Of a DNA stretch of 64,000 bases, positions 1 through 64,000 are shown piece by piece. This DNA comes from Candidatus Omnitrophota bacterium. GTDB taxonomy: Bacteria > Omnitrophota > Omnitrophia > Omnitrophales > Aquincolibacteriaceae. Both the position numbers and the translations under genes were made by a program. The DNA lies in NCBI GenBank assembly GCA_035352955.1, contig DAOPYQ010000006.1, positions 90,456 to 154,455 on the forward strand, read 5' to 3'. Positions within the stretch are counted from its first letter, which is position 1. Each line of letters starts with the position of its first letter. A model generated the notes under the pieces. That model did not search any database and had not been told where the DNA came from. It saw only the letters and a program-made list of their open reading frames with translations.

Positions 1-4
1 GGGC

Positions 5-2164
5 TTATTCGGCGTCTTCGAGGCGCGGGTCTATTTCGGATTTATGTTCTTGCCACCACTTTTTCGCGTCTTCCGGAAGTGCCTTGCCGGGGACGGTATA
101 TCCCGTTATTTTCTGAAATGAAGTGATCGCCTCTTGTGAGGTCAAGCCGTCAGGATCATTTGCCGCAATCTCCAAAAGAACTTCGGGAACCCCTTTCCAC
201 GGCCATTTTTTTAACATCGAAACGATGGATTTTCGGACGGCCGGGTCGGGATTTTTATAGAAATAAGTGATCATGAGCGTCAGGGACCGTTTTTCGAGGC
301 TTTTCGGATGAACTCGCAGGAAAGGTTCAAAGGCGACGGGGGGCGTTTCTTTCGGTTGAGCGGCAGTTATCGGTTTCCGGGCGAGGTTTTCGCCCGCGAT
401 TCCCCGGAGATAAGCCATGAGTGACGAGACTCCCAAGACCAGGAGCAGGGCGATAAGAACAAAGAAGATAAAGAATTTTAAGCCGCGGAAGAGCATTTCC
501 CAAAAGACAGACCGTTCGCGTTTGGGACTTACGGGGCGTGGAGAGGCTGCCGGTTCTTTTGGAACCTGCGGTGCGATCCCCCCCCATAGGTTTTCTTTCT
601 TTTTTTCAGGTTTGACGGGTCTTGGGGGAATTGGATCGGGAACTTTTGCGGACGGCGCCAATGGTTCCGGCGGTATCAGGGGGTCGGGTTTTTCCGAAGG
701 CGCTGTCTCCTGGGGGAGCGCGGCTTTTTTGACCGAACGCCAGGCTTCTTCGATTTTGGATAATCTGTCGTTTAAGGAGCTGGCTTGGGGACGGAATCCG
801 TCCGGGAGCACTGTTTGAAGATCCTGTTCATGCTCGAGCATGGCAGCGATCTGTTTTTTAAGAGATGCGAAGAGGCCGACGATGTCTGAAGAGTTATTTT
901 CCTTCGGTTCATTCAAAAGGCGCTCGACTTTTTCCATTTTCTTTACGATCTCGATCTCAAAAGCCTGGAGTATCTCGATCGCGGAATCGCGATGAGAGTC
1001 TTCATCAACTGGGAGGAACTTTGGTTCTTGAGGGGGCTCCGTTTTTTTTTCGTGCTCCGGTTGTGAAGGTTGCTTTTCAGGGCCGGGTACGGATTGCGGA
1101 GCGCTTTTTTGGGTCAGCTCCTTATGCTTTTCGGCCGCTTGATGAATGAGGAAGGAAAGATTTTGGCGCTGTTGTTTGGGGGTGGTCGAAGGCTTGGGTC
1201 GCCCAGTCTGGAAAGGTTGGGCCGTTTTACCAGGCCGGTTAGCGGGTTTTGACGGTTTTTCTTTCTCCGGCTCGACCTTGGGGGGCTTCGGTTGTGGATC
1301 AGTGTTTTTCCACGGAACGGTTGGGGGGCTTGATCTCGCGACCTCTGTTGAGGCTTGAGAGCCGGAATTTTGGGGCGGTACGATCTTTTCAACGTTCGGT
1401 GAATCGGAAAGTGCCGGAATCGGTGTCTCAGGTTTCTTCTCGTCCTTTTTAAAAAATTCCTGCGCCGTTTCGTTCCCGGTTGCAGGTGATCCTTCCGGTT
1501 TGGAAATTGGCGGTACGGGTTCCTGAGGGAGGGCGGGAGAGGGTGCTTCAGAACCCTCGACCTGAGGTTCTACCTTTTCCGGCGCCTTCGCTTGATCCGT
1601 GGCCCCCGGGATTTTCTCCGTGAATTCCTTCGGGGTCGGCACGTTTTTTTCGTTTTCGGTTTGTGAGAGTTCCTCCGGGCTGGGCGATACGGGTTCCTGA
1701 GCTACGGAAGGAGTGGGTTTGTTTCGTGTGGGAAGAGTTGTTGGATCGATTTTCAAGATCTCCCATATTTTTAAAAAACATTGTTCCATGAGAGCGACTC
1801 GCTGGGACCATGATTCTAGGGGGGGCGGCCAGATCGACATGATTTCCGTGGCCAGCTTGTTTGCTTCCGTCTTGATATTTTCAAGCTGCATTTCGAGATC
1901 CAGTACGGAAAAAGCGGCTGATTCAGGACGGTCGTCGCAAACGGATGCCAGATCATCCAGGTGGGCGATCATCCCGGAGAGAACGGCGCAACAATTGAGC
2001 CTGGCATCCGGCACGTCGATGCGGTCCGGCGTTTTCATGAAGGAAAGATTTTTCTTCAGGACCTGCAGCTGGGATTCTGCAAGGTCGGCTATTTCTGAGG
2101 TGCGGTTGTTTTCTTTTGCTGTCATGGATCCTTTGGAGTTTGAGCGTTTGTTCTCCGCGTTCAT
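5..2164 (-). CDS. hypothetical membrane-anchored protein with a ~400-aa proline-rich low-complexity linker; single TM helix near the C-terminus followed by a ~150-aa helical domain
   Basis: 719-aa intact ORF. Long PxxP/PEK-rich region, coiled-coil-like stretch, hydrophobic segment FFIFFVLIALLLVLGVSSLMAYL. No recognisable catalytic motif. Confidence 0.5.
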   Translation of the reverse strand: MNAENKRSNSKGSMTAKENNRTSEIADLAESQLQVLKKNLSFMKTPDRIDVPDARLNCCAVLSGMIAHLDDLASVCDDRPESAAFSVLDLEMQLENIKTEANKLATEIMSIWPPPLESWSQRVALMEQCFLKIWEILKIDPTTLPTRNKPTPSVAQEPVSPSPEELSQTENEKNVPTPKEFTEKIPGATDQAKAPEKVEPQVEGSEAPSPALPQEPVPPISKPEGSPATGNETAQEFFKKDEKKPETPIPALSDSPNVEKIVPPQNSGSQASTEVARSSPPTVPWKNTDPQPKPPKVEPEKEKPSKPANRPGKTAQPFQTGRPKPSTTPKQQRQNLSFLIHQAAEKHKELTQKSAPQSVPGPEKQPSQPEHEKKTEPPQEPKFLPVDEDSHRDSAIEILQAFEIEIVKKMEKVERLLNEPKENNSSDIVGLFASLKKQIAAMLEHEQDLQTVLPDGFRPQASSLNDRLSKIEEAWRSVKKAALPQETAPSEKPDPLIPPEPLAPSAKVPDPIPPRPVKPEKKKENLWGGIAPQVPKEPAASPRPVSPKRERSVFWEMLFRGLKFFIFFVLIALLLVLGVSSLMAYLRGIAGENLARKPITAAQPKETPPVAFEPFLRVHPKSLEKRSLTLMITYFYKNPDPAVRKSIVSMLKKWPWKGVPEVLLEIAANDPDGLTSQEAITSFQKITGYTVPGKALPEDAKKWWQEHKSEIDPRLEDAE

Positions 2165-2447
2165 GCTTGGACCGACGTTAGAGTATCGGTAAATAGAGGG
2201 GTTATATTTACAAATTCAAATCATGTAAAACCCCCAAAATCCAAAAGTTGGCATTGAGCGTCTCCGCTTTCTTGAGGTCTGAATGGCGCGGGATTCGAGA
2301 TTCCTGATAGGCAAAAAAGTTTTTTTGTTAAAAATGGTCGCTTTCGTAATTATTTTATTCGACAGGTTTCGAAGGCTTGTCTTAAAATCTTCCCGGCTTA
2401 AAAGCATTCCTAGCAGTCTTCGCCGAACTAAAGTATAATGAAAAACT

Positions 2448-4529
2448 ATGACCATTAGAGAAAATCCCGTCCAAGAGGGCCGGTGTCCCTGGTCCGAAGC
2501 TTCCGCTGACTCTGAGGCGGCGAAGTCTGCCCATGCCGCGATCTCGGGGTACGAGCGATTCCAGATCTACATAATCAAGCCCTCCAAATACGATGACGAG
2601 GGCTATATCATTCGCTATTGGAAGGGGGTCCTTCCCAGCAATACGCTTGCCTGCCTCTACGGGCTTACCGAGGATGTCCGGGAGCGGGGGGTCCTGGGCA
2701 GTCAGCTGAAGTGGAATATCGAGCTGATCGACGATTCAGTTCAGAGTGTCCCTTACCGGGAGATTTTCCGTAAGAGCCGTTGTAAAAAAACAAAAGTGCT
2801 CGTGGTTCTGGCCGGCGTCCAGACGAACCAGTTCGTTCGGGCGTCCGACCTGGCCTTGAAGTTCCGCAAGGCGGGGATTGATGTTTTGATCGGCGGGTTT
2901 CATGTGAGCGGTGTGCTATCGACGCTTCCGGATCTTACCCCGGAGCTTGTAACATTGAAAAACGCAGGTGTGACGATTGTTGCCGGGGAGGCCGAAGGCG
3001 GGCATTGGGAGAACCTGTTGCGGGACACGCTTCAGGATTCGTTGCAGCCGGTCTATAATTTTTTAAATGATTTACCCGATATCTCGTGCTCACCGTTCCC
3101 GCGGAGTCATCCCAAACTCAGGAAGCATTACTCGCTTCAGCATTTCGGCACGCTTGATTGCGGCCGGGGCTGTCCGTTCGGTTGCAGTTTTTGTACCGTG
3201 ATCAATGTGCAGGGCCGGCGCATGAGGTTTCGCGCGGCGGACCAGATCCTTGCGAAGATCCGCAGGGATTACCGCCGTGCCGGTATCACGCATTATTTTT
3301 TCACTGACGACAATTTTTGCCGCAACAAGAACTGGGAGGCGATCTTTGACGGGCTGATCGAGATGCGTGAAAAGGAAAAGATGCCCATTCTTTTCATGAT
3401 GCAGCTCGACACCCAGTCGCATCTTGTTCCCAATTTCGTCGATAAGGCGGCCCGTGCGGGATGCGCGCAGGTTTTTATCGGGATGGAGAGTTTGAATCAG
3501 GAGAACCTCAAGGCCGCGAAGAAGACCCAGAACGAGATCGAGAATTTCAAACACCTCGTGGATTCTTTTCAAAAAGCGGGGATCATTTGCCACCTGGCTT
3601 ATATCATCGGTTTTCCGCTCGATACGGTCGCCTCGGTCAAAAAAGATGTCGAACAGCTCATGACGCTCCATGCCGGACAGGCGTCTTTTTTTATGATGAC
3701 GCCGTTGCCCGGTTCCGTTGACTACAAAAACGTTCGTGAAAAACGCGTGCTTCTGGATGCGGATCTGAACAATTACGACACCTTCCACGAAACGCACCGT
3801 CATCCCCGGATGAAACCGGGCGAGTGGCAGCGGGCTTACGAGGAGGCGTGGAAAAGTTTTTATAATATCGAGAACATGAAAACGATCATGCGGTTCGCGA
3901 GACCTGACAACTACTGGGGCATTTTCTTTAACTTTGTCTGGTACAAGAACTCGATTCAGGTGGAAGGGGGACACCCGATGCTTCACGGATTCGTCCGTTT
4001 CAAGCCGCGCCTTGACCGCCGGACCGGGTACCCCGTGGACGGGCGGTGGAAACATTTTAGACGCAGGGTTGTTGAGGTCCGGGATGAAGTGGTCGGGTGG
4101 TTTCGGTTGTCTCTTGAGCTTGAGGAAGTCTGGCTGGCAACGCGGAAACGCCGTCCTCTCGAGGAAAAGGTTATCGCCGAATTGGCCCGGATCACTCAGA
4201 GCGTAAAAGAATGGCGTGACCTGCGTATCTCCGAGCTTCAGGAGCTTTATAAAAAAGCCGCCGAGGCCCTTTCTAGAAAAGGGACTGAAAAGATCCGCGT
4301 GCCGTCTCGGATCCAGCTCTGGTTTCTTAAGGGAAATCTTTTTTATGATAAATTGACGTTCACCCGGGTGCCGATGCGGCGGTTTTGGCAACAGGCGCGC
4401 ACTTACTTTAAACAGGGCAAGATCTTTAAAGTTGATTACTTCCGGCTCGTACGGACCTGGCTTGAGGAAGCGTTCCTTTTTCTGCGCTTCCTCCGTTCTC
4501 TTGTCAAATCTGACACGTTCCTGACCTGA
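2448..4529 (+). CDS. B12-binding domain / radical SAM / DUF4070-type enzyme (class B radical SAM), paralog 1
   Basis: 693 aa. N-terminal Rossmann-like B12-binding region. Radical SAM motif CGRGCPFGCSFC (CxxxCxxC). Long C-terminal extension typical of DUF4070-containing B12-rSAMs. Confidence 0.8.
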   Translation: MTIRENPVQEGRCPWSEASADSEAAKSAHAAISGYERFQIYIIKPSKYDDEGYIIRYWKGVLPSNTLACLYGLTEDVRERGVLGSQLKWNIELIDDSVQSVPYREIFRKSRCKKTKVLVVLAGVQTNQFVRASDLALKFRKAGIDVLIGGFHVSGVLSTLPDLTPELVTLKNAGVTIVAGEAEGGHWENLLRDTLQDSLQPVYNFLNDLPDISCSPFPRSHPKLRKHYSLQHFGTLDCGRGCPFGCSFCTVINVQGRRMRFRAADQILAKIRRDYRRAGITHYFFTDDNFCRNKNWEAIFDGLIEMREKEKMPILFMMQLDTQSHLVPNFVDKAARAGCAQVFIGMESLNQENLKAAKKTQNEIENFKHLVDSFQKAGIICHLAYIIGFPLDTVASVKKDVEQLMTLHAGQASFFMMTPLPGSVDYKNVREKRVLLDADLNNYDTFHETHRHPRMKPGEWQRAYEEAWKSFYNIENMKTIMRFARPDNYWGIFFNFVWYKNSIQVEGGHPMLHGFVRFKPRLDRRTGYPVDGRWKHFRRRVVEVRDEVVGWFRLSLELEEVWLATRKRRPLEEKVIAELARITQSVKEWRDLRISELQELYKKAAEALSRKGTEKIRVPSRIQLWFLKGNLFYDKLTFTRVPMRRFWQQARTYFKQGKIFKVDYFRLVRTWLEEAFLFLRFLRSLVKSDTFLT

Positions 4530-4562
4530 AGACAGGTCCGGTAAAAGAAAGCGACGATCCTC

Positions 4563-6173
4563 GTGAAGGTTTATCTGATCCACCCAAAATTTGAACCGAC
4601 GATCTGGTCCTTCGAAGGTCTCCAACCGTTCACTGGGACGCGTTTTTCCACGACGCCGCTGGGGCTGGCTACCGTGGCGGCCCTGACCCCGGTATCGTGG
4701 GAAGTCGAGATCGCCGATGAGAACGTGGAAGCGATCAATTTTGAGACGGACGCCGACTTGATCGCGATCGGGGTTTTTAATGTGCAGTACCGCCGTGCGC
4801 TCGAGATCGCCGCGGAATTCCAAAAACGCGGTAAAAAAATCGCGTTCGGCGGTCCCTACAACAGTCTTTTCCCGGAAGCTTTTGAAGGGAAAGGTGATCA
4901 CCGGATCGTCGGTGAGGCCGAAGAGATCTGGCCGGAGTTCCTGAACGACTTTGAAGCTGGGAAAGCCCGCGAATGTTATACGGCGCGAAAAGAAAAGGTC
5001 GATATCCGCAAAAGTCCCGTTCCGCGTTACGACCTGATCCATGGCGATCGCTACAATATGTTTTCCCTTCAGACGAGCCGCGGTTGTCCGTTCAACTGCG
5101 AATTCTGCGATATCATTATCATGGACGGCCGCGTGCCGCGCACCAAGACGGTCCAGCAGGTCATTGACGAAGTCGACCATTGCGTGAAACAGGGAGCGCA
5201 CTATATTGTTTTTGGGGATGCCAATTTTATCGGGAACTTGCCGTTTGCCCGCGAGATGTTGAAAGGATTGGCGGAGTATTCGAAGAAGAACGGTTATCCG
5301 ATCGAGTTCTCTTGCGAGCTGACGATCAACGTGGCGCATCATCCGGATATTCTCGAGTTACTCCAGGCCGCGAATTTTTATTCCGTATTCGTCGGGATCG
5401 AATCGCCTCGCAAGACAAGTCTTCTGGAGTCGGGAAAGTCCCAGAACACCCGTGAGAACGTTCTCGAAGACATCAAACGTATCCAGTCTTACCACATTTC
5501 CGTCGTGGCCGGAATGATCGTGGGATTTGATTCCGACGACAAGCAGATCTTCAAGGAGCAGTACGATTTTCTCGAGGAGCTCGGGATTCCTTTTACCACC
5601 TGCGGGACGCTGATGGCGCTTCCGAAGACACCGCTTGCGAAGCGTCTTGAGGCCGAAGGCCGTTTGCTGGACAGTGAATGGACCGAGATGAACGGGCATG
5701 GTGCGTCCGACTGCAATTTTGTACCGAAGCACATGACGGTGGAGGAGATCCGCCGGGGGTACAACTGGCTGAGCCGTTGCCTTTACCGGTACGACAGCTA
5801 CGCAGACCGGCTTGTGACAGCGCTCAATCGTTTCCAGAACCGTAATAAAGAACACAAACGGGCCAATTTGGATTTCAAGTTTCTAGGGGTTTTGACGAAG
5901 GTTATCCTATATTACGTTTTTACCTTTGATAAAAAACGCCGTGATTTTTTTCTTAAAACATTTTTGCGCGTGGCGACCGGCGGGCCTTTTTCGGTGGGAA
6001 AATGGCTGGAATTTTTCCGGTGGATTGCGACGCACCGCGCTTTCCGGAAGTACGTGACCGAGACGCAGGGGGATCCAGAAGACATGAATCCCGCGGAGCC
6101 GCCGTTTCCGGTCGATGCGGCCAAAGAGGATCCCGATTCGATGCCGGACAAAGAACTGGTTTTGAACCCCTAA
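4563..6173 (+). CDS. B12-binding domain / radical SAM / DUF4070-type enzyme, paralog 2
   Basis: 536 aa. B12-binding N-terminus. CxxxCxxC motif SRGCPFNCEFC. Same architecture as the upstream gene. 34-nt gap from it. Confidence 0.8.
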   Translation: MKVYLIHPKFEPTIWSFEGLQPFTGTRFSTTPLGLATVAALTPVSWEVEIADENVEAINFETDADLIAIGVFNVQYRRALEIAAEFQKRGKKIAFGGPYNSLFPEAFEGKGDHRIVGEAEEIWPEFLNDFEAGKARECYTARKEKVDIRKSPVPRYDLIHGDRYNMFSLQTSRGCPFNCEFCDIIIMDGRVPRTKTVQQVIDEVDHCVKQGAHYIVFGDANFIGNLPFAREMLKGLAEYSKKNGYPIEFSCELTINVAHHPDILELLQAANFYSVFVGIESPRKTSLLESGKSQNTRENVLEDIKRIQSYHISVVAGMIVGFDSDDKQIFKEQYDFLEELGIPFTTCGTLMALPKTPLAKRLEAEGRLLDSEWTEMNGHGASDCNFVPKHMTVEEIRRGYNWLSRCLYRYDSYADRLVTALNRFQNRNKEHKRANLDFKFLGVLTKVILYYVFTFDKKRRDFFLKTFLRVATGGPFSVGKWLEFFRWIATHRAFRKYVTETQGDPEDMNPAEPPFPVDAAKEDPDSMPDKELVLNP

Positions 6174-6176
6174 ATC

Positions 6177-6818
6177 ATGCGACTAATACCTTTCGACGAA
6201 CGAGTCTGGCCCGGAGCGATACTTCTCGGGGTACTGATCCTTGGGGCCCTTTTCTTCAACCTCAGAATCCTTGTTCCCGTATTTGGAGTCCTGCTGGTCG
6301 CGCATTTTCTCTTTTTTCGCGATCCCGTTCGAACATCGGAGGGGGAGGGTCTCTTCGCCCCGGCTGATGGGAAGGTCATAGGGATCGACGAGGTTTTTGA
6401 GGATAAATTTCTACACGAAAAAGCGATCCGTATTCGCATTTTTCTTTCGGTTTTTGACGTGCACGTGACCCGTTCGCCGCTTGCGGGCGTTGTGAAGTAC
6501 CAATACTATGTGAAGGGGAAGTTTTTCAACGCTCTCCGGAAACTTGCATTCGAGTACAACGAATCAAATTGGATCGGGATCGAGAACCATGAACGCCGTG
6601 TGCTGATCCGCCAGATGACCGGGGCAATCGCACGGCGCATTTACTCCGATGTCAAAATTGGCCAGGTGGTCGGACGAGGCGAGAAGGTCGGAATGATCTG
6701 CTACGGTTCCGGCGTCGAGTTTTTCATTCCCCAAAGGTCGTTTCAACCGGGCGTTTCCGTCGGGCAGCATGTTGCGGCGGGGATGACCGTTCTGGGACAG
6801 TGGACTAATGGACATTAA
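6177..6818 (+). CDS. psd: phosphatidylserine decarboxylase family protein (short, archaeal-type proenzyme)
   Basis: 213 aa. N-terminal TM helices, conserved FLSVFDVHVTRSP and GSG autocleavage-like motif. Starts 4 nt after rSAM-2 stop. Confidence 0.7.
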   Translation: MRLIPFDERVWPGAILLGVLILGALFFNLRILVPVFGVLLVAHFLFFRDPVRTSEGEGLFAPADGKVIGIDEVFEDKFLHEKAIRIRIFLSVFDVHVTRSPLAGVVKYQYYVKGKFFNALRKLAFEYNESNWIGIENHERRVLIRQMTGAIARRIYSDVKIGQVVGRGEKVGMICYGSGVEFFIPQRSFQPGVSVGQHVAAGMTVLGQWTNGH

Positions 6819-7563
6819 GCCCAAGAACACGAAAAGCCGTTTTTATTTTGCGACAGCTGCTTTCCCGAACATGATCACGATGCTCAATTTGATCTCGGGA
6901 TTCTTCTCGATCCTCATGAGCATCAACGGAAAGTATGAGTTTGCTGCGTGGCTCGTGCTTCTGGCGCTCGTTCTTGATTCTTTTGACGGTCACGTGGCGC
7001 GTATCTTTGGGAATGAAACGATCTTCGGACGGGAGCTTGATTCGCTTTCGGACGCGGTCTCCTTTGTGCTGGCGCCTTGCGTTTTTGTGGCGATGCTGTT
7101 CACCCCGAAGCTTTCCATGGTGATGCTCCTTGTGATTCTTCTTTACCTCTGCTCCGGGATCTTCCGTCTGGCCCGGTTTAATGTGAACCCCACGACAGCC
7201 GGGGGAGCGTTCGAAGGATTGCCCACGCCTGCCGCGGCTTTGACGCTTCTCATGACCCTGGTGGCATTCCATAAGAATCACTGGGAATCACACACTTCCT
7301 ATTGCCTGGTATTGATGACGGCACTGGCTTTCCTGATGAGCAGCGATATTCCGTATCCCAAGATTTCGGCGATCAAATTTCGCAGTTGGCGGACGCTTTT
7401 TGTCGTGCAGCTTACGCTTTTGATCCTGACTTACGTTTATCTGAACATTGAAAGCGCCATTGCGATCGTTTTTCTGGCGTTCCTGATCCTGTCGCCGTTT
7501 TATTGCATGGTGCTCAGCGATCAAGGCTCGTCCGCGGCGAACGGCGAGAAAGAGGAATCTTGA
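6808..7563 (+). CDS. pssA: CDP-alcohol phosphatidyltransferase (CDP-diacylglycerol--serine O-phosphatidyltransferase-like)
   Basis: 251 aa polytopic membrane protein with the CDP-OH transferase motif DSFDGHVAR...G..LDSLSD. Overlaps psd by 11 nt. Confidence 0.75.
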   Translation: MDIKPKNTKSRFYFATAAFPNMITMLNLISGFFSILMSINGKYEFAAWLVLLALVLDSFDGHVARIFGNETIFGRELDSLSDAVSFVLAPCVFVAMLFTPKLSMVMLLVILLYLCSGIFRLARFNVNPTTAGGAFEGLPTPAAALTLLMTLVAFHKNHWESHTSYCLVLMTALAFLMSSDIPYPKISAIKFRSWRTLFVVQLTLLILTYVYLNIESAIAIVFLAFLILSPFYCMVLSDQGSSAANGEKEES

Positions 7564-7564
7564 A

Positions 7565-8179
7565 ATGCTGTTCGGGATCCTTGCCGGATTTTTAGGATCA
7601 AGCCTGGGGTGGCAGATCAATCTCATCGCGATCAATCGCGGGTTGAGACGTGGCCGGATGGCGGCATTTCTTGTCGGGTTCGGTTCGGTGGCAGCCGACA
7701 TGATTTTTCTCTATGTCGGTCTTGCCGGGGCGGCGCCCCTTTTGATGCATCCGGACTGGTGGAGGATCATTCGCTGGGTCGGGATCGTCGTTCTTTTTTC
7801 GCTGGCGGCGCGGACGTTGCTGGCGCACGGGAAATCACGTCCGGAGATCGAGGAAGTCGAGAAGAGGAACCCGACCAAAAATTTTCTTGTGGGGTTTCTT
7901 GTCGTGATGACGAATCCGGCCGTTTTTCTGCTTTGGATGGGCGTGGTGAGCTTCTTTATGGCCCATTTCCCGGAGATGAGGCAGCCGTGGGCCAAGGAGT
8001 TTTTTCTCGCTGGATATCCGATCGGGGCGGGGATGTGGTTTGGCCCGCTGGCGTTTATTTTTCTTAAAAGATTGAGCCGTTGGGGCGAGAGAAATTCCGG
8101 CGTTACTTCCAAGCTTTCGGCGGCGTTATTGATCCTTGTGGCTCTTTTTTTGATCTTTGAGAAGTTTAAAATATCTTAA
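7565..8179 (+). CDS. LysE/RhtB-family small membrane protein (translocator fold)
   Basis: 204 aa, 5-6 predicted TM helices, LysE-like N-terminal region. Start 2 nt after pssA stop. Confidence 0.5.
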   Translation: MLFGILAGFLGSSLGWQINLIAINRGLRRGRMAAFLVGFGSVAADMIFLYVGLAGAAPLLMHPDWWRIIRWVGIVVLFSLAARTLLAHGKSRPEIEEVEKRNPTKNFLVGFLVVMTNPAVFLLWMGVVSFFMAHFPEMRQPWAKEFFLAGYPIGAGMWFGPLAFIFLKRLSRWGERNSGVTSKLSAALLILVALFLIFEKFKIS

Positions 8180-8245
8180 GGTTCGGTTTGCTATAGGGAA
8201 AACGCCGCGGAGACCGAGGGGGACCTTTTTTTTGAAAATCTCTGG

Positions 8246-8274
8246 TTGCCTTGGCATAGATGTTTTGGTATATT
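8246..8274 (+). promoter_or_regulatory. sigma70-like promoter TTGCCT-17 nt-TATATT upstream of the glycogen cluster
   Basis: Read directly: TTGCCT (8246-8251), 17-nt spacer, TATATT (8269-8274) in a 195-nt intergenic region. Confidence 0.45.
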
Positions 8275-8425
8275 GACATCACTTTCCGTTATATTCGTTT
8301 CTTCTGAAAACTGCTGGATTCGATTTTATCGTTGTCTTTATTTAGTTTATTCTCGCACATGCTAGCATTACGAAGTGTTGTCGTTATTTTTGGAAGAGGT
8401 TGTTCTAAAACGGAGAGATTGGGAA

Positions 8426-9466
8426 ATGGGATTGTTTTCACGGAAAAAGAAAACGACCAAAAGTAAAAAAGAAGCGCCCGCTAAAAAGGCGGCTGCGTCT
8501 CAGCCGAGACGTACGAACGGCGCACGCAAAGTTGCCAGCCGTTACCCCAAGGCAGTCCCGCAGGTCCAACCTAATGCCCCGATGGCCGAGAGGCTTGAAA
8601 TTCCTCCGCTTCCTGAAGAGTCGGTGTGCCCCAAAGCCGAAACTCGTTCCGTGGAAATGCCTCGTGAGTTGCCCGACAATTACGGTGATAACCAGATTTA
8701 TTTGCTCGTCCGCGATCCTTACTGGGTTTACTCTTATTGGGAGATCCAGCACGATCATCAGATGAAGAATCTCGCTAAACTTGGCGGGAGTTGGGATTCG
8801 GTTGTTTCCGTGTTGCGCGTTTATGACATTACGGACTCGAAAAAAGCGGCGCCTTTTTTCGATATCGTTCTCCAGAACATGGTCAAGGCCTGGTACCTAA
8901 ACGTCCAACCCAATCACAGCTATGTTGTCGAGCTCGGACTGCTTCACAAGGATGGCCGTTTCATTTGCCTCGCACGTTCGAATGAAGTGACTACACCGCG
9001 GTCGGGGATGTCCGAGGTGATCGACGACCAGTGGATGTCGGTCGATTTTGAAAAAATGTACGCGCTTTCGGGCGGTTTTCAGGTTGGCAAGAGTTCCGCC
9101 GAGCTTCGTAAAATGATGGAGGAACGCCTTAGAGGCGCCATTACCTCGGGTTCCGGTGCCGGGGCCATATCGAGCATGGCCAGTCCCGTGAGGATCAAGC
9201 AGCGCGGGTTTCATTTCTGGCTTGAGTGTGAATTGATCATTTACGGTGGTACTGAACCGGATGCCAAGGTGACGATGCAGGGACGGCCGGTTCAGCTTCG
9301 TCCGGACGGGACATTTACGTTCCGTTACGCGCTTCCTGACGGAAAATTTGTTTTTGATTGTCACGCCGAATCCGCGGACGGCATCGAGGAGAGGGTCATT
9401 ACCCCGATCGTCAGCCGGAACACCGAAAGGCCCGCTCCTGTTTTTAAGGCAGGAAAGAAAAGCTAG
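8426..9466 (+). CDS. DUF4912-like protein (glycogen-cluster associated)
   Basis: Start chosen at ATG 8426, preceded by GGAGAG. K/A-rich N-terminus then a globular domain. Positioned immediately upstream of the GH57 enzyme, as is typical for DUF4912. Confidence 0.6.
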   Translation: MGLFSRKKKTTKSKKEAPAKKAAASQPRRTNGARKVASRYPKAVPQVQPNAPMAERLEIPPLPEESVCPKAETRSVEMPRELPDNYGDNQIYLLVRDPYWVYSYWEIQHDHQMKNLAKLGGSWDSVVSVLRVYDITDSKKAAPFFDIVLQNMVKAWYLNVQPNHSYVVELGLLHKDGRFICLARSNEVTTPRSGMSEVIDDQWMSVDFEKMYALSGGFQVGKSSAELRKMMEERLRGAITSGSGAGAISSMASPVRIKQRGFHFWLECELIIYGGTEPDAKVTMQGRPVQLRPDGTFTFRYALPDGKFVFDCHAESADGIEERVITPIVSRNTERPAPVFKAGKKS

Positions 9467-9468
9467 CG

Positions 9469-11046
9469 ATGGAAAAGGGATTTCTTTCCATAGTTCTTCA
9501 CGCACATCTTCCGTTCGTCCGCCATCCTGAACACGAATTTTTCCTCGAAGAGACCTGGCTCTATGAAGCCATTACCGAGACCTATATCCCGCTTATCCAT
9601 ATGTTTGAAGGTCTGGAACGGGACGGGGTTCCCTGGCGCCTTACGATGTCTCTTACGCCGTCGCTTATGTCGATGCTTCGTGACGAGCTTTTGCAGGACC
9701 GCTATCTTGCCCATCTCAACAAGCTGATCGAGCTTGCCAATAAAGAGATCGAGCGGACGCGTTTTCAGCCGCAGTATCACGAAACCGCCCTGCATTATTA
9801 CTGGGAGTTTACGCGGGCGAAAGAGACCTTCCTTGACCGTTATCACAAGGATCTGACCCAGGCGTTCCGGAAATTCCAGGACCACGGGCATCTCGAGATC
9901 ATCACTTGCGCGGCGACCCACGGATTCTTGCCGCTCATCAGCCGCAATGAAGGGACCGTTCGCGGGCAGATCAAGACCGCTACGGATCTTTATGAAAAGG
10001 TTCTCGGCCGCAGGCCTATCGGTATCTGGCTTCCGGAGTGCGGGTTCTATCAGGGCGTGGACAAGTATCTCAAGGAGCAGGGGATCCGGTATTTTCTCAC
10101 CGACACGCACGGGATACTTCATGCTTCGCCCCGGCCGAAGTACGGTGTGTTTGCCCCGATCTTCTGTCCGAGCGGTGTCGCTGCGTTCGGCCGGGATGTG
10201 GAATCTTCCAAACAAGTTTGGTCTGCCATCGAAGGTTATCCGGGTGATCCGGACTACCGTGAATTCTATCGCGATATCGGTTTTGAACTTGATTGGGACT
10301 ACATTCGTCCGTATATTTCTCCGGACGGTCTCAGGATTAACACCGGGATCAAGTACCATCGCATTACGGGGAATACCGAGGACAAGCAACCGTATGTTCG
10401 CTCCTGGGCGATGCACAAGGCGGCGAGTCACGCGGGCAATTTCATGTTTAACCGTGAAAAACAGGTCGAATACCTCCACGATTTCATGGGTCGCAAGCCC
10501 CTGATCGTCGCGCCGTATGATGCCGAACTTTACGGTCACTGGTGGTATGAGGGGCCGGACTTCCTGAATTTTTTTGTGCGAAAAACCGCGTTCGATCAGA
10601 AGATGTTCCGCCTGATCGCGCCGTCAGATTATTTCAAGGAATATCCCGTCAACCAGGTTTCGACGCCGTCTTTTTCGAGCTGGGGCTGGAAAGGGTTCAG
10701 TGAGACCTGGCTTTCGGGCGCGAACGACTGGATTTACCGCCATTTGCATAAGGCGTCGCTGCGCATGACCGAGATGACTCAAAAGTTCCGCGGGCAGAAC
10801 GGGATCGCGAGCCGGGCCCTCAAGCAGGCAGCCCGCGAGTTGTTCCTTGCGCAGTCGAGCGACTGGGCTTTTATTATGCACACCGGAACGATGGTTCCGT
10901 ATGCCGTGAAGCGTACGAAGGATCACCTGCTTAATTTTACGCGTCTCTATGAAGATCTGATGGGGGGGCGGCTGGACGAAAGCTGGTTGCGGGAGCTGGA
11001 AGGGAAGAACAATATCTTCCCGGATGTGGATCACGAAGTCTTTTAA
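9469..11046 (+). CDS. glgB: GH57-family 1,4-alpha-glucan branching enzyme
   Basis: 525 aa. N-terminal HAHLPFVRHPEHEFFLEE motif and TxDxHG catalytic region characteristic of GH57 branching enzymes. Confidence 0.85.
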   Translation: MEKGFLSIVLHAHLPFVRHPEHEFFLEETWLYEAITETYIPLIHMFEGLERDGVPWRLTMSLTPSLMSMLRDELLQDRYLAHLNKLIELANKEIERTRFQPQYHETALHYYWEFTRAKETFLDRYHKDLTQAFRKFQDHGHLEIITCAATHGFLPLISRNEGTVRGQIKTATDLYEKVLGRRPIGIWLPECGFYQGVDKYLKEQGIRYFLTDTHGILHASPRPKYGVFAPIFCPSGVAAFGRDVESSKQVWSAIEGYPGDPDYREFYRDIGFELDWDYIRPYISPDGLRINTGIKYHRITGNTEDKQPYVRSWAMHKAASHAGNFMFNREKQVEYLHDFMGRKPLIVAPYDAELYGHWWYEGPDFLNFFVRKTAFDQKMFRLIAPSDYFKEYPVNQVSTPSFSSWGWKGFSETWLSGANDWIYRHLHKASLRMTEMTQKFRGQNGIASRALKQAARELFLAQSSDWAFIMHTGTMVPYAVKRTKDHLLNFTRLYEDLMGGRLDESWLRELEGKNNIFPDVDHEVF

Positions 11047-11074
11047 TCCTACTCAAATAAGAAAGGGAATTTCC

Positions 11075-11284
11075 ATGCAGGAACAGTATTACGGAATCGG
11101 GGAAACGGCGGGGAAGATCTACAAATGTCTCGAACAAAAAGGGGAGCAGACCCTTGCGAAGGTCCAGAAAGATATTGGCGCGGACGCGGACATTTTCAAC
11201 CAGGCGGTCGGATGGCTTGCCCGTGAAAATAATATTAATTTCAACAAGATGGGCAAAAACGTCAAAATTTCCCTGCTGAAATAG
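11075..11284 (+). CDS. small winged-helix-turn-helix protein (DUF2582-like)
   Basis: 69 aa from ATG 11075, preceded by GAAAGGG. wHTH-like pattern. Confidence 0.55.
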   Translation: MQEQYYGIGETAGKIYKCLEQKGEQTLAKVQKDIGADADIFNQAVGWLARENNINFNKMGKNVKISLLK

Positions 11285-11484
11285 GAGCATCCCGGTTGCA
11301 AGCGCTTTGAGGCGCGGGGCGGTCAACGTCCCGCGCCTTTTTTTTTATGTCTATGGCTGGCTTCCCACGCAGGACCCGGCTTTTACCGGTTCGGAGACCG
11401 AGTCTTTGAAATGGTGTGGATCTCTTTTAAGGAAATGCCTCCGGGAACCGATACATATAACCAAAGAGGGGAAGAGGCACGGTT

Positions 11485-12960
11485 ATGCGCAAACATCCGC
11501 AGTTAATGGAGTTGAACGCCTTTTTCTTCGTTTCCAGGATGTCCGAGAAATACGGACGCAAGCTGACGCTTTCCACGGTCCCGGACGAAGAGTGGCGTGT
11601 CTTCGCAGACAGGGGATTTGACTATCTTTGGCTGATGGGCGTCTGGGAACGGAGCCCAGGCTCGCGGGCGCACGCCCAGAAGGAGCCCAATCTTGTCCAC
11701 GCTTATGACATGATCCTTCCGGGGTGGAAGAAAGAGGATGTTGCGGGATCCCCGTACGCGATCCACAATTACGAGTTGGATCCGTATCTCGGCAACCCCG
11801 ATGAGCTTTTCCAGCTCAAGATGAAGCTGAACGGTATGGGGATAGGGCTTATTCTTGATTTTGTCCCCAACCATCTTGCGTTCGATCATCCCTGGACCGT
11901 CGAACATTCCCGGCGTTTCGTGTCCGGTAAGAAGGAAATCCTGAAGGCACATCCGGAGTGGTTTTTTAATACCGCGAACGGAAAAAAGCTTGCCCACGGC
12001 CGGGACCCTTATTTTCCGGCGTGGATCGATACGGCCCAGGTCAATTTCTGGTCTGCCGATCTCCGCCGCGCTTGGCTCGAAACGCTCCAGAAAATCGCCA
12101 AGGTTGCCGACGGTGTGCGTTGCGATATGGCGATGCTCGGGCTCAACGAAGTTTTTCGGGAGGTTTGGGGAGAACATATCTCGGATACGCAGCCGCAGAC
12201 GGAATTTTGGGCCGAGGTGATCCCCCGAGTGAAGCAGATATCGCCCAATTTTATTTTCATGGGAGAAGTTTACTGGGATCTTGACTGGGCGCTTATGCAG
12301 CTCGGGTTTGATTTTACTTATGACAAACGGCTTTATGACAGGCTTTATTACGATTCGCCGGTTTCTGTTCGCGATCATTTGAAGGCGGATCCGATCTACG
12401 CGGACCGGTGTTTGCGTTTTATCGAGAACCATGATGAAGAACGTGCGGTCGTGAACTTCGGAAGAAAAAAGTCCCAGGCGGCTGGCATGATCGCGGCGAC
12501 GATTCCCGGGATGCGGTTCTTCCACGATGGACAGCTTGAGGGGCGGAGGATCCGCACGCCGGTCCATTTGCGTCGCGAGCCCGCCGAACCTGCGGAGGCG
12601 GCGACCCGGGATCTTTACGAGCGTCTGCTGAAATACATCAAACCCGCAGTGACCCATGATGGGACGTGGACGCTTCTTACGACCCGTCCGGCATGGGACA
12701 AAAACGAAACGTACCAGGGAATCATCTCCTGGCTTTGGCAGCAGGGGGATCAGTGGAAGCTTGTTGTGATCAATTACTCGATGATCCGCGCCCAGGCTTT
12801 TGTCAAACTCCCGCAAGTTTTGAACGAGAAATTTTTTATTCAATTCCGCGACGCGCTTACGGGGAAAGCGTATGAACGCGCTGGCGAAGAACTTGCGGCG
12901 AAAGGGCTTTACGTTGACCTTGAGCCGTGGCAGGCCCATCTTTTCGACTTCGTTATTTAG
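11485..12960 (+). CDS. alpha-amylase family glycoside hydrolase (GH13 catalytic domain)
   Basis: 491 aa. GH13 region II-like DFVPNHLAFDHPW and TIM-barrel pattern. Start codon uncertain. Confidence 0.7.
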   Translation: MRKHPQLMELNAFFFVSRMSEKYGRKLTLSTVPDEEWRVFADRGFDYLWLMGVWERSPGSRAHAQKEPNLVHAYDMILPGWKKEDVAGSPYAIHNYELDPYLGNPDELFQLKMKLNGMGIGLILDFVPNHLAFDHPWTVEHSRRFVSGKKEILKAHPEWFFNTANGKKLAHGRDPYFPAWIDTAQVNFWSADLRRAWLETLQKIAKVADGVRCDMAMLGLNEVFREVWGEHISDTQPQTEFWAEVIPRVKQISPNFIFMGEVYWDLDWALMQLGFDFTYDKRLYDRLYYDSPVSVRDHLKADPIYADRCLRFIENHDEERAVVNFGRKKSQAAGMIAATIPGMRFFHDGQLEGRRIRTPVHLRREPAEPAEAATRDLYERLLKYIKPAVTHDGTWTLLTTRPAWDKNETYQGIISWLWQQGDQWKLVVINYSMIRAQAFVKLPQVLNEKFFIQFRDALTGKAYERAGEELAAKGLYVDLEPWQAHLFDFVI

Positions 12961-13052
12961 AATTGCCGCATTCAACGCTTGGAGAGATCCCCATTCTTTG
13001 TTAAGCTGTACAAATCTGACGCATTGAGAGTCAAATTCTATTAGGAGATAAA

Positions 13053-15557
13053 ATGTCGCGAGCCAAGAAAAAGATCCAGGAACCCGAACCCGAGGTCAAA
13101 GAACTCTGGCAACCTGAGCATAAGGGGATGACCAAAGAAGGGCTCAAGCTGTCTTTTAGCTCCAGCCTGCAATACGGGCTCGCCAAGGATCAGTACACGG
13201 CAACTTCCCGCGATAATTTCATGGCGCTTGGCATGTCGCTCCGCGACCGCCTGGTCGAGCGCTGGATCCAGACCCAGCAGGGGTACCACAAAAAGAAACA
13301 AAAACGCGTTTACTACCTTTCCCTGGAATTCCTGATCGGACGGCTCCTCGGTAATTACGTCCTGAACCTCGGTCTTTGGGACCAGACCCAGAAGGCTCTC
13401 GAAGAATTCGGTCTTGATCTCGAAAAGGTCCGCAATGAAGAAGTCGACGCGGGCCTCGGGAACGGTGGTCTTGGCAGATTGGCCGCGTGTTTTCTTGATT
13501 CCATGGCCACGCTCGGGATTCCGGCCCATGGCTACGGGATCCGCTACGATTACGGGATCTTCAACCAGAAGATCGTCAACGGCTACCAAGTGGAATCTCC
13601 GGACGAATGGCTCAAGCATGGAAACCCCTGGGAGTTTGCGCGTCCCGAATACTCCCAAAAGATCAAATTTTACGGCAACACCAACATGTACCACGATAAG
13701 CAAGGGCGCCTTTCGGTGGAGTGGGTGAACACGGAGGATGTCCTTGCGATGCCGTATGACACACCGGTGCCCGGGTATCAGAACGACGTCGTGAATACGC
13801 TCCGTCTTTGGTCGGCGAAGAGTTCCGAAGAGTTCGATTTCCAGTATTTTAACGACGGGGACTACGAGCGCGCGGTTTATGACAAGATGTTCACGGAGAA
13901 CATTTCCAAAGTGCTTTATCCGAATGACGCGACATCGATGGGACGCGAGCTCCGCCTCAAACAGGAATATTTCTTTACGGCCGCTTCCATCGCCGACATC
14001 ATCCGCCGTTTCAAGGAAGACAATGCGGTCCTCAAAAGTTTTCCCGATAAGGCGACGATCCAGCTGAACGATACCCATCCCGCCCTCGCCATCGTCGAGT
14101 TTATGCGCATTCTGATCGATGAAGAGCAGGTCGACTGGGATACGGCGTGGGACCTGACCGTTCGGACCTTTGCCTATACGAATCATACGGTGATGCCGGA
14201 AGCGCTTGAGTGTTGGGCGGTTCCGATGTTTGAAAAACTCCTTCCGCGCCATATGCAGATCGTCTATGAAATCAATGGCCGTTTTCTGAAAGATCTCTCG
14301 TCCCAATATCCTGGCGATCCGGATCGGCTCCGCCGGATGTCGGTGATCGAAGAGGGAAACCCGAAGCGGATCCGCATGGCGTTCCTTGCGATTATCGGTT
14401 CTCATTCCGTCAACGGTGTCTCTGAGCTGCACTCCGAACTTCTTAAGGAGCATCTCTTCAGGGATTTTTATGAGGTTTTTCCGGAGAAGTTCAACAACAA
14501 GACGAACGGGATCTCGCACCGTCGCTGGCTTATCAAGGCGAACCGGCCTCTCGCGAGGCTTCTGGACGAGGCGATCGGAGAAAGTTGGGAGCGGAATCTC
14601 AGCGATCTTGATAAGCTGATTGGCATCAAGAAGGACCGGCTGCTCAAGAAAAAATGGCAGCAGGTGAAGCGCGATAACAAGAAGGTCCTGGCGGAGCTGA
14701 TCCGTGAGAGCACGGGAGTCATCGTGAATCCGGATTCCATATTTGATGTTCAGGTGAAGCGTATCCATGAGTACAAGCGCCAGACTCTTTTTATCCTCTA
14801 CGCCATTTCCGAGTATCTAAAGTTGCGGGAGAACCCTGCCGCGGTTTTGACGCCGCGCACATTCATTTTTGGCGGCAAGGCGGCTCCCGGTTATTTCATG
14901 GCCAAGTTGATCATCAAGTTCATCAACAACGTCGCGGATGTGATCAATCACGACAAGCTAAATAAAGACAAGCTTAAGGTCGTGTTCCTTGAAAATTACC
15001 GCGTGTCATTGGCGGAGAAGATCTTTCCCGCGAGTGATCTTTCCGAACAGATTTCGACGGCCGGAACCGAGGCCTCGGGGACGGGTTGCATGAAATTCAT
15101 GATGAACGGCGCGTTGACCGTGGGGACTTACGACGGCGCGAACATCGAGATCGCCGCGGAAGTCGGTGAGGAGAACATTTTTATGTTCGGACTCAAGGCT
15201 CCGGAAGTTCTGGAGCTGAAAAACCGCGGCTATGATCCGAATGAATTCATCCGGAAATCGCCGCGGCTGGGGGAGATCCTCCAAATGATCCGGAACAATT
15301 TCTTTTCGCCGATGGAGCCGGGCATCTTCGACCCGCTGGTCAATAATCTGACCGGTTCGGACCCGTATCTGGTTTGTGCGGATTTTGACGCCTATTGCGC
15401 AATGCAGGGGCGGATCTCTGAGGAATACCAGGATCAGGACAAGTGGACCGAGAAGGCGATTCTTAATGTGGCAAAATCCGGAAAGTTTTCAAGCGATCGG
15501 ACGATCGAGGAATATGCCAGGGACATCTGGAACGTTCCGGTCCAGATACCGCGCTAA
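13053..15557 (+). CDS. glgP: glycogen/alpha-glucan phosphorylase
   Basis: 834 aa. PLP-site motif EASGTGCMKFMMNGALTVGTYDGANIEI. Full-length GT35 architecture. Confidence 0.9.
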   Translation: MSRAKKKIQEPEPEVKELWQPEHKGMTKEGLKLSFSSSLQYGLAKDQYTATSRDNFMALGMSLRDRLVERWIQTQQGYHKKKQKRVYYLSLEFLIGRLLGNYVLNLGLWDQTQKALEEFGLDLEKVRNEEVDAGLGNGGLGRLAACFLDSMATLGIPAHGYGIRYDYGIFNQKIVNGYQVESPDEWLKHGNPWEFARPEYSQKIKFYGNTNMYHDKQGRLSVEWVNTEDVLAMPYDTPVPGYQNDVVNTLRLWSAKSSEEFDFQYFNDGDYERAVYDKMFTENISKVLYPNDATSMGRELRLKQEYFFTAASIADIIRRFKEDNAVLKSFPDKATIQLNDTHPALAIVEFMRILIDEEQVDWDTAWDLTVRTFAYTNHTVMPEALECWAVPMFEKLLPRHMQIVYEINGRFLKDLSSQYPGDPDRLRRMSVIEEGNPKRIRMAFLAIIGSHSVNGVSELHSELLKEHLFRDFYEVFPEKFNNKTNGISHRRWLIKANRPLARLLDEAIGESWERNLSDLDKLIGIKKDRLLKKKWQQVKRDNKKVLAELIRESTGVIVNPDSIFDVQVKRIHEYKRQTLFILYAISEYLKLRENPAAVLTPRTFIFGGKAAPGYFMAKLIIKFINNVADVINHDKLNKDKLKVVFLENYRVSLAEKIFPASDLSEQISTAGTEASGTGCMKFMMNGALTVGTYDGANIEIAAEVGEENIFMFGLKAPEVLELKNRGYDPNEFIRKSPRLGEILQMIRNNFFSPMEPGIFDPLVNNLTGSDPYLVCADFDAYCAMQGRISEEYQDQDKWTEKAILNVAKSGKFSSDRTIEEYARDIWNVPVQIPR

Positions 15558-15577
15558 GCAGCAGTAAAATACTTTTC

Positions 15578-16936
15578 TCAGGACGTTTTCTTCCCGAAGG
15601 GCAGGAGATTCCACTCCCGTCCTTTTTCCAACAAGGGACGGATCCCCACGACACTGAAAAAAAGCTCGACGCTCGAGACCCTTTGTGTCGATGGACGAAC
15701 CTCATGGAACTGACGCGACAGGAGAAAGTGGGAGAGGAACCGCAGGACGCCCGAAATGAGGAAGAGGGTCAGGATGCGGGAGCCGTTCAGCCGGGGAAGT
15801 TTTTCCGCCAGGAACCCGCCGATCCCCGCGCCGATAAAAGTCGCGATGCCGGTCAGGAAACTGAAATAGCTGAGACACCGGACGCGCTTTCCTGGACTGA
15901 CCGAATCGTAAATGAAATTCAGAGAACAAAGATTGAACCCGCCCCAAACGATCCCCGCGAAAATCTCGATGAGGAAGAGGTAAACCAGGTTATGCGAAAA
16001 GATCCATAGCACCGGGATGAGTGGGATCAGGAGGCTTGTGGTTTTTAGGACCCTGGCGTTGCCGACCACATCCGCGTGCCGGCCCCAGACTGGGAACGAT
16101 ACCAGACTCGCCACGACAGCGCCCATGTGGACGAACATGTAGATCAGGTAATTGAATTTCAGGTCCTGAAGCATGTAAACGCTGAAGTAAGGGGCGGCGA
16201 GCATGGTGGTGAGTGTGATGCACGTGACATAGAGCGTGAATTTCACAAAATTGCTTTTCCGGACGCGGCGGAGGAACATCAGGAACGTGAATTTATCGCC
16301 CGGATTTTTTAGGCGCGGGGCATCCTGCATTTGGGACATGAGTCGGGCGGACATGAAACGCGCGGCAACGATCATGGCGAACAGGATGCAAAAGCCGGTG
16401 GCCGTGGATACGTCCCGGAAGGCGTTCAGGAGTATCCCTCCAAAAACCGTCGCGCCCACGCCGGCGAAACCCACGATGCGTGACCGCCAACCGAAATATT
16501 TTCCGCGGTCTTCCGGGGGTAGATAATCGCTCGCCAGCCCGCTCCAGACGGTGGCGATCAGGTTCATCAGGATCCGGAAGATCGCCACGAAGAAAATAAG
16601 GACTCCGATGCGAGAGGGAAATACCAGTGCCGGAAGTAGGGCGACCGGGATCAGGAAAACAGCCTGCCAGGTGGTGGCGCCGACCAGAAAACGGAGACGG
16701 CTTCCGAGTTTATCGACAAGCCCTGAAGCCAAGAATTGCGAGAAAGAGCCCAGAAGGTGAGGGATTGCGACGAGGAGCCCGATTTGTGACGGACTTGCTC
16801 CGAGGAAAAGTCCGAGCGGGATCAGGTATTCGTCCGTTATAGCCAACATCACGCTTGCGGGGATGCCTTCCTTCCACGAAACGCGCAGGCTCTTTAGATA
16901 GGGGTTCTGTTTAATCTCTTTGAAGATCTTTTCCAT
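15578..16936 (-). CDS. MFS transporter
   Basis: 452 aa, ~12 TM helices, MFS-like loop motifs. Convergent with glgP. Confidence 0.75.
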   Translation of the reverse strand: MEKIFKEIKQNPYLKSLRVSWKEGIPASVMLAITDEYLIPLGLFLGASPSQIGLLVAIPHLLGSFSQFLASGLVDKLGSRLRFLVGATTWQAVFLIPVALLPALVFPSRIGVLIFFVAIFRILMNLIATVWSGLASDYLPPEDRGKYFGWRSRIVGFAGVGATVFGGILLNAFRDVSTATGFCILFAMIVAARFMSARLMSQMQDAPRLKNPGDKFTFLMFLRRVRKSNFVKFTLYVTCITLTTMLAAPYFSVYMLQDLKFNYLIYMFVHMGAVVASLVSFPVWGRHADVVGNARVLKTTSLLIPLIPVLWIFSHNLVYLFLIEIFAGIVWGGFNLCSLNFIYDSVSPGKRVRCLSYFSFLTGIATFIGAGIGGFLAEKLPRLNGSRILTLFLISGVLRFLSHFLLSRQFHEVRPSTQRVSSVELFFSVVGIRPLLEKGREWNLLPFGKKTS

Positions 16937-17015
16937 GGCTTGCCCATGACTTTATCGGCATATCCGGAGCTCTTGATAACCTTGAAGGCTGCTCTAGGGT
17001 TTTAAGGCCCTGTAT

Positions 17016-17023
17016 TGTATAAT
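17016..17023 (+). promoter_or_regulatory. extended -10 promoter element TGTATAAT upstream of the sensor kinase
   Basis: TGnTATAAT read at 17016-17023, ~50 nt upstream of ATG 17073. Confidence 0.4.
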
Positions 17024-17072
17024 ACGGGCGTTGTTTTTTATTCCTCAAAGCTTGTCAGCCGATGAGGTGAGC

Positions 17073-20000
17073 ATGAAAGTGGACCCTTCGAAGCATTGGG
17101 TGGACGGTAAGTATTCCATCCGGGAGCTTGTCGATCTGGGGGAATTGCGTTCTCTTTTCCAGAGTTTTACGGATTCCATGGGTTTTACCATCGGCTTTTT
17201 AAGTATTCCCGACCTCGAGATTCTGATCGCTACCGGATGGCGCGATATTTGCACGAAATACCACCGCCAGTGCCCTCTTGCCATGACCCGGTGCCGCATG
17301 AGCAATGATCGCCTGATCCGCCATCTGAAACGTCCCGGCCAGATCGTGATCGAGGGCTGTGAGAATGGGCTGGTCGACTGTGCCACACCTATCATCATCA
17401 AAGGCAAGAAGATCGCCATCCTCGCGACCGGCCAGGTCCTCCTCAAACCGCCCGATATGAGCTATTTCAAGAGACAGGCCAAATTGTTCGGATGTAATGG
17501 AGCCGCCTACCTGCGTGCCGTAAAAGAAGTTCCCGTGATCTCCGAGAAAAAACTGAAACAGGCGACGCGATTTCTGGGTGAGTTGGCCCACATGATCATT
17601 CAGATGGGCCATGCCGGTCTTGCGGAGAAAGAGCGTGCCGAAGCCCTAGGGCAGGAGATTCGCCGGCGGGAGGGGACAGAGATCGTGCTGAAAGACACTC
17701 TGGATCAATTGGGAGCCCTCTACGACGGTATGACCGACGGTATCATTGTGGGCGATGTGAAGACCAAAAAGCTCCTTAAGGTTAATGCGAGCGCCTGTCG
17801 GATGTTCGGATATTCCGAAAAAGAAATCCTCACAAAAAAAGTTCGGGATATGCATCCTCAGCAACACCTGAAAAAGGTTTTTAGTTTCTTCCGTAGCTTG
17901 ACGCGAAAGGAGAAACTTGTTGCATTGGATGTTCCGTGCAAGAAAAGGGACGGCGCTGTTTTTTTTGCGGATGTTGCGGGAAATAAGACCCGTTTTGAAG
18001 GAAGGGATTGTCTCGTCGGATTCTTTCGGGATGCCACGGAAAGGAAAATGGCGGCAGAATCTCTCCGGATGAGCGCCAAGGATTGGCAATCTACATTTGA
18101 TGCTGTCACGGACGCTGTCTGGCTCCTGGGCCTGGACGGGCGAGTTCTCCGGACTAACAAGGCAGCTTCCCGGTTATTTGGGAAAAAATCCGGAGAGATC
18201 CTCGGACACCGTTGCTGTGAAATGGTTCACGGGACCTCCCAGCCCCCTAAAGAATGTCCCATGCTCAGGATGCGAAAGACGCTTCGTCGTGAGTCCTCGG
18301 AGATCCGTCTCGAGGACCGGTGGCTTTCCATAACGGTGGACCCCACTTTTGACAAGGCCGGTGTCTTGAACGGTGCCGTCCACATCGTGAGTGATATTAC
18401 GGACCGTAAACGGTTGGATCTGTCACTGCACGAAAGCGAAGAGCGGTTACGCATGGTCCTCGACAGCTCCCTCGACCTGATCTATCGGCGTAATTTGAAG
18501 ACCGGCTGCTACGATTATCTTAGCTCTGCCGTCAGGCGGCATACAGGCTATGCCGCGCATCAGTTGGTGGGAGCAAAGGCCGGACGTTCGATGTTTCGGC
18601 GCATTCATCCTGAAGATCTTCCGCGCGTGCGGAAGGCTTTGCTTGCCGCCCGGTTCGGTCGGGAAGCTCAAGGAATTTTGGAGTATCGGTTCCGTCATAG
18701 AAATGGCAGGTACCGGTGGTTTTCTGATCGCTTTACAGTTGTGAAGGACGAGACCGGGCGTCCGCTTCATTGGTTGGGCGTGTCCCGCGACGTTACGGAA
18801 CACAAGAAAATAGCCGGGGCTCTCGTTGAAAGTGAAAGGCGCTATCGTCTCCTGACCGAGAATTCGAGTGACGTGATATGGACCATGAATTTAGACGGAA
18901 AATTCACCTATGTCAGCCCGACGACCTACCAACTTCGCGGTTATACTTCCGAGGAAGTTATGCGCCAACCTCTGGACAAACAGGTCGCGCCGGGCTCTTT
19001 GCCTCTGGCAATAGCAACCCTGGATCAAGTGCTCAAGAAAGGCCGGAGGGGGATTCTTGTGCCGCGGAGGGTTGTTGATGTGGAGCAGCTTTGCAAGAAT
19101 GGTTCTACGGTCTGGACTGAAGTTTCAATTGAGCTTGTCCGGGATAAAGTGAACGGTGTTCTTTTTCTTCTGGGAGTGACGCGGAACATTACGGAGCGTA
19201 AGCGGACTCTTGAGGAGTTGGAAAAATACCGCGGGCATCTCGAAGAGATTGTGATGTCGCGGACCCGGGAGGTGAACGACGCCCGGAACTTTTTGGACAA
19301 GATCATTAACACCATGGGGAACCCTGTTTTTGTCAAGGACCGGAAACACCGCTGGGTTCTCCTGAACGATGCGTATTGCAAATTTATGGGGTATCGCAGG
19401 GAGCAGCTGATCGGTAAAAGTGACCGCGACTTTTTTTCGCCGGGAGAGGCCAAGGTTTTTTGGGCCAAGGACGAGATTGTTTTTCGAACCGGAAAGGCCA
19501 ATGTTAACGAAGAGAAATTCACCGACGCGAGAGGCTGTACTCACACGGTACTTACGAAGGAAGTGCTCTATAAGGAAAAATCCGGACAGAACTATATCGT
19601 TGGGATCATTACCGATATTACGGAGCGGGAACGAACGGAGCATCGGATCCGTGAAAATGAGGAGAAAATCCGGCGGATCACCAACGCGCTCCCCTCGGTC
19701 GTCTACACTTATCAGATGACGCCGGATGGTAAACAGCAGCTCACGTTTCTCAGCCCGCAGGTGAGAAAACTTTTCGGGATCTCTCAGCGTTCAGTCTTGA
19801 AAGATTTCTACATCCTTTGGAATCGGGTCGTCAAGGAGGACCGGAAGCCCCTTTATGCATCCATCCGGAAATCTTTCAAGGCACTAACTCCTTGGGAGTA
19901 TGACTTCCGCATCATTACACCGACGGGGATCCACAAATGGATTCATGGGGAGTCCGTTCCGGAGAGGCCTCTTCCCGATGGGCATGTCATCTGGCATGGC

Positions 20001-21995
20001 GCTCTGTCGGATATTACCGCGAGGAAGCGGATGGAGGGGGAGCTTGAAAAACACCGGAATCATCTTGAGGAGTTGGTCAAGGCGCGGACAAGTGCGCTGG
20101 AGCATGAGATCGGTGACCGCATCCACGCGGAAGAAAAACTCCGGGTGAGCGAAGCCCGGCTGCAACTTCAATTCCGGCGAATGCCGATCGGGTGTATCCT
20201 GTGGAATGCGGATTTCAGAGTTCTGATGTGGAATCCCGCAGCGGAGAAAATTTTTGGCTACTCCGCACATGAGGCTATTGGGAAACATCCATACGGGTGG
20301 ATCGTTTCCCAGGAGGCCTGGAAGCGTATCTCCCGGGACTGGAGCCATCTTCGTAAAGGGGAGATTACGGCGCATAGCGTGAATGAAAACCGTACAAAAA
20401 AAGGAGAAAAGATCCTTTGTAAGTGGACCAATACGCCACTTCGCGGGAGTGACGGAGAGGTGCTCGGCGTTCTTTCGATGGTGGAAGATGTTACCGCGCT
20501 TCACCTGGCCGAGGATCATCTCCGGGAAAGTGAACGCCGGTATCGGGCTCTTTTTGAGTCCGCGAAGGATGCGATTTTTCTGATGGAAGGAGATCGTTTT
20601 ATCGATTGCAATCCGACGACCCTCAAAATGTTCGGGTGCGACCGCAAAGAGATCCTTGGGACACGGCCTTACCAGTTTTCACCGGAACGTCAGCCGGATG
20701 GAGGCAGTTCGAAAGAAAAGGCTTTGGAGATGATCTCCGCCGCTTTTCAAGGGGTCCCGCAATTCTTTCAATGGCAGCACTGTCGTAGGGACGGGAGCTT
20801 ATTTGATGCCGAAGTGGGCTTGAATACGATGGAAATTTCCGGCAAAAAATATCTCCTGGCCATTGTTCGCGATATCACCGAACGCAAAAAGAGCGAAGAG
20901 GCTTTGAATGAGAATCGCCGGCAGCTGCGCCAGATCATCGATACGGTACCGCACATGATTTTTGCCAAGGATCGGGAGGGGCGGTTCCTTATCGTGAACC
21001 GGGCAGTCGGGTTGATGTATGGTAAGGATCCCCAGTCGTTGATCGGGAAGAGACGGCAGGACGTTCATCCGGTTTCGGCCGAAGCTCAGAAATTCCTGGA
21101 CGTTGACCGTGAAGTCTTGTCTTCGGGAAAACCGAGGTTGGTTGCCAATGAACCCTTTACTGACACAAAAGGAAGGCACCATATCCTACAAACGATCAAG
21201 ATTCCTTTTGCGATGGCGGGACTCAAGGAAAATGTGGTTCTCGGGGTTTCGGTGGATGTGACCGAGCAGAAGAAGATTGAGGAGTTTCGTAACGATATTA
21301 TCCGAACCGTTTCCCACGAACTCCGTACGCCCCTGTCGATCGAAAAGGGGGGGATCAGCCTTCTCCTCGACGGTTCGACAGGGCCGATCAATGAGGAGCA
21401 GAAAACAGTCCTGGAGTCGGTCATGAGGAACGTGGACCGTCTTGCCCGGATGATCGACAGTCTTTTGAATATTTCGAAGATCGAAGCCGGCAAAGTGGAG
21501 CTTAAGAAGAAGGTCGTGGATTTCCGGGATATTGTCCGGGAAGTAGCTTTTGAGTTTAAAATAAAGGCCGAAGAAAAAAATATTGCGATCGAACTGGATC
21601 TTTCCGAACAAAAAGTGGAGGCGTTGGCGGACGCGGACAAGATCGCCCAGGTCTTGAGCAATCTGATCGATAATGCCTTAAAATTTACGCGCCAGGGCAG
21701 TATTAAAATATCTCTCAGGAGATCGGACGGAGAGGTTGAGTGTAGTGTTCAAGATACCGGGGTCGGGATCGCTCCGGAAAATATGTCGAACCTATTCGAA
21801 AAGTTTCAGCAATTCGCGCATGCGGCGGGTCCCGGGGAGAAAGGGCTTGGCCTCGGACTTTCGATCGCGCGGGGGCTTGTGGATCTGCACGGCGGAAGGA
21901 TATGGGCGAAGAGCCGTCCGGGCGAGGGATTGCGGGTCACTTTTTCAATTCCGGTGGATGATGGCGGGGAGGAACCTGAACTTGAAAATCTGTAA
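17073..21995 (+). CDS. giant sensor histidine kinase: N-terminal PocR ligand-binding domain, ~9-10 tandem PAS/PAC domains, HisKA, HATPase_c
   Basis: Start at ATG 17073 (GAGGTGA RBS; the ORF-track start at 17031 is TTG). PocR-like Cys/GL-D-A-PI-GQV pattern at the N-terminus. Repeated PAS signatures (DITERK, W..RDITE..). HisKA box FRNDIIRTVSHELRTPLS. G1/G2 ATPase boxes. Confidence 0.8.
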   Translation: MKVDPSKHWVDGKYSIRELVDLGELRSLFQSFTDSMGFTIGFLSIPDLEILIATGWRDICTKYHRQCPLAMTRCRMSNDRLIRHLKRPGQIVIEGCENGLVDCATPIIIKGKKIAILATGQVLLKPPDMSYFKRQAKLFGCNGAAYLRAVKEVPVISEKKLKQATRFLGELAHMIIQMGHAGLAEKERAEALGQEIRRREGTEIVLKDTLDQLGALYDGMTDGIIVGDVKTKKLLKVNASACRMFGYSEKEILTKKVRDMHPQQHLKKVFSFFRSLTRKEKLVALDVPCKKRDGAVFFADVAGNKTRFEGRDCLVGFFRDATERKMAAESLRMSAKDWQSTFDAVTDAVWLLGLDGRVLRTNKAASRLFGKKSGEILGHRCCEMVHGTSQPPKECPMLRMRKTLRRESSEIRLEDRWLSITVDPTFDKAGVLNGAVHIVSDITDRKRLDLSLHESEERLRMVLDSSLDLIYRRNLKTGCYDYLSSAVRRHTGYAAHQLVGAKAGRSMFRRIHPEDLPRVRKALLAARFGREAQGILEYRFRHRNGRYRWFSDRFTVVKDETGRPLHWLGVSRDVTEHKKIAGALVESERRYRLLTENSSDVIWTMNLDGKFTYVSPTTYQLRGYTSEEVMRQPLDKQVAPGSLPLAIATLDQVLKKGRRGILVPRRVVDVEQLCKNGSTVWTEVSIELVRDKVNGVLFLLGVTRNITERKRTLEELEKYRGHLEEIVMSRTREVNDARNFLDKIINTMGNPVFVKDRKHRWVLLNDAYCKFMGYRREQLIGKSDRDFFSPGEAKVFWAKDEIVFRTGKANVNEEKFTDARGCTHTVLTKEVLYKEKSGQNYIVGIITDITERERTEHRIRENEEKIRRITNALPSVVYTYQMTPDGKQQLTFLSPQVRKLFGISQRSVLKDFYILWNRVVKEDRKPLYASIRKSFKALTPWEYDFRIITPTGIHKWIHGESVPERPLPDGHVIWHGALSDITARKRMEGELEKHRNHLEELVKARTSALEHEIGDRIHAEEKLRVSEARLQLQFRRMPIGCILWNADFRVLMWNPAAEKIFGYSAHEAIGKHPYGWIVSQEAWKRISRDWSHLRKGEITAHSVNENRTKKGEKILCKWTNTPLRGSDGEVLGVLSMVEDVTALHLAEDHLRESERRYRALFESAKDAIFLMEGDRFIDCNPTTLKMFGCDRKEILGTRPYQFSPERQPDGGSSKEKALEMISAAFQGVPQFFQWQHCRRDGSLFDAEVGLNTMEISGKKYLLAIVRDITERKKSEEALNENRRQLRQIIDTVPHMIFAKDREGRFLIVNRAVGLMYGKDPQSLIGKRRQDVHPVSAEAQKFLDVDREVLSSGKPRLVANEPFTDTKGRHHILQTIKIPFAMAGLKENVVLGVSVDVTEQKKIEEFRNDIIRTVSHELRTPLSIEKGGISLLLDGSTGPINEEQKTVLESVMRNVDRLARMIDSLLNISKIEAGKVELKKKVVDFRDIVREVAFEFKIKAEEKNIAIELDLSEQKVEALADADKIAQVLSNLIDNALKFTRQGSIKISLRRSDGEVECSVQDTGVGIAPENMSNLFEKFQQFAHAAGPGEKGLGLGLSIARGLVDLHGGRIWAKSRPGEGLRVTFSIPVDDGGEEPELENL

Positions 21996-22362
21996 AAAGA
22001 AAAAAATACTGTTTATTGAGGATGAACCGGACCAAGTGCTGATGGTTCGTTTGAGGCTTGAGAAAAGCGGTTATTACGTAATTACCGCCATGGACGGAGT
22101 GGCGGGTCTGAAGAAAGCGCTCCAAGAGAAGCCGGATCTCATTTTGCTGGACGTTATTATGCCCGGGATCGACGGGTTGGAAGTGTGCCGCCGTCTTCGC
22201 GCCGAGAGTACTATGGAAAAAGTGCCCGTGATTGTGACGACGGCGGCGGGGAGTGACGACATCGAGCACGCATGCGCAACGGCGGGAGCGGATGATTGTA
22301 TCCGTAAGCCCTACGAGGCATCCGGCCTTATCGACAAGGTTCGGCGGTTGATCGGGGAGTAG
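21958..22362 (+). CDS. CheY-like response regulator receiver (stand-alone)
   Basis: Start ATGATG at 21958/21961 overlaps the kinase stop (21995). KILFIEDE...D...LLDVIMPG..G...K receiver pattern. The ORF-track N-terminal extension is rejected. Confidence 0.8.
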   Translation: MMAGRNLNLKICKKKKILFIEDEPDQVLMVRLRLEKSGYYVITAMDGVAGLKKALQEKPDLILLDVIMPGIDGLEVCRRLRAESTMEKVPVIVTTAAGSDDIEHACATAGADDCIRKPYEASGLIDKVRRLIGE

Positions 22363-22474
22363 CCGGTTGCGTTTTTAGATTTAAAAATTTTGATTTGCCC
22401 GCGGTTTGTTCTTTCCCTGCGAAACGAATATTTCGTTTCGCTCTTAGTAACAGAGTGGCGTAAAATGGCGGGCT

Positions 22475-23227
22475 TTGACGAACGGATTTTTCGGGAAAGG
22501 GATTATTCTTATGAAATCAACGAATAGTAGACAGATTATCGATGCGCTGGCGAAGATCAGCGATGCGGTTACTTCGGACCTGTACCTGGAGGAGATCCTG
22601 AAGCTGATCGTGACCGTGACCGCCGAGACCATGCGCTCGAAAATATGTTCACTGATGCTGCTTGATAAATCCACGAACGAACTTGCCGTCAAGGCGACCC
22701 AGTCGGTCAGTGAGTTCTATAACAAGAAGCCCAACGCGAGGCTCGGAGAAGGGATCGCGGGGCGCGCGGCCCAGTCCGGAAAACCGATCACAGTGCTGGA
22801 TGTGCGGAAGGACAAGCGTTACCTCAATCAGGTGATCGCCAAGAAAGAGAATCTTTGTTCGCTTCTCAGCGTGCCGCTTGTTTTTAAAGGCGGGGTGATC
22901 GGGGTTTTGAATTGTTATACCGCCAAGTCTCATCGTTTCAGTCCGGGCGAGGTGCGCATTATCCGGTCGATCGCGAACCAGGCGGCGATCGTTATTGAGA
23001 ATTTCAGGTTGGTGGCTGAGTCGCAGGTGATCCAAGAAGAACTGGAATCCCGGAAGGCGATCGAGCGCGCCAAAGGCATCCTGATGAAAAGAGAGAATTT
23101 GAGCGAGCAGGGAGCCTATAAACTGATCCGGAAGTATAGTATGGACAAGCGCAAGAGTATGCGGGAAGTGTCGGAGGCGATCCTCCTGAACGCTGAAATG
23201 CAAAGATTCTCGTCCGGTAAAGAATAA
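22475..23227 (+). CDS. GAF domain + ANTAR domain RNA-binding antiterminator
   Basis: GAF core (residues ~15-170), then C-terminal ANTAR signature AIERAKGILMKRENLSEQGAYKLIRKYSMDKRKSMREVSEAIL. Alternative start ATG 22511. Confidence 0.8.
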   Translation: MTNGFFGKGIILMKSTNSRQIIDALAKISDAVTSDLYLEEILKLIVTVTAETMRSKICSLMLLDKSTNELAVKATQSVSEFYNKKPNARLGEGIAGRAAQSGKPITVLDVRKDKRYLNQVIAKKENLCSLLSVPLVFKGGVIGVLNCYTAKSHRFSPGEVRIIRSIANQAAIVIENFRLVAESQVIQEELESRKAIERAKGILMKRENLSEQGAYKLIRKYSMDKRKSMREVSEAILLNAEMQRFSSGKE

Positions 23228-23235
23228 GATCGGGA

Positions 23236-23263
23236 TTGAAGATCAGGGTACCTGTGCTATAAT
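23236..23263 (+). promoter_or_regulatory. sigma70-like promoter TTGAAG-16 nt-TATAAT for gdhA leader
   Basis: Read directly. Produces a ~220-nt leader before ATG 23485. Confidence 0.5.
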
Positions 23264-23345
23264 TTCGCCGCTGAACACAACGTGAGTGTTTGGCGGAAAG
23301 AAAGTGAAACGGTGTTCTGAGCAGAGCCCTCGTTTCTTTTCGATT

Positions 23346-23408
23346 CCGGAGTACGGGATAACGACATCCTTTTTGGCAGGAGCATTTGCCGAAAAGGATT
23401 TTTTTTTG
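23346..23408 (+). promoter_or_regulatory. gdhA leader attenuator: intrinsic terminator (12-bp stem ATCCTTTTTGGCA / TGCCGAAAAGGA plus 9 U) overlapped by ANTAR-type hairpin GGAU-AACGAC-AUCC
   Basis: Hexaloop AACGAC has A at position 1 and G at position 4 (ANTAR target consensus). Its 3' half is shared with the terminator 5' arm. Located downstream of the GAF-ANTAR gene. Confidence 0.55.
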
Positions 23409-23484
23409 GCAAAAACGTTCTGTCGCCGCGAACAAGGGACGGGGGGCTTTTGGATCCTCAAAACAGCAAAGAAGGGGTGCAACC

Positions 23485-24849
23485 ATGGTGAAAGCAGGAG
23501 AGAATTTGGTGGAAAAAGAGATCAACGCATTCATGAAAAAAGTGAGTGCCAGGAATTCCGGGGAAAAGGAATTCCTCCAGGCTGTCCGGGAGGTCGTGGA
23601 GTCCGTTACTCCTTTTATCGAAAAGAATCCCAAATACAAGAACGCGAAGATCCTCGAGAGAATGGTCGAGCCGGAGCGCGTGCTGATGTTCCGCGTTCCC
23701 TGGCTGGATGATAAGGGCGAAATTCAGGTCAATCGCGGGTTCCGTATCGAGATGAATAGCGCGATCGGTCCTTACAAGGGCGGTCTTCGTCTTCACCCGA
23801 GCGTGAACCTCGGCATTTTGAAGTTTTTGGCGTTCGAGCAGGTTTTCAAGAACAGTCTTACCACGCTGCCGATGGGCGGCGGGAAGGGCGGTTCGGATTT
23901 TGACCCCAAGGGGAAATCTGATAATGAAGTCATGAAGTTCTGCCAGAGTTTCATGACCGAATTGTCCCGTCATATCGGACCGGATACGGACGTTCCGGCC
24001 GGGGATATCGGCGTGGGCGGTCGCGAGATCGGGTTTATGTTCGGCCAGTACAAGAGACTGCGCAATGAGTTTACCGGCGTTTTGACGGGCAAGGCCCTGA
24101 ATTGGGGCGGCAGTCTGGTCCGTCCGGAAGCCACGGGGTACGGGTGCGTGTATTTCGTGCAGGAGATGCTGAAGACCCGGAAAATGACGTTTGCCGGGAA
24201 GGTTTGTGCGGTTTCCGGTTCCGGGAACGTTGCGCAATACACGGTCCAAAAATTGAACGAGCTTGGCGCAAAGGTCGTCACCTTGTCGGATTCCGAAGGT
24301 ACCATCGTCGACAAGAAGGGGATCGATGCGAAAAAGCTCAAGTTTGTGATGGAGCTCAAGAACGTCAGGCGCGGCCGTATCAAGGAATGCGTTGAGGCGT
24401 TCGGCTGTGAATACCTCCCGGGCCAGAAGCCCTGGAAGGTGAAGTGTGACGTTGCGTTCCCGAGCGCCACGCAAAACGAGATCAACGAAGCGGATGCGAA
24501 AGCCCTTGTAAAGAACGGCTGCATCGCGGTCGGGGAAGGCGCGAACATGCCGACCACGCCGGAAGGCATTGCGGTGTTCCAGAAGGCGAAGATCCTCTAT
24601 GCTCCCGGGAAAGCGGCGAATGCCGGCGGCGTGGCGACTTCGGGCCTGGAAATGAGCCAGAACAGCATGAGGCTCCGCTGGTCCCGCAAAGAGGTTGATG
24701 AGAAGCTGCATAGCATCATGATCTCGATCCACGAAAGCTGCGTGAAGTATGGCCAGGAAGACGGAGGGTACATCAACTACGTCAATGGTGCCAACATCGC
24801 GGGATTTGTGAAGGTCGCGGATGCGATGATCGACCAGGGGCTGGTTTAA
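23485..24849 (+). CDS. gdhA: NADP-specific glutamate dehydrogenase
   Basis: 454 aa from internal ATG. GDH motifs LPMGGGKGG and GVGGREIGFMFGQYKRL. Rossmann GSGNVAQY. Confidence 0.9.
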   Translation: MVKAGENLVEKEINAFMKKVSARNSGEKEFLQAVREVVESVTPFIEKNPKYKNAKILERMVEPERVLMFRVPWLDDKGEIQVNRGFRIEMNSAIGPYKGGLRLHPSVNLGILKFLAFEQVFKNSLTTLPMGGGKGGSDFDPKGKSDNEVMKFCQSFMTELSRHIGPDTDVPAGDIGVGGREIGFMFGQYKRLRNEFTGVLTGKALNWGGSLVRPEATGYGCVYFVQEMLKTRKMTFAGKVCAVSGSGNVAQYTVQKLNELGAKVVTLSDSEGTIVDKKGIDAKKLKFVMELKNVRRGRIKECVEAFGCEYLPGQKPWKVKCDVAFPSATQNEINEADAKALVKNGCIAVGEGANMPTTPEGIAVFQKAKILYAPGKAANAGGVATSGLEMSQNSMRLRWSRKEVDEKLHSIMISIHESCVKYGQEDGGYINYVNGANIAGFVKVADAMIDQGLV

Positions 24850-24865
24850 GCGTTAAACCCTGAAA

Positions 24866-24911
24866 GGGGTCAGATGCCATTTTAGGAAAAGGCGTCTGAC
24901 CCCTTTTATTT
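24866..24911 (+). terminator. rho-independent terminator after gdhA (GGGGTCAGA...TCTGACCCC + TTTTATTTT)
   Basis: 9-bp GC-rich stem, U-tract. A near-identical copy of this element occurs at 41802-41848. Confidence 0.7.
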
Positions 24912-24913
24912 TG

Positions 24914-24942
24914 TTGACAAATGATACCAATTCAGTATCATT
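24914..24942 (+). promoter_or_regulatory. promoter (TTGACA ... TATCAT) with embedded perfect 8-7-8 inverted repeat AATGATAC-N7-GTATCATT: candidate Rrf2 operator
   Basis: Palindrome 24920-24942 overlaps the -10 region. Rrf2 ATG at 24948, giving a near-leaderless transcript. Confidence 0.5.
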
Positions 24943-24947
24943 AAACC

Positions 24948-25367
24948 ATGAAACTCATCACAAGGAATACCGATTACGCAGTGCGCGCATTGTGCTACCT
25001 CGCGGGGCAGGGCTCAGCGGCCGTTTCCGTCACCGAGCTTGTCGCAAGACTTCGCATCCCTCGCCCGTTTTTAAGAAAGCTTCTCCAAACGCTCGGAGGC
25101 GAGGGGATTCTCCGCTCGACAAAAGGACAAGGCGGCGGATTTTCGCTAGCCAAGTCGCCGGAAAATATCCGTTTGACGGACCTGATCCGTATTTTTCAAG
25201 GCGGTATCCAGCTCAACGAATGTATTTTTAAAAGGAAAATTTGCCCCAACAGGGCCACCTGTGTCCTGAAGCGGGAGATCGACGGTATCGAGCAAAGCGC
25301 TTTGCAACGGCTCGAAAAGGTCAGCATTGCTTTGCTGATCAGGAAGGGGCGACACCATGATCAATAA
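24948..25367 (+). CDS. Rrf2-family transcriptional regulator (NsrR/IscR-like)
   Basis: 139 aa. N-terminal wHTH MKLITRNTDYAVRALCYLA, Cys cluster C..C.....C in the C-terminal half. Confidence 0.8.
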   Translation: MKLITRNTDYAVRALCYLAGQGSAAVSVTELVARLRIPRPFLRKLLQTLGGEGILRSTKGQGGGFSLAKSPENIRLTDLIRIFQGGIQLNECIFKRKICPNRATCVLKREIDGIEQSALQRLEKVSIALLIRKGRHHDQ

Positions 25368-27036
25368 GGAGGCGCGGTACAAAGGGCTTCCGCTGAGCCC
25401 TGGGGTGGCGTTTGCGAGGGTCTGCCTTTTTAATGAACGAAGGCACCAAAATCTTCCGGTGCGCGACGTGAGCGTCAAAGAAATTTCCAAAGAAAAAGAA
25501 CGTGTCCGGAAAGCCGTGTCGCTTGTCAAAGACCGGCTGGAGGAATTGATCGCGAGTGTCAAAGACAAAGTCGGACCCGCCGAGGCCGAGATCTTTGCGG
25601 CGCAAAAAATGATTCTGAAGGATCCGGCGCTTGAAAAGCTGATCGCGGAGCATATTGAGACCCGGAATTTTAACGCCGAAAAAGCGGTGATCAGCTCGCT
25701 CGATTTTTTTGAGTCGCAGCTCGCGAAGATGGACAACGAATACATCCGGGAGCGGGCCTCCGACATCGGGGAGGTGAAACGGAGGCTTCTGGATGTGCTC
25801 GCTAACCTGAACCCTTCCTTTCAGTGCGCGAGCGAATCTTTTTGCCAGAGGGGGAAGAACCGGATCGTGATCGCGGAAGAATTGACGCCGAGTTTGACGA
25901 TGGAGCTCAATACCGATTTTATTCGTGGGTTTGTGACCGAACGCGGCGGTGGCGCGTCCCATGCGGCGATCCTTGCTCGGGCGCTCAAGATCCCTGCTGT
26001 TAGCGGTATCCCGAATATCCATGATCGCATGTTTTGCGGGACCGATGTCCTGATTAATGGGGACACGGGGGAGGTGGTGCTGTGGCCGACCGAAAAGACT
26101 CTTTCCCAATATCCTGAACTGAAGTTGCCGCCGCCGGAGGTCCTCAAAGCGGAAAATCCGATCTCCGGACTCAAGGTCATGGCGAACCTTAATCGTGCCG
26201 CGAAAGTGCAGGAGGTCCTGGACCAGAAGGCGGAAGGGATCGGTCTTTATCGCACCGAGTTCGAGTTTTTTGCTGCCGGAAAGATCCTGAGCGAAGAAGA
26301 ACAGCTGGAACGTTACATAGCGGTTCTCAAAGCGATGCGGGGGAAGCCTGTTTATTTCAGGATGCTCGATATCGGAGGGGATAAGAACGCCGATTTTTTG
26401 AAATTGCCGACCGAGCGCAATCCGTATCTGGGGTTTCGTGGCAGCCGGTTTCTTCTGGGACACCGTAATCTTTTCAGGGCCCAGGCCCGTGCGCTGGCCA
26501 AAGCTTCGCAATACGGCCGCGTTTATGTGATGTATCCGATGGTGATCGATCTTGATCAGTTCCTGCAACTCAAGAAAGCCTTTTTGGAAGAGACGGCGGA
26601 CATTCCGTCGGGCGAGATCAAACATGGCATGATGTTCGAGGTTCCGTCGGCGTGCCTGGATGCCGAAGAGCTTTTCCGTCACGTCGATTTCGGCAGCATC
26701 GGAACGAACGATTTGATCCAGTATATGTTCGCGGTGGACCGTGATAATGAAGCGGTGGCCTACGATCATCACCCGGACCGCAAGGTGTTCTGGGCGCTTC
26801 TGCGTCATGTCGCTCACGCCGCCCGCAAACATCGCAAGCCCCTTTCGGTTTGCGGGGAACTTGCGGGGAATCCCGGGTACGCGCGCCGATTAGTGGGCGA
26901 GGGGATCCACACGGTGAGTGTGGCGGCAAGTATGATCACTGCGCTCCGTATCGCTCTCAAAAACAAGCCGGAACACCGAGAACCAAAATTGCCGCGAAAT
27001 GCGTTGCAAAACATTCGAAAGAAATCTAAAAGGTGA
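25357..27036 (+). CDS. PEP-utilizing enzyme of the PtsI/PtsP (enzyme I) family
   Basis: 559 aa. Phosphohistidine domain GGGASHAAILARALKIPAVSG. PEP-binding TIM barrel with GSIGTNDLIQY. Overlaps the Rrf2 gene by 11 nt. No HPr gene nearby. Confidence 0.7.
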   Translation: MINKEARYKGLPLSPGVAFARVCLFNERRHQNLPVRDVSVKEISKEKERVRKAVSLVKDRLEELIASVKDKVGPAEAEIFAAQKMILKDPALEKLIAEHIETRNFNAEKAVISSLDFFESQLAKMDNEYIRERASDIGEVKRRLLDVLANLNPSFQCASESFCQRGKNRIVIAEELTPSLTMELNTDFIRGFVTERGGGASHAAILARALKIPAVSGIPNIHDRMFCGTDVLINGDTGEVVLWPTEKTLSQYPELKLPPPEVLKAENPISGLKVMANLNRAAKVQEVLDQKAEGIGLYRTEFEFFAAGKILSEEEQLERYIAVLKAMRGKPVYFRMLDIGGDKNADFLKLPTERNPYLGFRGSRFLLGHRNLFRAQARALAKASQYGRVYVMYPMVIDLDQFLQLKKAFLEETADIPSGEIKHGMMFEVPSACLDAEELFRHVDFGSIGTNDLIQYMFAVDRDNEAVAYDHHPDRKVFWALLRHVAHAARKHRKPLSVCGELAGNPGYARRLVGEGIHTVSVAASMITALRIALKNKPEHREPKLPRNALQNIRKKSKR

Positions 27037-27251
27037 CGGAGAGCGTGCGTGAACTGGGGTTGTCCTTATCAGCTGGGAGATCGGTGCCAAAAATTGAAGA
27101 AACTTTGTCAGCCTGTTCAAAGAGGATGTGTGCTTTACGGAGAGGTCCAATGTCACCCTTCTCCGGGGGTAGCGTTGGAAAATGGTCACGTGATGAGTCA
27201 TTTTGAAAACAAACTGTCAAAGGCGGAAAAATCTAAAAGGGGGAAACGAAA

Positions 27252-28928
27252 ATGAGCATGTTCTGCTTTCAGTGCGAACAAACATCGAAGGGAAAAGGTT
27301 GTGACGTGAAGGGGGTTTGCGGAAAAACGCCGGAGGTGTCTTCGCTTCAGGACCTTTTGATCCATGCCGCAAAAGGGATCGCAATCTACGCACACGCCGC
27401 CCGCGAGATCGGGGTGAAAAATGCGGAAACAGACCGGTTTGTGATTGAGGCGCTTTTTGCCACCGTGACGAATGTGGATTTTGATCCCGTCCGGTTGCAG
27501 GAAACGCTCCTTCGCGGGTATCAGGTGAAAGAAAAGATCAAAGGTCTTTTTCTTGCCGCGTACAAGAAAAAGGTCGGCAGTGATTTTGACGGAGAGTTTC
27601 CGGCGGCCGCGTATTGGAAACCTGCGGATACTTTGGCGGGCCTTGAAGAGCAGGGAAGCCGGGTCGGGATCCTTTCCGATAAGACCCTGAATGAAGATAT
27701 CCGCAGCCTTCGCGAGCTTCTTTTGTACGGGCTCAAGGGAATGGCTGCTTACGCGGATCACGCTCTTGTGTTGGGGCGCGAGGATGAGGAAGTTACCGCG
27801 TTCTTCCATAAAGGACTTCGCGCGATGACTGATAAAAGCCTGACGGTGGATGCGCTTGTCGGGCTCAACATGCAGTTCGGGAGGGTGAATCTCAAGTGCC
27901 TTGAGATTCTGGATAAGGCTCACACGGATCATTTTGGGCATCCGGTGCCGACAGGGGTGTCGCTCGGCGTAAAAAAAGGGTCGGCGATTCTTGTGTCAGG
28001 CCATGACCTTCTGGATCTCGAGCAGTTGTTGCAGCAAACCGAGGGGAAGGGCGTATCGATCTATACTCACGGGGAAATGCTTCCGGCACACGGGTATCCG
28101 AAACTCAAACAATACAAACACCTCGTTGCGAATTATGGCGGTGCGTGGCAGGATCAGGCCAAGGAGTTCGATCTTTTTCCGGGCGCGATCCTGATGACCA
28201 CGAATTGTATCCAGGAGCCGCGGGCGAGTTACAAGAGCCGTATTTTTACGACGGGGCTTGTAGCCTGGCCGGGAGTGGAGCATATTTCTACGGTGAATGG
28301 AAAGAAGGATTTCAGTAAGGTAATCGCGGCGGCCCTCAAGGCGGGAGGTTTCTCTGCGGATGTTCCGGCGAAGAATATCGTGGTCGGGTTTGGCCATAAC
28401 GCGGTGCTTGGCGTCGCAGACAAGGTGATCGGCGCTGTTAAAACCGGACAGATCAAACATTTCTTTTTGATCGGCGGATGTGACGGCGCAAAACCCGGTC
28501 GTAACTATTACACCGAGTTTGCGGAGCAAACGCCGAAGGATACGGTGATCCTGACGCTGGCGTGCGGGAAGTACCGCTTTAACAAACTGGATTTCGGCGA
28601 TATCGGAGGCATTCCCAGGCTCCTCGATATGGGGCAGTGCAATGACGCCTATTCAGCGATCCAGGTGGCGGTGGCGCTCGCCAAGGTTTTCAACTGCGGG
28701 GTCAATGAACTCCCGCTTTCGATGGTCCTCTCCTGGTACGAACAGAAGGCGGTTTGCATTCTGCTGACGCTTCTGGCGCTCGGGATCCAGAACATCCGGA
28801 TCGGACCTTCCTTGCCGGCGTTCGTGAGCGGAAACGTTCTGAAGGTCCTGGTGGAAAAATTCAGCATCAAGCCCGTGACGACGGCTCAGGAAGACCTAAA
28901 AGCGATCCTTGGTCCGGCAAAAGCCTGA
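27252..28928 (+). CDS. hcp: hybrid cluster protein (hydroxylamine reductase / NO-stress protein)
   Basis: 558 aa. N-terminal Cys motif CFQCEQTSKGKGCDVKGVCGK. RBS AGGGGGAAACGAAAATG. Confidence 0.9.
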   Translation: MSMFCFQCEQTSKGKGCDVKGVCGKTPEVSSLQDLLIHAAKGIAIYAHAAREIGVKNAETDRFVIEALFATVTNVDFDPVRLQETLLRGYQVKEKIKGLFLAAYKKKVGSDFDGEFPAAAYWKPADTLAGLEEQGSRVGILSDKTLNEDIRSLRELLLYGLKGMAAYADHALVLGREDEEVTAFFHKGLRAMTDKSLTVDALVGLNMQFGRVNLKCLEILDKAHTDHFGHPVPTGVSLGVKKGSAILVSGHDLLDLEQLLQQTEGKGVSIYTHGEMLPAHGYPKLKQYKHLVANYGGAWQDQAKEFDLFPGAILMTTNCIQEPRASYKSRIFTTGLVAWPGVEHISTVNGKKDFSKVIAAALKAGGFSADVPAKNIVVGFGHNAVLGVADKVIGAVKTGQIKHFFLIGGCDGAKPGRNYYTEFAEQTPKDTVILTLACGKYRFNKLDFGDIGGIPRLLDMGQCNDAYSAIQVAVALAKVFNCGVNELPLSMVLSWYEQKAVCILLTLLALGIQNIRIGPSLPAFVSGNVLKVLVEKFSIKPVTTAQEDLKAILGPAKA

Positions 28929-28937
28929 CCCATTTCC

Positions 28938-28971
28938 AAGACCGGGCCTTACAATTCCAAGGCCCGGTCTT
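28938..28971 (+). terminator. hairpin AAGACCGGGCC-N12-GGCCCGGTCTT after hcp (weak U-tract)
   Basis: 11-bp perfect stem read directly. Poor T-run, so possibly a stabiliser rather than an efficient terminator. Confidence 0.4.
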
Positions 28972-29097
28972 TGGATCGTGGAATGCGTTTGGTGGAATGC
29001 AAGTTTCGTGATTAAATAGTGCGTGTTTTGGTGCCTGAGACCCCCTGATCGAGAACGTGACGACGGGGGTTTTTTCTTAAAGAGCAAAGGTCAAAAG

Positions 29098-29901
29098 ATG
29101 ACGGACACCCCTCAGTATAAGTACATTTACGGACCGGTTTCCTCCTGGAGGCTCGGGAAGTCCCTCGGGATCGATCCCATCTCCTCCATCGAGAAGACCT
29201 GTACGTTCGACTGTGTCTATTGTCAGGCCGGGAAAACGGAAGTTTTTCGTGCGGAGCGGGAAGTGTTCGTTCCTACCAAGGCCGTGCTCGAAGAGTTAGA
29301 GTCGCTGCCGCCGGTTTCGGTCGATTACATCACATTTGCCGGGAACGGGGAACCGACGCTTGCAAAGAATCTTGGGGACATGATCCGCGGGGTCAGAACG
29401 ATCCGCCCGGAAAAGATCGCCGTTATTACTAATGCCTCGTTGATCAATCGCCAGGACGTCCAATCCGATCTGCTTCTCGCGGATCTCATCGAAGCCAAGC
29501 TTGACGCTTGCTCCGAAAGGGGGCTTGGGAAGGTCAGCCGGCCCATGTCGGAGATCTTGTGGGATGAGATCGTGACCGGTCTGAAAGGTTTTCGGAAGAT
29601 TTTCGCGAAACACCTCACTTTGCAGATCATGTTCGTTGCGGGGAACCAAGCAGACGCTGAAGGGATCGCCCGGTTGGCTTGTGAGATCGGGCCTGACGAG
29701 ATCGAGATTAACACGCCGCTCAGGGTCTGTGCGGTGGAACCTTTGCGGCCGGAAGAAATCGCGGGCATTACGGAGACCTTTCGCAGGATCTGCGGCACAA
29801 AGAGCAGGATCCGAAGCGTGTACGAAGAAAAACGGGAGAAAAGCCGTCCTTTTTGCCAGCGCTCCACTGAGAAACGCCGGGGCAAAGAGAATTTCGGGTA
29901 G
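29098..29901 (+). CDS. small radical SAM protein of unknown function
   Basis: 267 aa from ATG 29098. CxxxCxxC motif CTFDCVYCQAG ~45 residues from the N-terminus. The ORF-track N-terminal extension is rejected. Confidence 0.6.
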   Translation: MTDTPQYKYIYGPVSSWRLGKSLGIDPISSIEKTCTFDCVYCQAGKTEVFRAEREVFVPTKAVLEELESLPPVSVDYITFAGNGEPTLAKNLGDMIRGVRTIRPEKIAVITNASLINRQDVQSDLLLADLIEAKLDACSERGLGKVSRPMSEILWDEIVTGLKGFRKIFAKHLTLQIMFVAGNQADAEGIARLACEIGPDEIEINTPLRVCAVEPLRPEEIAGITETFRRICGTKSRIRSVYEEKREKSRPFCQRSTEKRRGKENFG

Positions 29902-30004
29902 AGGGGAAAGAACTATCCAGATTGTTCTGATGGAGTGAAGAATGGTCAGGATTGCCATTGGGTACAAAAATAAGTAGACTAGGGCTCTTTCAAAGGGAGA
30001 AATT

Positions 30005-30961
30005 ATGACAACTTACAGCCAGTCATCGAGTGAGGAACTGCTTCAGCAGATCGTCCGTTTCAAGAAGGAGCGGGAAGCCGTAATCCTTGCCCACAATTAC
30101 CAGCCGCCCGAGATCCAGGACCTTGCCGATTACACGGGGGATTCGCTTGAATTAAGCATGATCGCAGCGAAGACTTCGGCCAAGGTGATCGTGTTTTGTG
30201 GGGTGGTGTTCATGGGGGAAACGGCCGCCATTCTTTCGCCGGATAAAACGGTTCTTCTTCCGGTGCTTGAAGCCGGTTGTACGCTTGCCGATTACGCTAC
30301 GGCCGATGAAGTCCGTGACATGAAGAAAAAACATCCCGGCGCTATTGTGGTGACGTATGTCAACAGTTCGGCGGAAGTGAAGGCTGAGACAGATATCTGT
30401 TGCACCTCGGCGAACGCTATCGAGATCGTTAACTCGATCGACCCGTCCCGATCTGTTATTTTTGTTTCCGATTACAATCTCGGCCACTACGCCCAGAAAA
30501 AAACCGGCCGCACCGTCATTCTCTGGAACGGTTGTTGCCCGACGCACGCCCTTTTGTCTCCGTTCGCGATCCTGAAGGCCCGGAAGCAATGGCCGAAGGC
30601 GCGGGTCATCATGCATCCCGAGTGCAAACCCGATGTTCTGGAACTTGCGGATTTCGTGGGCAGTACATCGGGGATGCTCAAATATGTCAAAGCACAGCCG
30701 GCGGGGACGTCTTTTATCGTGGGAACCGAGGTCGGACTGCTTCATCGGCTTCACAAGGAAAATCCGGACAAGACGTTTCATCCGGCATCCGATTATCTGA
30801 TTTGCCCGATGATGAAAATGACGACGCTGAAAAGCGTGAGGGATTCGCTCGAAAAAATGCAATATCGGGTCACGGTCCCCGAAGACGTCCGCCGGAAGGC
30901 GAAGGCGGCGGTGGATCGGATGCTGGAATATACCGGGAGTATCTCAAAAATCACGAAATAG
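30005..30961 (+). CDS. nadA: quinolinate synthase A
   Basis: 318 aa. NadA signatures [19 protein letters not shown], three-repeat fold. Confidence 0.9.
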
Positions 30962-30972
30962 GGAGACCATCC

Positions 30973-32742
30973 ATGAGAAAGGCTGTGAATACGGGGATTG
31001 AAGCTATTCAAAAATACGGAAGCCGTGTGGTGGGGGAAGGAAAACACATGCTTCCGGCCGCGGGACTTATGGTTGCGACGGGAACGCTCGGAAATATTTC
31101 CGACCGCAAGAAACCTTTCGTGACGGTGATTAATTCCTACACGACGCACATCCCGGGCCATGTTCATTTGAACGTTCTCGGCGAGAAACTGGTCGCGGCC
31201 CTTAAGGCCAAAGGTTACAACGTCTGGTACGCCAATATCGGCGCGGCGATCTGTGACGGGATCGCGATGGGCCATTTCGGGATGAAGTATTCGTTGCCGT
31301 CGCGAGAACTGATCGCGGATCAGATCGAATCGATCATTGGCGCGCACCCGTGCGACGGATGGATCGGGATCGGCAATTGCGACAAGATCATTCCCGGGAT
31401 GCTGAACGCGATGGTGCGGCTCAACATCCCGTCGGTCTACGTGAGCGGCGGTCCGATGCTGGCCGGCCGGAACAATGCGGATCTGATCACGATCTTTGAA
31501 GGGGTCGGGAAGGAAGCGGCGGGGAAGATGCCGGTGCCGCAGCTCGAGGACCTTGCCAACACGGCATGCCGCACGTGCGGAAGCTGCGCGGGGATGTTCA
31601 CCGCGAATTCCATGAACTGTCTTGCCGAAGCGATCGGTCTCGCGCAGCCGGGGAACGGGACGATCCCGGCCGCAGTCTGGACCGACAAGACTCATCTCGG
31701 GTGGGAGATCAATCCGAAGAGGATCGCGCTCGTGGAGCGCGCGGCGGACACGCTGGAGTATGTTCTGAAAAATAACATTCGTCCGCTTGATATTGTGACA
31801 AAAAAAGCGATCGACAACGCGTTCATTCTTGACCTGGCGATGGGAGGTTCGAGCAATACCGTCCTGCATACGCTCGCGCTGGCCTGCGAAGCCGGGATTT
31901 CGTATCCGCTCGAACGGATCAATAAACTGGCCAAGATGACGCCGACGGTTTGCAAAGTTTCTCCGTCGCGTCCGGAGGTTCACATGGAAGATGTGGACCG
32001 CGTGGGCGGGATCGGTGCGATCCTGAAAGCAGTCGCCAAGGAAGGCGGCACGCCCCTCGATCTTGACGTGAAGACCTGCACCGGCACGCTGAAACAGATG
32101 GTCGACAAAACTCCGGAGGCGGACGGTGATGTGATCCGCACCGGAAGCAAGGTGTTCTCCAAGGAAGGCGGGCTTGCGATTCTGTACGGCAACATCGCTC
32201 CGGAAGGCGCTGTCGTGAAGACCGCCGGTGTAGACAAGGATATGATGCGGTTCCGCGGCCGTGCGAAGTGCTACTCGTCGCAGGAAGAGTCGCTCCAGGC
32301 GATCCTGGACGGCAAAGTGAAGGACGGCGACGTTGTGGTGATCCGCTATGAGGGGCCGCGCGGCGGGCCGGGGATGCAGGAAATGCTTTCTCCGACGTCG
32401 GCGCTTAAAGGGCGCGGGATCCGTGCCGCGCTTATTACGGACGGCCGGTTTTCGGGCGGGACGCGCGGGCTTTGTATCGGACACATTTCTCCGGAGGCCG
32501 CAGCGGGCGGGCCGATCGCTGTGATCGAGAACGGCGACGTTATCGTGATCGATGCCGAAAAGCGAACGCTTGATATGGAGCTTCCGGCCAAGGAGATCAA
32601 AAAACGTCTTTCCAAACTTAAACCGTTCACGCCGAAGGTGACGGGCGGCTGGCTGGGGCGCTATGCCCGGCACGTGTTGAGCGCGCACACCGGTGCCGTA
32701 ATGGATAATGTTGGTTTCGCTTCTAAGACCAAAAGGAGCTAG
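30973..32742 (+). CDS. ilvD: dihydroxy-acid dehydratase (IlvD/EDD family)
   Basis: 590 aa from ATG 30973 (GGGAG RBS). IlvD motifs [33 protein letters not shown]. Confidence 0.8.
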
Positions 32743-32744
32743 CC

Positions 32745-33233
32745 ATGATTAGTGAAAAGATGAATAAGGTGATCAGTGAGCAGGTCAACAAAGAACTCTA
32801 TTCGGCGTATCTCTATGTTGGGATGGCGGCCTACGCGGCATCGCTTAGCCTGAATGGCATTGCGAACTGGTTCAAGGTCCAGGCGGGGGAAGAAGTTTCT
32901 CACGCCACGAAGTTCATGAATTATGTCAATGAACAGGGCGGCAAGATCGCACTGAGGGCGATCGATGCGCCGGACCAGAAATTCACGTCCGTTGCGCAGC
33001 TCTTTGAGAAGACCCTCGCGCACGAAAAAGAGGTTACGGCTTCGATCAACGGGCTGGTGTCCCTTGCTCAAAAAGAAGGGGACAACGCGACGGAGATCTT
33101 CCTCCAGTGGTTCGTGACCGAGCAGGTCGAGGAGGAAGCGAATCCTACCGAGATCCTTCAGAAGCTTGAGATCGGCGGCAAGAGCGGCAGTTCGATCCTG
33201 ATCCTGGACGGCATTCTGGCCGGCAGAAAATAA
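32745..33233 (+). CDS. ftn: non-heme ferritin
   Basis: 162 aa. Ferritin-like diiron ligands E..H pattern (EEVSHATKF, LAHEKEV). Starts 3 nt after ilvD. Confidence 0.8.
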   Translation: MISEKMNKVISEQVNKELYSAYLYVGMAAYAASLSLNGIANWFKVQAGEEVSHATKFMNYVNEQGGKIALRAIDAPDQKFTSVAQLFEKTLAHEKEVTASINGLVSLAQKEGDNATEIFLQWFVTEQVEEEANPTEILQKLEIGGKSGSSILILDGILAGRK

Positions 33234-33244
33234 GGAAAAAGACC

Positions 33245-34441
33245 ATGGTGATCCATAACCTTGTTCCCGGTATTTATTCCGTCGGGGCGATCGATTGGGA
33301 CGCCCGGCATTTTCACGGGCACACCTATTCCATCAAGCGGGGGACGACCTACAACGCCTATCTGATCGTGGACGAGAAGATCACGCTGATCGATACGGTG
33401 TACGGGCCATTTGCCGGAGAGATGATCGAAAAGATCCGCGAGATCCTCCCGCCGGAGAAGATTGACACGATCATCGTCAACCATGCGGAAACGGACCACT
33501 CGGGGGCGCTGCCCGCCCTGATGAAATTTTGTCCGAAGGCCAAACTTTACGGAACGGCGAGATGCCGCGCGGCGATCGAAGGGTACTACCACCAGAAGTG
33601 GGATTTTCAGGAAGTTAAAACGGGCGACAAGCTGAATCTTGGCAAACGGAATCTGATGTTCGTCGAAGCTGCGATGATCCACTGGCCGGACAGCATGTTC
33701 ACGTGCCTGATCGAGGACCAGATCCTTTTCTCCAACGACGGGTTCGGCCAGCATTATGCTTCAAGCGAGCGGTTTGACGACGAAGTCCCGAACGCTGTTC
33801 TGATGGAGGAGGCGGAGCGGTATTACGCGAACATTCTCTGGCCGTTCAGCGGATTGATCGCTAAGAAACTCGAAGAGATCGAGCAATTCAAGGTTCCGGT
33901 CAAGATGATCGCCACCGCGCACGGCATCAGCTGGCGGAAGGATCCGGGGCAGATCCTTGCCGCGTACAAACGGTGGGCGCAGAACACCACGAAGCAAAAG
34001 ATCGTGGTCGTCTACGAAACGATGTGGGGTTCGACGGCGAAAATGGCCCACAAGATCGCGGAGGGGATTACCGAGGAAGGTGTCTCGGTTGAAATGTTTG
34101 ACGCCGCCCAGTCTGACCGCAGTGACATTATCTACCAGATGTTCGAGGCCAAGGGGTATGTGATTGGGTCTTCCAATCACGATAGCGGGATCCTTCCGAG
34201 CATCGGATCGGTGCTTGAATTCCTCAAAGGCCTGAAACCCAAGAACAGGATCGGCTGTGCGTTCGGGTCGTATGGTTGGTCCGGAGTCGTCGGCCAGAAG
34301 CTGGAAACTTTACTGAAGGAGATCGGGATCGAACTGACACAGCCGTCCGTGACCGTTCAGTACGCTCCGGACGAAGCGGCTTTGCGCCGCTGTTACGAAC
34401 TCGGACGCGAATTCGCGCGCCGGGTCAAAGCCTCATCTTAG
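33245..34441 (+). CDS. fprA: flavodiiron protein (FprA-type; metallo-beta-lactamase-like diiron domain + flavodoxin domain)
   Basis: 398 aa. HxExDH motif NHAETDHSG, C-terminal flavodoxin-like VVYETMWGSTAKMA. Confidence 0.85.
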   Translation: MVIHNLVPGIYSVGAIDWDARHFHGHTYSIKRGTTYNAYLIVDEKITLIDTVYGPFAGEMIEKIREILPPEKIDTIIVNHAETDHSGALPALMKFCPKAKLYGTARCRAAIEGYYHQKWDFQEVKTGDKLNLGKRNLMFVEAAMIHWPDSMFTCLIEDQILFSNDGFGQHYASSERFDDEVPNAVLMEEAERYYANILWPFSGLIAKKLEEIEQFKVPVKMIATAHGISWRKDPGQILAAYKRWAQNTTKQKIVVVYETMWGSTAKMAHKIAEGITEEGVSVEMFDAAQSDRSDIIYQMFEAKGYVIGSSNHDSGILPSIGSVLEFLKGLKPKNRIGCAFGSYGWSGVVGQKLETLLKEIGIELTQPSVTVQYAPDEAALRRCYELGREFARRVKASS

Positions 34442-34583
34442 GAAGGAGAACTTGCCCCGTTAGAGATCGGAGAAGTGTTCGATTTAAAATGGGATTGCTT
34501 GCTCGAACTTTTTACCAAATAAATATGATTTTTACAATTTACGGAAACGCTTAAAGCGTTTCCTATCGCTAGCGGGGTGAACT

Positions 34584-35078
34584 ATGGAAACCTTCGATTC
34601 GCTTTTTCAGAGGGCCAGTGTCCGCGAATACCTCGACAAGCCTGTCCCCAAAGAAATGCTGGAGAAGCTCGTGGACGCGGGAAGACGTGCGCCTTCCGCT
34701 CGCGCCGTTGAGCCTTGGGAATTTGTCGTGGTGACCGAGCGCGCAACGCTCGACAAGATGGCAGGCTTCATTAGCACGGGGGTTTTTCTTAAACAGGCGA
34801 CCGCGTGCATTGTCGTTTTTTGTCAGGAAACGAAATATTACCTTGAAGACGGCGCCGCGGCGACGGAGAATATCCTGCTTGCCGCGACCGATCTCGGGCT
34901 CGGGACGTGCTGGATCGCGGGGGACAAGAAAGAGTACTGTGACGAGGTCCTCAAGATGTTCGGAGCGCCGCAGGGGCAAAAACTTATCAGCCTGATCGCT
35001 GTCGGTTGGCCCGCGAAAGCCCCGCGCCAGCATAAGAAACGCAAACTCTCCGAAGTCCTCCACTGGGAAAAGTTCTGA
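34584..35078 (+). CDS. nitroreductase-family protein
   Basis: 164 aa. Nitroreductase fold signatures RRAPSARAVEPWEFVVV, GLGTCWI. Confidence 0.75.
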   Translation: METFDSLFQRASVREYLDKPVPKEMLEKLVDAGRRAPSARAVEPWEFVVVTERATLDKMAGFISTGVFLKQATACIVVFCQETKYYLEDGAAATENILLAATDLGLGTCWIAGDKKEYCDEVLKMFGAPQGQKLISLIAVGWPAKAPRQHKKRKLSEVLHWEKF

Positions 35079-35225
35079 GCCGTTCCGAAAGGTCCTAAAA
35101 AAAAGGTGCGCGGGGCCGTAAATTAACGTATATTACCGCATCCCTAACGGGCCTTCCCGCGATCGGAACTCTTAGTGGCTCCGGTTTTGTGAGGGCGAGC
35201 AACGTCAAGAAGGAGATTTACCGTA

Positions 35226-35426
35226 ATGGCAAAAGGAAAAGTGAAGTGGTTCAATAATCAAAAAGGATACGGATTCATTACACCGGAGACCGGCAGTGAT
35301 GTGTTCGTCCATCATACGGCCATTCAGGGCGAAGGCTACAAGACCCTTGAAGAAGGCGCGGATGTCGAGTTCGAAGTCACGCAGGGTCCCAAGGGCAGTC
35401 AGGCAGTGAACGTCGTTAAATTGTAA
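35226..35426 (+). CDS. cspA: cold-shock protein (CspA family)
   Basis: 66 aa. RNP1/RNP2 motifs KGYGFI and VFVHH. Confidence 0.9.
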
Positions 35427-35438
35427 ACAGTCGAAAAG

Positions 35439-35478
35439 AATGAGCCCGGTTGTTTTGCACGACCGGGCTCATTTTTTC
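35439..35478 (+). terminator. rho-independent terminator after cspA (12-bp stem AATGAGCCCGGT/ACCGGGCTCATT + TTTTTT)
   Basis: Read directly. Confidence 0.75.
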
Positions 35479-35516
35479 CGCATTAAACAAAACGAAGAAA
35501 AAACCTTTTAAAATCC

Positions 35517-37370
35517 ATGCCGAACCAGAAAAGACGGAAAGATGTCAGGAATGTCGCGATCGTGGCCCACGTCGATCACGGGAAAACCACGCTTGTCGAC
35601 GCGCTCCTGAAGCAATCCGGCGCGTACAAGTTCGAGGAGGGGGAATCTACGATCATGGATTCCAACGACCTCGAGCGCGAGCGCGGCATCACCATTTTTT
35701 CAAAGAATGCCTCGTTCCGGTACAAGGATGTTCAGTTCAATATCGTGGATACGCCCGGGCATGCGGATTTCGGCAGTGAGGTCGAGCGCATCCTGAAGAT
35801 GGTCGACGGTGTCCTGCTTCTCGTGGATGCTTTTGACGGTCCGATGCCGCAGACGAAATTCGTTCTTAAAAAATCCCTTGCGCTTCATCTGAAGCCGATC
35901 CTTGTGGTCAACAAGATCGACCGGCCGAATTGCCGCCCAGACGAAGTGGCGAACATGACCTTTGATCTTTTTTGTGAACTGAACGCCTCTGACGAACAAC
36001 TGGATTTTCCGATCGTCTACGCCTCGGGGCGGGACGGTTGGGCCGCGCTGGACCTCAACGACGAGCGGAAGGACATGACCCCGCTTCTTGAAACGATCCT
36101 GCACCGCGTTCTTCCGCCGATCGCGGACCCCGAACAGCCGTTCCAGATGCTCGTGACCATGTTGGATTATGATAATTACGTTGGACGCATTGCGATCGGC
36201 CGCATCGCTCACGGGCAGGTGCACTATGGCGATCCGATGGTTGCGATCAAACAAAACGGTGAGGTGGTTCGCGGTAAGGTGACCAAGATCCTCAAGTATC
36301 AGGGGTTGAAACGCGTGGAGGCCCAGGAAGCCATGGCGGGCGATATTATTTCGATCAGCGGGATCGACGACATCAAAGTGGGCGAGACGCTCGCCTCTCC
36401 CGAAAGACCTGAGGCTCTTCCGACCCTCAAGATCGACGAGCCTACGATCTCCATGAATTTTTCGCATAACACCAGCCCGCTTGCCGGGAAAGACGGCGGC
36501 CGGTTCCTGACTTCCCGTCATATCCGCGAGCGTCTGGAGCACGAAGCCATGATGAACGTCGGGATCAAGGTCGAGGAGGTGGACGGCGGAGAGCGTTTCA
36601 AGGTTTCCGGGCGAGGGGAGTTGCATCTTGCGATCCTGATCGAGACAATGCGTCGGGAAGGTTACGAACTGGAAGTGTCTCCGCCGAAGGTCATTTTGAA
36701 GACGATTGACGGAGAACTTTACGAACCTGTCGAGGAAGTGACGATCGAAGTGGATCCGGGATATCAGGGTTCGGTCATTGAGGCGCTGGGGATGCGGCGC
36801 GCTGAAATGAAACATATGAACGCGAGTGCGGTGGGCGGGACGATGCGGATGGAGTTCCTGGTTGCTTCGCGGGCCCTGTTGGGATTCCGCAATGAATTCA
36901 TGGTCATGACCCGCGGCACCGGAATGATGTATCAGAACTTTTTTGAATACCAGCTTTTCAAGGGCGATATGCCCGAGCGTCAGTCCGGGGTGCTTATATC
37001 CCAATTTGACGGGAAAGCGGTCGCTTATTCGCTTTGGGGGCTTCAGGAACGCGGGGAGATCTTTGTTCAGCCCGGCGATATTCTTTACGAGGGGATGATT
37101 ATCGGTGTGAACAACAAGGGGCACGATCTTGTCGTCAACGCGATCCGTGAGAAGAAACAGACCAACATGCGTTCTTCGGGGGCCGATGAAGCGATCCAGC
37201 TTATCCCGCCCCGGGAAATGACGCTGGAGTTCGCTCTCGAATTCATCGAAGAAGACGAACTTGTGGAGATCACGCCGAAGAACATCCGCCTCCGGAAGCG
37301 GTATCTGACCGAGATCGAACGCCGGCAAGTCCAGCGGGTGGCTTCGGGCAAACGCCTTTCTTCTTCTTAG
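35517..37370 (+). CDS. typA: translational GTPase TypA/BipA
   Basis: 617 aa. G1 [10 protein letters not shown]3 DTPGH, G4 NKID. EF-G-like domain order. Confidence 0.9.
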
Positions 37371-37426
37371 CCGGTTTCGCCCGGTTTTGCTATAATACCC
37401 GTCTCCAACCTGAAAGGGGTCAGCCT

Positions 37427-38047
37427 ATGAGAAACTGGTTCGTCTTTTCCTTATGTCTTTTTTTTGCCGGATGCGCCACCCAGGGGACGTCGAACAAACC
37501 CTGTCCGAAGTGCATGGAGGCGGCGGCCTCCCAGGCCGTTGTTTCCCAGCCCATCACCCCCGAACCTCGAAAGGATGACACCATCGTGAAGATCAAGATC
37601 GAAACCACCCAGGGAGATATTTACGCAGACCTTTACCAGGCCGAAGCGCCGAAGACAGTCGAAAATTTCGTGACGCTTGCGAAAAAAGGTTTTTATGACG
37701 GCATCATTTTCCACCGGGTTATTCCGCAGTTCATGATCCAGACGGGCGATCCTACGGGAACAGGCATGGGCGGGCCGGGTTACAAGTTCGCCGATGAATT
37801 TTCGCCGAAGCTTCGGCACAGCAAACCGGGCGTGCTCTCCATGGCGAATTCCGGACCGAACACGAACGGCAGCCAGTTCTTCATCACGGAGGCTGCGACG
37901 CCGTGGCTGGATGACCGCCATTCGGTGTTCGGGCAGGTGACGAAGGGGATGGACGTGGTGACGAAAATCGCCAATGCCCCTCGCGACCGGCAGGACAAGC
38001 CTGTCACAAAGATCGCGATGACCAAAGTCACCGTTCTCGAAGGTTAA
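37427..38047 (+). CDS. ppiB: cyclophilin-type peptidyl-prolyl isomerase, lipoprotein
   Basis: 206 aa. Lipobox LFFAGC, cyclophilin motifs [27 protein letters not shown]. Confidence 0.85.
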
Positions 38048-38112
38048 TCTGAAGGAGACTTGAGAGGGACGGTCCTCCGGAATTTTCCGGGGGATCGTCC
38101 CTCTTTTGCTTT

Positions 38113-39351
38113 ATGGAAAAAATCCTTTGGGATGTCGCAATCGTAGGAGCGGGGCCGGCCGGGCTCATGGCTGCGATCGCCGCCGCAGGCCCCGGGAAAA
38201 AAATTCTGATCCTTGACGGGAAAGAGAACCTCGGCGCAAAACTTCTTATCTCCGGCGGCGGCCGCTGTAATGTCACCAACCTCAGAGTGACGGAAAAAGA
38301 TTACCGGACCGGAGCTCCGCGGACGGTCCGCAATATCCTTAGCGCTTTTCCCGTCGAACGCACCCTCGGATTCTTTAAAGATCTCGGCGTCGAGATGGTT
38401 CTCGAGGAAGATACCAAATTTTTTCCAAAGACTCAGTCTGCACGGACGGTTCTCGACGCATTGCTCCGGAAGGTTCGGGGACTTGGCGTGACGCTTGAAA
38501 AAGGAAAGAAGGTTTCCCGTGTTTTTTTTGAAGCCGGCAATTTTAATTTGATCGCAGGAGAAACAAAGTATCGTTCCCGGGCCGTGATCCTTTGCACGGG
38601 CGGGCTTTCTTATGCAGGGACCGGAAGCGATGGTTCCGGATACCCGCTCGCAAAAAGTTTCGGGCACAAGGTTGTTCCCGTGACGCCGGCTCTTATGCCT
38701 CTTTTGACCGGAGATCCCGAATGGAAAACGCTTTCGGGGATCACGCTTCCGGTCAGGTTGACGCTTCGCGCGGACGGCCACGAAATCGCGTCGAGCGGGG
38801 GAGCATTTCTTTTTACTCACCAGGGTTTTAGCGGGCCCGCGGTGCTGGATATTAGCGGGTCGTGGCTTCGGTGTCTTTCCCCCCAAAAAGAACTTTTGGC
38901 GGATTTTTTTTCGGGGGTAAGCGAGGGAACCCTCTGTCAGGAACTGGCACGGACTGTCACGGAGCATCCCAAGTGGAGCTGGAAACGGTTTTTTGTAAAG
39001 TATTTTCCGGAAAGATTGATCGAGATTTTTCTGAAAAAACTCAACACGATTCCCGGCGCCCCGATAAGCCAATCTCCGAAAAAAGAACGCGAAGCTGTGA
39101 TCCGCTCTCTGAAGGGTTTTATGCTTCAAATAACGGGGGCGATGGGTTATGACAAGGCCGAGGTGACGGCTGGCGGGGTGGATCTCGCGGAAATCGACGG
39201 AAAAACGCTCGAATCTCAGTTGCAGCGGGGTTTGTTTTTTGCCGGAGAGATCCTTGACGTGGATGGCCGGATCGGCGGCTTTAATTTCCAGTGGGCCTGG
39301 TCGAGTGGGACGGTTGCGGGCCGGTCTGCCGCTGCGAAGCTTTCGGATTAA
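38113..39351 (+). CDS. FAD-dependent oxidoreductase of the HI0933/BaiN-like family
   Basis: 412 aa. N-terminal GxGxxG DVAIVGAGPAG. GGGRCNVTN motif typical of this family. Confidence 0.75.
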   Translation: MEKILWDVAIVGAGPAGLMAAIAAAGPGKKILILDGKENLGAKLLISGGGRCNVTNLRVTEKDYRTGAPRTVRNILSAFPVERTLGFFKDLGVEMVLEEDTKFFPKTQSARTVLDALLRKVRGLGVTLEKGKKVSRVFFEAGNFNLIAGETKYRSRAVILCTGGLSYAGTGSDGSGYPLAKSFGHKVVPVTPALMPLLTGDPEWKTLSGITLPVRLTLRADGHEIASSGGAFLFTHQGFSGPAVLDISGSWLRCLSPQKELLADFFSGVSEGTLCQELARTVTEHPKWSWKRFFVKYFPERLIEIFLKKLNTIPGAPISQSPKKEREAVIRSLKGFMLQITGAMGYDKAEVTAGGVDLAEIDGKTLESQLQRGLFFAGEILDVDGRIGGFNFQWAWSSGTVAGRSAAAKLSD

Positions 39352-39494
39352 GAAGAGCGCCCTCCCGGCCGTTAAAAAGAAAGACGTGATTTCCAGCATC
39401 GGATTGGGAAACAGTGCTGGCCGCACGGGGCCTTTCCCGCTATATTGTCATTGACCGGAGCCGGACCTTAAATTTACAACGCACGGAGCCATAC

Positions 39495-40880
39495 ATGAAA
39501 CGCAGTTTATTTTTAGCGCTTTCTTTTCTTCTGTTTTTTTCCTTTGGCTGGGCCAAGGACGATGATCTTCCGCCGCTTCCGAAGGGGCCGCTTCTTTTAA
39601 CGACGGTTACGCCGGCGATGCTTTCCGCGGATTACTGGATCAAACGAATCCCGGATGCCGAAAAGCCGGTTAAAACGCCGGAACAGCTCAAGCATTTCAA
39701 TGAAGAGATCCTAGATATGGTCCCGGAGCGCAGGGATGTTTTCAAAATGGACCGGACGCGTCCGGGGTCGCAAATCGCAGGACCGCTGCAGCTTGAATAC
39801 GATACGCTTCGGAATCGCAAACTTTTCGACGGTGAGGGGAAGGTCGTTCCGAAAAGTGTTTTTGACGAGCTTAAACCGCTTATGCAGATCGACAAGGTTC
39901 CCGCCAAGGTTAAAATGAAATGGGGAGCGGCGGTTCGTGCCGCGTCGGTGCGGGCGATTCCGACCCCGATGAAGATGATCGAAGGGGCGGATGACGTTGA
40001 ATTTGACCAGCTCCAGTATACGCAGATCAAGCTTTGGACGCCGGTGGGGATCTTTCACGAGACGAGCGATCGAAAGTGGTTTTATGTCCAGGCGCCTTAT
40101 GTGCGGGGATGGGTGCGCGCGAAAGATATTGCGGTCTTTGAAGGTCGGGACGAGCTCAAGACCTACCTGAAGTCCGGACGTTTCCTTGTGGTGACAGGTG
40201 AAAGTGTCCGCGTTTTCAAGGATACCGCTCTCAAAGAGGTGGTCCAGCGGCCGAGTATGGGGACCGTGATTCCGCTTGCGACCTCCGCGACGGGGAAGTC
40301 ATCGTCGGGTGATGTTTATCCCGTTTGGATGCTTTACCGCAAAGAGGACGGAAGTGCCGGGGTTCAGAAATGCTATGTCAGCAAAAAAAGTGATGTGAGC
40401 AAGGGGTTCCTCCCGTACAGCCAGGCTAACGTGATCCGTCAGGCGTTTAAACTGCTGGGTCAGCGCTACGGTTGGGGCGGGATGTGGAACGGTCGTGATT
40501 GTTCGGGGTTTGTGCACGACGTGTTCTTGAGCCTTGGGGTCGATCTGCCGCGCGATTCCAAGCAGCAAGCGATGGTGGGAACGCAGCTTGGATATTTCAA
40601 GGCTTTTGAGGATGAAGCGGAGAAACGGTCGGTGCTGAAGGCTGCCAGGCCGGGTCTCACGCTCATGAAGATGCCGCACCATCAAATGATGTATCTCGGG
40701 ACCGTCAACGGGCAGTTTTACACGATCCATTCGACTTGGGCCGAACGGATCGGCCAGGACCCGAAATTAGATGAGAAGCGGCGGATCAACCAGGTGGTCG
40801 TGTCAGACATGAACCTGAACGGGAATTCCTATGTCGGCGCGCTCTTTGACAGGATCATCTCGATTAACGAGGTCGACTGA
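39495..40880 (+). CDS. secreted SH3-domain + NlpC/P60 (C40) cell-wall peptidase
   Basis: Signal peptide MKRSLFLALSFLLFFSFGWA. C-terminal catalytic motif YGWGG...DCSGFV with downstream His. Confidence 0.75.
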   Translation: MKRSLFLALSFLLFFSFGWAKDDDLPPLPKGPLLLTTVTPAMLSADYWIKRIPDAEKPVKTPEQLKHFNEEILDMVPERRDVFKMDRTRPGSQIAGPLQLEYDTLRNRKLFDGEGKVVPKSVFDELKPLMQIDKVPAKVKMKWGAAVRAASVRAIPTPMKMIEGADDVEFDQLQYTQIKLWTPVGIFHETSDRKWFYVQAPYVRGWVRAKDIAVFEGRDELKTYLKSGRFLVVTGESVRVFKDTALKEVVQRPSMGTVIPLATSATGKSSSGDVYPVWMLYRKEDGSAGVQKCYVSKKSDVSKGFLPYSQANVIRQAFKLLGQRYGWGGMWNGRDCSGFVHDVFLSLGVDLPRDSKQQAMVGTQLGYFKAFEDEAEKRSVLKAARPGLTLMKMPHHQMMYLGTVNGQFYTIHSTWAERIGQDPKLDEKRRINQVVVSDMNLNGNSYVGALFDRIISINEVD

Positions 40881-41425
40881 TGATCAGTATCCGGACGGTC
40901 GCCGCGCTTTTTCTGGTTCTGACGGTTTTTTTTACGGCGCCGGTTTTTGCTGAAAAAGAAACGCCCGCCCCCAAAGATTTCTCTGTCGAGCCTTCCTCGG
41001 AATGGATGGAACTTCCTCTCGATCTGCGCGGTGTTCTGGTCTCGTACGGGAAAAAGGGGACGCTCGCGACGTTTCATATTACGGAGCGGGAGCTTGACGA
41101 GGTTAAAACGGTGCGGGCCCTGAAGTGGTCGGATCTCTTCAGCCCCGAGTTTGCATCGATCGCGATCCATCAGGAAGGTGAGACGACCCTTGGCGGTGAG
41201 CGGGCGAGATATTGTGTTTATTCGCTCAAGCCGGGGACCTTTAAGCTGACAATGGAAGGAACTCTTCCGGCCAAGTATATGAATTATGTTCTCGTTCGCG
41301 GGAAAAAACTTTTTTCTATCACTTTCAAAGATACCGAGGACGGATTTGCCATGAATTTTCCGTCCTTTCTTGCCGTGGCGCGTACGTTGAAATTCTCACC
41401 TGTTCTTCCGGAGAAAAAAGTATGA
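40880..41425 (+). CDS. secreted hypothetical protein (signal peptide), unknown function
   Basis: 181 aa. Start overlaps the peptidase stop (ATGA). Cleavable signal peptide ...APVFA. Confidence 0.5.
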   Translation: MISIRTVAALFLVLTVFFTAPVFAEKETPAPKDFSVEPSSEWMELPLDLRGVLVSYGKKGTLATFHITERELDEVKTVRALKWSDLFSPEFASIAIHQEGETTLGGERARYCVYSLKPGTFKLTMEGTLPAKYMNYVLVRGKKLFSITFKDTEDGFAMNFPSFLAVARTLKFSPVLPEKKV

Positions 41426-41799
41426 GTTTTCCCGAGCTTCTTTCCGAAGTCCTGAAGCTCAAGCGTGATGAAAAACGCACGCAGACCGACGATTATCTGG
41501 AAGTGGTGGTCTCGAAAGCGGTGTTACCGGAATTCGAAAAAGTTCTGGAATCCTATTTTGGTCCCGCGATCAAACCTTTCGGCAAGGGGGCTTCGGGGGA
41601 TGCGAACCGTTATTCCAAACCGTACGGCGGGATCCGTGAAGATCAAGGGATGTATTTTCGTAAAGAAGAGGGAGGCAATGAGCTCGCCCTTCTTTGGCCG
41701 TGGGGCAGCGGAACTCCCATCACGATCAAGATCATCCGGGAAAAAAGCAAGGCGGCCTCCGGCGGGTTCAGTTTAGGGGCTCTTTTCGGCAAGAAATAA
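41422..41799 (+). CDS. small hypothetical cytoplasmic protein
   Basis: 125 aa. ATGA overlap with the upstream gene, no signal peptide, Gly-rich C-terminus. Confidence 0.45.
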   Translation: MSFPELLSEVLKLKRDEKRTQTDDYLEVVVSKAVLPEFEKVLESYFGPAIKPFGKGASGDANRYSKPYGGIREDQGMYFRKEEGGNELALLWPWGSGTPITIKIIREKSKAASGGFSLGALFGKK

Positions 41800-41801
41800 A
41801 A

Positions 41802-41848
41802 AGGGGTCAGGTCTCTTTTAGGGAAATGGGGTCTGACCCTTTTATTTC
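41802..41848 (+). terminator. rho-independent terminator, second copy of the GGGGTCAG...GTCTGACCC+TTTTATTT element
   Basis: Near-identical in sequence and organisation to 24866-24911. Confidence 0.65.
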
Positions 41849-41950
41849 CTCGCTAACTGGACAAAAACAGTCTGGTTTGTTATAATTCAACCCGTATAGG
41901 GGCGTGGCCATGAATCTATGGCGCTTTCCGTCAAGAAGAGGTCTGATGAC

Positions 41951-42415
41951 ATGAGATATACCACCAAGACAGAGTATGGGGTTATTTGCCTTGCGCATAT
42001 GGCTAAAAAGCCGTGGCCTGGCGCCAGCACCGTCAAAGAGATCGCGGAGCATGAGGGTTTTTCCGTGACCTTTACGGAAAAGATCCTCCAGAGTCTCCGC
42101 CGTGCCGGGATCGTGACCTCACAACAAGGGAACAAGGGGGGGTGGATGTTGACCCGTCCTTCGGCGGATATTTCCCTGAAGGAGATCATTGAAGCCTTGG
42201 AGGGGAGTACTTTTGAGGCGTTTTGCGCGCCTAAACGGCGGAAGACCATTGTCTGCACGCATTTTTCGCTCTGCAAACTCAAACCCATCTGGTACAAGAC
42301 CCAAAAAACGCTCGACGAACTCTACCAAACAATTACGCTTGCAACGATCGCCGAAGACGTGATGAACGCGCCGTTAAAACCGGCCATCGTTTTCCCTCCG
42401 CGAGGTGTCCGATGA
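41951..42415 (+). CDS. Rrf2-family regulator (IscR/SufR-like) heading the suf operon
   Basis: Start at [18 protein letters not shown] (wHTH), three-Cys cluster C...C....C. Stop overlaps the sufB start. Upstream TGGACA-17-TATAAT promoter plus a GCCAT-N6-ATGGC palindrome. Confidence 0.8.
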
Positions 42416-43848
42416 CCGACGCCGATCAATTTCTCGACAAGGAATATCCGTATGGATTCAGTACGCCCGTCGAGTCCGATGCCGCACCGCGCGGTCTGAC
42501 CGAGGACACGATCCGCTTTATTTCCCAAAAGAAAAAGGAACCGAAATTCCTTCTCGATTGGCGGCTTGACGCTTACCGGCTTTGGCTCAAAATGAAAGAA
42601 CCGACCTGGGCGAGCGTGAAATATCCTCCGATCGACTACCAGGACATCATTTATTATTCCGCGCCCAAAGGAAAAAAAGGCGGTCCGAAGAGCCTCGAGG
42701 AAGTTGACCAGGAAGTCCTCCGGACTTATGAGAAACTCGGGATCCCGCTTGAGGAGCAGAAACGTCTCGCCGGCGTTGCCGTGGACGCGGTCTTCGACAG
42801 TGTGTCTGTGGCCACGACGTTCAAGGAAAAACTGAAAGAGTATGGCGTGATCTTTTGTTCGTTCTCCGACGCCGTGCAGCGGCATCCTGAGCTGATCCAG
42901 AAGTATCTCGGATCCGTCGTGCCCGTGACCGACAATTATTTCGCGGCGCTGAATTCCGCCGTTTTCAGCGACGGGTCGTTCTGCTATGTTCCCAAAGGCG
43001 TGCGTTGCCCGATGGAACTTTCCACCTATTTCCGGATCAACGCGATGGAAACCGGGCAGTTTGAGCGGACGTTGATCGTGGCCGACGAGGGGAGCTCCGT
43101 GAGCTATCTGGAAGGCTGCACGGCGCCGATCCGCGACAAGAACCAGTTGCACGCCGCGGTGGTCGAACTTGTAGCGCACGAAAAAGCCTCGATCAAATAT
43201 TCCACCGTACAGAACTGGTATCCGGGCGACAAGGACGGCAAGGGCGGGATCTATAATTTTGTGACGAAACGGGGGCTTTGTAAGGGCGCGCGGTCCAAGA
43301 TCTCCTGGACGCAGGTGGAGACCGGTTCCGCGATCACGTGGAAATATCCAAGCTGTATCCTCCAGGGAGACGGGGCGGTTGGCGAATTTTATTCCGTGGC
43401 CGTCGTGAATAATCACCAGCAGGCGGATACCGGGACGAAGATGATCCATCTCGGGAAAGATACCAAGAGCACGATCATCTCCAAAGGCATTTCCGCGCGC
43501 TACGGAATGAACACGTACCGGGGACTTGTGAAGATCGCGCCGAAGGCCTCGGGATCGCGCAATTACACCCAGTGCGATTCGCTCCTCATGGGGAATAAAT
43601 GTGGCGCCAACACGTTTCCGACGATCGAGGTCAGCAACAGGACTTCGAGCGCGGAACACGAGGCCACAACCTCCAGGATCAATGAGGACCAGCTTTTCTA
43701 TTGCCGGCAGCGCGGGATGTCGGCCGATAACGCGATCTCGATGATCGTGCACGGGTTTTGCAAGGAAGTGTTCAAAAATTTGCCCATGGAATTCGCGGTC
43801 GAAGCATCGCGGTTGATGGGCGTGACGTTGGAAGGAAGTGTCGGCTAA
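42412..43848 (+). CDS. sufB: Fe-S cluster assembly protein SufB
   Basis: 478 aa with SufB/SufD fold and C-terminal beta-helix region. Confidence 0.9.
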
Positions 43849-44004
43849 GCTCGCGCAATGTAAAAGTTTTTTGTTGACCGTCCAAACTTTTTCTTTTTTT
43901 AAAAAGGTAGTTTGGACGGCCCCAATCTCCGCTTCGCTTTGATTGATTGGTATGGGGGCCGTTGCGCAAAGTGATATGGAAAAGAAAAATTTAAGGAGTC
44001 ACGT

Positions 44005-44745
44005 ATGCTAGAGATCAAGAACTTACATGTCAGCGTTGAAGGTGTGGAGATCCTGAAAGGGATCGATCTTTCGATCCATGCCGGGGAAGTGCACGCCATC
44101 ATGGGGCCGAACGGCTCCGGGAAAAGTACGCTTACGCGCGTGTTGGCGGGGCATCCGGCGTACGGGGTAACGCAAGGGTCGGTTGTTTATGAGGGCAAGG
44201 ACCTGCTCGCGCTGCCTATCGAGGAACGGGCGCGGCAGGGGGTTTTTCTGGCCTTCCAGTATCCGATCGATATTCCTGGTGTGAACAACGCGTATTTTCT
44301 GAAGGCCGCGGTCAACGAGATCCGCAAGGCCAAGGGCTTCGAGGAGCTGGACGCGATGGAGTTCCTGGAATTCCTAAAAGATAAGATGAAGATCGTGGAA
44401 ATGGACCAAAGTTTTCTCAGCCGGCCGGTCAACGAGGGGTTTTCGGGGGGCGAGAAGAAACGTAATGAAATTTTGCAGATGGCGGTCCTCGCGCCGAAGC
44501 TGGCGATCTTGGACGAAACGGATTCCGGGCTCGACATCGATGCGCTGAGGGTCGTCTCCGAGGGCGTGAACCGGTTGCGGAGCCCGGAACGGTCGATTCT
44601 TCTAGTGACGCATTATCAGCGGATCCTGAATTACATCACGCCGGACCATATCCATGTGTTGATGGGCGGAAAGATCGTCATGTCCGGGGGTAAGGATCTC
44701 GCGTTCAAGCTTGAAGAAAAAGGGTATGAGTGGGTCAAAGGATAA
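44005..44745 (+). CDS. sufC: Fe-S cluster assembly ATPase SufC
   Basis: 246 aa. Walker A GPNGSGKST, ABC signature FSGGEKKR, Walker B LAILDETDSG. Confidence 0.9.
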   Translation: MLEIKNLHVSVEGVEILKGIDLSIHAGEVHAIMGPNGSGKSTLTRVLAGHPAYGVTQGSVVYEGKDLLALPIEERARQGVFLAFQYPIDIPGVNNAYFLKAAVNEIRKAKGFEELDAMEFLEFLKDKMKIVEMDQSFLSRPVNEGFSGGEKKRNEILQMAVLAPKLAILDETDSGLDIDALRVVSEGVNRLRSPERSILLVTHYQRILNYITPDHIHVLMGGKIVMSGGKDLAFKLEEKGYEWVKG

Positions 44746-44845
44746 AACGGCACAACGCGCAAAGCGCAACGTCCGCCTGCCGGCGAGGCAGGCACAACGT
44801 CAATGCTTTTCGTTGCGCGTTGAGCGTTGCGCGTAGGGCTCGATC
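44746..44845. repeat. structured intergenic inverted-repeat element (CAACGCGCAA.../...CGTTGCGCG with central CCTGCC-N5-GGCAGG hairpin)
   Basis: Read directly. Arms ACAACGCGCAAAGCGCAACG and CGTTGCGCGTTGAGCGTTGCGCG are near-reverse-complementary. Related copies at 46070-46153, 47848-47940 and 61301-61352. Confidence 0.6.
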
Positions 44846-46069
44846 ATGAAAGCAACCATGGATCAATATCAGAAAGCATTCAAAAATTTACAGGCCGGAA
44901 GAAAGACAGAACCCGAATGGCTGCGGAACTTGCGCGAAAAGGCTGCGGTTGTGTTTGCGGAGCAGGGGTTTCCGACGGTCCGGGACGAGGTGTGGCGGTA
45001 TACCGACCTGACGCCGCTTAGGGAAATTTCATTCGAGATCTCCGGGGCGCAGTCTGAGGTACAGGTTGAGGGTCTTTCGGCGGGCGTTCAGGTTCTTTCG
45101 ATGACGGAAGCTCTGAAGGCGTTCCCCGAAGTTCTGGAAAAACATTTTGGACAGAATTCCGGGTATGACAAGGATCCTTTCGTAGCCCTTAATACGGCGT
45201 TTTTAAACGGCGGAGTTTTTGTCCGGATCCCCGACGGGGTTGTTTTAAAAGAGCCGGTGCGGATCACCTATGTCGCGGAATCGGGCCCGGAGAGGAGCCT
45301 AGTCAATCCCCGGACGTTTGTGTTGATGGGGAAAGGTAGCCGGGCGGCGCTCGTTGAAATTTACAAAGCCTCGGGTGAAAGTTCCTATTTTACGAATTCC
45401 GTGTCGGAATTTATCCTTGGAGAAGGAGCGGCCCTGGAGCATGCCAAAGTTCAGCAGGAGGGGCTTGGCGCTTTTCATGTGGCGTCGAACCGTGTGGTAC
45501 AGGCCCGCGGCAGCCGGTTTTTATCGCTTTCGGTTTCGGTCGGGTCCCGGCTGATGCGTCATGGATGCCGCGTAGAATTGGCGGGCGAGGAAACGGAGTG
45601 CACGCTCAACGGTCTTTCTCTTACGGAGAAGGATCAGCACCATGACTATCAGACTTTTATCGATCACGCGAAACCGTCCGGGAAAAGCCGGCAACTTTTC
45701 AAGGGGCTTCTTGCCGGGAATTCCAGGGGCGTGTTTACGGGGAAAGTCCTGGTGCGAAAAGATGCCCAGCATACGGACGCCGCGCAGACCAACAAGAACA
45801 TCCTTCTTTCCGATGAGGCTAAGGTGGATGCGAGGCCGCAGTTGGAGATCCTCGCGGACGATGTGAAATGCAGCCACGGCGCGGCGGTCGGGCAGCTGGC
45901 CGAAGACGCGATTTTCTACCTGAAATCCCGGGGGATTGACGAGGCCAAAGCGGGGCGGATGCTTGCCCAAGGGTTTGCGCAAGACGTGATTGATGTTTCC
46001 GTGACGGGTCCGTTGAAAGAAGAGATCTTGCGGATCCTGAACGATAAATTGGAAAAACTATTTGATTAG
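44846..46069 (+). CDS. sufD: Fe-S cluster assembly protein SufD
   Basis: 407 aa, SufBD-family C-terminal domain. Confidence 0.8.
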   Translation: MKATMDQYQKAFKNLQAGRKTEPEWLRNLREKAAVVFAEQGFPTVRDEVWRYTDLTPLREISFEISGAQSEVQVEGLSAGVQVLSMTEALKAFPEVLEKHFGQNSGYDKDPFVALNTAFLNGGVFVRIPDGVVLKEPVRITYVAESGPERSLVNPRTFVLMGKGSRAALVEIYKASGESSYFTNSVSEFILGEGAALEHAKVQQEGLGAFHVASNRVVQARGSRFLSLSVSVGSRLMRHGCRVELAGEETECTLNGLSLTEKDQHHDYQTFIDHAKPSGKSRQLFKGLLAGNSRGVFTGKVLVRKDAQHTDAAQTNKNILLSDEAKVDARPQLEILADDVKCSHGAAVGQLAEDAIFYLKSRGIDEAKAGRMLAQGFAQDVIDVSVTGPLKEEILRILNDKLEKLFD

Positions 46070-46153
46070 CGCGATGAGGAACGGCAACGTGCAGCGCAGG
46101 GTCTTTCGTTGTGCCGTTTGTGTTGCGATTATCACAACATTGTGAGGGTGCGA
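46070..46153. repeat. degenerate copy of the CAACG/CGTTG inverted-repeat element between sufD and sufS
   Basis: CGGCAACGTGC, CGTTGTGCC, TGTGTTGCG and CACAACATTGTG pieces. Confidence 0.4.
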
Positions 46154-47395
46154 ATGGAGCGATCGATGGAGGCTAAGACGTTCAACGCAGAAGAGGTCCG
46201 AAAAGATTTCCCGCTTTTAAACGAGCAGGTGTACGGCAAGCCGCTGACTTATCTCGATAACGCGGCGACGACCCAAAAGCCACAGAGCGTGATCGATACG
46301 ATCACCCAGTTCTATTCTAAGGAGAACGCGAACATCCACCGCGGCATCTTCTGCTTAAGCGAACAGGCCACCAAGCGTTACAAAAGCGCGAGGCATAAGG
46401 TCCAGGAGTTCCTCCATGCGGCATCGGACAAGGAGATCCTTTTTGTTCGCGGAACGACGGAGGCGATCAACCTTGTGGTTCAGTGCTACGGCAGGGCATT
46501 CCTCAAGAAAGACGATGAGGTCCTGATCACGCATATGGAACATCATTCCAACATTGTGCCTTGGCAGATGCTTCGGGATGAAAGGGGTATTAAGCTCAAG
46601 GTAGCGCCGATCAACGACGACGGAGAGCTCCTTCTTGACGAATTTAAAAAACTTTTGACCGACAAGGTCAAGTTTGTTTCCGTGGTTCATGTGTCCAACG
46701 CTCTCGGGACCGTGAATCCCGTCAAAGAGATCGTCCGGCTTGCGCATGAAAAGGGTGCGGTGGTCCTGCTCGACGGCGCCCAGGCAGTGGCCCATACGCC
46801 AGTGGATGTCCAGGACCTTGGCTGTGATTTTTATGCGTTTTCCGGCCATAAACTTCTCGGGCCGACGGGGATCGGGGTGCTTTACGGCAGGAAAGAATTA
46901 CTCGAAAAAATGCCCCCTTACCAGGGCGGCGGCGACATGATCCGGACCGTGACATTCGAAAAGACGACCTACAACGAGCTGCCTTACAAGTTTGAGGCCG
47001 GGACGCCGCATATTGCGGGCGTGATCGGCCTGGGGACCGCGATCGATTATATCCGTTCGGTCGGGATCGAGAGGATCGAGAGTTATGAGCAGGAACTTTT
47101 GAAATATGGAACGGAAAAACTGCTTCAGATCCCGGGTCTCCGGTTGATCGGGACCGCCAGGAAGAAATCCGCGATCCTCTCATTCGTGCTTGGTGAGGCG
47201 CACGCGCACGATATCGGAACGATCCTTGACCGGCAGGGGATCGCGATCCGGGCGGGCCATCATTGTGCCATGCCGGTCATGCAGCGTTTCAATGTTCCGG
47301 CAACGACGCGCGCGTCCTTCGCTTTTTATAATACCCGCCAGGAGATCGATCGCCTGGTCGCTGCGCTCCATGAGGTTACGGAGGTTTTTAAATGA
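46154..47395 (+). CDS. sufS: cysteine desulfurase SufS
   Basis: Start ATG 46154 (GAGGGTG RBS). PLP Lys region SGHKLLGPTGIGVLY. Active-site Cys loop RAGHHCA. Class V aminotransferase fold. Confidence 0.85.
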   Translation: MERSMEAKTFNAEEVRKDFPLLNEQVYGKPLTYLDNAATTQKPQSVIDTITQFYSKENANIHRGIFCLSEQATKRYKSARHKVQEFLHAASDKEILFVRGTTEAINLVVQCYGRAFLKKDDEVLITHMEHHSNIVPWQMLRDERGIKLKVAPINDDGELLLDEFKKLLTDKVKFVSVVHVSNALGTVNPVKEIVRLAHEKGAVVLLDGAQAVAHTPVDVQDLGCDFYAFSGHKLLGPTGIGVLYGRKELLEKMPPYQGGGDMIRTVTFEKTTYNELPYKFEAGTPHIAGVIGLGTAIDYIRSVGIERIESYEQELLKYGTEKLLQIPGLRLIGTARKKSAILSFVLGEAHAHDIGTILDRQGIAIRAGHHCAMPVMQRFNVPATTRASFAFYNTRQEIDRLVAALHEVTEVFK

Positions 47396-47847
47396 GTGAC
47401 GATATCCGCGAGCTTTATCAGCAGATGATCATGGACCATAACAAGAATCCCAGGAATTTTCATGCTTTGCCGGATGCTGACCGAACCGCCGAAGGTTACA
47501 ACCCGCTCTGCGGCGACCATTTTAAGGTGTTTGTTAAAATGGAAGGGGACATGATCCGGGATATCGCGTTTGAAGGCGCCGGATGCGCGATCTCAAAAGC
47601 TTCGGCTTCGATGATGACCGCTGCCCTCAAAGGCAAGACCCGGCAGGAAGCCAAAGTGCTTTTTGATGAAGTCCGGAAAATGCTGTCGCGACAGGCCGGC
47701 GGACCTTTTGACGAAACCAAGGTAGGAAAGCTCGCGACGCTCGCGGGGGTTTGTGAGTTCCCGGCGCGCGTCAAATGTGCTTCGCTCGCCTGGCATACGA
47801 TGACCGAAGCTTTGGATCCGACGGGGAAGCAGGTCACGACGGAATAA
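47392..47847 (+). CDS. sufU: SUF-type Fe-S scaffold SufU (NifU-like)
   Basis: 151 aa. Three conserved Cys in NPLCGD, GAGCAISKAS, CASLAW. Confidence 0.8.
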   Translation: MSDDIRELYQQMIMDHNKNPRNFHALPDADRTAEGYNPLCGDHFKVFVKMEGDMIRDIAFEGAGCAISKASASMMTAALKGKTRQEAKVLFDEVRKMLSRQAGGPFDETKVGKLATLAGVCEFPARVKCASLAWHTMTEALDPTGKQVTTE

Positions 47848-47940
47848 AGAGCATAGTGCCACGCTCAACGCGCAACGGACAACGTAATGTTTTCGCGTTG
47901 TGAATGGGCCGTTGTGCCTGAACAATGGGAATTGTTAGTG
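47848..47940. repeat. copy of the CGCTCAACGCGCAACG element between sufU and sufT
   Basis: GCCACGCTCAACGCGCAACGGACAACG is the reverse complement of the right arm of the 44746-44845 element. Confidence 0.55.
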
Positions 47941-48261
47941 ATGCAGGGAAAAACATTAGAAGAACAGATCTGGGACCAGCTGCGCCTGTGCTACGACTAC
48001 GAGATTCCGGTCAATATCGTAGAGTTGGGTCTGATCTACAACGTGCAGGTCTCCGACCTTCCCGAGGGCAGGCTTGCGCATATTCGTATGACTTTCACAA
48101 GTCCGATGTGCCCGATGGGGGATCTTATCAAAAGCGATATCGAACGGAGGGTTGGGGCCGTGCCGGATATTAAAAAAGTGGAATTGGAATTTGTCTGGGA
48201 CCCGCCCTGGGACCAGAGCCGCATGTCGGAAGCTGCCAGATTGCAATTAGGTCTGATGTAG
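47941..48261 (+). CDS. sufT: DUF59/MIP18-family Fe-S assembly protein (SufT-like)
   Basis: Start at MQGKTLEEQIW. Conserved TSP(M)CP Cys motif (TFTSPMCPMG). Confidence 0.7.
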   Translation: MQGKTLEEQIWDQLRLCYDYEIPVNIVELGLIYNVQVSDLPEGRLAHIRMTFTSPMCPMGDLIKSDIERRVGAVPDIKKVELEFVWDPPWDQSRMSEAARLQLGLM

Positions 48262-48263
48262 GC

Positions 48264-49574
48264 TTAGGATGCGGAAGAGGAATTGCTTTTTAGATTGAAA
48301 AGCACCACCAGCCACAAAAACATCGATCCCCAAAGCGGAAATCCCAAGAATCCCGCCCACGGGAAGATCATACCCATCGTCAAAGAGAAAGCGCAGATCC
48401 AGAAAGCCAGGAGAAGGAATCTCCGGGACCATGATCCGTGGGGATGCCGTTCCGTCATCGTGAGCGCGGCGAGGAACAGGAAGTAGACGATCGTGTAGTG
48501 GTGAATCTGGGTGACAGGCGAAGAAAACAGCATGAGCATGGGAAAGAGGGAGAATTCTGCCAGGAGCTTCAAAGAATCGTGGGTTTTTGGGGAACGGGTA
48601 TTGCGTGTGCTAAGGAGAGACAGCACGAAAAGCGTGAGGCTGAGGGGGGAAGTGATGATCAGGACGGACACATTATAGCGCCTGGCAAAGTGCTCGCTGG
48701 AGTGCCAGATGAATCGTGTGATGACCGCATAAAGCGACTGATTGTCCGCGGCGAAGGGTGTGAAAAGCTCATCCCACAGATAATGTTGATAGGCGGTGGC
48801 CGATTGCGAGATCGACATCAAATGGCGCCAGGTTTTCAAAAGTTCCAGGTTCTGGTGAAAGCCGACGGCCAGGGACGGGATCAGGAAGAAGAAAAGGCCA
48901 AATCCTACGAGCGTGCTGGCGAGGACTCTCCACTCCCGTTTAATTAGAAAGAAGAAAACAAGGAACGCGAGAGGGCTGATCTTGAGAGTGACCGCAAAGG
49001 CGAGCAAAAGGCCGGTCAGGATCTTGTGCTGTTTTAGATAACTATAAAAAACGGCCGCCATAAAAAAAAGAGTGACAACGCCGAATTGCCCTCGTGTGAG
49101 CGTGTTGAGGATTATGGGAAGGCAGAGAAGAATCGCCAGCGAGATCTGCCACGGCGCAGGGCGGCATCCCGGTGATGCCGACACGTTCGCCTGGTTTTGG
49201 CAGCCGGTCTTTTCAGGGAGTTTTCGCGAAAGCCAGACCGTTCCGGCGAGGCAAGCGATGGAGAATAGGTAAGCCAGGCTTACCGAGGCGCTCAGCGGCC
49301 ATTTTGAGACCGGCGCTAGGAGGATCGCCAAAAGCGGGGAATAGACATAATGCCAGCCCCGTTTGCTTACGGTTTCATACATGAAGCCTGGCCGGCCTTC
49401 CGCAACGGTTTCTCCGGCCTTCAAGAACACCGGCAGGTCGGTGCGCTGCTTCGGGCTGACGGCGCCGCGGTAAAATGTGGAAGCGCCGACAGCGAAAAAA
49501 AAGACGGCAAGCGCCAGCACGCCGGGCCATTTTTTCCGGAAAAAGAACTCCAAGATGCGTCGTAAAAGATCCAT
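48264..49574 (-). CDS. polytopic membrane glycosyltransferase-like protein (GT87/DUF2029 family)
   Basis: 436 aa, ~10-12 TM helices. N-terminal topology and conserved acidic/aromatic loop typical of DUF2029 mannosyltransferase-like proteins. Confidence 0.55.
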   Translation of the reverse strand: MDLLRRILEFFFRKKWPGVLALAVFFFAVGASTFYRGAVSPKQRTDLPVFLKAGETVAEGRPGFMYETVSKRGWHYVYSPLLAILLAPVSKWPLSASVSLAYLFSIACLAGTVWLSRKLPEKTGCQNQANVSASPGCRPAPWQISLAILLCLPIILNTLTRGQFGVVTLFFMAAVFYSYLKQHKILTGLLLAFAVTLKISPLAFLVFFFLIKREWRVLASTLVGFGLFFFLIPSLAVGFHQNLELLKTWRHLMSISQSATAYQHYLWDELFTPFAADNQSLYAVITRFIWHSSEHFARRYNVSVLIITSPLSLTLFVLSLLSTRNTRSPKTHDSLKLLAEFSLFPMLMLFSSPVTQIHHYTIVYFLFLAALTMTERHPHGSWSRRFLLLAFWICAFSLTMGMIFPWAGFLGFPLWGSMFLWLVVLFNLKSNSSSAS

Positions 49575-49680
49575 TTTTCCTCAATTTGTTTGTTGATGCT
49601 TTTACACTAAACGAAGTATAATCTCAACTCATTTTTGGTTTTTTCCGTGAGCACGTTTAACCCAAAAGGAACAGCTCCCC

Positions 49681-50757
49681 GTGAATATGACGAACGCGCG
49701 CAAAAGGTTGTACGAAGCAAAGATCATCCAGGAGGACATCGAGCAGCTGGCGAAGCACCTCAAGGATCAGGCCGGGCATTTTGAAGGAAAAACCTTTCTT
49801 GTGACCGGGGCGGGCGGGTTCCTCGGCAATTATATCGTTCTGCTCTTCCGCTATCTCAACAAATATGTCCTGAAGAACAAACTTTCGGCCATTCTCCTCG
49901 ATAATTTCATCACCGGCTACGAGCAGCAGATCCTCTCCGATGACCATCTGACGTTCCAGAAGCATAACGTCATCGAGCCTTTTAAGACGGACAAAAAGAT
50001 CGATTATCTGATCCACGCCGCCGGGATCGCTTCGCCGGTCTATTACACCAAGTTCCCGGTCGAGACGATGGACGTCGGGACCATTGGGACACGGAACATG
50101 CTTGAACTCGCCCGCGAGAAGAAGGTTCAGAGCTTCCTCTTCACGAGTTCCAGCGAGGTTTACGGCGATCCGGACAATAAATTCGTTCCGACGGCTGAGG
50201 AATACCGCGGTAACGTTTCTATCATCGGGCCGCGCGCTTGCTACGACGAATCCAAGCGGTTCGGTGAGACCATGTGCGTGACTTTTTGGCATGTCTACGG
50301 TGTTCCGGTCAAGATGGTGCGGCCGTTCAACGTGTACGGCCCCGGCATCCGTCCGGACGATTACCGGGTCCTTCCGAACTTTATTGAGCACGCGCTCCGC
50401 AAGGAACCGCTTCCGATCCACGGCGATGGCCGTAACACGCGCGCGTTCTGCTACATCAATGATGCGATCGAGATGATCTTCCGGGTCCTTTTTTCGGACG
50501 CCCACGGCGAGGCGTTCAATATCGGGAATCCCGAGCAGGAGATCTCGGTTGAAGATCTTGCGAAATGCGTGGTCGAGGCGCTGCCGTATCCCGTGGACAT
50601 TGTGCACATCGATCCGCCGCATGCCGTGTACGCGCAAAGTGATCCCAAGAGGCGCTGCCCCGACATTTCCAAGGTGCAGAGGGTTACGGGGTTTAAGCCC
50701 AAGTACACTCTGAAAGAAGGGCTTGCCAGGACCGTGGCCTGGTTCCGCGAATCCTAA
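49681..50757 (+). CDS. NAD-dependent epimerase/dehydratase (UDP-glucuronate decarboxylase / UXS-like extended SDR)
   Basis: 358 aa. TGAGGFLG Rossmann motif, catalytic YxxxK (YDESKRFGE), UXS-like C-terminal region. Confidence 0.8.
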   Translation: MNMTNARKRLYEAKIIQEDIEQLAKHLKDQAGHFEGKTFLVTGAGGFLGNYIVLLFRYLNKYVLKNKLSAILLDNFITGYEQQILSDDHLTFQKHNVIEPFKTDKKIDYLIHAAGIASPVYYTKFPVETMDVGTIGTRNMLELAREKKVQSFLFTSSSEVYGDPDNKFVPTAEEYRGNVSIIGPRACYDESKRFGETMCVTFWHVYGVPVKMVRPFNVYGPGIRPDDYRVLPNFIEHALRKEPLPIHGDGRNTRAFCYINDAIEMIFRVLFSDAHGEAFNIGNPEQEISVEDLAKCVVEALPYPVDIVHIDPPHAVYAQSDPKRRCPDISKVQRVTGFKPKYTLKEGLARTVAWFRES

Positions 50758-50794
50758 CCATTCATTTCATCGATACCATCAAAAAGGAGAAATT

Positions 50795-51208
50795 ATGGAG
50801 CTTGAAACCGTAAAGCACATCGCCCCGGCCTTTGTGGACGCCCGCGGCGAGATCATCAACGTGTTCGAAGGCACGACAGGGCATGTGGCCTACATTACGT
50901 CGAAAAAGGGCTCTGTCCGCGCGAACCACTACCACAAAAAAGATGTTCAGTACATGTACCTGATCAGCGGCGCGTATGACAGCTACAGCTGCGATATCAA
51001 AGACCCTTCCAAGAAACAGGTTCTCAAAGTAAAGGCCGGGGACATCGTGGCGACGCCGCCGCTTGTGGCTCACGCCCAGAAGTTCACGGAAGATTCCGTG
51101 TTCCTTTCCCTGACGACCCGCGAGCGGGAAGATGGCAAGTACGAGGAAGATACCCTCGCGTACCCCGTGATCGAAGGTTATTTGAATAAAGAACTGAAGA
51201 CGAAATAA
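50795..51208 (+). CDS. cupin-fold protein (sugar epimerase/isomerase-like, WxcM/RmlC-like)
   Basis: 137 aa from ATG 50795 (AAAGGAGAAA RBS). Two-His cupin motif HYHKK...AH. Confidence 0.6.
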   Translation: MELETVKHIAPAFVDARGEIINVFEGTTGHVAYITSKKGSVRANHYHKKDVQYMYLISGAYDSYSCDIKDPSKKQVLKVKAGDIVATPPLVAHAQKFTEDSVFLSLTTREREDGKYEEDTLAYPVIEGYLNKELKTK

Positions 51209-51930
51209 TGAATCGTGTTGTTGTTGTCACCGGCGCTTGCGGCGGGCTGGGGGTCGAGCTTGCGAAGAAATTCCTTCAGTTCGGCGACACCGTTTTTGGG
51301 ATCGATCTCAAAAAGGACAAGGTCGCGTGTGCGGCGATCGGATCTTCCGGTTTCAGGCTTCTCACGGGCGATCTGACCGCCGAAAAAAGCGTCAAGGCTC
51401 TTGTCGCTGCGATCCTCAAACAGGCGGGCAGGATCGATCTTTTGATCAATAACGCGGGCTATTGCGGTCCGCTTACCCGCGTCGAAGACAGTTCCCTCAA
51501 GGATTTCCAGAAGCACATGAAACGTAACCTGTTGACCGCCTTCCTCATGTGCAAGTATGCGATCCCCGGAATGCTTCGCCAGAAGCAGGGGCTGATCATC
51601 AACATCTCATCGATGGCCGGGACGCGCGCGGTGCCGCGCTTGATGGCTTATTCCGCGAGCAAGTTCGGCGTTCTCGCGCTTTCGCAGTGCATTGCCAAAG
51701 AAAACCTCGAAACCGGTCTTCGGTGCGTGACGGTTTGTCCTGGGGGAATGAACACGCCGATGCGGCGCGAGCTGTTCGGTTCCGAGGACGCGGCGAGACA
51801 GCAGACGCCGGTTTTTATGGCGGACATCATCTCTCAGGTTGCGGACGGGAAGATCGAGGTCCTTTCCGGCGGACGTATCGTTATCCGCTACGGAAAGATC
51901 ACCGAGATCGCGCCGCCTCCGGCCGCATGA
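51208..51930 (+). CDS. SDR-family oxidoreductase
   Basis: 240 aa. TGACGGLG, NNAG, S...YxxxK (YSASK). Confidence 0.8.
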   Translation: MNRVVVVTGACGGLGVELAKKFLQFGDTVFGIDLKKDKVACAAIGSSGFRLLTGDLTAEKSVKALVAAILKQAGRIDLLINNAGYCGPLTRVEDSSLKDFQKHMKRNLLTAFLMCKYAIPGMLRQKQGLIINISSMAGTRAVPRLMAYSASKFGVLALSQCIAKENLETGLRCVTVCPGGMNTPMRRELFGSEDAARQQTPVFMADIISQVADGKIEVLSGGRIVIRYGKITEIAPPPAA

Positions 51931-51948
51931 CCCAAAGGAAAAAGATCC

Positions 51949-53193
51949 ATGGACTTCAATCAATATAAGCGAAAAACATGCCGGTACTGCGATACGCCGC
52001 TTGGCGCACCGTTCCTTGATCTCGGAATCCAGCCGCTCGCCAATAATCTCCCGCGCAGGGAAGACGCCGGGAAGCCGGAGTTCCACTGTCCTCTTGCCGT
52101 TGTCAAATGCCCGAAGTGCCACCTGGTGCAGCTGACGCATTCCGTGCCGGGGCATTTGATGTTCGATGAATACCTTTACGTCAGTTCCACCACCCAGACC
52201 TTCCGGACCCATTTTGCCGGCTACGCGGCCGATGTCAGGGCCCGGCTTTCCGGTAAGGACCGGCCGCTAGGGGTCGATATCGGCAGCAACGACGGTCTTC
52301 TTGTTTCCTGTTATGAAAAGGCCGGGATGCGCGGCGTCGGGATCGAACCTGCCAAGAATCTTGCGGCGGAGGCGAACCGGCAGGGTGTCACGACCCTCAA
52401 CCGTTATTTCGGCGAAGACTCGGTGAGAGAAGTCATCGCGAAGTACGGGAAGGCGGATGCGATCAGTGCGAACAACGTGTTCGCGCATATCGACGATATC
52501 CAGTCGGTTGCCAGAAACGTCCGGGAACTTCTGGCGGACGACGGATTTTTCGTAATCGAGTTCGCGTACCTGGTGACCATGCTTGAGAAAATGTTCTTCG
52601 ATATGGTTTATCACGAACACGTCTGCTACATCGGCGTGACCGCGCTCGGGTTCCTGGTGGGAAGGTTCGGGATGGAGATCTTCGATGTCAAGGAAGTTGA
52701 CACGCACGGCGGGTCGCTCCGCGTTTTTATGCAAAAAAAAGGTGGCCCGCGCGGGCGTACTCCGGCCGTGGACCGGTTCCTCGCGCTGGAAAAAGAGAGA
52801 GGTTGCCTTGACGAAAAAGTTTACCGGGAGTTCGGCGCGAGGGTGATGGGTTTTAAACAAAACCTGAACGGGATGATCGCAGACCTTCGCAAGCAGGGGA
52901 AGACGATCTCCGGGTACGGCGCGCCGGCCAAGGCCTCGACGATCATCAATTTTTGCGAGTTGACCCCGGACCAGATCGTCTACATCGTGGATGACAATCC
53001 GCTTAAGCAGGACCGCCTCGTGCCCGGGAGAAAGATCCCGATCGTCCCGAGCGCACATCTGAACGCCCATCCCACGGATTACGTGCTCATCTTCGCCTGG
53101 AACTTCGCCAAAGAGATCATTGCGAAGATCGAGCCGTTACGGGCGAAAGGTGTCCGTTTCATCATTCCGCTTCCCGAACCCGTTCTCGCCTGA
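51949..53193 (+). CDS. NDP-sugar C-methyltransferase-like (Zn-ribbon + class I SAM MTase + C-methyltransferase C-terminal domain)
   Basis: 414 aa. N-terminal CxxC...CxxC Zn ribbon (CRYC...CPKC). SAM motif GVDIGSNDG. TylC3/NovU-like architecture. Confidence 0.7.
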   Translation: MDFNQYKRKTCRYCDTPLGAPFLDLGIQPLANNLPRREDAGKPEFHCPLAVVKCPKCHLVQLTHSVPGHLMFDEYLYVSSTTQTFRTHFAGYAADVRARLSGKDRPLGVDIGSNDGLLVSCYEKAGMRGVGIEPAKNLAAEANRQGVTTLNRYFGEDSVREVIAKYGKADAISANNVFAHIDDIQSVARNVRELLADDGFFVIEFAYLVTMLEKMFFDMVYHEHVCYIGVTALGFLVGRFGMEIFDVKEVDTHGGSLRVFMQKKGGPRGRTPAVDRFLALEKERGCLDEKVYREFGARVMGFKQNLNGMIADLRKQGKTISGYGAPAKASTIINFCELTPDQIVYIVDDNPLKQDRLVPGRKIPIVPSAHLNAHPTDYVLIFAWNFAKEIIAKIEPLRAKGVRFIIPLPEPVLA

Positions 53194-53267
53194 AGCTTCT
53201 CCGGTGCGCGGATCGCAGTCAAGGAAAAGCTTCAAATTTGTCCCGCGAAGGCCGATAATCTAAGGCA

Positions 53268-54794
53268 ATGAAAAAGACTTCCAAGAAAAAATCCAGGCCG
53301 TCCCCCAAAACCGGTTTTCCGCGTCGTCCAGGCCGGGCGATTCTCGCCCGGAAAAAGTGTGACGATCTTTTTGAACTGACCAATGATCTCATCCAGATCT
53401 TCAAGCCCGAGGGGACGCTGCTTGACGTCAATCCTTCGTGGAAAAAGGTCCTCGATTATAGTGAAGAAGACCTTACTACGCTCACGATCTTCAACATTAT
53501 TCATCCCCGGGACAAGCAGGAAAGTGAAGAGGTGTTCCGGGCCGTTTTCCGCGACGGCAAACCGCGCAAATTATCTGTCACGCTGATTAAAAAGACCGGC
53601 GGGGAAGTCCTGATCGAGGGGACAGTGAGCAGTGTGGTTTGCAAGGGCCGACCGACCGCGCTCCGGGGCATTTTTTGGGATGTGACCCGCCATAAGGAAT
53701 ACGAAGAGCTCAAGGACGAATTCATTAGTACGGTTTCGCATGAACTCCGGACGCCGCTTACGGTCGTCCGGGAGGGCGTGTCGCAGATGCGGGACGGATT
53801 GGCCGGGGAAATGACTCCGGATCAGAACGCTCTCCTGGATATGGTGCTTCAGAACGTGGACCGGTTGGCGAGGATCATCGAAGAGCTGCTCGACGTTTCC
53901 AAATTAGAGGCGGGACAGGTCCGGATCCAGCGGACCCTTTCCAACATCGTAGACGTGGTCCGGGGCGTGGTCGAAAACTTTCGGCCGGTGGCGCGCAGGA
54001 AGAATCTCGAGATCCATTTGCTTCCCGAAAAGGAAAAGATCGATATTTATATTGACCGGGAAAAGATCGTCCAGGTGCTGACCAATCTCATCAATAATGC
54101 TTTCAAATTTACAATCGAAGGCCACGTGAAGATTCATCTCCGCGAACTGGAGGATTTTGTAGAGTGCAAGGTTGCCGATACCGGGCGGGGGATTTCGAAG
54201 CTCGATCTTCCCAAGGCGTTCGAGAAATTCCGTCAGTTCGCGAAGGTCGTGGGGCCGGGCGAAAAGGGCACGGGGCTCGGACTTTCGATCTGTAAAAAGC
54301 TGATCCAGCTCCACCACGGGCAGGTTACGATCGAAAGCCTGCCGATGAAAGGGACCGTCGTGACGTTCCTTTTGCCGAAGTACACGCCGCGGGAACTTTT
54401 TAAGGAGTCGATCACCCTGGCGCTCAACAAATGCCAGGAGGACAAAAGCCCCCTCTCGGTCATCATTTTTGACCTTGTCAATTTCGACGTGTTGAAAAAA
54501 GACCTTGGCGAAAAACGCGCCGGGTGGATCGTTTCCAGGATGGAGCGGCTCCTTAACGAATCGTTGCGGCGCGCAGCGGACGTCGCTATCAAGGATTCGA
54601 AAGCGATCCTTGTGATCCTGCCGGACACGAAAAAAGAAAATGCCTATATCGTGCTGGGACGGCTTTACCAGCTTTTGCAGGAATATCTTTCCCGGGAACA
54701 ACGGTCCCCGAAGATCGAGATCCATAGTAGCGTGGCCTGTTTTCCTGAAGAAGCGGATACGATCGAAAAACTGCTCGACCAGATCTATGACTAG
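53268..54794 (+). CDS. PAS sensor histidine kinase with C-terminal degenerate GGDEF-like domain
   Basis: 508 aa. PAS, HisKA (FISTVSHELRTPL), HATPase_c, then a ~150-aa C-terminal domain with GGDEF-fold-like pattern but no GGDEF/GGEEF motif. Confidence 0.75.
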   Translation: MKKTSKKKSRPSPKTGFPRRPGRAILARKKCDDLFELTNDLIQIFKPEGTLLDVNPSWKKVLDYSEEDLTTLTIFNIIHPRDKQESEEVFRAVFRDGKPRKLSVTLIKKTGGEVLIEGTVSSVVCKGRPTALRGIFWDVTRHKEYEELKDEFISTVSHELRTPLTVVREGVSQMRDGLAGEMTPDQNALLDMVLQNVDRLARIIEELLDVSKLEAGQVRIQRTLSNIVDVVRGVVENFRPVARRKNLEIHLLPEKEKIDIYIDREKIVQVLTNLINNAFKFTIEGHVKIHLRELEDFVECKVADTGRGISKLDLPKAFEKFRQFAKVVGPGEKGTGLGLSICKKLIQLHHGQVTIESLPMKGTVVTFLLPKYTPRELFKESITLALNKCQEDKSPLSVIIFDLVNFDVLKKDLGEKRAGWIVSRMERLLNESLRRAADVAIKDSKAILVILPDTKKENAYIVLGRLYQLLQEYLSREQRSPKIEIHSSVACFPEEADTIEKLLDQIYD

Positions 54795-54817
54795 ATTCGT
54801 GGGGCGGAGAGTGCAGC

Positions 54818-55192
54818 ATGGCTAAAAAAATACTTGTGATCGATGACGAACCGGACATCCTGACGATGGTCGCGAAACGTCTTGACGCGAACCGTTATAC
54901 GGTGGTCACCGCCGGTTCCGGCGAGGAAGGGCTCGCGAAGGCCAAACAAGAATGCCCCGACCTGGTGTTTTTGGATTATATTATGCCCGGGATGACGGGG
55001 GATGAGGTCTTGTGCCGTTTGAAACAGGATCCGGAGACGAAGAAGATTCCCGTGATCATTTTTACGGCGGCCACAAAGAAAATGAAAGTCGGAGAGTTCC
55101 AGGCGTTGGGGGCGGCGGGGTGCCTTTTTAAGCCGTTCACTTCGGACGGTCTCCTCGGCAGGATCCGTGAAGTTCTTGGAGGCGAAGCATAA
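54818..55192 (+). CDS. CheY-like response regulator receiver (stand-alone)
   Basis: 124 aa. KILVIDDEPD...LVFLDYIMPG...K pattern. Confidence 0.85.
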   Translation: MAKKILVIDDEPDILTMVAKRLDANRYTVVTAGSGEEGLAKAKQECPDLVFLDYIMPGMTGDEVLCRLKQDPETKKIPVIIFTAATKKMKVGEFQALGAAGCLFKPFTSDGLLGRIREVLGGEA

Positions 55193-55249
55193 TCTTTCCG
55201 GTTCTTCCGGCCCGTCTTTTTCGAAATCCTGGAAAATCCAAAATCCATT

Positions 55250-56137
55250 ATGAAGATATCCGAATTTTATAAAAAACAACGTCACACGATCTCCTTCGAG
55301 TTCTTTCCTCCCAAAACCCCGGAGGGGGAAGTCAAGCTTTACCAGACCGTGAGCGACCTGAAAAAATTGTCGCCTTCGTTCGTCTCCGTTACTTATGGGG
55401 CGCTCGGGACCACCCAGGCGAACACGCTACGGATCGTCGGCGAGATCAAGGAGAAGATCGGTCTTGAGGTTGCGGCGCATCTCACCTGTGTGGCGCACAG
55501 CCGTGACGAGATCGGAACGGTTCTCGGGAAATTGCGGGAAAAAGGCATCGAGAACATCGTGGCTCTCCGGGGAGACCCTCCGCAGGGAGAGACGGAGTTT
55601 AAGGCCCCGCCGAACGGTTTCCGTTACGCCTCCGAACTGGTGCGTTTTATCCGCCAGCATCCGGAATTCGGAAAGGTCTTTGCCATGGCGGTCGCGGGAT
55701 ACCCGGAAGGACATCCCGAATGTCGGGACAAACGGAAGGATCTCGAGCATCTTAAAATCAAGGTCGACGAAGGCGCGGATGGCGTTATGACCCAGCTTTT
55801 TTTCAATAACCGGGATTATTTTGATTTTGCGGAGCGTTGCCGAAAAATCGGGATCAAGGTCCCGATCGTGCCGGGGATCATGCCCGTGACGCACGGGCCT
55901 CAGATCGAGAAATTTTCCCGTATGTGCGGGGCAGCGATTCCGGAGAAGATCCGCCAGGCGATCGCGCGGTTCGGGGACGACCAGAATTCGGTTATGCGTT
56001 TCGGGATCGAATATGCCACGGAACAGTGCCGCGACCTTTTGCGCCAGGGCGCGCCGGGGCTTCACTTCTATACCCTGAACCAGTCTCTCGCGACCCGTGA
56101 GATCTTCAGCAATCTGGATCTTGCGGACAAGGCCTGA
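55250..56137 (+). CDS. metF: 5,10-methylenetetrahydrofolate reductase
   Basis: 295 aa. FEFFPPKT, VSVTYGA, TIM-barrel MTHFR motifs. Confidence 0.85.
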   Translation: MKISEFYKKQRHTISFEFFPPKTPEGEVKLYQTVSDLKKLSPSFVSVTYGALGTTQANTLRIVGEIKEKIGLEVAAHLTCVAHSRDEIGTVLGKLREKGIENIVALRGDPPQGETEFKAPPNGFRYASELVRFIRQHPEFGKVFAMAVAGYPEGHPECRDKRKDLEHLKIKVDEGADGVMTQLFFNNRDYFDFAERCRKIGIKVPIVPGIMPVTHGPQIEKFSRMCGAAIPEKIRQAIARFGDDQNSVMRFGIEYATEQCRDLLRQGAPGLHFYTLNQSLATREIFSNLDLADKA

Positions 56138-56196
56138 GCCTGTAAAATCAAACCGTCCGGGGCTTGTAAGGGACGTCATGAAGGGAATTATTCATT

Positions 56197-56628
56197 GTGA
56201 GTCAGTGGCATATCGGGGAGATCCTGATACAGAAAAGATTGATCGACTGGAAGCAGCTTGATGAAGCGCTGAACGAACAGAAACGGACCAACGAATTTGT
56301 CGGTGAGATTCTTGTTCGCAAGCAGTATGTCCCGCGGTTCCTGCTTTTCAAAGCCTTGGCTGAGCGGCACGCGATACCGTTTGTCGATCTTTCGAGTATT
56401 TTTATCGATCCGAATGCGATTCGGAAGATCCCGAAGAGTGTTGCGTTGAAATACAGTGTGATCCCGATCGAATTTCAGGATAGGACGATGATCCTCGGGA
56501 TCGATAACCCGGTGGCGGTGCTGCCGGAGCGTGAAATAACGGACATGGCGCAGGTTTCGTCGATCAAGACGGTGCTTTGTACCCCGGAAGCCGTTTCTCG
56601 GGCGATCGAGGAAAATTACGCGGCTTAA
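56197..56628 (+). CDS. stand-alone T2SSE_N / MshEN-like domain protein (putative c-di-GMP receptor)
   Basis: 143 aa, GTG start with AAGGGA RBS. Tandem MshEN-type motifs HIGEILIQKRLIDWKQLDEALNEQ and FVGEILVRKQYVPRFLLFKALAERH resemble the RLGxxLVxxGxIxxxxLxxALxxQ c-di-GMP-binding motif. Confidence 0.6.
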   Translation: MSQWHIGEILIQKRLIDWKQLDEALNEQKRTNEFVGEILVRKQYVPRFLLFKALAERHAIPFVDLSSIFIDPNAIRKIPKSVALKYSVIPIEFQDRTMILGIDNPVAVLPEREITDMAQVSSIKTVLCTPEAVSRAIEENYAA

Positions 56629-56649
56629 AGGCCCGGAAGGAAGGTTCTC

Positions 56650-58047
56650 ATGAAAAAAATAAAGGTCCGGTTCGAGAAAGATTCTTTGGGAACAAGGCCG
56701 GTGCCGGCCGCGGCCTACTACGGAATCGAAACGGTCCGGGCGGTCGAAAATTTTCCGATCTCCGGGCTCCGTTTTCATCCGGAATTTTTCCGGTCGCTCG
56801 CTCTCCTTAAAAAAGCCTGTGCTCAGGCGAATTTTTCGCTGCGGAGGCTGGATGCGCGCCGCGCTCGGGCGATCCTTAAAGCTTGCGACGAAGTGATCGC
56901 CGGCAAGCACCGGGACCATTTCGTGACGGATGCGTTGCAGTCCGGAGCCGGGGTTTCGGCGCACATGAACATGAATGAAGTCCTGACGAACCGGGCGCTC
57001 GAGATCCTCGGCCGTAAGCGCGGCGATCATGCGGCGATTCATTCTCACGACCATGTGAATATGGGGCAGTCGACCAACGATGTTGTCCCGACGGCGCTTA
57101 GGATCGCCGCGTTGAAGATGGCGAAGGATCTTGCCGCGGCGTCGCGGACGTTGGAGCAGGCCCTTCTTAAAAAGGCGCGTGAGTTCCGCAGTATCGTTAA
57201 AGCGGGGAGGACCCATCTTCAGGATGCCGCGCCGGTCACGCTCGGCCAGGAATTCGGAGGTTGGGCCCGGCAACTCGAAAAAGGACGGAAGAGGATTGAA
57301 CAATTGGCCGCGGGTCTTTTGGAACTCGGCATCGGCGGTTCTGCGGTCGGGACCGGCCTCAATACTTCGTTACGTTATACCCGGGCGGTCATTGGAAATT
57401 TGAAAAAGCTGACCGGATTTCCGGTCCGGAAGGCCCAGGACCTTTTTGCCGTGATGCAGAACGATGCGGATTTCGCGGCGGTGTCCGGTGCTCTCCGGGA
57501 TTACTCGCTTTCGATGATCCAGATCGCGAACGATCTCCGGTTGCTGAGTTCCGGCCCGAACACCGGGTTTGGCGAGATCCAGTTACCGGCGCTTCAGCCC
57601 GGTTCTTCGATTATGCCGGGAAAAGTGAATCCCGTGATCCCTGAAGTGGCGGCGCAGGTCGGTTATCAGATCGTTGGCAATGATACCGCGATCGCATTTG
57701 CGGCGGCGGCGGGGGAGTGTGAGCTCAATGTCATGCGTCCCGTGATCGTCCACAACTTGCTGCAGTCGTTTGAGATCCTCAAAAATACGCTGAAGGTGCT
57801 TGCGGTCAAGTGCGTGGGCGGCATCAAGGCGAACGAGGAAAAGTGCCGTCTGAATTCGGAAAAGAGCTTTGGCATCGCGGCAGCCCTTAACCCCTATATC
57901 GGCTATTCCAAGGCTGCGGAATGTGTCAAAGAAGCCACCCGGACAGGGAAGACCCTGAGGCAAGTCGTTTTGGATAAAGGGTTTATGACGGAGAAGCAGC
58001 TTTCCAAAGTCCTCTCCCCGGGGAATCTTACAAAGCCGCCGCGATAG
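56650..58047 (+). CDS. aspA: aspartate ammonia-lyase (fumarase/aspartase class II family)
   Basis: 465 aa. Signature GSSIMPGKVNPVIPEV (AspA-like VxPEV after the SS loop). EKDSLGTRPVPAAAYYG N-terminus. Confidence 0.75.
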   Translation: MKKIKVRFEKDSLGTRPVPAAAYYGIETVRAVENFPISGLRFHPEFFRSLALLKKACAQANFSLRRLDARRARAILKACDEVIAGKHRDHFVTDALQSGAGVSAHMNMNEVLTNRALEILGRKRGDHAAIHSHDHVNMGQSTNDVVPTALRIAALKMAKDLAAASRTLEQALLKKAREFRSIVKAGRTHLQDAAPVTLGQEFGGWARQLEKGRKRIEQLAAGLLELGIGGSAVGTGLNTSLRYTRAVIGNLKKLTGFPVRKAQDLFAVMQNDADFAAVSGALRDYSLSMIQIANDLRLLSSGPNTGFGEIQLPALQPGSSIMPGKVNPVIPEVAAQVGYQIVGNDTAIAFAAAAGECELNVMRPVIVHNLLQSFEILKNTLKVLAVKCVGGIKANEEKCRLNSEKSFGIAAALNPYIGYSKAAECVKEATRTGKTLRQVVLDKGFMTEKQLSKVLSPGNLTKPPR

Positions 58048-58360
58048 CATCTGACTAACTGATTTCGGCCGTTAGTTGAAGAAAAACGGCTCTCGTTTTC
58101 GCCCGGTCAGCGACTGCCCCAGGTGCTCCAAAAAAAGCCTTGTTGCCCAAAGCTTTTTTGTTATAATGTCGCTCCCAACTCAAAGAACCATCAGTACTTG
58201 GAGTGCCTCAGGGCAGTTTCAAGCCGCTTTTGTTTTTTTCTGCAGGTTGGAAAAATGACGGACCCTCCGAGCCGAAGGGAAAGGGAGGGTGACAATACTG
58301 ATCCCTCCGGAATGTCCCGGGGCTCAATTTGATGATTCCGTCATGTTTTTGAAAACACCC

Positions 58361-59257
58361 ATGGAGGAAGTTTTGTCCCCTATCACTGTTAAGCAATTGC
58401 TCGAATCCGGTGTCCATTTCGGTCACCAAACCCAGCGTTGGAACCCCAAGATGAAGAAGTATATTTTTGGGGAGCGCAACGGTATTTATATCATCAATCT
58501 CGAATTAACGCTGGCGTGTCTTGAAAAAGCCCTCCAGTTCCTGAAGCAAGTTTCGCTCGAAGGAAAATCCGTTCTTTTCGTCGGGACCAAGAAACAGGCC
58601 CAGGAGCCCCTCAAAGCGTCCGCGGAAGCGTGCGGGATGCCTTACGTAAACCAGCGTTGGCTTGGCGGGATGCTCACGAATTTTGAGACCATCCGCAAGT
58701 CGATCAAGAAGCTCGAGTCCATCGATCAGATGGAAAAAGACGGAAGCTTCCAATTTATCACGAAAAAAGAGATCGGTTCCCTCAAGAAGGAACGCGAAAA
58801 ACTTATCAAGAACCTTTCCGGCGTCCGTGAGATGAGGAAAGTTCCGGGAGCGGTCTTTGTGATCGATTCGGAACTTGAGAAGATCGCTATCGCGGAAGCG
58901 AAGAAGCTCGGCATTCCGGTCGTCGCGGTACTCGATACGAACGGCAATCCCGACGGCATTGATTATCCGTTGCCCGGGAACGACGATGCGATCAAGGCAA
59001 TTAAGCTTTTTTGTGAAGCGGTTTCCGCAGCGGTACTCGAAGGCCGCCAGGAATTCGCGAAGGTTGCCAAGGCCAAAGAAGACGCGATCCAGGCCGAAAA
59101 AGATGCGGAAGCCGCTGCGGCCGTTGAGGGTGCGGAGATCCCCGAGGAAGTGATCGAGGAGAAGATCGCCCCGAAGTTCATCGCCGAAGTCGAAGTGGCG
59201 GGGGAAGTCAAACCGAAAGCCAAGAAGCCCGTTCGCAAAAAAGAAGGCGAAGTCTAA
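58361..59257 (+). CDS. rpsB: 30S ribosomal protein S2
   Basis: Start at [31 protein letters not shown]. Acidic/lysine-rich C-terminal extension. Confidence 0.9.
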
Positions 59258-59306
59258 GAGCCTATCGGTTCTGCGTATTAATCATTCAGACGAGGATTTA
59301 CAACTC

Positions 59307-59912
59307 ATGACGACCAAAGAAGTGAAGATCAACAGTGCGGATTTGACCAAGCTCCGGGAATTGACCGGGGCGGGGATGATGGATTGTAAAGCGGCCCTTG
59401 TGGAAGCGGGCGGGGACGTGAAAGCGGCCCAGGACGTGATCCGCAAGCGGGGGCTTGATATCGCGAAGAAAAAATCCACCCGGGAAGCCCGTCAGGGCCA
59501 AATCTTTTCTTACATCCACGCGGGCGGCAAGCTCGGTGTGATCGTGGAGATCAATTGCGAAAGCGATTTCGTGGCCAAGAACGAGACGTTTCAGGCGTTT
59601 GCGCGTGATATTTCGATGCAGATCGCGGCGGGGCATCCTCTTTATGTGAATTCTGACGCGATTCCCGCGGCCGATCTTGCTAAGGAAAAGGAAATTTTCC
59701 TGGATCAGGTCAAAGGAAAGCCCGAAGCGGTTCAGGCCAAGATCCTCGAGGGCAAGCTTGCAAAGCGTTACGAAGAGATCTGCCTTTTGAACCAGAAGTT
59801 CATCAAGGACGACACGAAGACCGTCAACGACATCCTGACCGAGATCATCGCGAAGATCGGCGAGAATATCATCATCCGCCGTTTTGTCCGGTTCGAGGTC
59901 GGCGGAAATTAG
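59307..59912 (+). CDS. tsf: elongation factor Ts
   Basis: 201 aa. UBA-like N-terminus LRELTGAGMMDCKAAL. Confidence 0.9.
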   Translation: MTTKEVKINSADLTKLRELTGAGMMDCKAALVEAGGDVKAAQDVIRKRGLDIAKKKSTREARQGQIFSYIHAGGKLGVIVEINCESDFVAKNETFQAFARDISMQIAAGHPLYVNSDAIPAADLAKEKEIFLDQVKGKPEAVQAKILEGKLAKRYEEICLLNQKFIKDDTKTVNDILTEIIAKIGENIIIRRFVRFEVGGN

Positions 59913-59981
59913 GGGATAGAAGATAGCGTTTAGGGTATAGCTTTTCTAAACCCTATCTCCTAAACCCTATACCCTGAAAAT

Positions 59982-60695
59982 ATGAAAAAGCCCATCTATA
60001 AACGCATCGTACTCAAGCTCTCCGGGGAAGCCCTTGAGGGGGACCGCGGCTTCGGGGTCGATCCGAAAATTGTCGCGTCGATCGCTCTCCAGATCAAAGA
60101 GATTCGTGCGCTCGGGGTGGACATCGTCTGCATCATCGGCGGCGGGAACTTTTTCCGAGGCGTTGAAGGCGAGAAGAGCGGGATTGATCGTGCGACCGCC
60201 GATTACATCGGGATGCTCGCAACGGTCATGAACGGGCTTGTGATGTCCGACGCACTTGAGAAGGTCGGCGTTCATACCCGCGTCCAGTCCGCCCTCGAGA
60301 TCAAAGCTCTCTGCGAGCCTTACATCCGCCGGCGCGCTATGCGCCATCTTCAAAAAGGTCGCGTGGTGATCTTTGCGGCCGGGACCGGGAATCCTTTTTT
60401 TACGACGGATACGGCGGCGGCGCTTCGTGCGGTGGAAATGGATGCGGATGTCATTTTGAAGGCGACCAAGGTCGACGGCGTTTATGACAAGGATCCGGTC
60501 AAGCATAAGGGCGCGAAAAAGTTTACGCAGCTTAATTACCTGAGCGTTATCAAAAAGCAGCTTCGCGTGATGGATACGACCGCGACCTCGCTTTGCATGG
60601 AGAACCAGCTTCCGATCGTGGTATTCAACCTGACGCAGCCGGGCAATATCCGGCGGGTGGTTTTGGGCGAAAAGATCGGGACGATCGTCTCTTAA
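59982..60695 (+). CDS. pyrH: UMP kinase
   Basis: 237 aa. [20 protein letters not shown] motifs. Confidence 0.9.
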
Positions 60696-60727
60696 CTGTC
60701 TTTTTATTTGAAACCAGGGAGGGATTT

Positions 60728-61300
60728 ATGCCGGAAACCGCTGATGTCCGTTCGATCACCGACGAGATGAAAAAGAAGATGCAGAAAGGCCTGGAATCGA
60801 CCAAGAAGGAATTCCAGAACGTTCGTACCGGTCGCGCTTCCATCGCGCTGGTGGAGGGGATCCAAGTCAATTATTACAACACACCGACGCCGATCAAAAA
60901 CCTCGGCACGATCTCGACGCCGGACGCGAAAACGATCGCGATCCAGCCTTGGGATGTGACGGCTGTGGGGGAGATCGAAAAAGCGATCTTGAAATCCGAC
61001 CTCGGGCTGACTCCGATGAACGACGGGAAGATCGTTCGCATTCAAATCCCGGCTTTAACGGAAGAACGGCGCGCTGAGTTGACCAAGGTGATCCGTAAAG
61101 TTGCCGAGGAAGGCCGCATCTCGATCCGTAACTCGAGGCATGAGGCGATCGAGCATGTGAAGAAGCTTGAGAAGGCCAAGACGATCCCCGAGGATACGTC
61201 GCATGCGACTCAAAAAGAGGTCCAGAAGGTTACGGACCAGATCATTGCGCAGATCGACGAAGCCCTTAAACACAAAGAGACCGAGATCCACGCAATCTAG
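60728..61300 (+). CDS. frr: ribosome recycling factor
   Basis: Start ATG 60728 (GGGAGGGA RBS). RRF three-helix-bundle signature RTGRAS and VRIQIPALTEERR. Confidence 0.9.
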   Translation: MPETADVRSITDEMKKKMQKGLESTKKEFQNVRTGRASIALVEGIQVNYYNTPTPIKNLGTISTPDAKTIAIQPWDVTAVGEIEKAILKSDLGLTPMNDGKIVRIQIPALTEERRAELTKVIRKVAEEGRISIRNSRHEAIEHVKKLEKAKTIPEDTSHATQKEVQKVTDQIIAQIDEALKHKETEIHAI

Positions 61301-61352
61301 CGCGCAACGGTCAACGTTAAAATCATGTTTATTCTTGCGTTGCGCGAATTAT
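61301..61352. repeat. copy of the GCGCAACG...CGTTGCGCG inverted-repeat element between frr and tRNA-Lys
   Basis: TAGCGCGCAACGGTCAACG ... CTTGCGTTGCGCGAATT read directly. Confidence 0.5.
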
Positions 61353-61425
61353 GGGCCCGTAGCTCAGGTGGTAGAGCACATCCCTTTTAAGGATGGTGTC
61401 GATGGTTCGAATCCATCCGGGCTCA
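61353..61425 (+). tRNA. tRNA-Lys (anticodon UUU)
   Basis: Cloverleaf read by eye. Acceptor GGGCCCG/CGGGCUC, D-arm AGCUCAGGUGGUAGAGC, anticodon stem CAUCC/GGAUG with loop CUUUUAA, T-arm GAUGGUUCGAAUCCAUC. No encoded CCA. Followed by a CCCCCGAC..GUCGGGGG hairpin. Confidence 0.85.
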
Positions 61426-61674
61426 CTTCTCATGTCTATCTCTGAACCGCAGAGATACAATCCCCCGACGGTGTCGGGGGATTTGTCATTTCCGGGCCTT
61501 TTCGAGGCCCCCAATATCCCCCTATTTCCCGATCTATCTCCAAATCGGCCTTTGGTTTCAGCTGACTGGTTTCGATCCATTATGGCGCACTAGGCGATCC
61601 CGGCATTTTTCGATTTTGAGCTGAAACCACAACTATGTCGATATGGCCCGATTTCCAGGGGTTTATCTCTGGTT

Positions 61675-63330
61675 TCAGGAGGGTTTAACGTACTGGGTGG
61701 GGAGGATAGCTTTCCAGGAGGTTGCCTGTTTGGCCCAATCCAGCTCGGCAGCGAGCGGCCTTAGCGTCCGTTCGGTCATATCGCATAACTGGACGGAATC
61801 ACCGAATATGATCTCTTCCTGCACCGCAGGAGATAGAAACAGCAAGTTTGTGACTTGTTCAAGGCGCTGTTTGCTAAGGTTGAGCCATCCGGCGATTTGT
61901 TGAAGGTCCTTTGCCTTGCCGTCCGCGAGCATTCCCCGGATTTGGTGAGCGAGGAGCAGTTGTTTACGGATGTGGGGTTCGTGCTCGTAAGCCATCCGGG
62001 GAAGATTCGGCAATCTTTTTTTCAATACATCTATCGGCAAATCGAACTCGTGTTTTTTGAATGCGCCGTTCAATTCAATCCAGAGTTTGCCCTTGAGCCC
62101 GTCATATTCGATTCCTTTGACAAGCTCCTTTAGGATCGCCGATTGCTTCTCAAGAGGCAGCGTTGGCCAGTCTTCAGCGGTAAGCCGCTGGTCCTTTGTA
62201 AGCTGGATCAGAAATTCAAGACATTTGCTCTCGATTGCGGATGCGACGACGGATTTTGTGGGACAGCCCTTCCATTCATGTTTGATGGAGTAGAGGCAAA
62301 CGTAATAGCGATAGTTGAAATTCTTATTTCGGCCTCGGGCATACGTGTGGCACATACTGCATTTGCAGGACGTGCAGCGGAACAGGCCTGTCAAAAGCCC
62401 GGGGAATTTCCGATGTGTGGAAGCGCCGCGCACATAGCAGTTGGACTTCATTTTTTCTTGGACTTGGTTGAAGATCTCTGGGGTCACGATGGGGTCATGC
62501 AGTCCGTCATAGAGCTTGTCTTCATACCGGATTTTGCCCATATAAGTGGCGTTTTTTAGAATGAGTTGGATGTTGGTATTCCTAAAGATGACTCCGCCTT
62601 GGTTTCGTTTTCGGCAAGGATACTTCTTGGTGCGAAATCCTTCAGCGGTCAAAAGGAGTGCGATCTTACGATAGGAATTACCCTCGAGATAAAGCTGAAA
62701 CATCCTGCGGATGACCTCTGCTTCCTTTGGATTAATGATCAGTTTCTTGGTGGGCTTGTCGACCTCATAGCCGAGTCCTGGCAGTCCTCCCGCCCATTTG
62801 CCTTTCTTCCGAGCCGCACTCATCTTGTCTTTAGTGCGTTCACTGATTATTTCCCGTTCAAACTGGGCGAAAGAAAGAAGGATGTTTAAGGTTAGCCGGC
62901 CCATGGACGTGTTTGTGTTGAAATGCTGAGTGATAGAGACGAAGGTTACATGTTGCTCTTCGAAAAATTGTAGGACTTTCACGAAATCTGAAAGGGATCG
63001 CGATAGCCGGTCTACCTTATAAACAACCACGCAATCGATCTTCTTGTCCCGGATGTCTTGCAGGAGTTTTTGTAGGGCAGGGCGATCCGTGTGAGCGCCG
63101 CTTATGCCGCTATCGTCATAGGTCTCTTTCAGCAGTACCCAGCCCTGGTGTTGTTGGCTCTTGATATAGCTTTCCGAGGACTCCCGTTGAGCGTCAAGCG
63201 AGGTAAAGTCGCTTTGCATATTTTCAGTCGTGGATTTTCGCGTATAGATCGCGCATCGGACGATCTTAACTGCACCATTTTCTGCCATTGTTTTTGACTC
63301 CAAAGAATTTGTACCCGTTCCAGTGTGCAC
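61675..63330 (-). CDS. large serine recombinase (resolvase N-terminal domain + recombinase domain + zinc-ribbon)
   Basis: 551 aa. Catalytic-Ser region AIYTRKSTTENMQSDFTSLDAQRE..VVYKVDRLSRS. C-terminal Cys-rich zinc ribbon (C..C...C..C). Confidence 0.85.
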   Translation of the reverse strand: MHTGTGTNSLESKTMAENGAVKIVRCAIYTRKSTTENMQSDFTSLDAQRESSESYIKSQQHQGWVLLKETYDDSGISGAHTDRPALQKLLQDIRDKKIDCVVVYKVDRLSRSLSDFVKVLQFFEEQHVTFVSITQHFNTNTSMGRLTLNILLSFAQFEREIISERTKDKMSAARKKGKWAGGLPGLGYEVDKPTKKLIINPKEAEVIRRMFQLYLEGNSYRKIALLLTAEGFRTKKYPCRKRNQGGVIFRNTNIQLILKNATYMGKIRYEDKLYDGLHDPIVTPEIFNQVQEKMKSNCYVRGASTHRKFPGLLTGLFRCTSCKCSMCHTYARGRNKNFNYRYYVCLYSIKHEWKGCPTKSVVASAIESKCLEFLIQLTKDQRLTAEDWPTLPLEKQSAILKELVKGIEYDGLKGKLWIELNGAFKKHEFDLPIDVLKKRLPNLPRMAYEHEPHIRKQLLLAHQIRGMLADGKAKDLQQIAGWLNLSKQRLEQVTNLLFLSPAVQEEIIFGDSVQLCDMTERTLRPLAAELDWAKQATSWKAILPTQYVKPS

Positions 63331-63757
63331 CTGTGACGGCTTGGGCGATATGGCTCAAGTTCTCATAAAACTGGCCTTCATATTCAAAACCTTCCTCCAA
63401 AACCTTTACCTCGAGCCGTTTCCCTTTGTAGTTTTTGATGATGAAAGATCCAGGCATGGGAAGGCGAATATCCCGGCCGGCATTAGTTTTTCCCGAGTTG
63501 GATCGGATAGCTGTTTTGTTGATGGGGTCATAGATGCGGATAAGTTCTTGGACCCTCTCTTTTGTAGCAGGGGAAAGCCCGCCACCTGCCTGCTCCTGGA
63601 TCCCATAGGCAAGCTGGCGGATCATAAAGACCCTCTTACCGCGCGCCCCCTTGTCGCCGAAGAACTGCCGATAAAGCGCAGATAACTGCGCCGCCCCCGA
63701 TGTTTTTAAAGCTCCAATTTGCCCTGCAATATCGCCCATAACATCCCCCATTTTCAT
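63266..63757 (-). CDS. DUF2924-like protein commonly paired with large serine recombinases
   Basis: 163 aa. Overlaps the recombinase start by ~65 nt. Family call is by pattern memory only. Confidence 0.5.
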   Translation of the reverse strand: MKMGDVMGDIAGQIGALKTSGAAQLSALYRQFFGDKGARGKRVFMIRQLAYGIQEQAGGGLSPATKERVQELIRIYDPINKTAIRSNSGKTNAGRDIRLPMPGSFIIKNYKGKRLEVKVLEEGFEYEGQFYENLSHIAQAVTGAHWNGYKFFGVKNNGRKWCS

Positions 63758-64000
63758 GACACATACATGCTATACAATCCGAGATATAGCAAGTCGATAA
63801 GACCGCTCCAGATAGGCGCTTATATCTCCAATGAAGAGCTCCGTCACTGCGCCGAGCTGCTCGATATTTAAATCCATAACAACCAGAAAAATTCCTTGAA
63901 ACTAGCCTCGAAGGGGTAGAGACTTTACGCAATTGCATGGCTTGGAAATCAGCGTAGCTTGTTCTTGAGGCCATGTTCACAAAGGATATCTATGCGCGAA

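Follow-up and report, generated by a model that had tools for sequence, protein, structure and literature searches.

The locus lies in a Candidatus Omnitrophota MAG, where five open reading frames fill positions 2448-8179 on the plus strand of the 64-kb stretch of DNA analysed here (the window), the remainder of which holds housekeeping genes. Its features are:

2359..2388, + strand: sigma-70-like promoter match, TCGACA-18-TAAAAT, in the 283-nt gap 5′ of rSAM1
2448..4529, + strand: rSAM1, 693 aa, ATG start, an orphan class-B-type radical SAM enzyme (NCBI HNX68963.1)
4563..6173, + strand: rSAM2, 536 aa, GTG start, a radical SAM enzyme with HpnP-like architecture
6177..6818, + strand: psd, 213 aa, short-type phosphatidylserine decarboxylase proenzyme
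6808..7563, + strand: pssA, 251 aa, CDP-diacylglycerol--serine O-phosphatidyltransferase of the CDP-alcohol phosphatidyltransferase family
7565..8179, + strand: LysE-family polytopic membrane protein, 204 aa, 1 nt after pssA

The five ORFs are a genuine, compact, co-directional unit, as a preliminary description of this DNA had recognised, and are probably co-transcribed. The two rSAM genes are separated by 33 nt, rSAM2 and psd by 3 nt, and pssA and the LysE gene by 1 nt, whereas the last two gaps had been given as 4 and 2 nt; the 11-nt overlap of psd with pssA was exact. The promoter match agrees with the sigma-70 consensus at 10/12 positions and could possibly serve the operon, although sigma-70-like sites are not enriched 5′ of rSAM1 (3 found vs 4.3 expected in shuffled sequence).

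The three downstream genes keep the identities first assigned to them, with Pfam matches to PS_Dcarbxylase (1e-33), CDP-OH_P_transf (8e-20) and LysE (6.7e-23), respectively. Psd has N-terminal membrane helices, an FDVH element and a YGS self-cleavage site at aa 176–178, and PssA scores 120.9 bits against TIGR00473, above the NCBIfam cut-off of 107, with a complete catalytic motif D-x2-DG-x2-AR-x8-G-x3-D-x3-D at aa 57–82 (nt 6976–7053). Together they constitute the ordinary two-step path from CDP-diacylglycerol to phosphatidylethanolamine (PE). The presence or absence of the LysE gene in related genomes matches that of rSAM2, and at locus L018 it still adjoins pssA.

Both rSAM ORFs, of the lengths and with the CPFGCSFC and CPFNCEFC motifs originally noted, match the Pfam Radical_SAM domain. 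The accompanying B12-binding assignment was not reproduced by Pfam (no match at E ≤ 0.01 in either protein), whereas the class-B architecture was recovered by structure prediction: the AlphaFold models (pLDDT 86 and 87) display a predicted class-B-type fold, with a Rossmann domain and an rSAM barrel, and Foldseek matches them best to AprD4, TsrM, CysS, MgmA, TokK and OxsB (E 1e-13 to 1e-18 and identity 14–19% to solved class-B enzymes). AprD4, the top structural match, shares this fold without binding cobalamin; it is also the top sequence match of rSAM1, whereas among solved proteins MgmA (9CCB, E 5e-11) is nearest to rSAM2 in sequence. In rSAM1, a Rossmann-like N-domain (~aa 37–205, with GGFHVSG at 149–155) and a barrel bearing the CPFGCSFC motif (aa 242–249, nt 3171–3194) are accompanied by a basic, helical, family-specific C-domain (aa 480–693, nt 3885–4526), and a Pfam search with these C-terminal 214 aa gave nothing even at E ≤ 10. 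In rSAM2, the Rossmann N-domain precedes the CPFNCEFC motif of the barrel (aa 175–182, nt 5085–5108), which is followed by DUF4070 (PF13282, 4.9e-15; aa 356–501, nt 5628–6065), so that the DUF4070-like extension once ascribed to both proteins belongs to rSAM2 and was not found in rSAM1 by Pfam search. Orthologues of rSAM2 start with MKVYLI, and many have a recorded B12-binding domain. The C-terminal domains of both enzymes are strongly basic (pI 10.6), aromatic-rich and helical, and neither protein has a transmembrane helix, which would suit proteins that attach peripherally to an anionic membrane.

The two enzymes represent separate orphan families, both of the class-B radical SAM type. They share 27% identity and align with an hhalign probability of 99.9%, but only over residues 35–477 of rSAM1, leaving its C-domain unaligned; their description as paralogues therefore holds at the superfamily level and no closer. 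Neither reaches any curated family cut-off, with NCBIfam equivalog scores 5- to 20-fold too low. For rSAM1 and rSAM2 respectively, these scores are 39 and 32 (31.6) bits for HpnR (cut-off 650), 57 and 79 bits for the ladderane-type TIGR04072 (cut-off 360), the best NCBIfam match of rSAM2, and 63 and 53 bits for HpnJ (cut-off 578), placing neither near any characterised lipid enzyme. Nor does either belong to a characterised non-lipid family: BchE, among the best matches of rSAM1, reaches 62 bits (cut-off 481), and the P-methyltransferase and HpnJ models score at least as well.

The rSAM-psd-pssA order recurs in 20 species-level genomes (20/80 species loci), and the expected synteny is thus conserved beyond this genome, but it is limited to one monophyletic Omnitrophota clade; no psd or pssA lies within 7 kb at 55 other loci from Omnitrophota, Acidobacteriota and other phyla. 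Within the clade, rSAM1-rSAM2-psd-pssA-LysE stays intact while the upstream neighbour changes (HemY, cobO, KAS, other). The conserved block also takes in unrelated glycogen genes at 84–93% identity, so the linkage may reflect common descent of the gene order and not a functional tie. Moreover, the rSAM1-rSAM2 pair is kept without psd-pssA at L018 and L092, and rSAM1-psd-pssA without rSAM2 and LysE at L020 and L049. The single functional unit proposed initially therefore has compact co-directional genes in its favour, and the one-clade linkage and separate persistence of its genes against it.

Outside the psd-pssA block, acyl or lipid genes accompany rSAM2 in 7/10 contexts, if a weaker one with a GDSL lipase (P0215) is counted, and two contexts contain no lipid genes. 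In one arrangement (P0188, 71% identity), rSAM2 is the first of a tightly packed series continuing with a methyltransferase, ACP, holo-ACP synthase, an unknown gene, two ketoacyl-ACP synthases (KAS) and a NAD_binding_4 reductase. Elsewhere it lies between an upstream LPG_synthase_C gene and downstream LuxC, hexapeptide transferase, LuxE and LuxD-like genes (P0236), or with Acyl_transf_2 and an AMP-binding ligase (P0233), DAGK and MMPL (P0207), an MprF-like LPG synthase and 4HBT (P0182), or a P450, a hydrolase, a FabH-like protein, a CMAS-like methyltransferase and two more B12-rSAM/DUF4070 genes (P0232). For rSAM1, a hotdog thioesterase is directly downstream in 11 loci from two deep Omnitrophota clades, and a KAS gene is directly upstream at L002, L003 and L036 and divergent at L030. 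In the closest relatives (L001, L004, L043), a cobalamin-riboswitch-controlled B12-uptake operon encoding TonB receptor, BtuF-like, FecCD and CobO/BtuR proteins is directly upstream, ending 46 nt 5′ of rSAM1 in L001. A large number of neighbourhoods was inspected in this survey, and chance alone should make some themes recur.

The explanation that we favour, at a probability of roughly 45%, is a lineage-specific psd-pssA operon in which both rSAMs alter unactivated carbons in lipid chains of fatty-acyl origin, with precedent in the methylation, cyclisation and desaturation of lipid chains by class-B rSAMs (PMC13459092; PMC11214058; 10.1101/2025.10.20.683597). Both enzymes would use a [4Fe-4S]/SAM-derived 5′-deoxyadenosyl radical, putatively with cobalamin, and might dock peripherally on the anionic membrane through their basic C-domains. 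C-methylation would be the likeliest reaction, with desaturation, cyclisation or C–C coupling also conceivable, as in known class-B lipid enzymes. The most likely targets of rSAM2 would be membrane phospholipid or acyl-ACP chains; since the oldest conserved partner of rSAM1 is the hotdog thioesterase, sometimes with KAS upstream, its target is more likely an acyl-thioester or lipid precursor. Through the lineage-specific adjacency of psd and pssA, one promoter would drive both the modification of acyl chains and the synthesis of head groups; this adjacency does not define phosphatidylserine (PS) or PE as the substrate. The lipid modification suggested in the preliminary description thus gains from the fatty-acyl and phospholipid genes beside orthologues of both rSAMs, while its choice of PS/PE is unsupported, the thioesterase, KAS and ACP contexts indicating acyl-thioester substrates at least as much. 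Because their relatives stand repeatedly beside fatty-acid genes, the pair, from an uncultivated Omnitrophota bacterium, are credible, if unproven, candidates for a novel bacterial chemistry of lipid modification, and plausibly new bacterial acyl-lipid-modifying class-B rSAMs.

The original proposal of a five-gene unit dedicated to PS/PE, with PssA and Psd supplying the lipids whose acyl or alkyl chains are altered by both rSAMs, now appears unlikely, also when LysE is given the part of a membrane partner or flippase. It would account for the tight spacing, the recurrence of the order in 20 species, the integrity of the block behind varying upstream genes, the co-occurrence of rSAM2 with LysE and the other head-group enzymes beside rSAM2 relatives (MprF-like twice, DAGK once), and Tes and Mss show that an rSAM can act on a complete phospholipid (PMC13159169, PMC13459092). 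It fits poorly with a linkage confined to one clade and missing from 55 loci, with the survival of each rSAM without psd-pssA or without its partner rSAM, with the glycogen genes in the block, with the resemblance of psd-pssA to housekeeping PE genes, and with contexts that suggest pre-phospholipid substrates. We also regard as improbable, yet live, a reading of rSAM1 as a tetrapyrrole enzyme (heme, modified heme or N-oxide metabolism) like the porphyrin-acting class-B rSAMs BchE, BchQ and BchR, with the place of rSAM1 next to rSAM2-psd-pssA incidental and only rSAM2 lipid-directed. The heme/N-oxide neighbourhood of rSAM1 is as recurrent as the lipid one: HemY/CgoX (TIGR00562, 210 bits, cut-off 97.85) is directly upstream in 9 loci, and in GC-rich Omnitrophota, rSAM1 is flanked by AhbC/NirJ1-like and AhbD/NirJ2-like rSAMs (all three translationally coupled at L047), with a NirA-like hemoprotein upstream and NnrS and HemA (GlutR) downstream. 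A HemY-like gene and a TIGR04053 rSAM/SPASM gene lie 4 kb downstream at L030, and NorB and hemerythrin follow the rSAM1-thioesterase pair at L090. However, rSAM1 falls far short of the BchE cut-off, clade-C loci with heme genes also hold KAS (L036) or the hotdog thioesterase (L042, L051), the 64-kb window contains no heme gene, and class-B rSAMs are not known to be required for any step of anaerobic heme synthesis. AhbD homologues can, in addition, be lipid enzymes, such as Gms (PMC11214058).

Still less probable is the view that neither rSAM is lipid-related, both modifying proteins, peptides, cofactors or small metabolites and sharing a promoter through dense packing of unrelated housekeeping genes in small genomes. 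The kinship of rSAM2 to MgmA, a protein glutamine C-methylase, its two contexts without lipid genes, the housekeeping content of the window, the predominance of natural-product, RiPP and cofactor enzymes among class-B rSAMs (NCBIfam match list) and the frequently rSAM-rich surroundings of rSAM1 (ThiH-like, SPL-like and BioB at L030) are compatible with it, but both families lie recurrently, and in independent arrangements, beside acyl and lipid genes, the annotated contexts showed nothing resembling a precursor-peptide or RiPP gene, and the basic amphipathic C-domains suggest membrane docking. Least of all do we expect one rSAM to act on a polar head group (serine, ethanolamine, glycerol or a sugar/cyclitol), in the manner of HpnJ/Cds ring contraction or AprD4 diol dehydration. 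AprD4 and HpnJ are among the top matches of rSAM1, head-group enzymes are present in the operon, and in Acidobacteriota the conserved neighbour of rSAM1, which it follows, is a Gfo/Idh/MocA sugar-type oxidoreductase rather than a lipid gene, with a PIG-L deacetylase nearby; yet the AprD4 and HpnJ scores reflect the common core only and are far under cut-offs, the operon has no glycosyltransferase or sugar-nucleotide gene, and the thioesterase, KAS and ACP contexts favour acyl substrates.

Among known systems, rSAM2 resembles HpnP, HpnR and uncharacterised HpnP-like proteins, which share a common B12-binding, Radical_SAM and DUF4070 architecture (PMC10697835), the first of these domains being taken for rSAM2 from orthologue records. 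HpnP and HpnR are cobalamin-dependent methylases of unactivated lipid carbon in hopanoids (PMC10697835, PMC13459092), whereas rSAM2 falls far below the HpnR cut-off, rSAM1 lacks DUF4070, and the rSAM neighbours are fatty-acyl/phospholipid genes with no squalene-hopene cyclase context seen. Archaeal GrsA/GrsB ring synthases, Gmm/GDGT methylases and the Ted desaturase share the class-B core with both enzymes, act on saturated chains in the membranes of anaerobes and are often encoded in clusters with other lipid rSAMs (PMC11214058; 10.1101/2025.10.20.683597), but their substrates are isoprenoid tetraethers and the Omnitrophota host, a bacterium, has an ester-lipid route to PE. TIGR04072 from the ladderane cluster of anammox Planctomycetota is a class-B rSAM amid ACP/FabF-type genes, comparable to rSAM2 locus L093 (PMC13459092). 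Its ladderane role is itself putative, and rSAM2 is not a member. Anammox Planctomycetota and Omnitrophota both belong to the PVC superphylum. Tes (GDGT-MAS) and bacterial Mss, rSAMs that join chain termini of complete phospholipids, are not class-B and have another domain architecture; the solved GDGT-MAS matches neither rSAM at E ≤ 1, and Mss homologues were reported in 15/267 Omnitrophota MAGs from the Black Sea (PMC11868695). BchE is a class-B rSAM acting on porphyrin, whereas AhbC, AhbD and NirJ, whose relatives flank rSAM1 orthologues, are SPASM-type. CysS, TokK, AprD4, TsrM, MgmA and OxsB share the two-domain fold but differ in their C-terminal domains, and no membrane-lipid enzyme is among them. 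The substrates methylated by CysS and TokK are bound to a carrier or to pantetheine, which agrees with the ACP and thioesterase contexts of the rSAMs described here.

The block at window positions 2448-8179 is a compact five-gene unit, in which two radical SAM genes, rSAM1 and rSAM2, are followed by psd, pssA and a LysE-family gene:

2448-4529, + strand: rSAM1, 693-aa ORF
4563-6173, + strand: rSAM2, 536-aa ORF with a GTG start
6177-6818, + strand: psd, 213-aa ORF
6808-7563, + strand: pssA, 251-aa ORF
7565-8179, + strand: LysE-family gene, 204-aa ORF

The rSAM genes lie 33 nt apart, psd and pssA overlap by 11 nt, and the gaps before psd and before the LysE-family gene measure 3 nt and 1 nt; the preliminary description of the block, essentially right apart from corrections, had the same overlap but gaps of 4 nt and 2 nt. 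The unit is bounded by a 283-nt gap to a divergent gene upstream of rSAM1 and by a 195-nt gap downstream. Pfam places Radical_SAM in both large proteins, DUF4070 in rSAM2 only, and PS_Dcarbxylase, CDP-OH_P_transf and LysE in the rest of the block, and all five proteins are present unchanged, under generic names, in NCBI records of the Candidatus Omnitrophota MAG. A 750-aa minus-strand ORF (3090-5342), antisense to both rSAM genes, was rejected as spurious because the plus-strand ORFs have hundreds of conserved orthologues. A promoter and terminator scan returned no more sites than shuffled sequence. Across the 64-kb window we found neither a cobalamin riboswitch, which was seen only in relatives, nor hemY, ahb, ketoacyl-ACP synthase (KAS) or thioesterase genes. 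The divergent gene (5-2164, - strand) encodes 719 aa with a single strongly hydrophobic segment (aa 553-591), falls into no Pfam or NCBIfam family (a HEAT_2 match is sub-threshold only), and holds the place taken in relatives by HemY, cobO or KAS upstream of rSAM1.

Further along the window, a hybrid-cluster (prismane) protein, a small radical SAM protein (292 aa) and NadA, encoded in that order (27252-30961), together with a flavodiiron-type protein (33245-34441), fit an anaerobic lifestyle. SufB/SufD-type genes and a SufS-type class-V aminotransferase gene (42412-47395) point to Fe-S cluster assembly, of relevance in an rSAM-rich genome. A 1,654-aa sensor histidine kinase with an N-terminal PocR sensory domain and many PAS domains (17031-21995) precedes a GAF-ANTAR regulator (22475-23227), and a tRNA gene lies at 61353-61425.

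Together, psd and pssA encode the two enzymes of a PE pathway, their catalytic motifs intact. PssA belongs to NCBIfam equivalog TIGR00473 (120.9 bits vs a cut-off of 107) and carries the full CDP-alcohol phosphatidyltransferase motif DSFDGHVARIFGNETIFGRELDSLSD at aa 57-82; archaetidylserine synthase models give it 140 and 126 bits, under their cut-offs of 240 and 200. Psd matches PF02666 (117.1 bits vs 22) and contains the Gly-Ser self-cleavage site YGS at aa 176-178 and FDVH at aa 93-96, and its membership holds at family level only, because the top NCBIfam equivalog scores 192 bits, under the cut-off of 225. The LysE-type protein, with 4-5 hydrophobic segments, matches PF01810 (81.6 bits vs 25.6) and attains no NCBIfam exporter equivalog.

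Both large proteins are modelled as class-B-fold radical SAM enzymes with intact SAM-cluster motifs: CPFGCSFC at aa 242-249 of rSAM1 (PF04055 56.5 bits, cut-off 29.5) and CPFNCEFC at aa 175-182 of rSAM2 (67.1 bits, same cut-off). Their AlphaFold2 models (pLDDT 86 and 87) have AprD4, TsrM, CysS, MgmA, TokK and OxsB as best Foldseek matches over both domains; AprD4, the top structural match, adopts this fold without cobalamin. The two proteins are homologous to each other (hhalign probability 99.9%, 27% identity, aligned over rSAM1 35-477), with the homology limited to the Rossmann and barrel parts. On neither does the B12-binding family PF02310 reach E 0.01, and it is recorded for many rSAM2 orthologues. 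The preliminary description gave both proteins a DUF4070-like C-terminus, which is present in rSAM2 (56.3 bits vs a cut-off of 22) but in rSAM1 not detected even at E ≤ 10. With the PF02310 added by its orthologues, rSAM2 thus has the B12-binding, Radical_SAM and DUF4070 architecture named HpnP-like by Hoshino et al. 2023 (PMC10697835), and rSAM1 does not. The rSAM1 protein ends in a 214-aa helical domain conserved in all orthologues and without a Pfam match. The C-terminal domains of both proteins are strongly basic (pI 10.6) and aromatic-rich, neither protein has a transmembrane helix, and these domains may serve in peripheral membrane docking.

Neither protein attains a curated NCBIfam family: the best scores lie at 57-79 bits, where the cut-offs run from 360 to 775. 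Among the models compared are HpnR, HpnJ, BchE, the ladderane-type lipid rSAM, PhpK-type P-methylases and MgmA. Specifically, rSAM1 and rSAM2 score 38.8 and 31.6 bits on the HpnR hopanoid C-3 methylase model TIGR04367 (cut-off 650), 57.4 and 79.1 on the ladderane-type lipid biosynthesis B12/rSAM model TIGR04072 (360), 62.3 and 31.9 on the BchE anaerobic Mg-protoporphyrin cyclase model TIGR02026 (481), and 62.8 and 53.2 on HpnJ TIGR03471 (578). In this profile-HMM search neither protein reaches the cut-off of a characterised non-lipid family (BchE, MgmA, P-methylase). The nearest solved structure by sequence is AprD4 for rSAM1 and MgmA (9CCB, recognised through PMC11796369) for rSAM2.

At least 386 GTDB species genomes have a full-length rSAM1 orthologue (45-74% identity), and the best 80 were used for locus analysis. 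These 80 loci come from Omnitrophota and many Acidobacteriota (Bryobacteraceae, Solibacteraceae, Terriglobia, Vicinamibacteria), with single MAGs of Ignavibacteriota, Bacteroidota, Nitrospira, Melainabacteria, Zhuqueibacter, UBP4 and Syntrophobacter. An exhaustive rSAM1 profile search (E ≤ 1e-30) yielded 1,192 clusters at 50% identity, with annotations that are all generic, the best representatives included. Orthologues of rSAM2 (at least 53% identity) are confined almost entirely to Omnitrophota, with few outliers, and a profile built from the most distant matches gained only two new sequences. Both are orphan families. In one Omnitrophota MAG (GCA_016930235.1) the rSAM1 and rSAM2 orthologues lie on separate contigs (loci L035 and L088), neither beside psd-pssA, and therefore the two families also co-occur without linkage.

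We assessed synteny by tblastn, ORF clustering and an NJ tree of the loci, reading GC-rich loci such as L034 by tblastn. The order rSAM-psd-pssA is kept outside this genome, with psd and/or pssA after rSAM1 in 20 of the 80 loci, and this conservation is shallow. All 20 fall in one monophyletic Omnitrophota clade, whose rSAM1 proteins are 57-68% identical to that of the window, and neither gene lies within the flanks of any of the 55 other rSAM1 loci. Within this psd-pssA clade the upstream neighbour varies (HemY, cobO, KAS or another gene) while rSAM1-rSAM2-psd-pssA-LysE stays intact, which is mild evidence for operon integrity; two contigs that stop inside rSAM2 (L001, L013) are consistent with the order rSAM1-rSAM2-psd-pssA. 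In two members (L020, L049) the block reads rSAM1-psd-pssA, with rSAM2 and LysE both absent, and in the sister lineage (L018, L092) rSAM1-rSAM2 occurs without psd-pssA. The conserved block runs on into genes for a DUF4912 protein and a GH57 branching enzyme; with 84-93% identity in these two, the genomes are fairly close relatives, and the conserved gene order also takes in genes without a lipid role. In the window these two open a glycogen gene row directly downstream (8375-15557) that continues with an alpha-amylase-family protein and glycogen phosphorylase, and every related genome keeps the first two genes of this row in synteny with the rSAM-psd-pssA block. The rSAM/psd-pssA linkage is lineage-specific. 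Of the rSAM-PSS-PSD tailoring module put forward in the preliminary description, the gene order is borne out in 20 loci, but a dedicated module is not demonstrated.

Outside this linkage, the most widely conserved neighbour of rSAM1 in Omnitrophota is a PaaI-type hotdog thioesterase, found directly 3′ of it in 11 loci from two deep clades with gaps of a few nt. A ketoacyl-ACP synthase lies directly upstream of rSAM1 in L002, L003 and L036 and divergently in L030, and an OlsE-like fatty-acid hydroxylase follows rSAM1 in L045; the neighbour conserved in Acidobacteriota is a Gfo/Idh/MocA oxidoreductase. A cobalamin-riboswitch-controlled operon, encoding a TonB-dependent receptor, a BtuF-like binding protein, a FecCD permease and a CobO/BtuR adenosyltransferase, precedes rSAM1 in the three closest relatives with upstream sequence and in L001 ends 46 nt before it:

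L001:1313-6954, same strand as rSAM1: B12 uptake/salvage operon into rSAM1
L004:1192-6871, same strand as rSAM1: B12 uptake/salvage operon into rSAM1
L043:728-6954, same strand as rSAM1: B12 uptake/salvage operon into rSAM1

This operon provides the best available support, of an indirect kind, for cobalamin use. As regulation it is odd that B12-dependent enzymes should lie downstream of genes under riboswitch-off control.

Other neighbours of rSAM1 give the lipid reading a credible rival, in which rSAM1 would be a tetrapyrrole enzyme. In nine psd-pssA-clade loci, rSAM1 follows directly on HemY (protoporphyrinogen/coproporphyrinogen oxidase; TIGR00562 210 bits, cut-off 97.85). A clade of GC-rich Omnitrophota (clade C) has rSAM1 between AhbC/NirJ1-like and AhbD/NirJ2-like rSAM/SPASM genes, all three being translationally coupled in L047, with a NirA-like hemoprotein upstream and NnrS and the glutamyl-tRNA reductase HemA downstream:

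L047:5766-10093: Ahb/NirJ-like locus
L045:2220-12404: Ahb/NirJ-like locus
L036:3080-13496: Ahb/NirJ-like locus, with KAS and another B12-binding rSAM in addition
L040:4720-12679: Ahb/NirJ-like locus, with HemA

These GC-rich loci also encode a 480-aa NMO-like protein. In L090, NorB and hemerythrin come after an rSAM1-thioesterase pair, and in L030 HemY-like and TIGR04053 rSAM/SPASM genes lie 4 kb off amid ThiH-like, SPL-like and BioB genes. The L030 row (9473-15339, - strand, 0.4-6 kb from rSAM1) comprises ThiH-like, spore-photoproduct-lyase-like, BioB, TIGR04053 rSAM/SPASM and HemY-like genes, four of the five being radical SAM genes. Against a purely tetrapyrrole setting, however, loci of the same clade C also have acyl genes, namely KAS (L036) and thioesterase (L042, L051). 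Since many neighbourhoods were read and some thematic recurrence is expected by chance, we placed weight on immediate, recurrent neighbours only; in rSAM-rich islands, co-regulation rather than a shared pathway could lie behind some of the associations. Gms, a lipid enzyme, is an AhbD homologue with an N-terminal extension of ~100 aa (PMC11214058). We considered the AhbD-like neighbours as Gms-type lipid cross-linkers and rejected this, as they measure 345-373 aa in most loci and are without the extension; they are better read as AhbD/NirJ2/TIGR04053-type proteins.

Lipid genes also accompany rSAM2 in most of the ten contexts that we read outside the psd-pssA block. In P0188 (71% identity) rSAM2 opens a tightly packed row of a methyltransferase, ACP, holo-ACP synthase, a gene without assignment, two ketoacyl synthases and a NAD_binding_4 reductase, with Lnt upstream. 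P0236 has an MprF-like LPG_synthase_C upstream and LuxC, a hexapeptide transferase, LuxE and a LuxD-like gene downstream; P0233 has LuxD-like and acyl-CoA ligase genes; and P0232 has a P450, a hydrolase, a FabH-like protein, a CMAS-like methyltransferase and two further B12-rSAM/DUF4070 genes. The others contain diacylglycerol kinase and MMPL (P0207), an MprF-like synthase and a 4HBT thioesterase (P0182), a GDSL lipase and a methyltransferase (P0215), or rSAM1-rSAM2-IlvD (P0149), and no lipid genes were found in the contexts of P0225 and P0242. In an Omnitrophota MAG (GCA_016179745.1), the tightly packed operon L093:7001-14074 combines an rSAM2 orthologue with genes for a class-I methyltransferase, an ACP, a holo-ACP synthase, a 141-aa protein without assignment, two ketoacyl synthases and an NAD_binding_4 reductase, and suggests an undescribed, dedicated cluster of acyl-ACP lipid or polyketide-like type. 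In a metagenomic cluster, L081:1070-10665, three B12-rSAM/DUF4070 genes occur with a P450, an alpha/beta hydrolase, a CMAS-like methyltransferase and a FabH-like protein fused to a haem-oxygenase-like domain.

The proposal that the two enzymes tailor the chains of PS/PE lipids made by the co-encoded PssA and Psd is partly supported: independent acyl- and lipid-gene contexts make a lipid-directed role plausible, especially for rSAM2. Under this lipid-directed reading, the fold and the B12-uptake context in relatives suggest that rSAM1 and rSAM2 would depend on cobalamin, and the ACP, KAS, thioesterase, LuxCDE and phospholipid contexts, with the basic amphipathic C-terminal domains, point to a hydrophobic acyl or lipid substrate. 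On the basis of the thioesterase and ACP contexts we favour an acyl-thioester over a finished PS/PE lipid for at least some members. The reaction may be C-methylation, which is the class-B default; on lipids, class-B enzymes are also documented to form rings and to desaturate (PMC13459092; 10.1101/2025.10.20.683597). We give somewhat less than one chance in ten to the specific possibility that rSAM1 and/or rSAM2 are the missing O2-independent enzymes that add carbon to, or remodel in some other way, the saturated fatty-acyl chains of bacterial membrane lipids, including the brGDGT/iso-diabolic-acid methylases. The methylases that add extra methyl branches to iso-diabolic-acid and brGDGT-type lipids, to our knowledge still unidentified, are included because rSAM1 orthologues are widespread in Acidobacteriota; these lipids underlie widely used palaeotemperature and pH proxies.

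Both families are large and occur in uncultivated anaerobes (Omnitrophota) and in Acidobacteriota, with ACP, KAS, thioesterase and phospholipid genes as neighbours. Should they modify acyl chains, the genes behind oxygen-independent chain tailoring in bacteria would be identified, and orphan sedimentary lipids would have gene markers; if not, the locus would be an operon of mixed housekeeping genes of the ordinary kind. E. coli allows a direct test of the idea, as it makes PE, takes up B12 and has reportedly already expressed Mss anaerobically.

Full-text searches on Omnitrophota radical SAM enzymes and lipids and on DUF4070 turned up no account of an rSAM-psd-pssA module, in line with the preliminary description, which had called it not a described pathway. 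Class-B rSAMs methylate, cyclise and desaturate hopanoids and archaeal tetraethers, and a 2026 review has no characterised member that acts on ordinary fatty-acyl phospholipids of bacteria (PMC13459092). The lipid-modifying rSAMs in that review are Tes, Mss, Gms, GrsA/B, Gmm, Cds, HpnH/J/P/R and Jaw5, along with a putative ladderane enzyme, and none of them acts on bacterial PS/PE lipids (PMC13459092). Of 267 Omnitrophota MAGs in a Black Sea study, only 15 carried Mss homologues and 93 carried ElbD homologues (PMC11868695). We rejected a Tes/Mss-type synthase for rSAM1 or rSAM2, which have no GDGT-MAS match in the PDB at E ≤ 1: Tes and GDGT-MAS have a non-class-B architecture with auxiliary clusters, whereas that of rSAM1 and rSAM2 is class-B.

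Follow-up and report, generated by a model that had tools for sequence, protein, structure and literature searches.

A window of 64,000 nucleotides (the whole stretch of DNA that was analysed) from a member of the Omnitrophota contains a gene for a GAF+ANTAR protein (22511-23227) directly 5' of an NADP-type gdhA gene (23485-24849), and the region between them holds an extended -10 promoter, an intrinsic terminator and the hairpin GGAU[AACGAC]AUCC. The original prediction, that this leader is an ANTAR-type attenuator of gdhA, was built on a set of sequence features each of which was found in its place. The features of the locus are:

22511-23227, + strand: GAF-ANTAR regulator gene, 238 aa (Pfam GAF_2 and ANTAR)
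23236-23263, + strand: sigma-70-type promoter of the gdhA leader (10 of 12 consensus positions plus TG)
23268-23296, + strand: hairpin H1, proposed P1 (folding, covariation)
23295-23341, + strand: H2, a long irregular hairpin, possibly a terminator, T1 (minimum free energy fold; tip helix covaries)
23306-23317, + strand: P2', speculative candidate hairpin GAA[ACGGUG]UUC (80% paired in 23 gdhA leaders)
23343-23359, + strand: H3, AUUCC[GGAGUAC]GGGAU, which includes CCG-GAGUA-CGG (folding, pairing)
23356-23369, + strand: P2, proposed antiterminator hairpin (stem 100% paired in 23 type-A and 24 type-B leaders)
23366-23407, + strand: intrinsic terminator T2, with stem at 23366-23399 and U8 at 23400-23407 (terminator scan, folding)
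23485-24849, + strand: gdhA, NADP-specific glutamate dehydrogenase, 454 aa (Pfam ELFV_dehydrog; NCBIfam NF006929)

The regulator is encoded within an open reading frame at 22475-23227, of which the ATG at 22511 is the likeliest start, and a 100% identical protein is on record from Candidatus Omnitrophota. Pfam matches above threshold identify a GAF_2 domain (E 2.7e-23, 83 bits) and an ANTAR domain (PF03861; E 2.3e-21; 75.7 bits against a cut-off of 27.3; residues 174-225), so ordered that the GAF domain (residues ~26-163) is followed by a long connecting helix and the three-helix ANTAR domain; in the AlphaFold2 monomer model (pLDDT 86.6), a single unbroken helix (145-195), which may serve as a coiled-coil connector for dimerisation, runs into the latter. 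The ANTAR segment aligns to EutV (6wsh), Rv1626 and NasR and keeps the ERAKGxLM motif, the AY aromatic residue and the SM(D/N)KR methionine motif, with A202-Y203 and S210-M211 varying little or not at all among 24 relatives. In EutV, Tyr164 stacks on loop base G4 (this and the other roles of ANTAR RNA-contact residues are from PMC8934654), and the alignment suggests that Y203 is its counterpart in the regulator.

The best NCBIfam matches of the GAF domain are PtsP and then NifA; the nearest solved relatives of its AlphaFold2 model are the PtsP/EI-Ntr GAF domains 3trc and 3ci6 (TM 0.85), and its PDB matches include the GAF domains of Aquifex NifA-like regulators. Identity to the PtsP and NifA GAF domains overall is 22-28%, and to PtsP 22-25%, so that the ligand is not fixed by likeness. 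The NifA GAF domain binds 2-oxoglutarate, to which the GAF domain of E. coli EI-Ntr responds as well. Glutamine is bound by the EI-Ntr GAF domain (PMC4848567). Because the GAF domain of the regulator is closest in sequence and predicted fold to that of PtsP/EI-Ntr, with NifA next, its signal is plausibly a metabolite that reports nitrogen status, for example glutamine or 2-oxoglutarate; the nitrogen signal originally proposed stands to that extent, and any one ligand named for it is a candidate. The regulator gene is preceded by a single-domain receiver gene in 29 related loci, mostly directly adjoining, and in the window a 1654-aa multi-PAS histidine kinase is encoded 5' of a stand-alone receiver. 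A tblastn search of the 64-kb window found no second GAF-ANTAR gene, no GOGAT-like gene and no glnA gene.

The gdhA product, an ammonium-assimilating enzyme, carries ELFV_dehydrog domains, scores 775.3 bits (cut-off 536) against the NCBIfam equivalog NF006929, 'NADP-specific glutamate dehydrogenase', and is 88-94% identical across syntenic loci. The promoter of its leader consists of a -35 element TTGAAG (23236-23241), a 16-nt spacer and an extended -10 element TGcTATAAT (23255-23263), with a counterpart of the form TTGAAA/TTGGCA...TGnTATAAT in orthologous intergenic regions; no promoter-like site was seen between T2 and gdhA.

Folding with ViennaRNA gives T2 a 14-bp stem and a 6-nt loop (23366-23399) at -18.3 kcal/mol, with U8 after it (nine consecutive T at 23399-23407) and a z-score of -3.5 relative to shuffled sequences; the 12-bp stem and 8-nt loop first described are this structure minus two loop-proximal pairs. 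In 23 orthologous gdhA leaders, T2 is 99.3% paired with three compensatory pairs, and two orthologues have an additional hairpin within the T2 loop, the stem being kept. Part of the conservation of T2 could reflect a role as terminator 3' of the regulator's own gene.

The hexaloop of P2, GGAU[AACGAC]AUCC, has A1 and G4 (G23363), as had been claimed, and its 4-bp stem overlaps the 5' arm of the terminator, AUCC (23366-23369) being common to the 3' arm of P2 and the base of the T2 5' arm. Across 47 leaders (23 type-A and 24 type-B), loop position G4 is conserved in 47, A2 in 46 and A1 in 43 (for A1, 83-100% of sequences; for G4, 100%), and 56 non-redundant related leaders contain the P2 motif with a U-run after it. 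P2 is invariant inside the gdhA clade, so its stem does not covary there; over 19 lineage representatives, chosen and aligned by hand, compensatory changes occur in four of four pairs, as in AAGG[AAUGUU]CCUU and GAAC[AAAGAC]GUUC. Both the terminator and the hairpin are conserved in relatives, T2, like H1, covarying within gdhA leaders and P2 across lineages, and it is this conservation among sequences, not the single sequence, that marks P2 with T2 as more than chance. The closing pair of P2 is U:G or U:A, as opposed to the SELEX-preferred C:G. Alone, P2 folds at -1.7 kcal/mol compared with -18.3 kcal/mol for T2, and enforcing it removes the four T2 stem pairs beside the U-tract at a cost of +9.8 kcal/mol; P2 does compete with T2, as was foreseen, and is too weak unaided, so that a protein would be needed to keep it closed. 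A regular-expression scan of the 64-kb window for further P2-like sites gave one match, at 46426, which was taken as chance because no U-run follows it and no promoter-like -10 box lies upstream; with this the sole extra site, no regulon is definable from the window. Searches of Rfam with the window region and six related loci returned no relevant match, only sub-threshold chance matches.

The description of the leader as a textbook ANTAR attenuator fails the check originally set for it, since the 10-20 nt upstream of P2 hold no second hexaloop hairpin that is conserved. The ANTAR-like hairpin that is conserved, and the proposed partner of P2, is instead H1, the 5'-terminal hairpin CCGCUGAACAC[AACGUGA]GUGUUUGGCGG, which folds at -15.1 kcal/mol and has a closing C:G pair, A1 and G4 (G23282), with a loop of 7 nt. 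H1 shows compensatory changes at 6 of 11 pairs in 23 gdhA leaders, in which the closing C:G (23/23), G4 (23/23) and A1 (20/23) are kept, and it is also present in 24 type-B leaders. It lies 59 nt upstream of P2, and 47 of these nucleotides fold as H2; a short linker between first and second hairpins is found here only if the speculative P2' is counted.

H2 has a minimum free energy fold of -15.4 kcal/mol with a GNRA-like tetraloop tip (23314-23327), whose helix covaries at five of seven pairs and recurs in type-B leaders; its 3' side (23333-23340) is rich in U, and H2 may constitute a first terminator, T1, weaker than T2. H2 is missing in one related locus (L011) and shortened in another (L006) and is thus dispensable; its reading as part of a riboswitch aptamer was rejected on account of natural deletions that leave H1, P2 and T2 in place. 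P2', a hexaloop hairpin with A1 and G4, begins 9 nt past H1 and overlaps the 5' arm of H2/T1. In the 23 gdhA leaders it shows both-side changes at three of three pairs, a signal confounded by the fact that its bases belong to the H2 stem too, and its type-B counterpart GAAC[AAAGUGGC]GUUC is 93% paired with no covariation. These observations are suggestive of P2' as the antiterminator of a first terminator, which we regard as a lead and not a claim.

H3 folds at -5.9 kcal/mol, against -1.7 kcal/mol for P2, and is 83.5% paired in 23 leaders, its loop sequence not being conserved. The 3' arm of H3 is the 5' arm of P2, so that the two compete, and H3 probably acts as an anti-antiterminator. Within H3 lies the element first put forward as the partner of P2, CCGGAGUACGG (23346-23356), which is present with a 5-nt loop (7 nt in an alternative register). 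Pairing of this element, as P1, with an adjacent P2 would make the leader canonical, and its position is indeed the one that the true P1, C[ARNGUUA]G, occupies in type-B leaders, with 3-5 nt separating it from P2; in the 7-nt register, moreover, the loop GGAGUAC retains G4-U5 and the closing C:G. Against this, G23356 is shared with P2, the stable form of the hairpin (23343-23359) takes the whole P2 5' arm so that the two are mutually exclusive, the loop does not conform to the A1 hexaloop, loops of the AACAC type, which have no such G, take its place in about half of the 23 orthologous gdhA leaders, and L011 lacks the hairpin yet keeps H1, P2 and T2. The canonical adjacent pair is accordingly unlikely, and H1 is somewhat likelier than H3 to be the partner hairpin of P2.

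Retrieval of related loci yielded 107, in the main from Omnitrophota (27 genome and 80 metagenome loci), of which ~29 keep the regulator-leader-gdhA layout: 18 of the genome loci and 11 of the metagenome loci, ten of the latter with the leader motif. In ~74 of the 107, gdhA, GOGAT-like or glnA genes adjoin the regulator. The same protein family is tied to gdhA or a GOGAT-like gene in four further layouts among more distant relatives, some of which carry canonical ANTAR dual-hexaloop attenuators, with true hexaloop P1 hairpins and P1-P2 linkers of 2-14 nt. Divergently encoded regulators 62-64% identical to that of the window face gdhA leaders with the canonical arrangement GCAC[AAYGGC]GUGC, 6-14 nt, GAC[AAAGRY]GUC overlapping the terminator; locus L047 has another canonical version before gdhA; and in L021, P1, a 2-nt linker, P2 and a terminator precede a GOGAT-like gene and glnA. 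H2 and H3 are absent from L011, which keeps H1, a 20-nt linker, P2 and T2. The leader types were analysed separately, a first MAFFT alignment having misplaced the compact L021 leader, and they are too unlike in spacing for a single covariance model. In every case, in all five layouts, the leader element stands beside a GAF-ANTAR gene. That the adjoining GAF-ANTAR protein is the antiterminator of the gdhA leader, as originally proposed, is highly probable given this joint occurrence of protein family and RNA element.

The anatomy of the leader, its conservation and covariation, its energetics and the way in which protein and RNA go together in genomes are matters of observation, and with them the leader is likely to be an ANTAR-type transcription attenuator run by the GAF-ANTAR protein encoded just upstream, which is predicted to bind the RNA. 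The bacterium very probably switches gdhA by means of an RNA-binding sensor that prevents an early end of transcription. Transcription would start at ~23270 from the extended -10 promoter. Unbound leader RNA would fold into H1, H2, H3 and T2 with its U8, and RNA polymerase would stop before gdhA; by taking the 5' arm of P2, H3 would bias the unbound RNA toward termination. In the active ligand state of the GAF domain, the protein would bind, as a dimer, two loops of the nascent RNA, those of H1 (G23282) and P2 (G23363), and keep the otherwise unstable P2 closed. P2 would then sequester AUCC, whose partners in T2, GGAU (23396-23399), directly precede the U-tract, so that T2 could not be completed and gdhA would be transcribed. 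The ligand may switch gdhA on or off. The loop rules agree with the consensus in the literature for ANTAR targets, namely A1, G4 and a closing C:G (PMC3369931, PMC7496416), and G4 is 100% conserved in H1 and P2. Against the mechanism, the H1 loop has 7 nt and not 6, and the distance of 59 nt would require that H2 bring the two loops together, since EutV works only across linkers of 5-12 nt and no longer acts once they are extended by 20 nt (PMC3369931, PMC8934654).

An attenuator of this kind could be run by another factor, either a different ANTAR protein or the upstream histidine kinase and receiver acting via the GAF-ANTAR protein in place of a small-molecule ligand. The receiver genes 5' of the regulator and the multi-PAS kinase before the receiver are consistent with this, as is the fact that the window covers 64 kb of the genome only; we nevertheless consider it improbable, as the window holds no further ANTAR gene, distant loci have the regulator-leader pairing without that receiver, and the GAF fold is that of a PtsP-like pocket domain. 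Rather less probable still is a protein-independent riboswitch or other cis-acting RNA, in which H1, H2 and H3 form an aptamer that controls T2 and the GAF-ANTAR gene is a mere neighbour. A large conserved multi-helical structure with invariant loop bases, a GNRA-like tip and leader folding z-scores of -2.5 to -3.5 would suit such an RNA, but the invariant bases are the exact ANTAR loop signature, the dispensability of H2 and H3 (in L011, L021 and the divergent gdhA leaders) is hard to square with an aptamer, the element is always beside a GAF-ANTAR gene, and there is no Rfam match (weak evidence). It is most improbable that T2 is a plain terminator of the GAF-ANTAR gene, with gdhA expressed on its own without regulation and the overlap of P2 incidental: read-through from the regulator would end at T2, as there is no other terminator between the stop codon (23227) and T2, but a conserved promoter lies between that stop codon and T2 and none promoter-like between T2 and gdhA, the divergent and gdhA-first layouts have P1, P2 and the terminator in a 5' leader with no preceding regulator gene, and the P2 loop is invariant across the 47 leaders.

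The antitermination proposed for the GAF-ANTAR protein is a known mechanism, new in its type of sensor (GAF) and its target (gdhA). In the REC-ANTAR protein EutV of Enterococcus faecalis, which acts on the eutP, eutG, eutS and eutA leaders, the ANTAR output domain has the same RNA-contact motifs as here, and the targets are likewise paired small hairpins with A1 and G4 in their loops, the second overlapping an intrinsic terminator (PMC3369931, PMC8934654); however, the sensor of EutV is a phosphorylated receiver, its target is ethanolamine use as opposed to nitrogen assimilation, and the eut leaders have linkers of 5-12 nt, in contrast to the 7-nt loop of the proposed P1 and the 59 nt to P2 across a hairpin in the gdhA leader. 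The NIT-ANTAR protein NasR of Klebsiella oxytoca, whose ANTAR domain aligns with that of the regulator, is also a one-component system, with a ligand-binding domain fused to ANTAR, and also antiterminates a nitrogen-assimilation operon at a leader terminator (nasF), with the same loop consensus and closing C:G (PMC7496416); NasR differs in its target genes and in having a NIT domain, which binds nitrate/nitrite, where this regulator has a GAF domain. GnfK/GnfR of Geobacter sulfurreducens provides a further case of ANTAR antitermination in nitrogen metabolism, although GnfR is a response regulator and Geobacter gdhA is under promoter control by GnfM, unlike the antitermination proposed here. 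PtsP (EI-Ntr) and NifA, the closest relatives of the regulator GAF domain in sequence and fold, have a PEP phosphotransferase and a sigma-54 activator as outputs, whereas the output here is an RNA-binding ANTAR domain. Ramesh et al. (2012) predicted ANTAR RNA sites in front of the genes for glutamate synthase, glnA, P-II and amt, and gdhA is absent from the target tables of that study. The accessible literature searched contained no gdhA ANTAR target, consistent with the claim that gdhA is a new member of the ANTAR regulon, and no GAF-ANTAR protein whose RNA target or signal is defined.

GAF-ANTAR is among the commonest ANTAR architectures, and in mycobacteria the commonest; the locus and its ~100 relatives offer a testable set of protein, RNA site, regulated enzyme and a few candidate ligands. 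They would add gdhA to the ANTAR nitrogen regulon and give a first view of nitrogen control in the uncultured phylum Omnitrophota, and putative natural targets in which P1 has a 7-nt loop and the linker is long and structured bear on the family-wide validity of the EutV spacing rule. More tentatively, the GAF-ANTAR family might be the main nitrogen-status regulator of Omnitrophota, a sensor of glutamine or 2-oxoglutarate by way of its PtsP-like GAF domain that acts purely on nascent RNA, a reading of rather low probability. Its leaders would be multi-unit, with two or three terminators in tandem and as many as five hairpins of the ANTAR type, the units being H1 and P2' over T1, H3 and P2 over T2, and GAAC[AAUGGC]GUUC over a third terminator. 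A cascade might exist in many genomes, the first GAF-ANTAR protein antiterminating transcription into a ~60%-identical paralogue, and this second paralogue might be co-transcribed with a GOGAT-like gene. If so, the leader in the window would be a trimmed version with a three-hairpin binding site.

The gdhA gene (glutamate dehydrogenase) is very probably controlled by antitermination through the adjacent GAF-ANTAR protein, hereafter the regulator. The original prediction described the region accurately, as the regulator lies upstream of gdhA and the 257-nt spacer between them contains a promoter, an intrinsic terminator (T2) and the proposed antiterminator hairpin GGAU[AACGAC]AUCC (P2); only the dimensions of T2 changed, the 12 bp and 8-nt loop first proposed becoming 14 bp and a 6-nt loop in ViennaRNA through two extra loop-proximal pairs. 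The features are as follows, with H1, H2 and H3 from the unconstrained fold of the leader:

22475-23227, regulator ORF, most plausible start ATG 22511; 238 aa; GAF_2 (E 2.7e-23) and ANTAR (E 2.3e-21)
23236-23263, sigma-70-type promoter TTGAAG-16-TATAAT with a TG extended -10
23268-23296, hairpin H1
23295-23341, hairpin H2, long and irregular
23306-23317, GAA[ACGGUG]UUC, candidate hairpin 9 nt after H1 and overlapping H2
23343-23359, hairpin H3
23356-23369, P2, whose AUCC is shared with the terminator
23366-23399, T2, followed by U8
23485-24849, gdhA; NADP-specific enzyme by NCBIfam equivalog (775 bits, cut-off 536)

A recorded protein of a Candidatus Omnitrophota MAG is 100% identical to the regulator. 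Another hairpin follows T2 (23409-23455, about CGUUCUGUC...GACGGGGGGC, then UUUU), and a strong, nearly perfect palindromic terminator stands at the end of gdhA (24861-24908, AAAGGGGUCAGAUGCC...GGCGUCUGACCCCUUU then UAUUUU), where sub-threshold matches to microRNA families in Rfam were attributed to chance.

An AlphaFold2 model of the regulator (pLDDT 86.6) comprises a GAF fold, a single long helix (residues 145-195) and the helices of ANTAR. Alignable with the corresponding segments of EutV (6wsh), Rv1626 (1s8n) and NasR (4akk), the ANTAR segment retains an ERAKGILM motif, an A-Y aromatic residue and an S-M-D-K-R motif; in EutV, the aromatic residue makes a stacking contact with loop G4, and binding requires a methionine. 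The top solved relatives of the GAF domain, by sequence and by fold, are PtsP/EI-Ntr GAF domains (3ci6, 3trc; TM 0.85), with those of Aquifex NifA-like regulators among the next-best, and its best NCBIfam matches are PtsP and NifA. Because of this kinship, and because the EI-Ntr GAF domain is documented to bind glutamine (PMC4848567), a nitrogen-status metabolite is a reasonable guess for the ligand, and only a guess at 22-28% identity. Two genes 3' of gdhA lies a PtsI/Enzyme I homologue that lacks a GAF domain (25357-27036) and has kept its synteny in 13 related loci; the pattern resembles an EI-Ntr whose sensor and phosphotransferase have been divided over two genes, the regulator carrying the GAF domain. 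Upstream of the regulator, 17031-22362 encodes a 1654-aa histidine kinase with PocR and many PAS domains, then a stand-alone receiver (about 22000-22362). In 29 related loci such a receiver stands upstream of the GAF-ANTAR gene, mostly directly adjacent, and the kinase and receiver may supply the regulator with a second input; such input from these conserved genes might add to small-molecule sensing or replace it.

Related loci were collected by a protein-guided scan in which each species was represented by a single genome (27 loci, nearly all from Omnitrophota MAGs) and a profile-guided metagenome scan (80 further loci). The order regulator-spacer-gdhA is retained in 18 of the 27 genome loci, and the context table and direct reading distinguish five layouts, in which P1 and P2 are the first and second hairpins of an ANTAR target:

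Layout A: regulator, leader, gdhA; the clade to which the window belongs, with the leader motif in 28 loci; L047 also counts here (set apart as E)
Layout B: regulator-1, leader, second GAF-ANTAR paralogue (~60% identical), glutamate-synthase-domain gene (PF01645); in a variant, gdhA, leader, paralogue, GOGAT-like gene
Layout C: regulator, compact P1, 2-nt linker, P2, terminator, GOGAT-like gene, glnA (L021, L098)
Layout D: regulator and gdhA divergent; gdhA leader GCAC[AAYGGC]GUGC, 6-14 nt, GAC[AAAGRY]GUC, the latter overlapping a terminator with a U-run (L062, L066, L068, L070)
Layout E: regulator, GAC[AAAGAG]GUU, 11-nt linker, GAAC[AAAGAC]GUUC overlapping the terminator, gdhA (L047)

In layout D the gdhA leader is a dual hexaloop of the canonical ANTAR kind. 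Within the fetched flanks, about 74 of the 107 loci carry gdhA or a GOGAT-like, gltD-like or glnA gene; with the five layouts, this indicates that the coupling of the protein family and an ANTAR leader to an enzyme of glutamate or glutamine metabolism does not depend on any one gene order. That T2 is a plain gene-end terminator is unlikely, because a conserved promoter precedes it and none follows, and because the P1-P2-terminator unit occurs in true 5' leaders of other layouts.

Many related genomes carry tandem GAF-ANTAR paralogues that share ~75% and ~60% identity with the window protein (L019 4001-7156; also L039, L040, L042-L046, L050, L059, L061 and L064), with an ANTAR-type leader between them and a glutamate-synthase-domain gene directly 3' of the second, an arrangement suggestive of an antitermination cascade. 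In L021 (6464-6480) and L098 (5964), the interval separating the GOGAT-like gene from glnA contains a second P2-like hairpin, GGAC[AAUGAA]GUCC; no obvious U-run follows it, and it may represent either an internal ANTAR site or a coincidence. At two distant loci (L024 from 4680, L025 from 2870) the GAF-ANTAR gene adjoins a frame that, by eye, starts like glutamine-dependent NAD+ synthetase, and the GAF-ANTAR cluster of L019 includes a Pfam NAD_synthase gene (476-1198); both are tied to glutamine use.

Without constraints, the leader (23267-23410) forms four hairpins with a folding energy of -56.8 kcal/mol, and the penalty for forcing P2 to form is 9.8 kcal/mol; taken singly, P2, H3 and T2 have energies of -1.7, -5.9 and -18.3 kcal/mol, respectively. 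The default state of the leader is termination, and P2 needs outside stabilisation to form, because P2 is weak, T2 strong and enforcement of P2 costly. Folding with and without this constraint thus fits the logic of known ANTAR switches, which terminate by default and in which P2 does not form unaided (PMC3369931, PMC8934654).

Among 23 gdhA leaders (type A, alignment A4), H1 is 89% paired and has both-sided changes at six of its 11 pairs, T2 is 99.3% paired with three compensatory pairs, H3 is 83.5% paired with both-sided changes at one pair, and P2 is 100% paired with no variation except U:G to U:A; sliding the partners lowers the paired fraction of H1 and T2 to ~40-50%. In 24 leaders preceding the second paralogue (type B, alignment A3), H1, the tip of H2, H3 and T2 are supported as well, and P2 is again invariant. 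Over both sets, the H1 loop is C[AANGUKA]G (closing C:G and G4 in 47/47, A1 in 42/47) and the P2 loop is U[AANGAC]G (closed by U:G or U:A; G4 in 47/47, A1 in 43/47). The H3 loop is C[ARNGUUA]G in type B (closing C:G in 22/24, G4 in 23/24, A1 in 22/24) and unconserved in type A, about half of whose leaders have AACAC-like loops without the G. Since P2 is invariant inside clades, 19 representatives across all layouts were picked and aligned by hand; in this set P2 has both-sided changes at all four pairs (e.g., AAGG[AAUGUU]CCUU and GAAC[AAAGAC]GUUC), an invariant loop G4 and 94.7% pairing vs 42-63% in slid controls. Covariation in orthologous leaders therefore supports H1 and T2 within type A, and P2 across the 19 hand-picked representatives. 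An extra GC-rich hairpin (e.g., CCCGUUCGACGGG) occupies the terminator loop of two gdhA leaders (L009 2690-2740, L012 4860-4910), with the stem kept.

By the published definition, an ANTAR target consists of two hairpins of at least 3 bp with A1/G4 hexaloops, preferably closed by C:G, and a short linker; the eut linker is 5-12 nt, and a 20-nt extension abolishes EutV action. The window leader had been called textbook, with CCG-GAGUA-CGG as its first hairpin; antitermination by the adjacent protein is still very probable after analysis, and these two particulars do not stand. CCG-GAGUA-CGG is unconserved, overlaps P2 in the window and sits inside H3, which pairs with GGAU, the 5' arm of P2; H3 and P2 are therefore alternatives and not a tandem pair. 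H3 occupies the place of a genuine P1 in type-B leaders, and the CCG-GAGUA-CGG hairpin is best interpreted as a degenerate P1, which would now compete with P2. H1 has the loop bases and closing pair of the definition, a 7-nt loop, and a position 59 nt upstream of P2. H1 and P2 are the two invariant elements of the gdhA clade, which was counted in favour of H1; in L011, H2 and H3 are naturally missing and H1, a 20-nt linker, P2 and T2 persist before an intact gdhA, and L006 has a truncated H2; and 47 of the 59 intervening nt form a single hairpin with its base directly next to H1, so that the through-space gap to P2 would be ~14 nt. These observations favour H1, which on balance is probably the partner of P2. 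A protein-independent riboswitch is unlikely, because the would-be aptamer parts are dispensable and the invariant bases are those of the ANTAR signature.

A first attenuator, in which a hairpin overlies an H2 terminator, is possible and is offered as a lead. In type-B leaders the tip of H2 (GGCGUUC-loop-GAACGCC, then directly U5-6) resembles a terminator, and GAAC[AAAGUGGC]GUUC, 10-12 nt after H1, overlaps its 5' arm; the candidate counterpart in the window is GAA[ACGGUG]UUC, and the 3' side of the window H2 is UUUCUUUU. The candidate hairpin is 93% paired with no covariation in type B and 80% paired with both-sided changes at three pairs in type A, counts that are compatible with such a unit and undecisive. 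3' of T2, at the position equivalent to 23409-23455, type-B leaders have a third terminator-like hairpin, overlapped by GAAC[AAUGGC]GUUC.

From leader anatomy and conservation we infer a mechanism that is the same as that of AmiR, NasR, EutV and GnfR. In predictions of 2012, glutamate synthase, glnA, P-II and amt genes were assigned upstream ANTAR sites; gdhA is missing from the target tables of that year, the GAF-ANTAR architecture appears in reviews and primary papers up to 2025 without a characterised example, and no Rfam family matches these leaders. The gdhA gene of Geobacter is under promoter control by GnfM and not under the ANTAR regulator GnfR. Given the ANTAR precedent, and the absence of a gdhA target and a GAF-ANTAR example from the literature searched, the system would represent an already known mechanism with apparently non-canonical RNA details: a heptaloop P1, a long structured linker, an H3 that competes with P2, and perhaps tandem units.

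Beyond gdhA come an Rrf2-family regulator gene (24948-25367), with a near-consensus promoter in front of it (TTGACA-16-TATCAT, 24914-24941), and, further 3', hcp, encoding a hybrid-cluster protein (27252-28928). Synteny holds in 20 loci for the Rrf2 gene and in six for hcp, and together (24914-28928) they resemble NsrR-type control of nitrosative stress genes.

What the first reader, a model, noticed from the sequence alone, without database searches (positions are those of the whole stretch)
53268..56628. c-di-GMP-flavoured signalling pair: PAS-HK with degenerate GGDEF-like tail and a stand-alone MshEN-like domain protein
The kinase (53268-54794) ends in a ~150-aa domain with GGDEF-fold-like secondary pattern but no GG(D/E)EF. 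This is an inactive cyclase-like module that could bind GTP or c-di-GMP.

Two genes downstream, a 143-aa protein consists solely of a T2SSE_N/MshEN-type domain. Both halves of the published MshEN c-di-GMP-binding motif are recognisable (IGEILIQKRLIDWKQLDEALNEQ and VGEILVRKQYVPRFLLFKALAERH). No ATPase domain is attached, which makes it a candidate free-standing c-di-GMP receptor or adaptor.
Basis: partly seen in the sequence, partly recalled or inferred. Interest (0 to 1): 0.55.

Follow-up and report, generated by a model that had tools for sequence, protein, structure and literature searches.

The report
Two unpaired c-di-GMP receptor-type proteins
An uncultivated Omnitrophota bacterium encodes a sensor kinase with a dead cyclase-like tail and, three genes on, a small protein made only of a known c-di-GMP-binding domain; both are ordinary-looking members of known receptor types, they are not a functional pair, and the small gene's one constant neighbour is the folate enzyme gene metF.

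Summary
The kinase (53268-54794) ends in a roughly 135-aa domain that passes Pfam's GGDEF threshold but has DSKAI in place of GGDEF. The 143-aa protein (56197-56628) is a complete MshEN domain and passes the Pfam and NCBIfam c-di-GMP-motif thresholds. Its predicted fold matches c-di-GMP-bound PilF GSPII-B and MshE.

- **Kinase tail:** it cannot be a cyclase, and GTP binding is unlikely. Its most conserved residues (R435-x-x-D438 and R465) match the inhibitory-site c-di-GMP pocket used by the kinase SgmT.
- **MshEN protein:** it keeps both essential glycines and all six stacking hydrophobic positions, but has H, F and R where the motif has R, R and Q. These changes are fixed in its clade.
- **No pair:** the kinase and its regulator are missing in some relatives.
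- **Constant neighbour:** metF lies next to the MshEN gene in 13 of 16 distant Omnitrophota-type loci and in every close one where the contig reaches far enough.
- **Precedent:** ATPase-less MshEN proteins are already known (PA3740).

No cyclase was found, and ligand binding is untested. This is a new member of known kinds, of moderate-to-low interest. The metF linkage is the only unexplained feature.

The parts
53268..54794 (+). Cytoplasmic sensor histidine kinase: PAS, HisKA, HATPase_c and a truncated degenerate GGDEF-like tail.
   Evidence: Pfam hits. It is 100% identical to an NCBI 'ATP-binding protein [Candidatus Omnitrophota bacterium]' (P0123). The H-box SHELRTPL and the G-boxes are invariant in A3. 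AF2 model mean pLDDT is 82.6.
54387..54791 (+). GGDEF-like C-terminal domain (residues 374-508). The A-site is replaced by D443-S-K-A-I447. The protein ends inside the last helix of the fold.
   Evidence: Pfam GGDEF scores 44.9 bits on profile positions 12-146 of 161. phmmer against T. maritima cyclase 4urg gives E = 1.4e-4. The model shows beta-alpha-alpha-beta-beta-alpha-beta-alpha. None of 120 homologues has [GAS]G[DE]EF. The domain is always at the C-terminus, with 0-10 residues after it in all but one of 117 homologues.
54570..54581 (+). R435-A-A-D438, the candidate I-site RxxD. It lies four residues before the A-site position, where canonical domains have five.
   Evidence: R435 is 95% and D438 97% conserved in 118 sequences. 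The motif aligns with RRPAD of 5euh if one residue is deleted.
54660..54662 (+). R465, the candidate secondary I-site arginine (equivalent to PleD R390 and SgmT R794).
   Evidence: 97% conserved. It aligns with the Arg of 4urg. The R435-to-R465 spacing is 30, which equals the canonical 31 minus the one-residue deletion (SgmT numbering from PMC3509222).
54818..55192 (+). REC-only response regulator (124 aa), the probable partner of the kinase.
   Evidence: Pfam Response_reg, 88 bits. It is adjacent to the kinase in most relatives.
55250..56137 (+). metF (methylenetetrahydrofolate reductase), the conserved neighbour of the MshEN gene.
   Evidence: Pfam MTHFR, 328 bits. TIGR00676, 347 bits (cut-off 293.7). 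Adjacency is documented.
56197..56628 (+). Free-standing MshEN (GSPII) domain protein, 143 aa, with a GTG start.
   Evidence: Domain hits. AF2 model pLDDT is 89.7. Foldseek TM-scores of 0.74-0.77 to 8pdk, 8pfa and 5htl, all c-di-GMP-bound. The N-terminus MSQWHIGE matches the family consensus. AAGGGA lies 10 nt upstream of the GTG.
56209..56280 (+). Half-motif I (residues 5-28): HIGEILIQKRLIDWKQLDEALNEQ.
   Evidence: Offset of 4 relative to V. cholerae MshE (query 5-114 matches chain 9-118). Equivalents: R9>H5, L10>I6, G11>G7, G18>R14, L25>L21, L29>L25, Q32>Q28. Conservation is given.
56296..56367 (+). Half-motif II (residues 34-57): FVGEILVRKQYVPRFLLFKALAER.
   Evidence: Equivalents: R38>F34, L39>V35, G40>G36, G47>Q43, L54>L50, L58>L54, Q61>R57.
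56650..58047 (+). Aspartate ammonia-lyase-type class II lyase. It lies directly downstream and overlaps the MshEN stop codon in relatives.
   Evidence: NCBIfam NF008909, 628 bits (cut-off 510). Stop/start overlaps are seen.

Best explanation
The region holds two independent c-di-GMP receptor-type proteins of an Omnitrophota bacterium.

(1) The 143-aa protein is a complete, free-standing MshEN/GSPII domain. It most likely binds one c-di-GMP molecule in the groove of its N-terminal four-helix bundle. Binding would use the backbone amides after G7 and G36, the two hydrophobic triangles (I6/L50/L54 and L21/L25/V35), and Q28 and R57 on the ribose-phosphates. H5 and F34 would stack on the outer faces of the guanines, as K167 and L196 do in PilF GSPII-B. 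It would then act as a small adaptor whose C-terminal subdomain docks on a partner. The partner is unknown. The gene is an ancient neighbour of metF and, in this clade, is transcribed as metF-mshEN-aspA.

(2) The kinase is an active PAS kinase with a REC-only partner. Its truncated GGDEF-like tail cannot make c-di-GMP but keeps an I-site-like pocket (R435xxD438 plus R465). It therefore probably binds c-di-GMP, as in SgmT or PopA, to modulate the kinase's localisation or output.

Shown: domain identities, folds, motif registers, conservation patterns and gene neighbourhoods. Inferred: ligand binding by either protein, any output, and the presence of c-di-GMP in this organism.
For: MshEN protein:
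- Passes the curated thresholds of Pfam PF05157 and NCBIfam NF053729.
- Best solved relatives are the 6 nM c-di-GMP binder PilF GSPII-B (E = 3e-15) and MshE. PilF GSPII-B itself has K and L, not R, at motif position 1, and restoring R lowers its affinity (PMC11731258).
- The residues whose mutation costs at least 10-fold affinity in MshE (L10, G11, L29, L39, G40, L58, Q32) are I, G, L, V, G, L, Q here (Wang 2016 Suppl. Table 1).
- In 121 family members the motif subdomain is more conserved than the rest (mean top-residue frequency 0.91 against 0.78), and every contact position is at least 86% conserved.
- More distant metF-linked orthologues carry the canonical R...Q/...Q motif.

Kinase tail:
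- Pfam GGDEF above threshold.
- R434, R435, D438 and R465 are among the eight most conserved of about 135 columns in 117 homologues, whereas the metal-binding D402 is only 65% conserved.
- Spacing is consistent with RxxD plus a secondary Arg.
- SgmT provides an experimental precedent (PMC3509222).

Neighbourhood.
Against: - No binding experiment exists.
- The window clade has three non-conservative changes at named motif positions (H5, F34, R57). Both turn glycines are replaced (R14, Q43), and neither H/F nor non-Gly turns have been tested in any MshEN.
- Q61A in MshE costs 12-fold affinity.
- No intact GG[DE]EF, HD-GYP or c-di-GMP riboswitch was found in the 64-kb window or in about 683 kb of related loci, so c-di-GMP synthesis in this lineage is unverified.
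- The I-site Asp is one residue out of canonical register unless a deletion is assumed.
- The spacer (R30, T31, E33) and many non-contact surface residues of the MshEN protein are also invariant, which could mean a protein interface rather than a ligand site.
Confidence: 0.55

Rival explanations
1. The MshEN protein of this clade no longer binds a nucleotide. It is a ligand-independent docking module. MshEN/N1-type domains of XpsE/GspE and of X. citri PilB bind GspL or PilZ proteins without c-di-GMP.
For: - The clade-specific changes R>H5, G>Q43 and Q>R57 occur while more distant orthologues keep R, G and Q.
- The spacer and other non-contact residues are invariant.
- Foldseek also matches the PilB(N)-PilZ complex 7lkm and XpsE 2d28.
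- Wang 2016 notes that many MshEN domains have lost binding.
Against: - XpsE-type loss involves the Gly and Leu positions (G11V, G40L, L29R, L54H, L58C), and all of these are intact here.
- The NCBIfam c-di-GMP-motif model is passed with 12 bits to spare.
- Position-1 Arg is dispensable in PilF.
- R is an accepted last residue in Wang's relaxed motif.
Confidence: 0.22
2. The MshEN protein is a detached N-terminal sensor module of a type IV pilus or type II secretion ATPase. It acts in trans on that machine.
For: - The closest non-family relatives are (MshEN)3-4-T2SSE ATPases.
- In L035 two MshEN-only genes sit directly upstream of an MshEN-T2SSE-PilZ ATPase, T2SSF and pseudopilins.
- Two pilin-like genes follow aspA in L001, L008 and L074.
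Against: - No T2SSE ATPase is present in the 64-kb window or in any metF-linked locus.
- The conserved neighbours are metF and aspA, not pilus genes.
Confidence: 0.13
3. The kinase tail is only a structural or dimerisation remnant of a GGDEF domain and has no nucleotide ligand.
For: - The A-site, the guanine contacts and the last strand(s) are lost.
- The RxxD register is off by one in ungapped alignments (4urg and 5m3c).
- In SgmT itself, deleting the domain gave no phenotype.
Against: The residues best conserved over 117 homologues down to 34% identity are exactly the I-site triad, not the hydrophobic core alone.
Confidence: 0.3
4. The kinase and the MshEN protein form one c-di-GMP signalling pair.
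For: The order kinase, regulator, (GATase), metF, MshEN is collinear in most close relatives.
Against: - The whole region from GT87 to tsf is collinear in that clade, so the adjacency is not specific.
- The kinase is absent in L007, L029 and L060. The regulator is absent in L003/L004, L022 and L058 (L027 keeps only kinase fragments). The MshEN gene is unchanged in all of them.
- In distant orthologues only metF stays adjacent.
Confidence: 0.07

Closest known systems
PilF GSPII-B domain of Thermus thermophilus (PDB 8pdk; PMC11731258)
   Same: It is the best sequence match (E = 3e-15) and fold match (TM 0.75). It has two half-motifs without Arg at position 1 (K and L there; H and F here). It shares the four-helix bundle plus alpha/beta subdomain.
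   Different: It is one of three repeats fused to a T2SSE ATPase. It has Gly at both turns and Gln at both motif ends, and its motif II is one residue shorter. Here the domain is a whole protein, the turns are R and Q, and the last residue of motif II is R.
Vibrio cholerae MshE N-terminal domain (PDB 5htl; PMC5013675)
   Same: Same 53-residue arrangement (24 + 5 + 24) in the same register, offset by 4. The Gly and Leu contact positions are kept, and the fold TM-score is 0.77.
   Different: 20% identity. It is fused to an ATPase. R9, R38 and Q61 are replaced by H, F and R.
Pseudomonas aeruginosa PA3740 (MshEN - xT2SSE_N1, no ATPase)
   Same: It is an ATPase-less MshEN protein that was shown to bind c-di-GMP (Wang 2016 main text and Suppl. 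Tables 3-4). This is the precedent for a free-standing MshEN receptor.
   Different: Its C-terminal subdomain is highly diverged, and it is linked to swarming motility. No sequence comparison was run here, and it has no known metF association.
Myxococcus xanthus SgmT (histidine kinase with a degenerate GGDEF c-di-GMP receptor domain; PMC3509222)
   Same: A histidine kinase whose C-terminal GGDEF domain has a dead A-site and an RxxD plus secondary Arg I-site. c-di-GMP binding there controls localisation.
   Different: SgmT has GAF input and a receiver domain between the kinase and a full-length GGDEF domain with canonical spacing (R763HPD, five residues, G772GGVF). Here the input is PAS, there is no receiver, the tail is truncated, RxxD lies four residues before the A-site position, and the A-site is DSKAI.

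Membership tests
MshEN / GSPII c-di-GMP-binding domain | Curated family models are passed. | tested here: met
   Pfam PF05157 scores 49.0 bits (cut-off 23.1). NCBIfam NF053729 scores 49.9 bits (cut-off 38).
MshEN / GSPII c-di-GMP-binding domain | Two tandem 24-residue half-motifs joined by a 5-residue spacer. | tested here: met
   Residues 5-28 and 34-57, with spacer K29-E33. Ungapped offset of 4 to MshE.
MshEN / GSPII c-di-GMP-binding domain | Gly at motif position 3 in both halves. In MshE, G11L abolishes binding and G40I reduces it 72-fold. | tested here: met
   G7 and G36 are 121/121 in the family and invariant in 25 diverse MshEN-only proteins.
MshEN / GSPII c-di-GMP-binding domain | Hydrophobic residues at positions 2, 17 and 21 of both halves (the two Leu triangles). 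| tested here: met
   I6, L21, L25 and V35, L50, L54. Note that L>V changes cost about 4-fold in MshE L29V.
MshEN / GSPII c-di-GMP-binding domain | Gln at position 24 of both halves. | tested here: not met
   Q28 is present, but motif II ends in R57 (119/121 in the clade). R is allowed in Wang's relaxed pattern. Q61A costs 12-fold in MshE.
MshEN / GSPII c-di-GMP-binding domain | Arg at position 1 of both halves. The relaxed pattern allows [RKPN]. | tested here: not met
   H5 and F34. PilF GSPII-B binds at 6 nM with K and L at these positions, so Arg is not required, but H and F are untested.
MshEN / GSPII c-di-GMP-binding domain | Gly (or [GAS]) at the helix-turn position 10 of both halves. 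| tested here: not met
   R14 (K in most of the family) and Q43. The AF2 model still predicts both turns at pLDDT 86-91.
MshEN / GSPII c-di-GMP-binding domain | Fold: N-terminal four-helix bundle plus alpha/beta C-subdomain. | tested here: met
   AF2 pLDDT 89.7. Helices at 6-12, 18-31, 35-41 and 47-57. Foldseek E = 7e-11, TM 0.74-0.77 to 8pfa, 8pdk and 5htl.
MshEN / GSPII c-di-GMP-binding domain | Actual high-affinity c-di-GMP binding. | not testable with these tools
   Needs ITC, DRaCALA or co-folding with the ligand.
Active GGDEF diguanylate cyclase | GG[DE]EF A-site and guanine-binding Asn/Asp. | tested here: not met
   DSKAI sits at the A-site position, and K410/K411 sit where 4urg has N and D. 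None of 120 homologues has [GAS]G[DE]EF.
Degenerate-GGDEF I-site c-di-GMP receptors (SgmT, PopA type) | GGDEF-fold homology. | tested here: met
   Pfam GGDEF scores 44.9 bits (cut-off 23.8). phmmer hits solved cyclases. The model has the core beta-alpha-alpha-beta-beta-alpha-beta-alpha.
Degenerate-GGDEF I-site c-di-GMP receptors (SgmT, PopA type) | RxxD five residues upstream of the A-site. | tested here: inconclusive
   R435-A-A-D438 is present and 95-97% conserved, but lies four residues upstream. Ungapped alignments put R434 on the I-site Arg and A437 on the Asp. The 5euh alignment puts RxxD in register with a one-residue deletion.
Degenerate-GGDEF I-site c-di-GMP receptors (SgmT, PopA type) | Secondary Arg about 31 residues after the RxxD Arg (PleD R390, SgmT R794). 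| tested here: met
   R465 is 97% conserved. It lies +31 from R434 and +30 from R435, and aligns with the Arg of 4urg.
Degenerate-GGDEF I-site c-di-GMP receptors (SgmT, PopA type) | c-di-GMP binding that depends on the I-site. | not testable with these tools
   Needs biochemistry.
Two-component sensor histidine kinase with cognate regulator | HisKA H-box, HATPase N/G boxes and an adjacent REC protein. | tested here: met
   Pfam scores 58.9, 96.1 and 88 bits. H158 and the G-boxes are invariant in A3.

The most novel reading that the evidence does not exclude
The MshEN-only protein is a second-messenger-controlled regulator of its constant neighbour MetF, or of the metF-aspA unit. This would tie c-di-GMP, or another dinucleotide, to one-carbon, methionine and aspartate metabolism in Omnitrophota. 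The altered lid residues of this clade (H5, F34, R57) would retune affinity or ligand choice. In parallel, a large Omnitrophota family of histidine kinases would use a truncated I-site-only GGDEF tail as a built-in c-di-GMP input.
Probability: 0.1. Interest if true: 0.65.

Novelty: new member of a known kind. Interest (0 to 1): 0.33.

Why it matters
Omnitrophota are uncultivated, often ultra-small bacteria whose signalling is essentially unknown.

If both proteins bind c-di-GMP, the phylum has at least two receptor classes that annotation currently labels 'hypothetical protein', 'ATP-binding protein' or, wrongly, 'PilB' (names).

The H/F/R motif variant would extend the sequence rules for recognising functional MshEN domains beyond the K/L variant solved in PilF.

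The persistent metF-MshEN adjacency is the only element not explained by current knowledge. If it is functional, it would be a new output class for this receptor domain. If neither protein binds a nucleotide, the finding is routine domain annotation.

Tried and rejected
- A word-indexed homologue search with the kinase tail alone found only two fragments. The full-length kinase had to be used instead.
- Foldseek of the full kinase model returned only histidine kinases and phytochromes in the 50 matches listed, so it says nothing about the tail.
- The afdb50 library was unavailable.
- A 25-sequence alignment of diverse MshEN-only proteins was too divergent for the metagenome scan. A 6-sequence alignment worked, but its pattern W[RH]IGE[IL]L[IV][QR] restricts the sample to this subfamily.
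- Regular-expression scans for GG[DE]EF, HD-GYP and the T2SSE Walker A motif found almost nothing. The window and 403 kb plus 280 kb of loci gave only the L035 ATPase.
- Rfam at gathering thresholds found no c-di-GMP riboswitch, only tRNA-Lys.
- Ten mid-length MshEN proteins checked for MTHFR fusions had none.
- Literature searches for MshEN with methylenetetrahydrofolate, and for Omnitrophota with c-di-GMP, gave nothing relevant.
- GTP binding by the tail was considered and rejected on missing contact residues.
- An active cyclase was rejected outright.
- Promoter and terminator scans were at background level.


Full report
**What is there**

On the + strand the region encodes, in order:
- a 508-aa histidine kinase (53268-54794);
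- a 124-aa REC-only response regulator (54818-55192);
- MetF (55250-56137);
- a 143-aa protein (56197-56628);
- an aspartate-ammonia-lyase-type enzyme (56650-58047);
- then rpsB, tsf, pyrH and frr.

Pfam and NCBIfam confirm these assignments. Homologue names place the window in Candidatus Omnitrophota. The kinase is 100% identical to an NCBI MAG protein.

**The kinase tail**

Residues 375-505 match Pfam GGDEF at 44.9 bits (cut-off 23.8). Only profile positions 12-146 of 161 are covered, because the protein stops inside the last helix.

Alignments to solved cyclases (4urg, 5m3c, 5euh) show the following:
- D443-S-K-A-I447 sits where GGDEF should be.
- K410 and K411 sit where the guanine-binding Asn and Asp are.

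The phosphate-binding Lys and Arg, cited for PleD in PMC3509222, would lie beyond the C-terminus. The domain therefore cannot be a cyclase and is unlikely to hold GTP.

None of the 120 best kinase homologues has [GAS]G[DE]EF. These include HAMP- and dCache-type paralogues down to 34% identity, mostly from Omnitrophota. In all but one of 117 homologues that match the tail, the domain ends within 0-10 residues of the C-terminus. This is therefore a distinct, truncated, degenerate GGDEF subfamily fused directly to kinase cores.

Its most conserved columns are P493, L451, D438 (97%), R465 (97%), S397, L433, R435 (95%) and R434 (94%). The metal-binding D402 is only 65% conserved.

R435-A-A-D438 is an RxxD motif. 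It lies four residues before the A-site position, where canonical domains have five. The 5euh alignment accommodates this with a one-residue deletion, pairing RRAAD with RRPAD. With that deletion, the R435-to-R465 spacing of 30 equals the canonical 31 between the I-site Arg and the secondary Arg (SgmT R763 and R794).

I read this as a retained inhibitory-site pocket. [quoted passage not shown] The register ambiguity keeps this an inference.

The AF2 model of the kinase (pLDDT 82.6) shows the expected beta-alpha-alpha-beta-beta-alpha-beta-alpha core for residues 374-507. Foldseek with the whole model listed only kinases and phytochromes among its 50 best matches, so it was uninformative for the tail.

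**The 143-aa protein**

It is a complete MshEN/GSPII domain.
- NCBIfam's c-di-GMP-motif model covers residues 6-56 (49.9 bits, cut-off 38). Pfam MshEN covers residues 59-142.
- The best solved relatives are the PilF GSPII-B domain (E = 3e-15) and MshE (E = 6e-10; query 5-114 against chain 9-118).
- The AF2 model (pLDDT 89.7) has the four-helix bundle plus alpha/beta subdomain. It matches c-di-GMP-bound 8pfa, 8pdk and 5htl with TM-scores of 0.74-0.77.

Using the offset of 4 and the residue roles in Wang et al. 2016, the mapping is:

| MshE | This protein |
|---|---|
| R9 | H5 |
| L10 | I6 |
| G11 | G7 |
| G18 | R14 |
| L25 | L21 |
| L29 | L25 |
| Q32 | Q28 |
| R38 | F34 |
| L39 | V35 |
| G40 | G36 |
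| G47 | Q43 |
| L54 | L50 |
| L58 | L54 |
| Q61 | R57 |

The spacer is five residues.

- **Kept:** both essential glycines and all six stacking hydrophobic positions.
- **Changed:** the two lid arginines, one of the two glutamines, and both turn glycines.

The PilF GSPII-B work shows that Arg at position 1 is not needed. K167 and L196 stack on the guanines, and changing them to Arg lowers affinity 25-fold and 4-fold (PMC11731258). H and F could plausibly stack in the same way, and R57 could reach the phosphate. None of this has been tested.

Within 121 family members the deviations are fixed: H5 in 117, F34 in 112 and R57 in 119. The motif subdomain is more conserved than the C-subdomain (0.91 against 0.78).

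**How common such proteins are**

A profile search of 1.84 billion representatives found 13,210 MshEN proteins at E ≤ 0.001. The top 150 include dozens of 141-158-aa single-domain proteins. The closest multi-domain relatives are (MshEN)3-4-T2SSE ATPases.

Wang et al. already list an ATPase-less architecture, PA3740, which was shown to bind c-di-GMP. A free-standing MshEN receptor is therefore not new in kind.

**Neighbourhood**

- In 31 loci, including 24 GTDB species representatives that are all Omnitrophota, the order metF-mshEN-aspA is invariant.
- In L029 every other flank differs: a restriction-modification system upstream, and Rrf2, a Cys/Met PLP enzyme, ThiF, FtsH and a pterin-binding enzyme downstream. 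The triad still persists there.
- The kinase is missing in L007, L029 and L060.
- The regulator is missing in L003/L004, L022 and L058, and L027 keeps only kinase fragments.
- The whole stretch from GT87 to tsf is collinear in the clade, so kinase-MshEN adjacency carries no specific signal.

More distant orthologues (40-54% identity) were reached through representative proteins and a metagenome scan. Of 16 such loci:
- 13 have metF directly adjacent. Eight have metF upstream on the same strand, and five have metF convergent on the opposite strand.
- One lacks metF (L041).
- Two are cut by contig ends.

Two other MshEN-only genes have different contexts. L032 follows a methyltransferase. L035 has two copies directly upstream of an MshEN-T2SSE-PilZ ATPase and a secretion or pilus operon.

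The distant metF-linked orthologues mostly carry the canonical R at position 1, Q at both motif ends and G at the second turn. The H5, Q43 and R57 state of the window clade is therefore derived.

Ten sampled mid-length MshEN proteins contain no MTHFR fusion. No paper links the two.

**What is missing**

No intact GGDEF, HD-GYP, PilZ-type motif, T2SSE ATPase or c-di-GMP riboswitch occurs in the window. No cyclase was seen in about 683 kb of related loci. Those loci are largely the same neighbourhood, so this is weak evidence. Whether this lineage makes c-di-GMP was not established.

**Verdict**

Both proteins carry receptor-type c-di-GMP signatures: an MshEN motif with clade-fixed variants, and an I-site-only GGDEF tail. 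They are not a pair, GTP binding is unlikely, and the architecture types have precedents (PA3740, SgmT).

My best reading, at about 0.55 confidence, is two independent c-di-GMP receptors. The main rival is that one or both are ligand-free interaction modules.

The persistent metF-MshEN adjacency is unexplained and is the only lead toward something new.

Noticed in passing
window 55250-56628; loci L033, L034, L036-L040, L042-L044, L050, L051, L053: metF lies directly beside the MshEN-only gene in 13 of 16 distant orthologue loci (40-54% identity). Five of these have metF on the opposite strand (convergent), so the adjacency outlives co-transcription. No functional link is known.
   Followed up: partly
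L035:6001-9100: Two tandem 150-aa MshEN-only genes sit directly upstream of a 728-aa ATPase that combines MshEN, T2SSE and a C-terminal PilZ domain, giving two c-di-GMP receptor domains in one ATPase. T2SSF and pseudopilins follow.
   Followed up: no
L034:5491-6456: Two different MshEN-only genes (141 and 151 aa) lie in tandem next to metF and metH. The first has K-I-G-E rather than W-R-I-G-E.
   Followed up: no
window 61353-63757: tRNA-Lys(UUU) just after frr is followed by a 551-aa serine recombinase on the minus strand (61675-63330) and a further small minus-strand ORF (63266-63757, not annotated). GC content drops to 0.48 there. Resolvase/recombinase plus DUF2924 genes occupy the same position in L001/L002 and L006, which suggests an integration hot spot.
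   Followed up: partly
window 55193-55249 versus L001:6407-7120: Most relatives carry a 237-aa class-I glutamine amidotransferase gene between the response regulator and metF. The window and several other loci (for example L013, L015-L017, L023, L024) lack it.
   Followed up: no
window 56629-56649: The window's MshEN protein is about 9 residues shorter at the C-terminus than most relatives (152 aa). In those relatives the stop codon overlaps the aspA start; here a 21-nt gap separates the genes.
   Followed up: partly
window 57928-58017 (AspA residues 427-456); P0246, P0250, P0256: There is a weak reciprocal resemblance between the FumaraseC_C C-terminal helix pair and an MshEN half-motif. NCBIfam c-di-GMP_motif hits AspA at E = 0.017, and Pfam FumaraseC_C gives sub-threshold hits on the MshEN_N regions of three proteins. 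This is probably a shared helix-turn-helix-like pattern, not homology.
   Followed up: no
window 17031-21995: A 1654-aa cytoplasmic histidine kinase has a PocR sensory domain and at least six PAS domains.
   Followed up: no
window 5-2164 (-): A 719-aa ORF has no Pfam family at E ≤ 1e-4.
   Followed up: no
L001:9948-11168 (also L008, L074): Two pilin-like (N_methyl) genes are inserted between aspA and rpsB in one species only.
   Followed up: no
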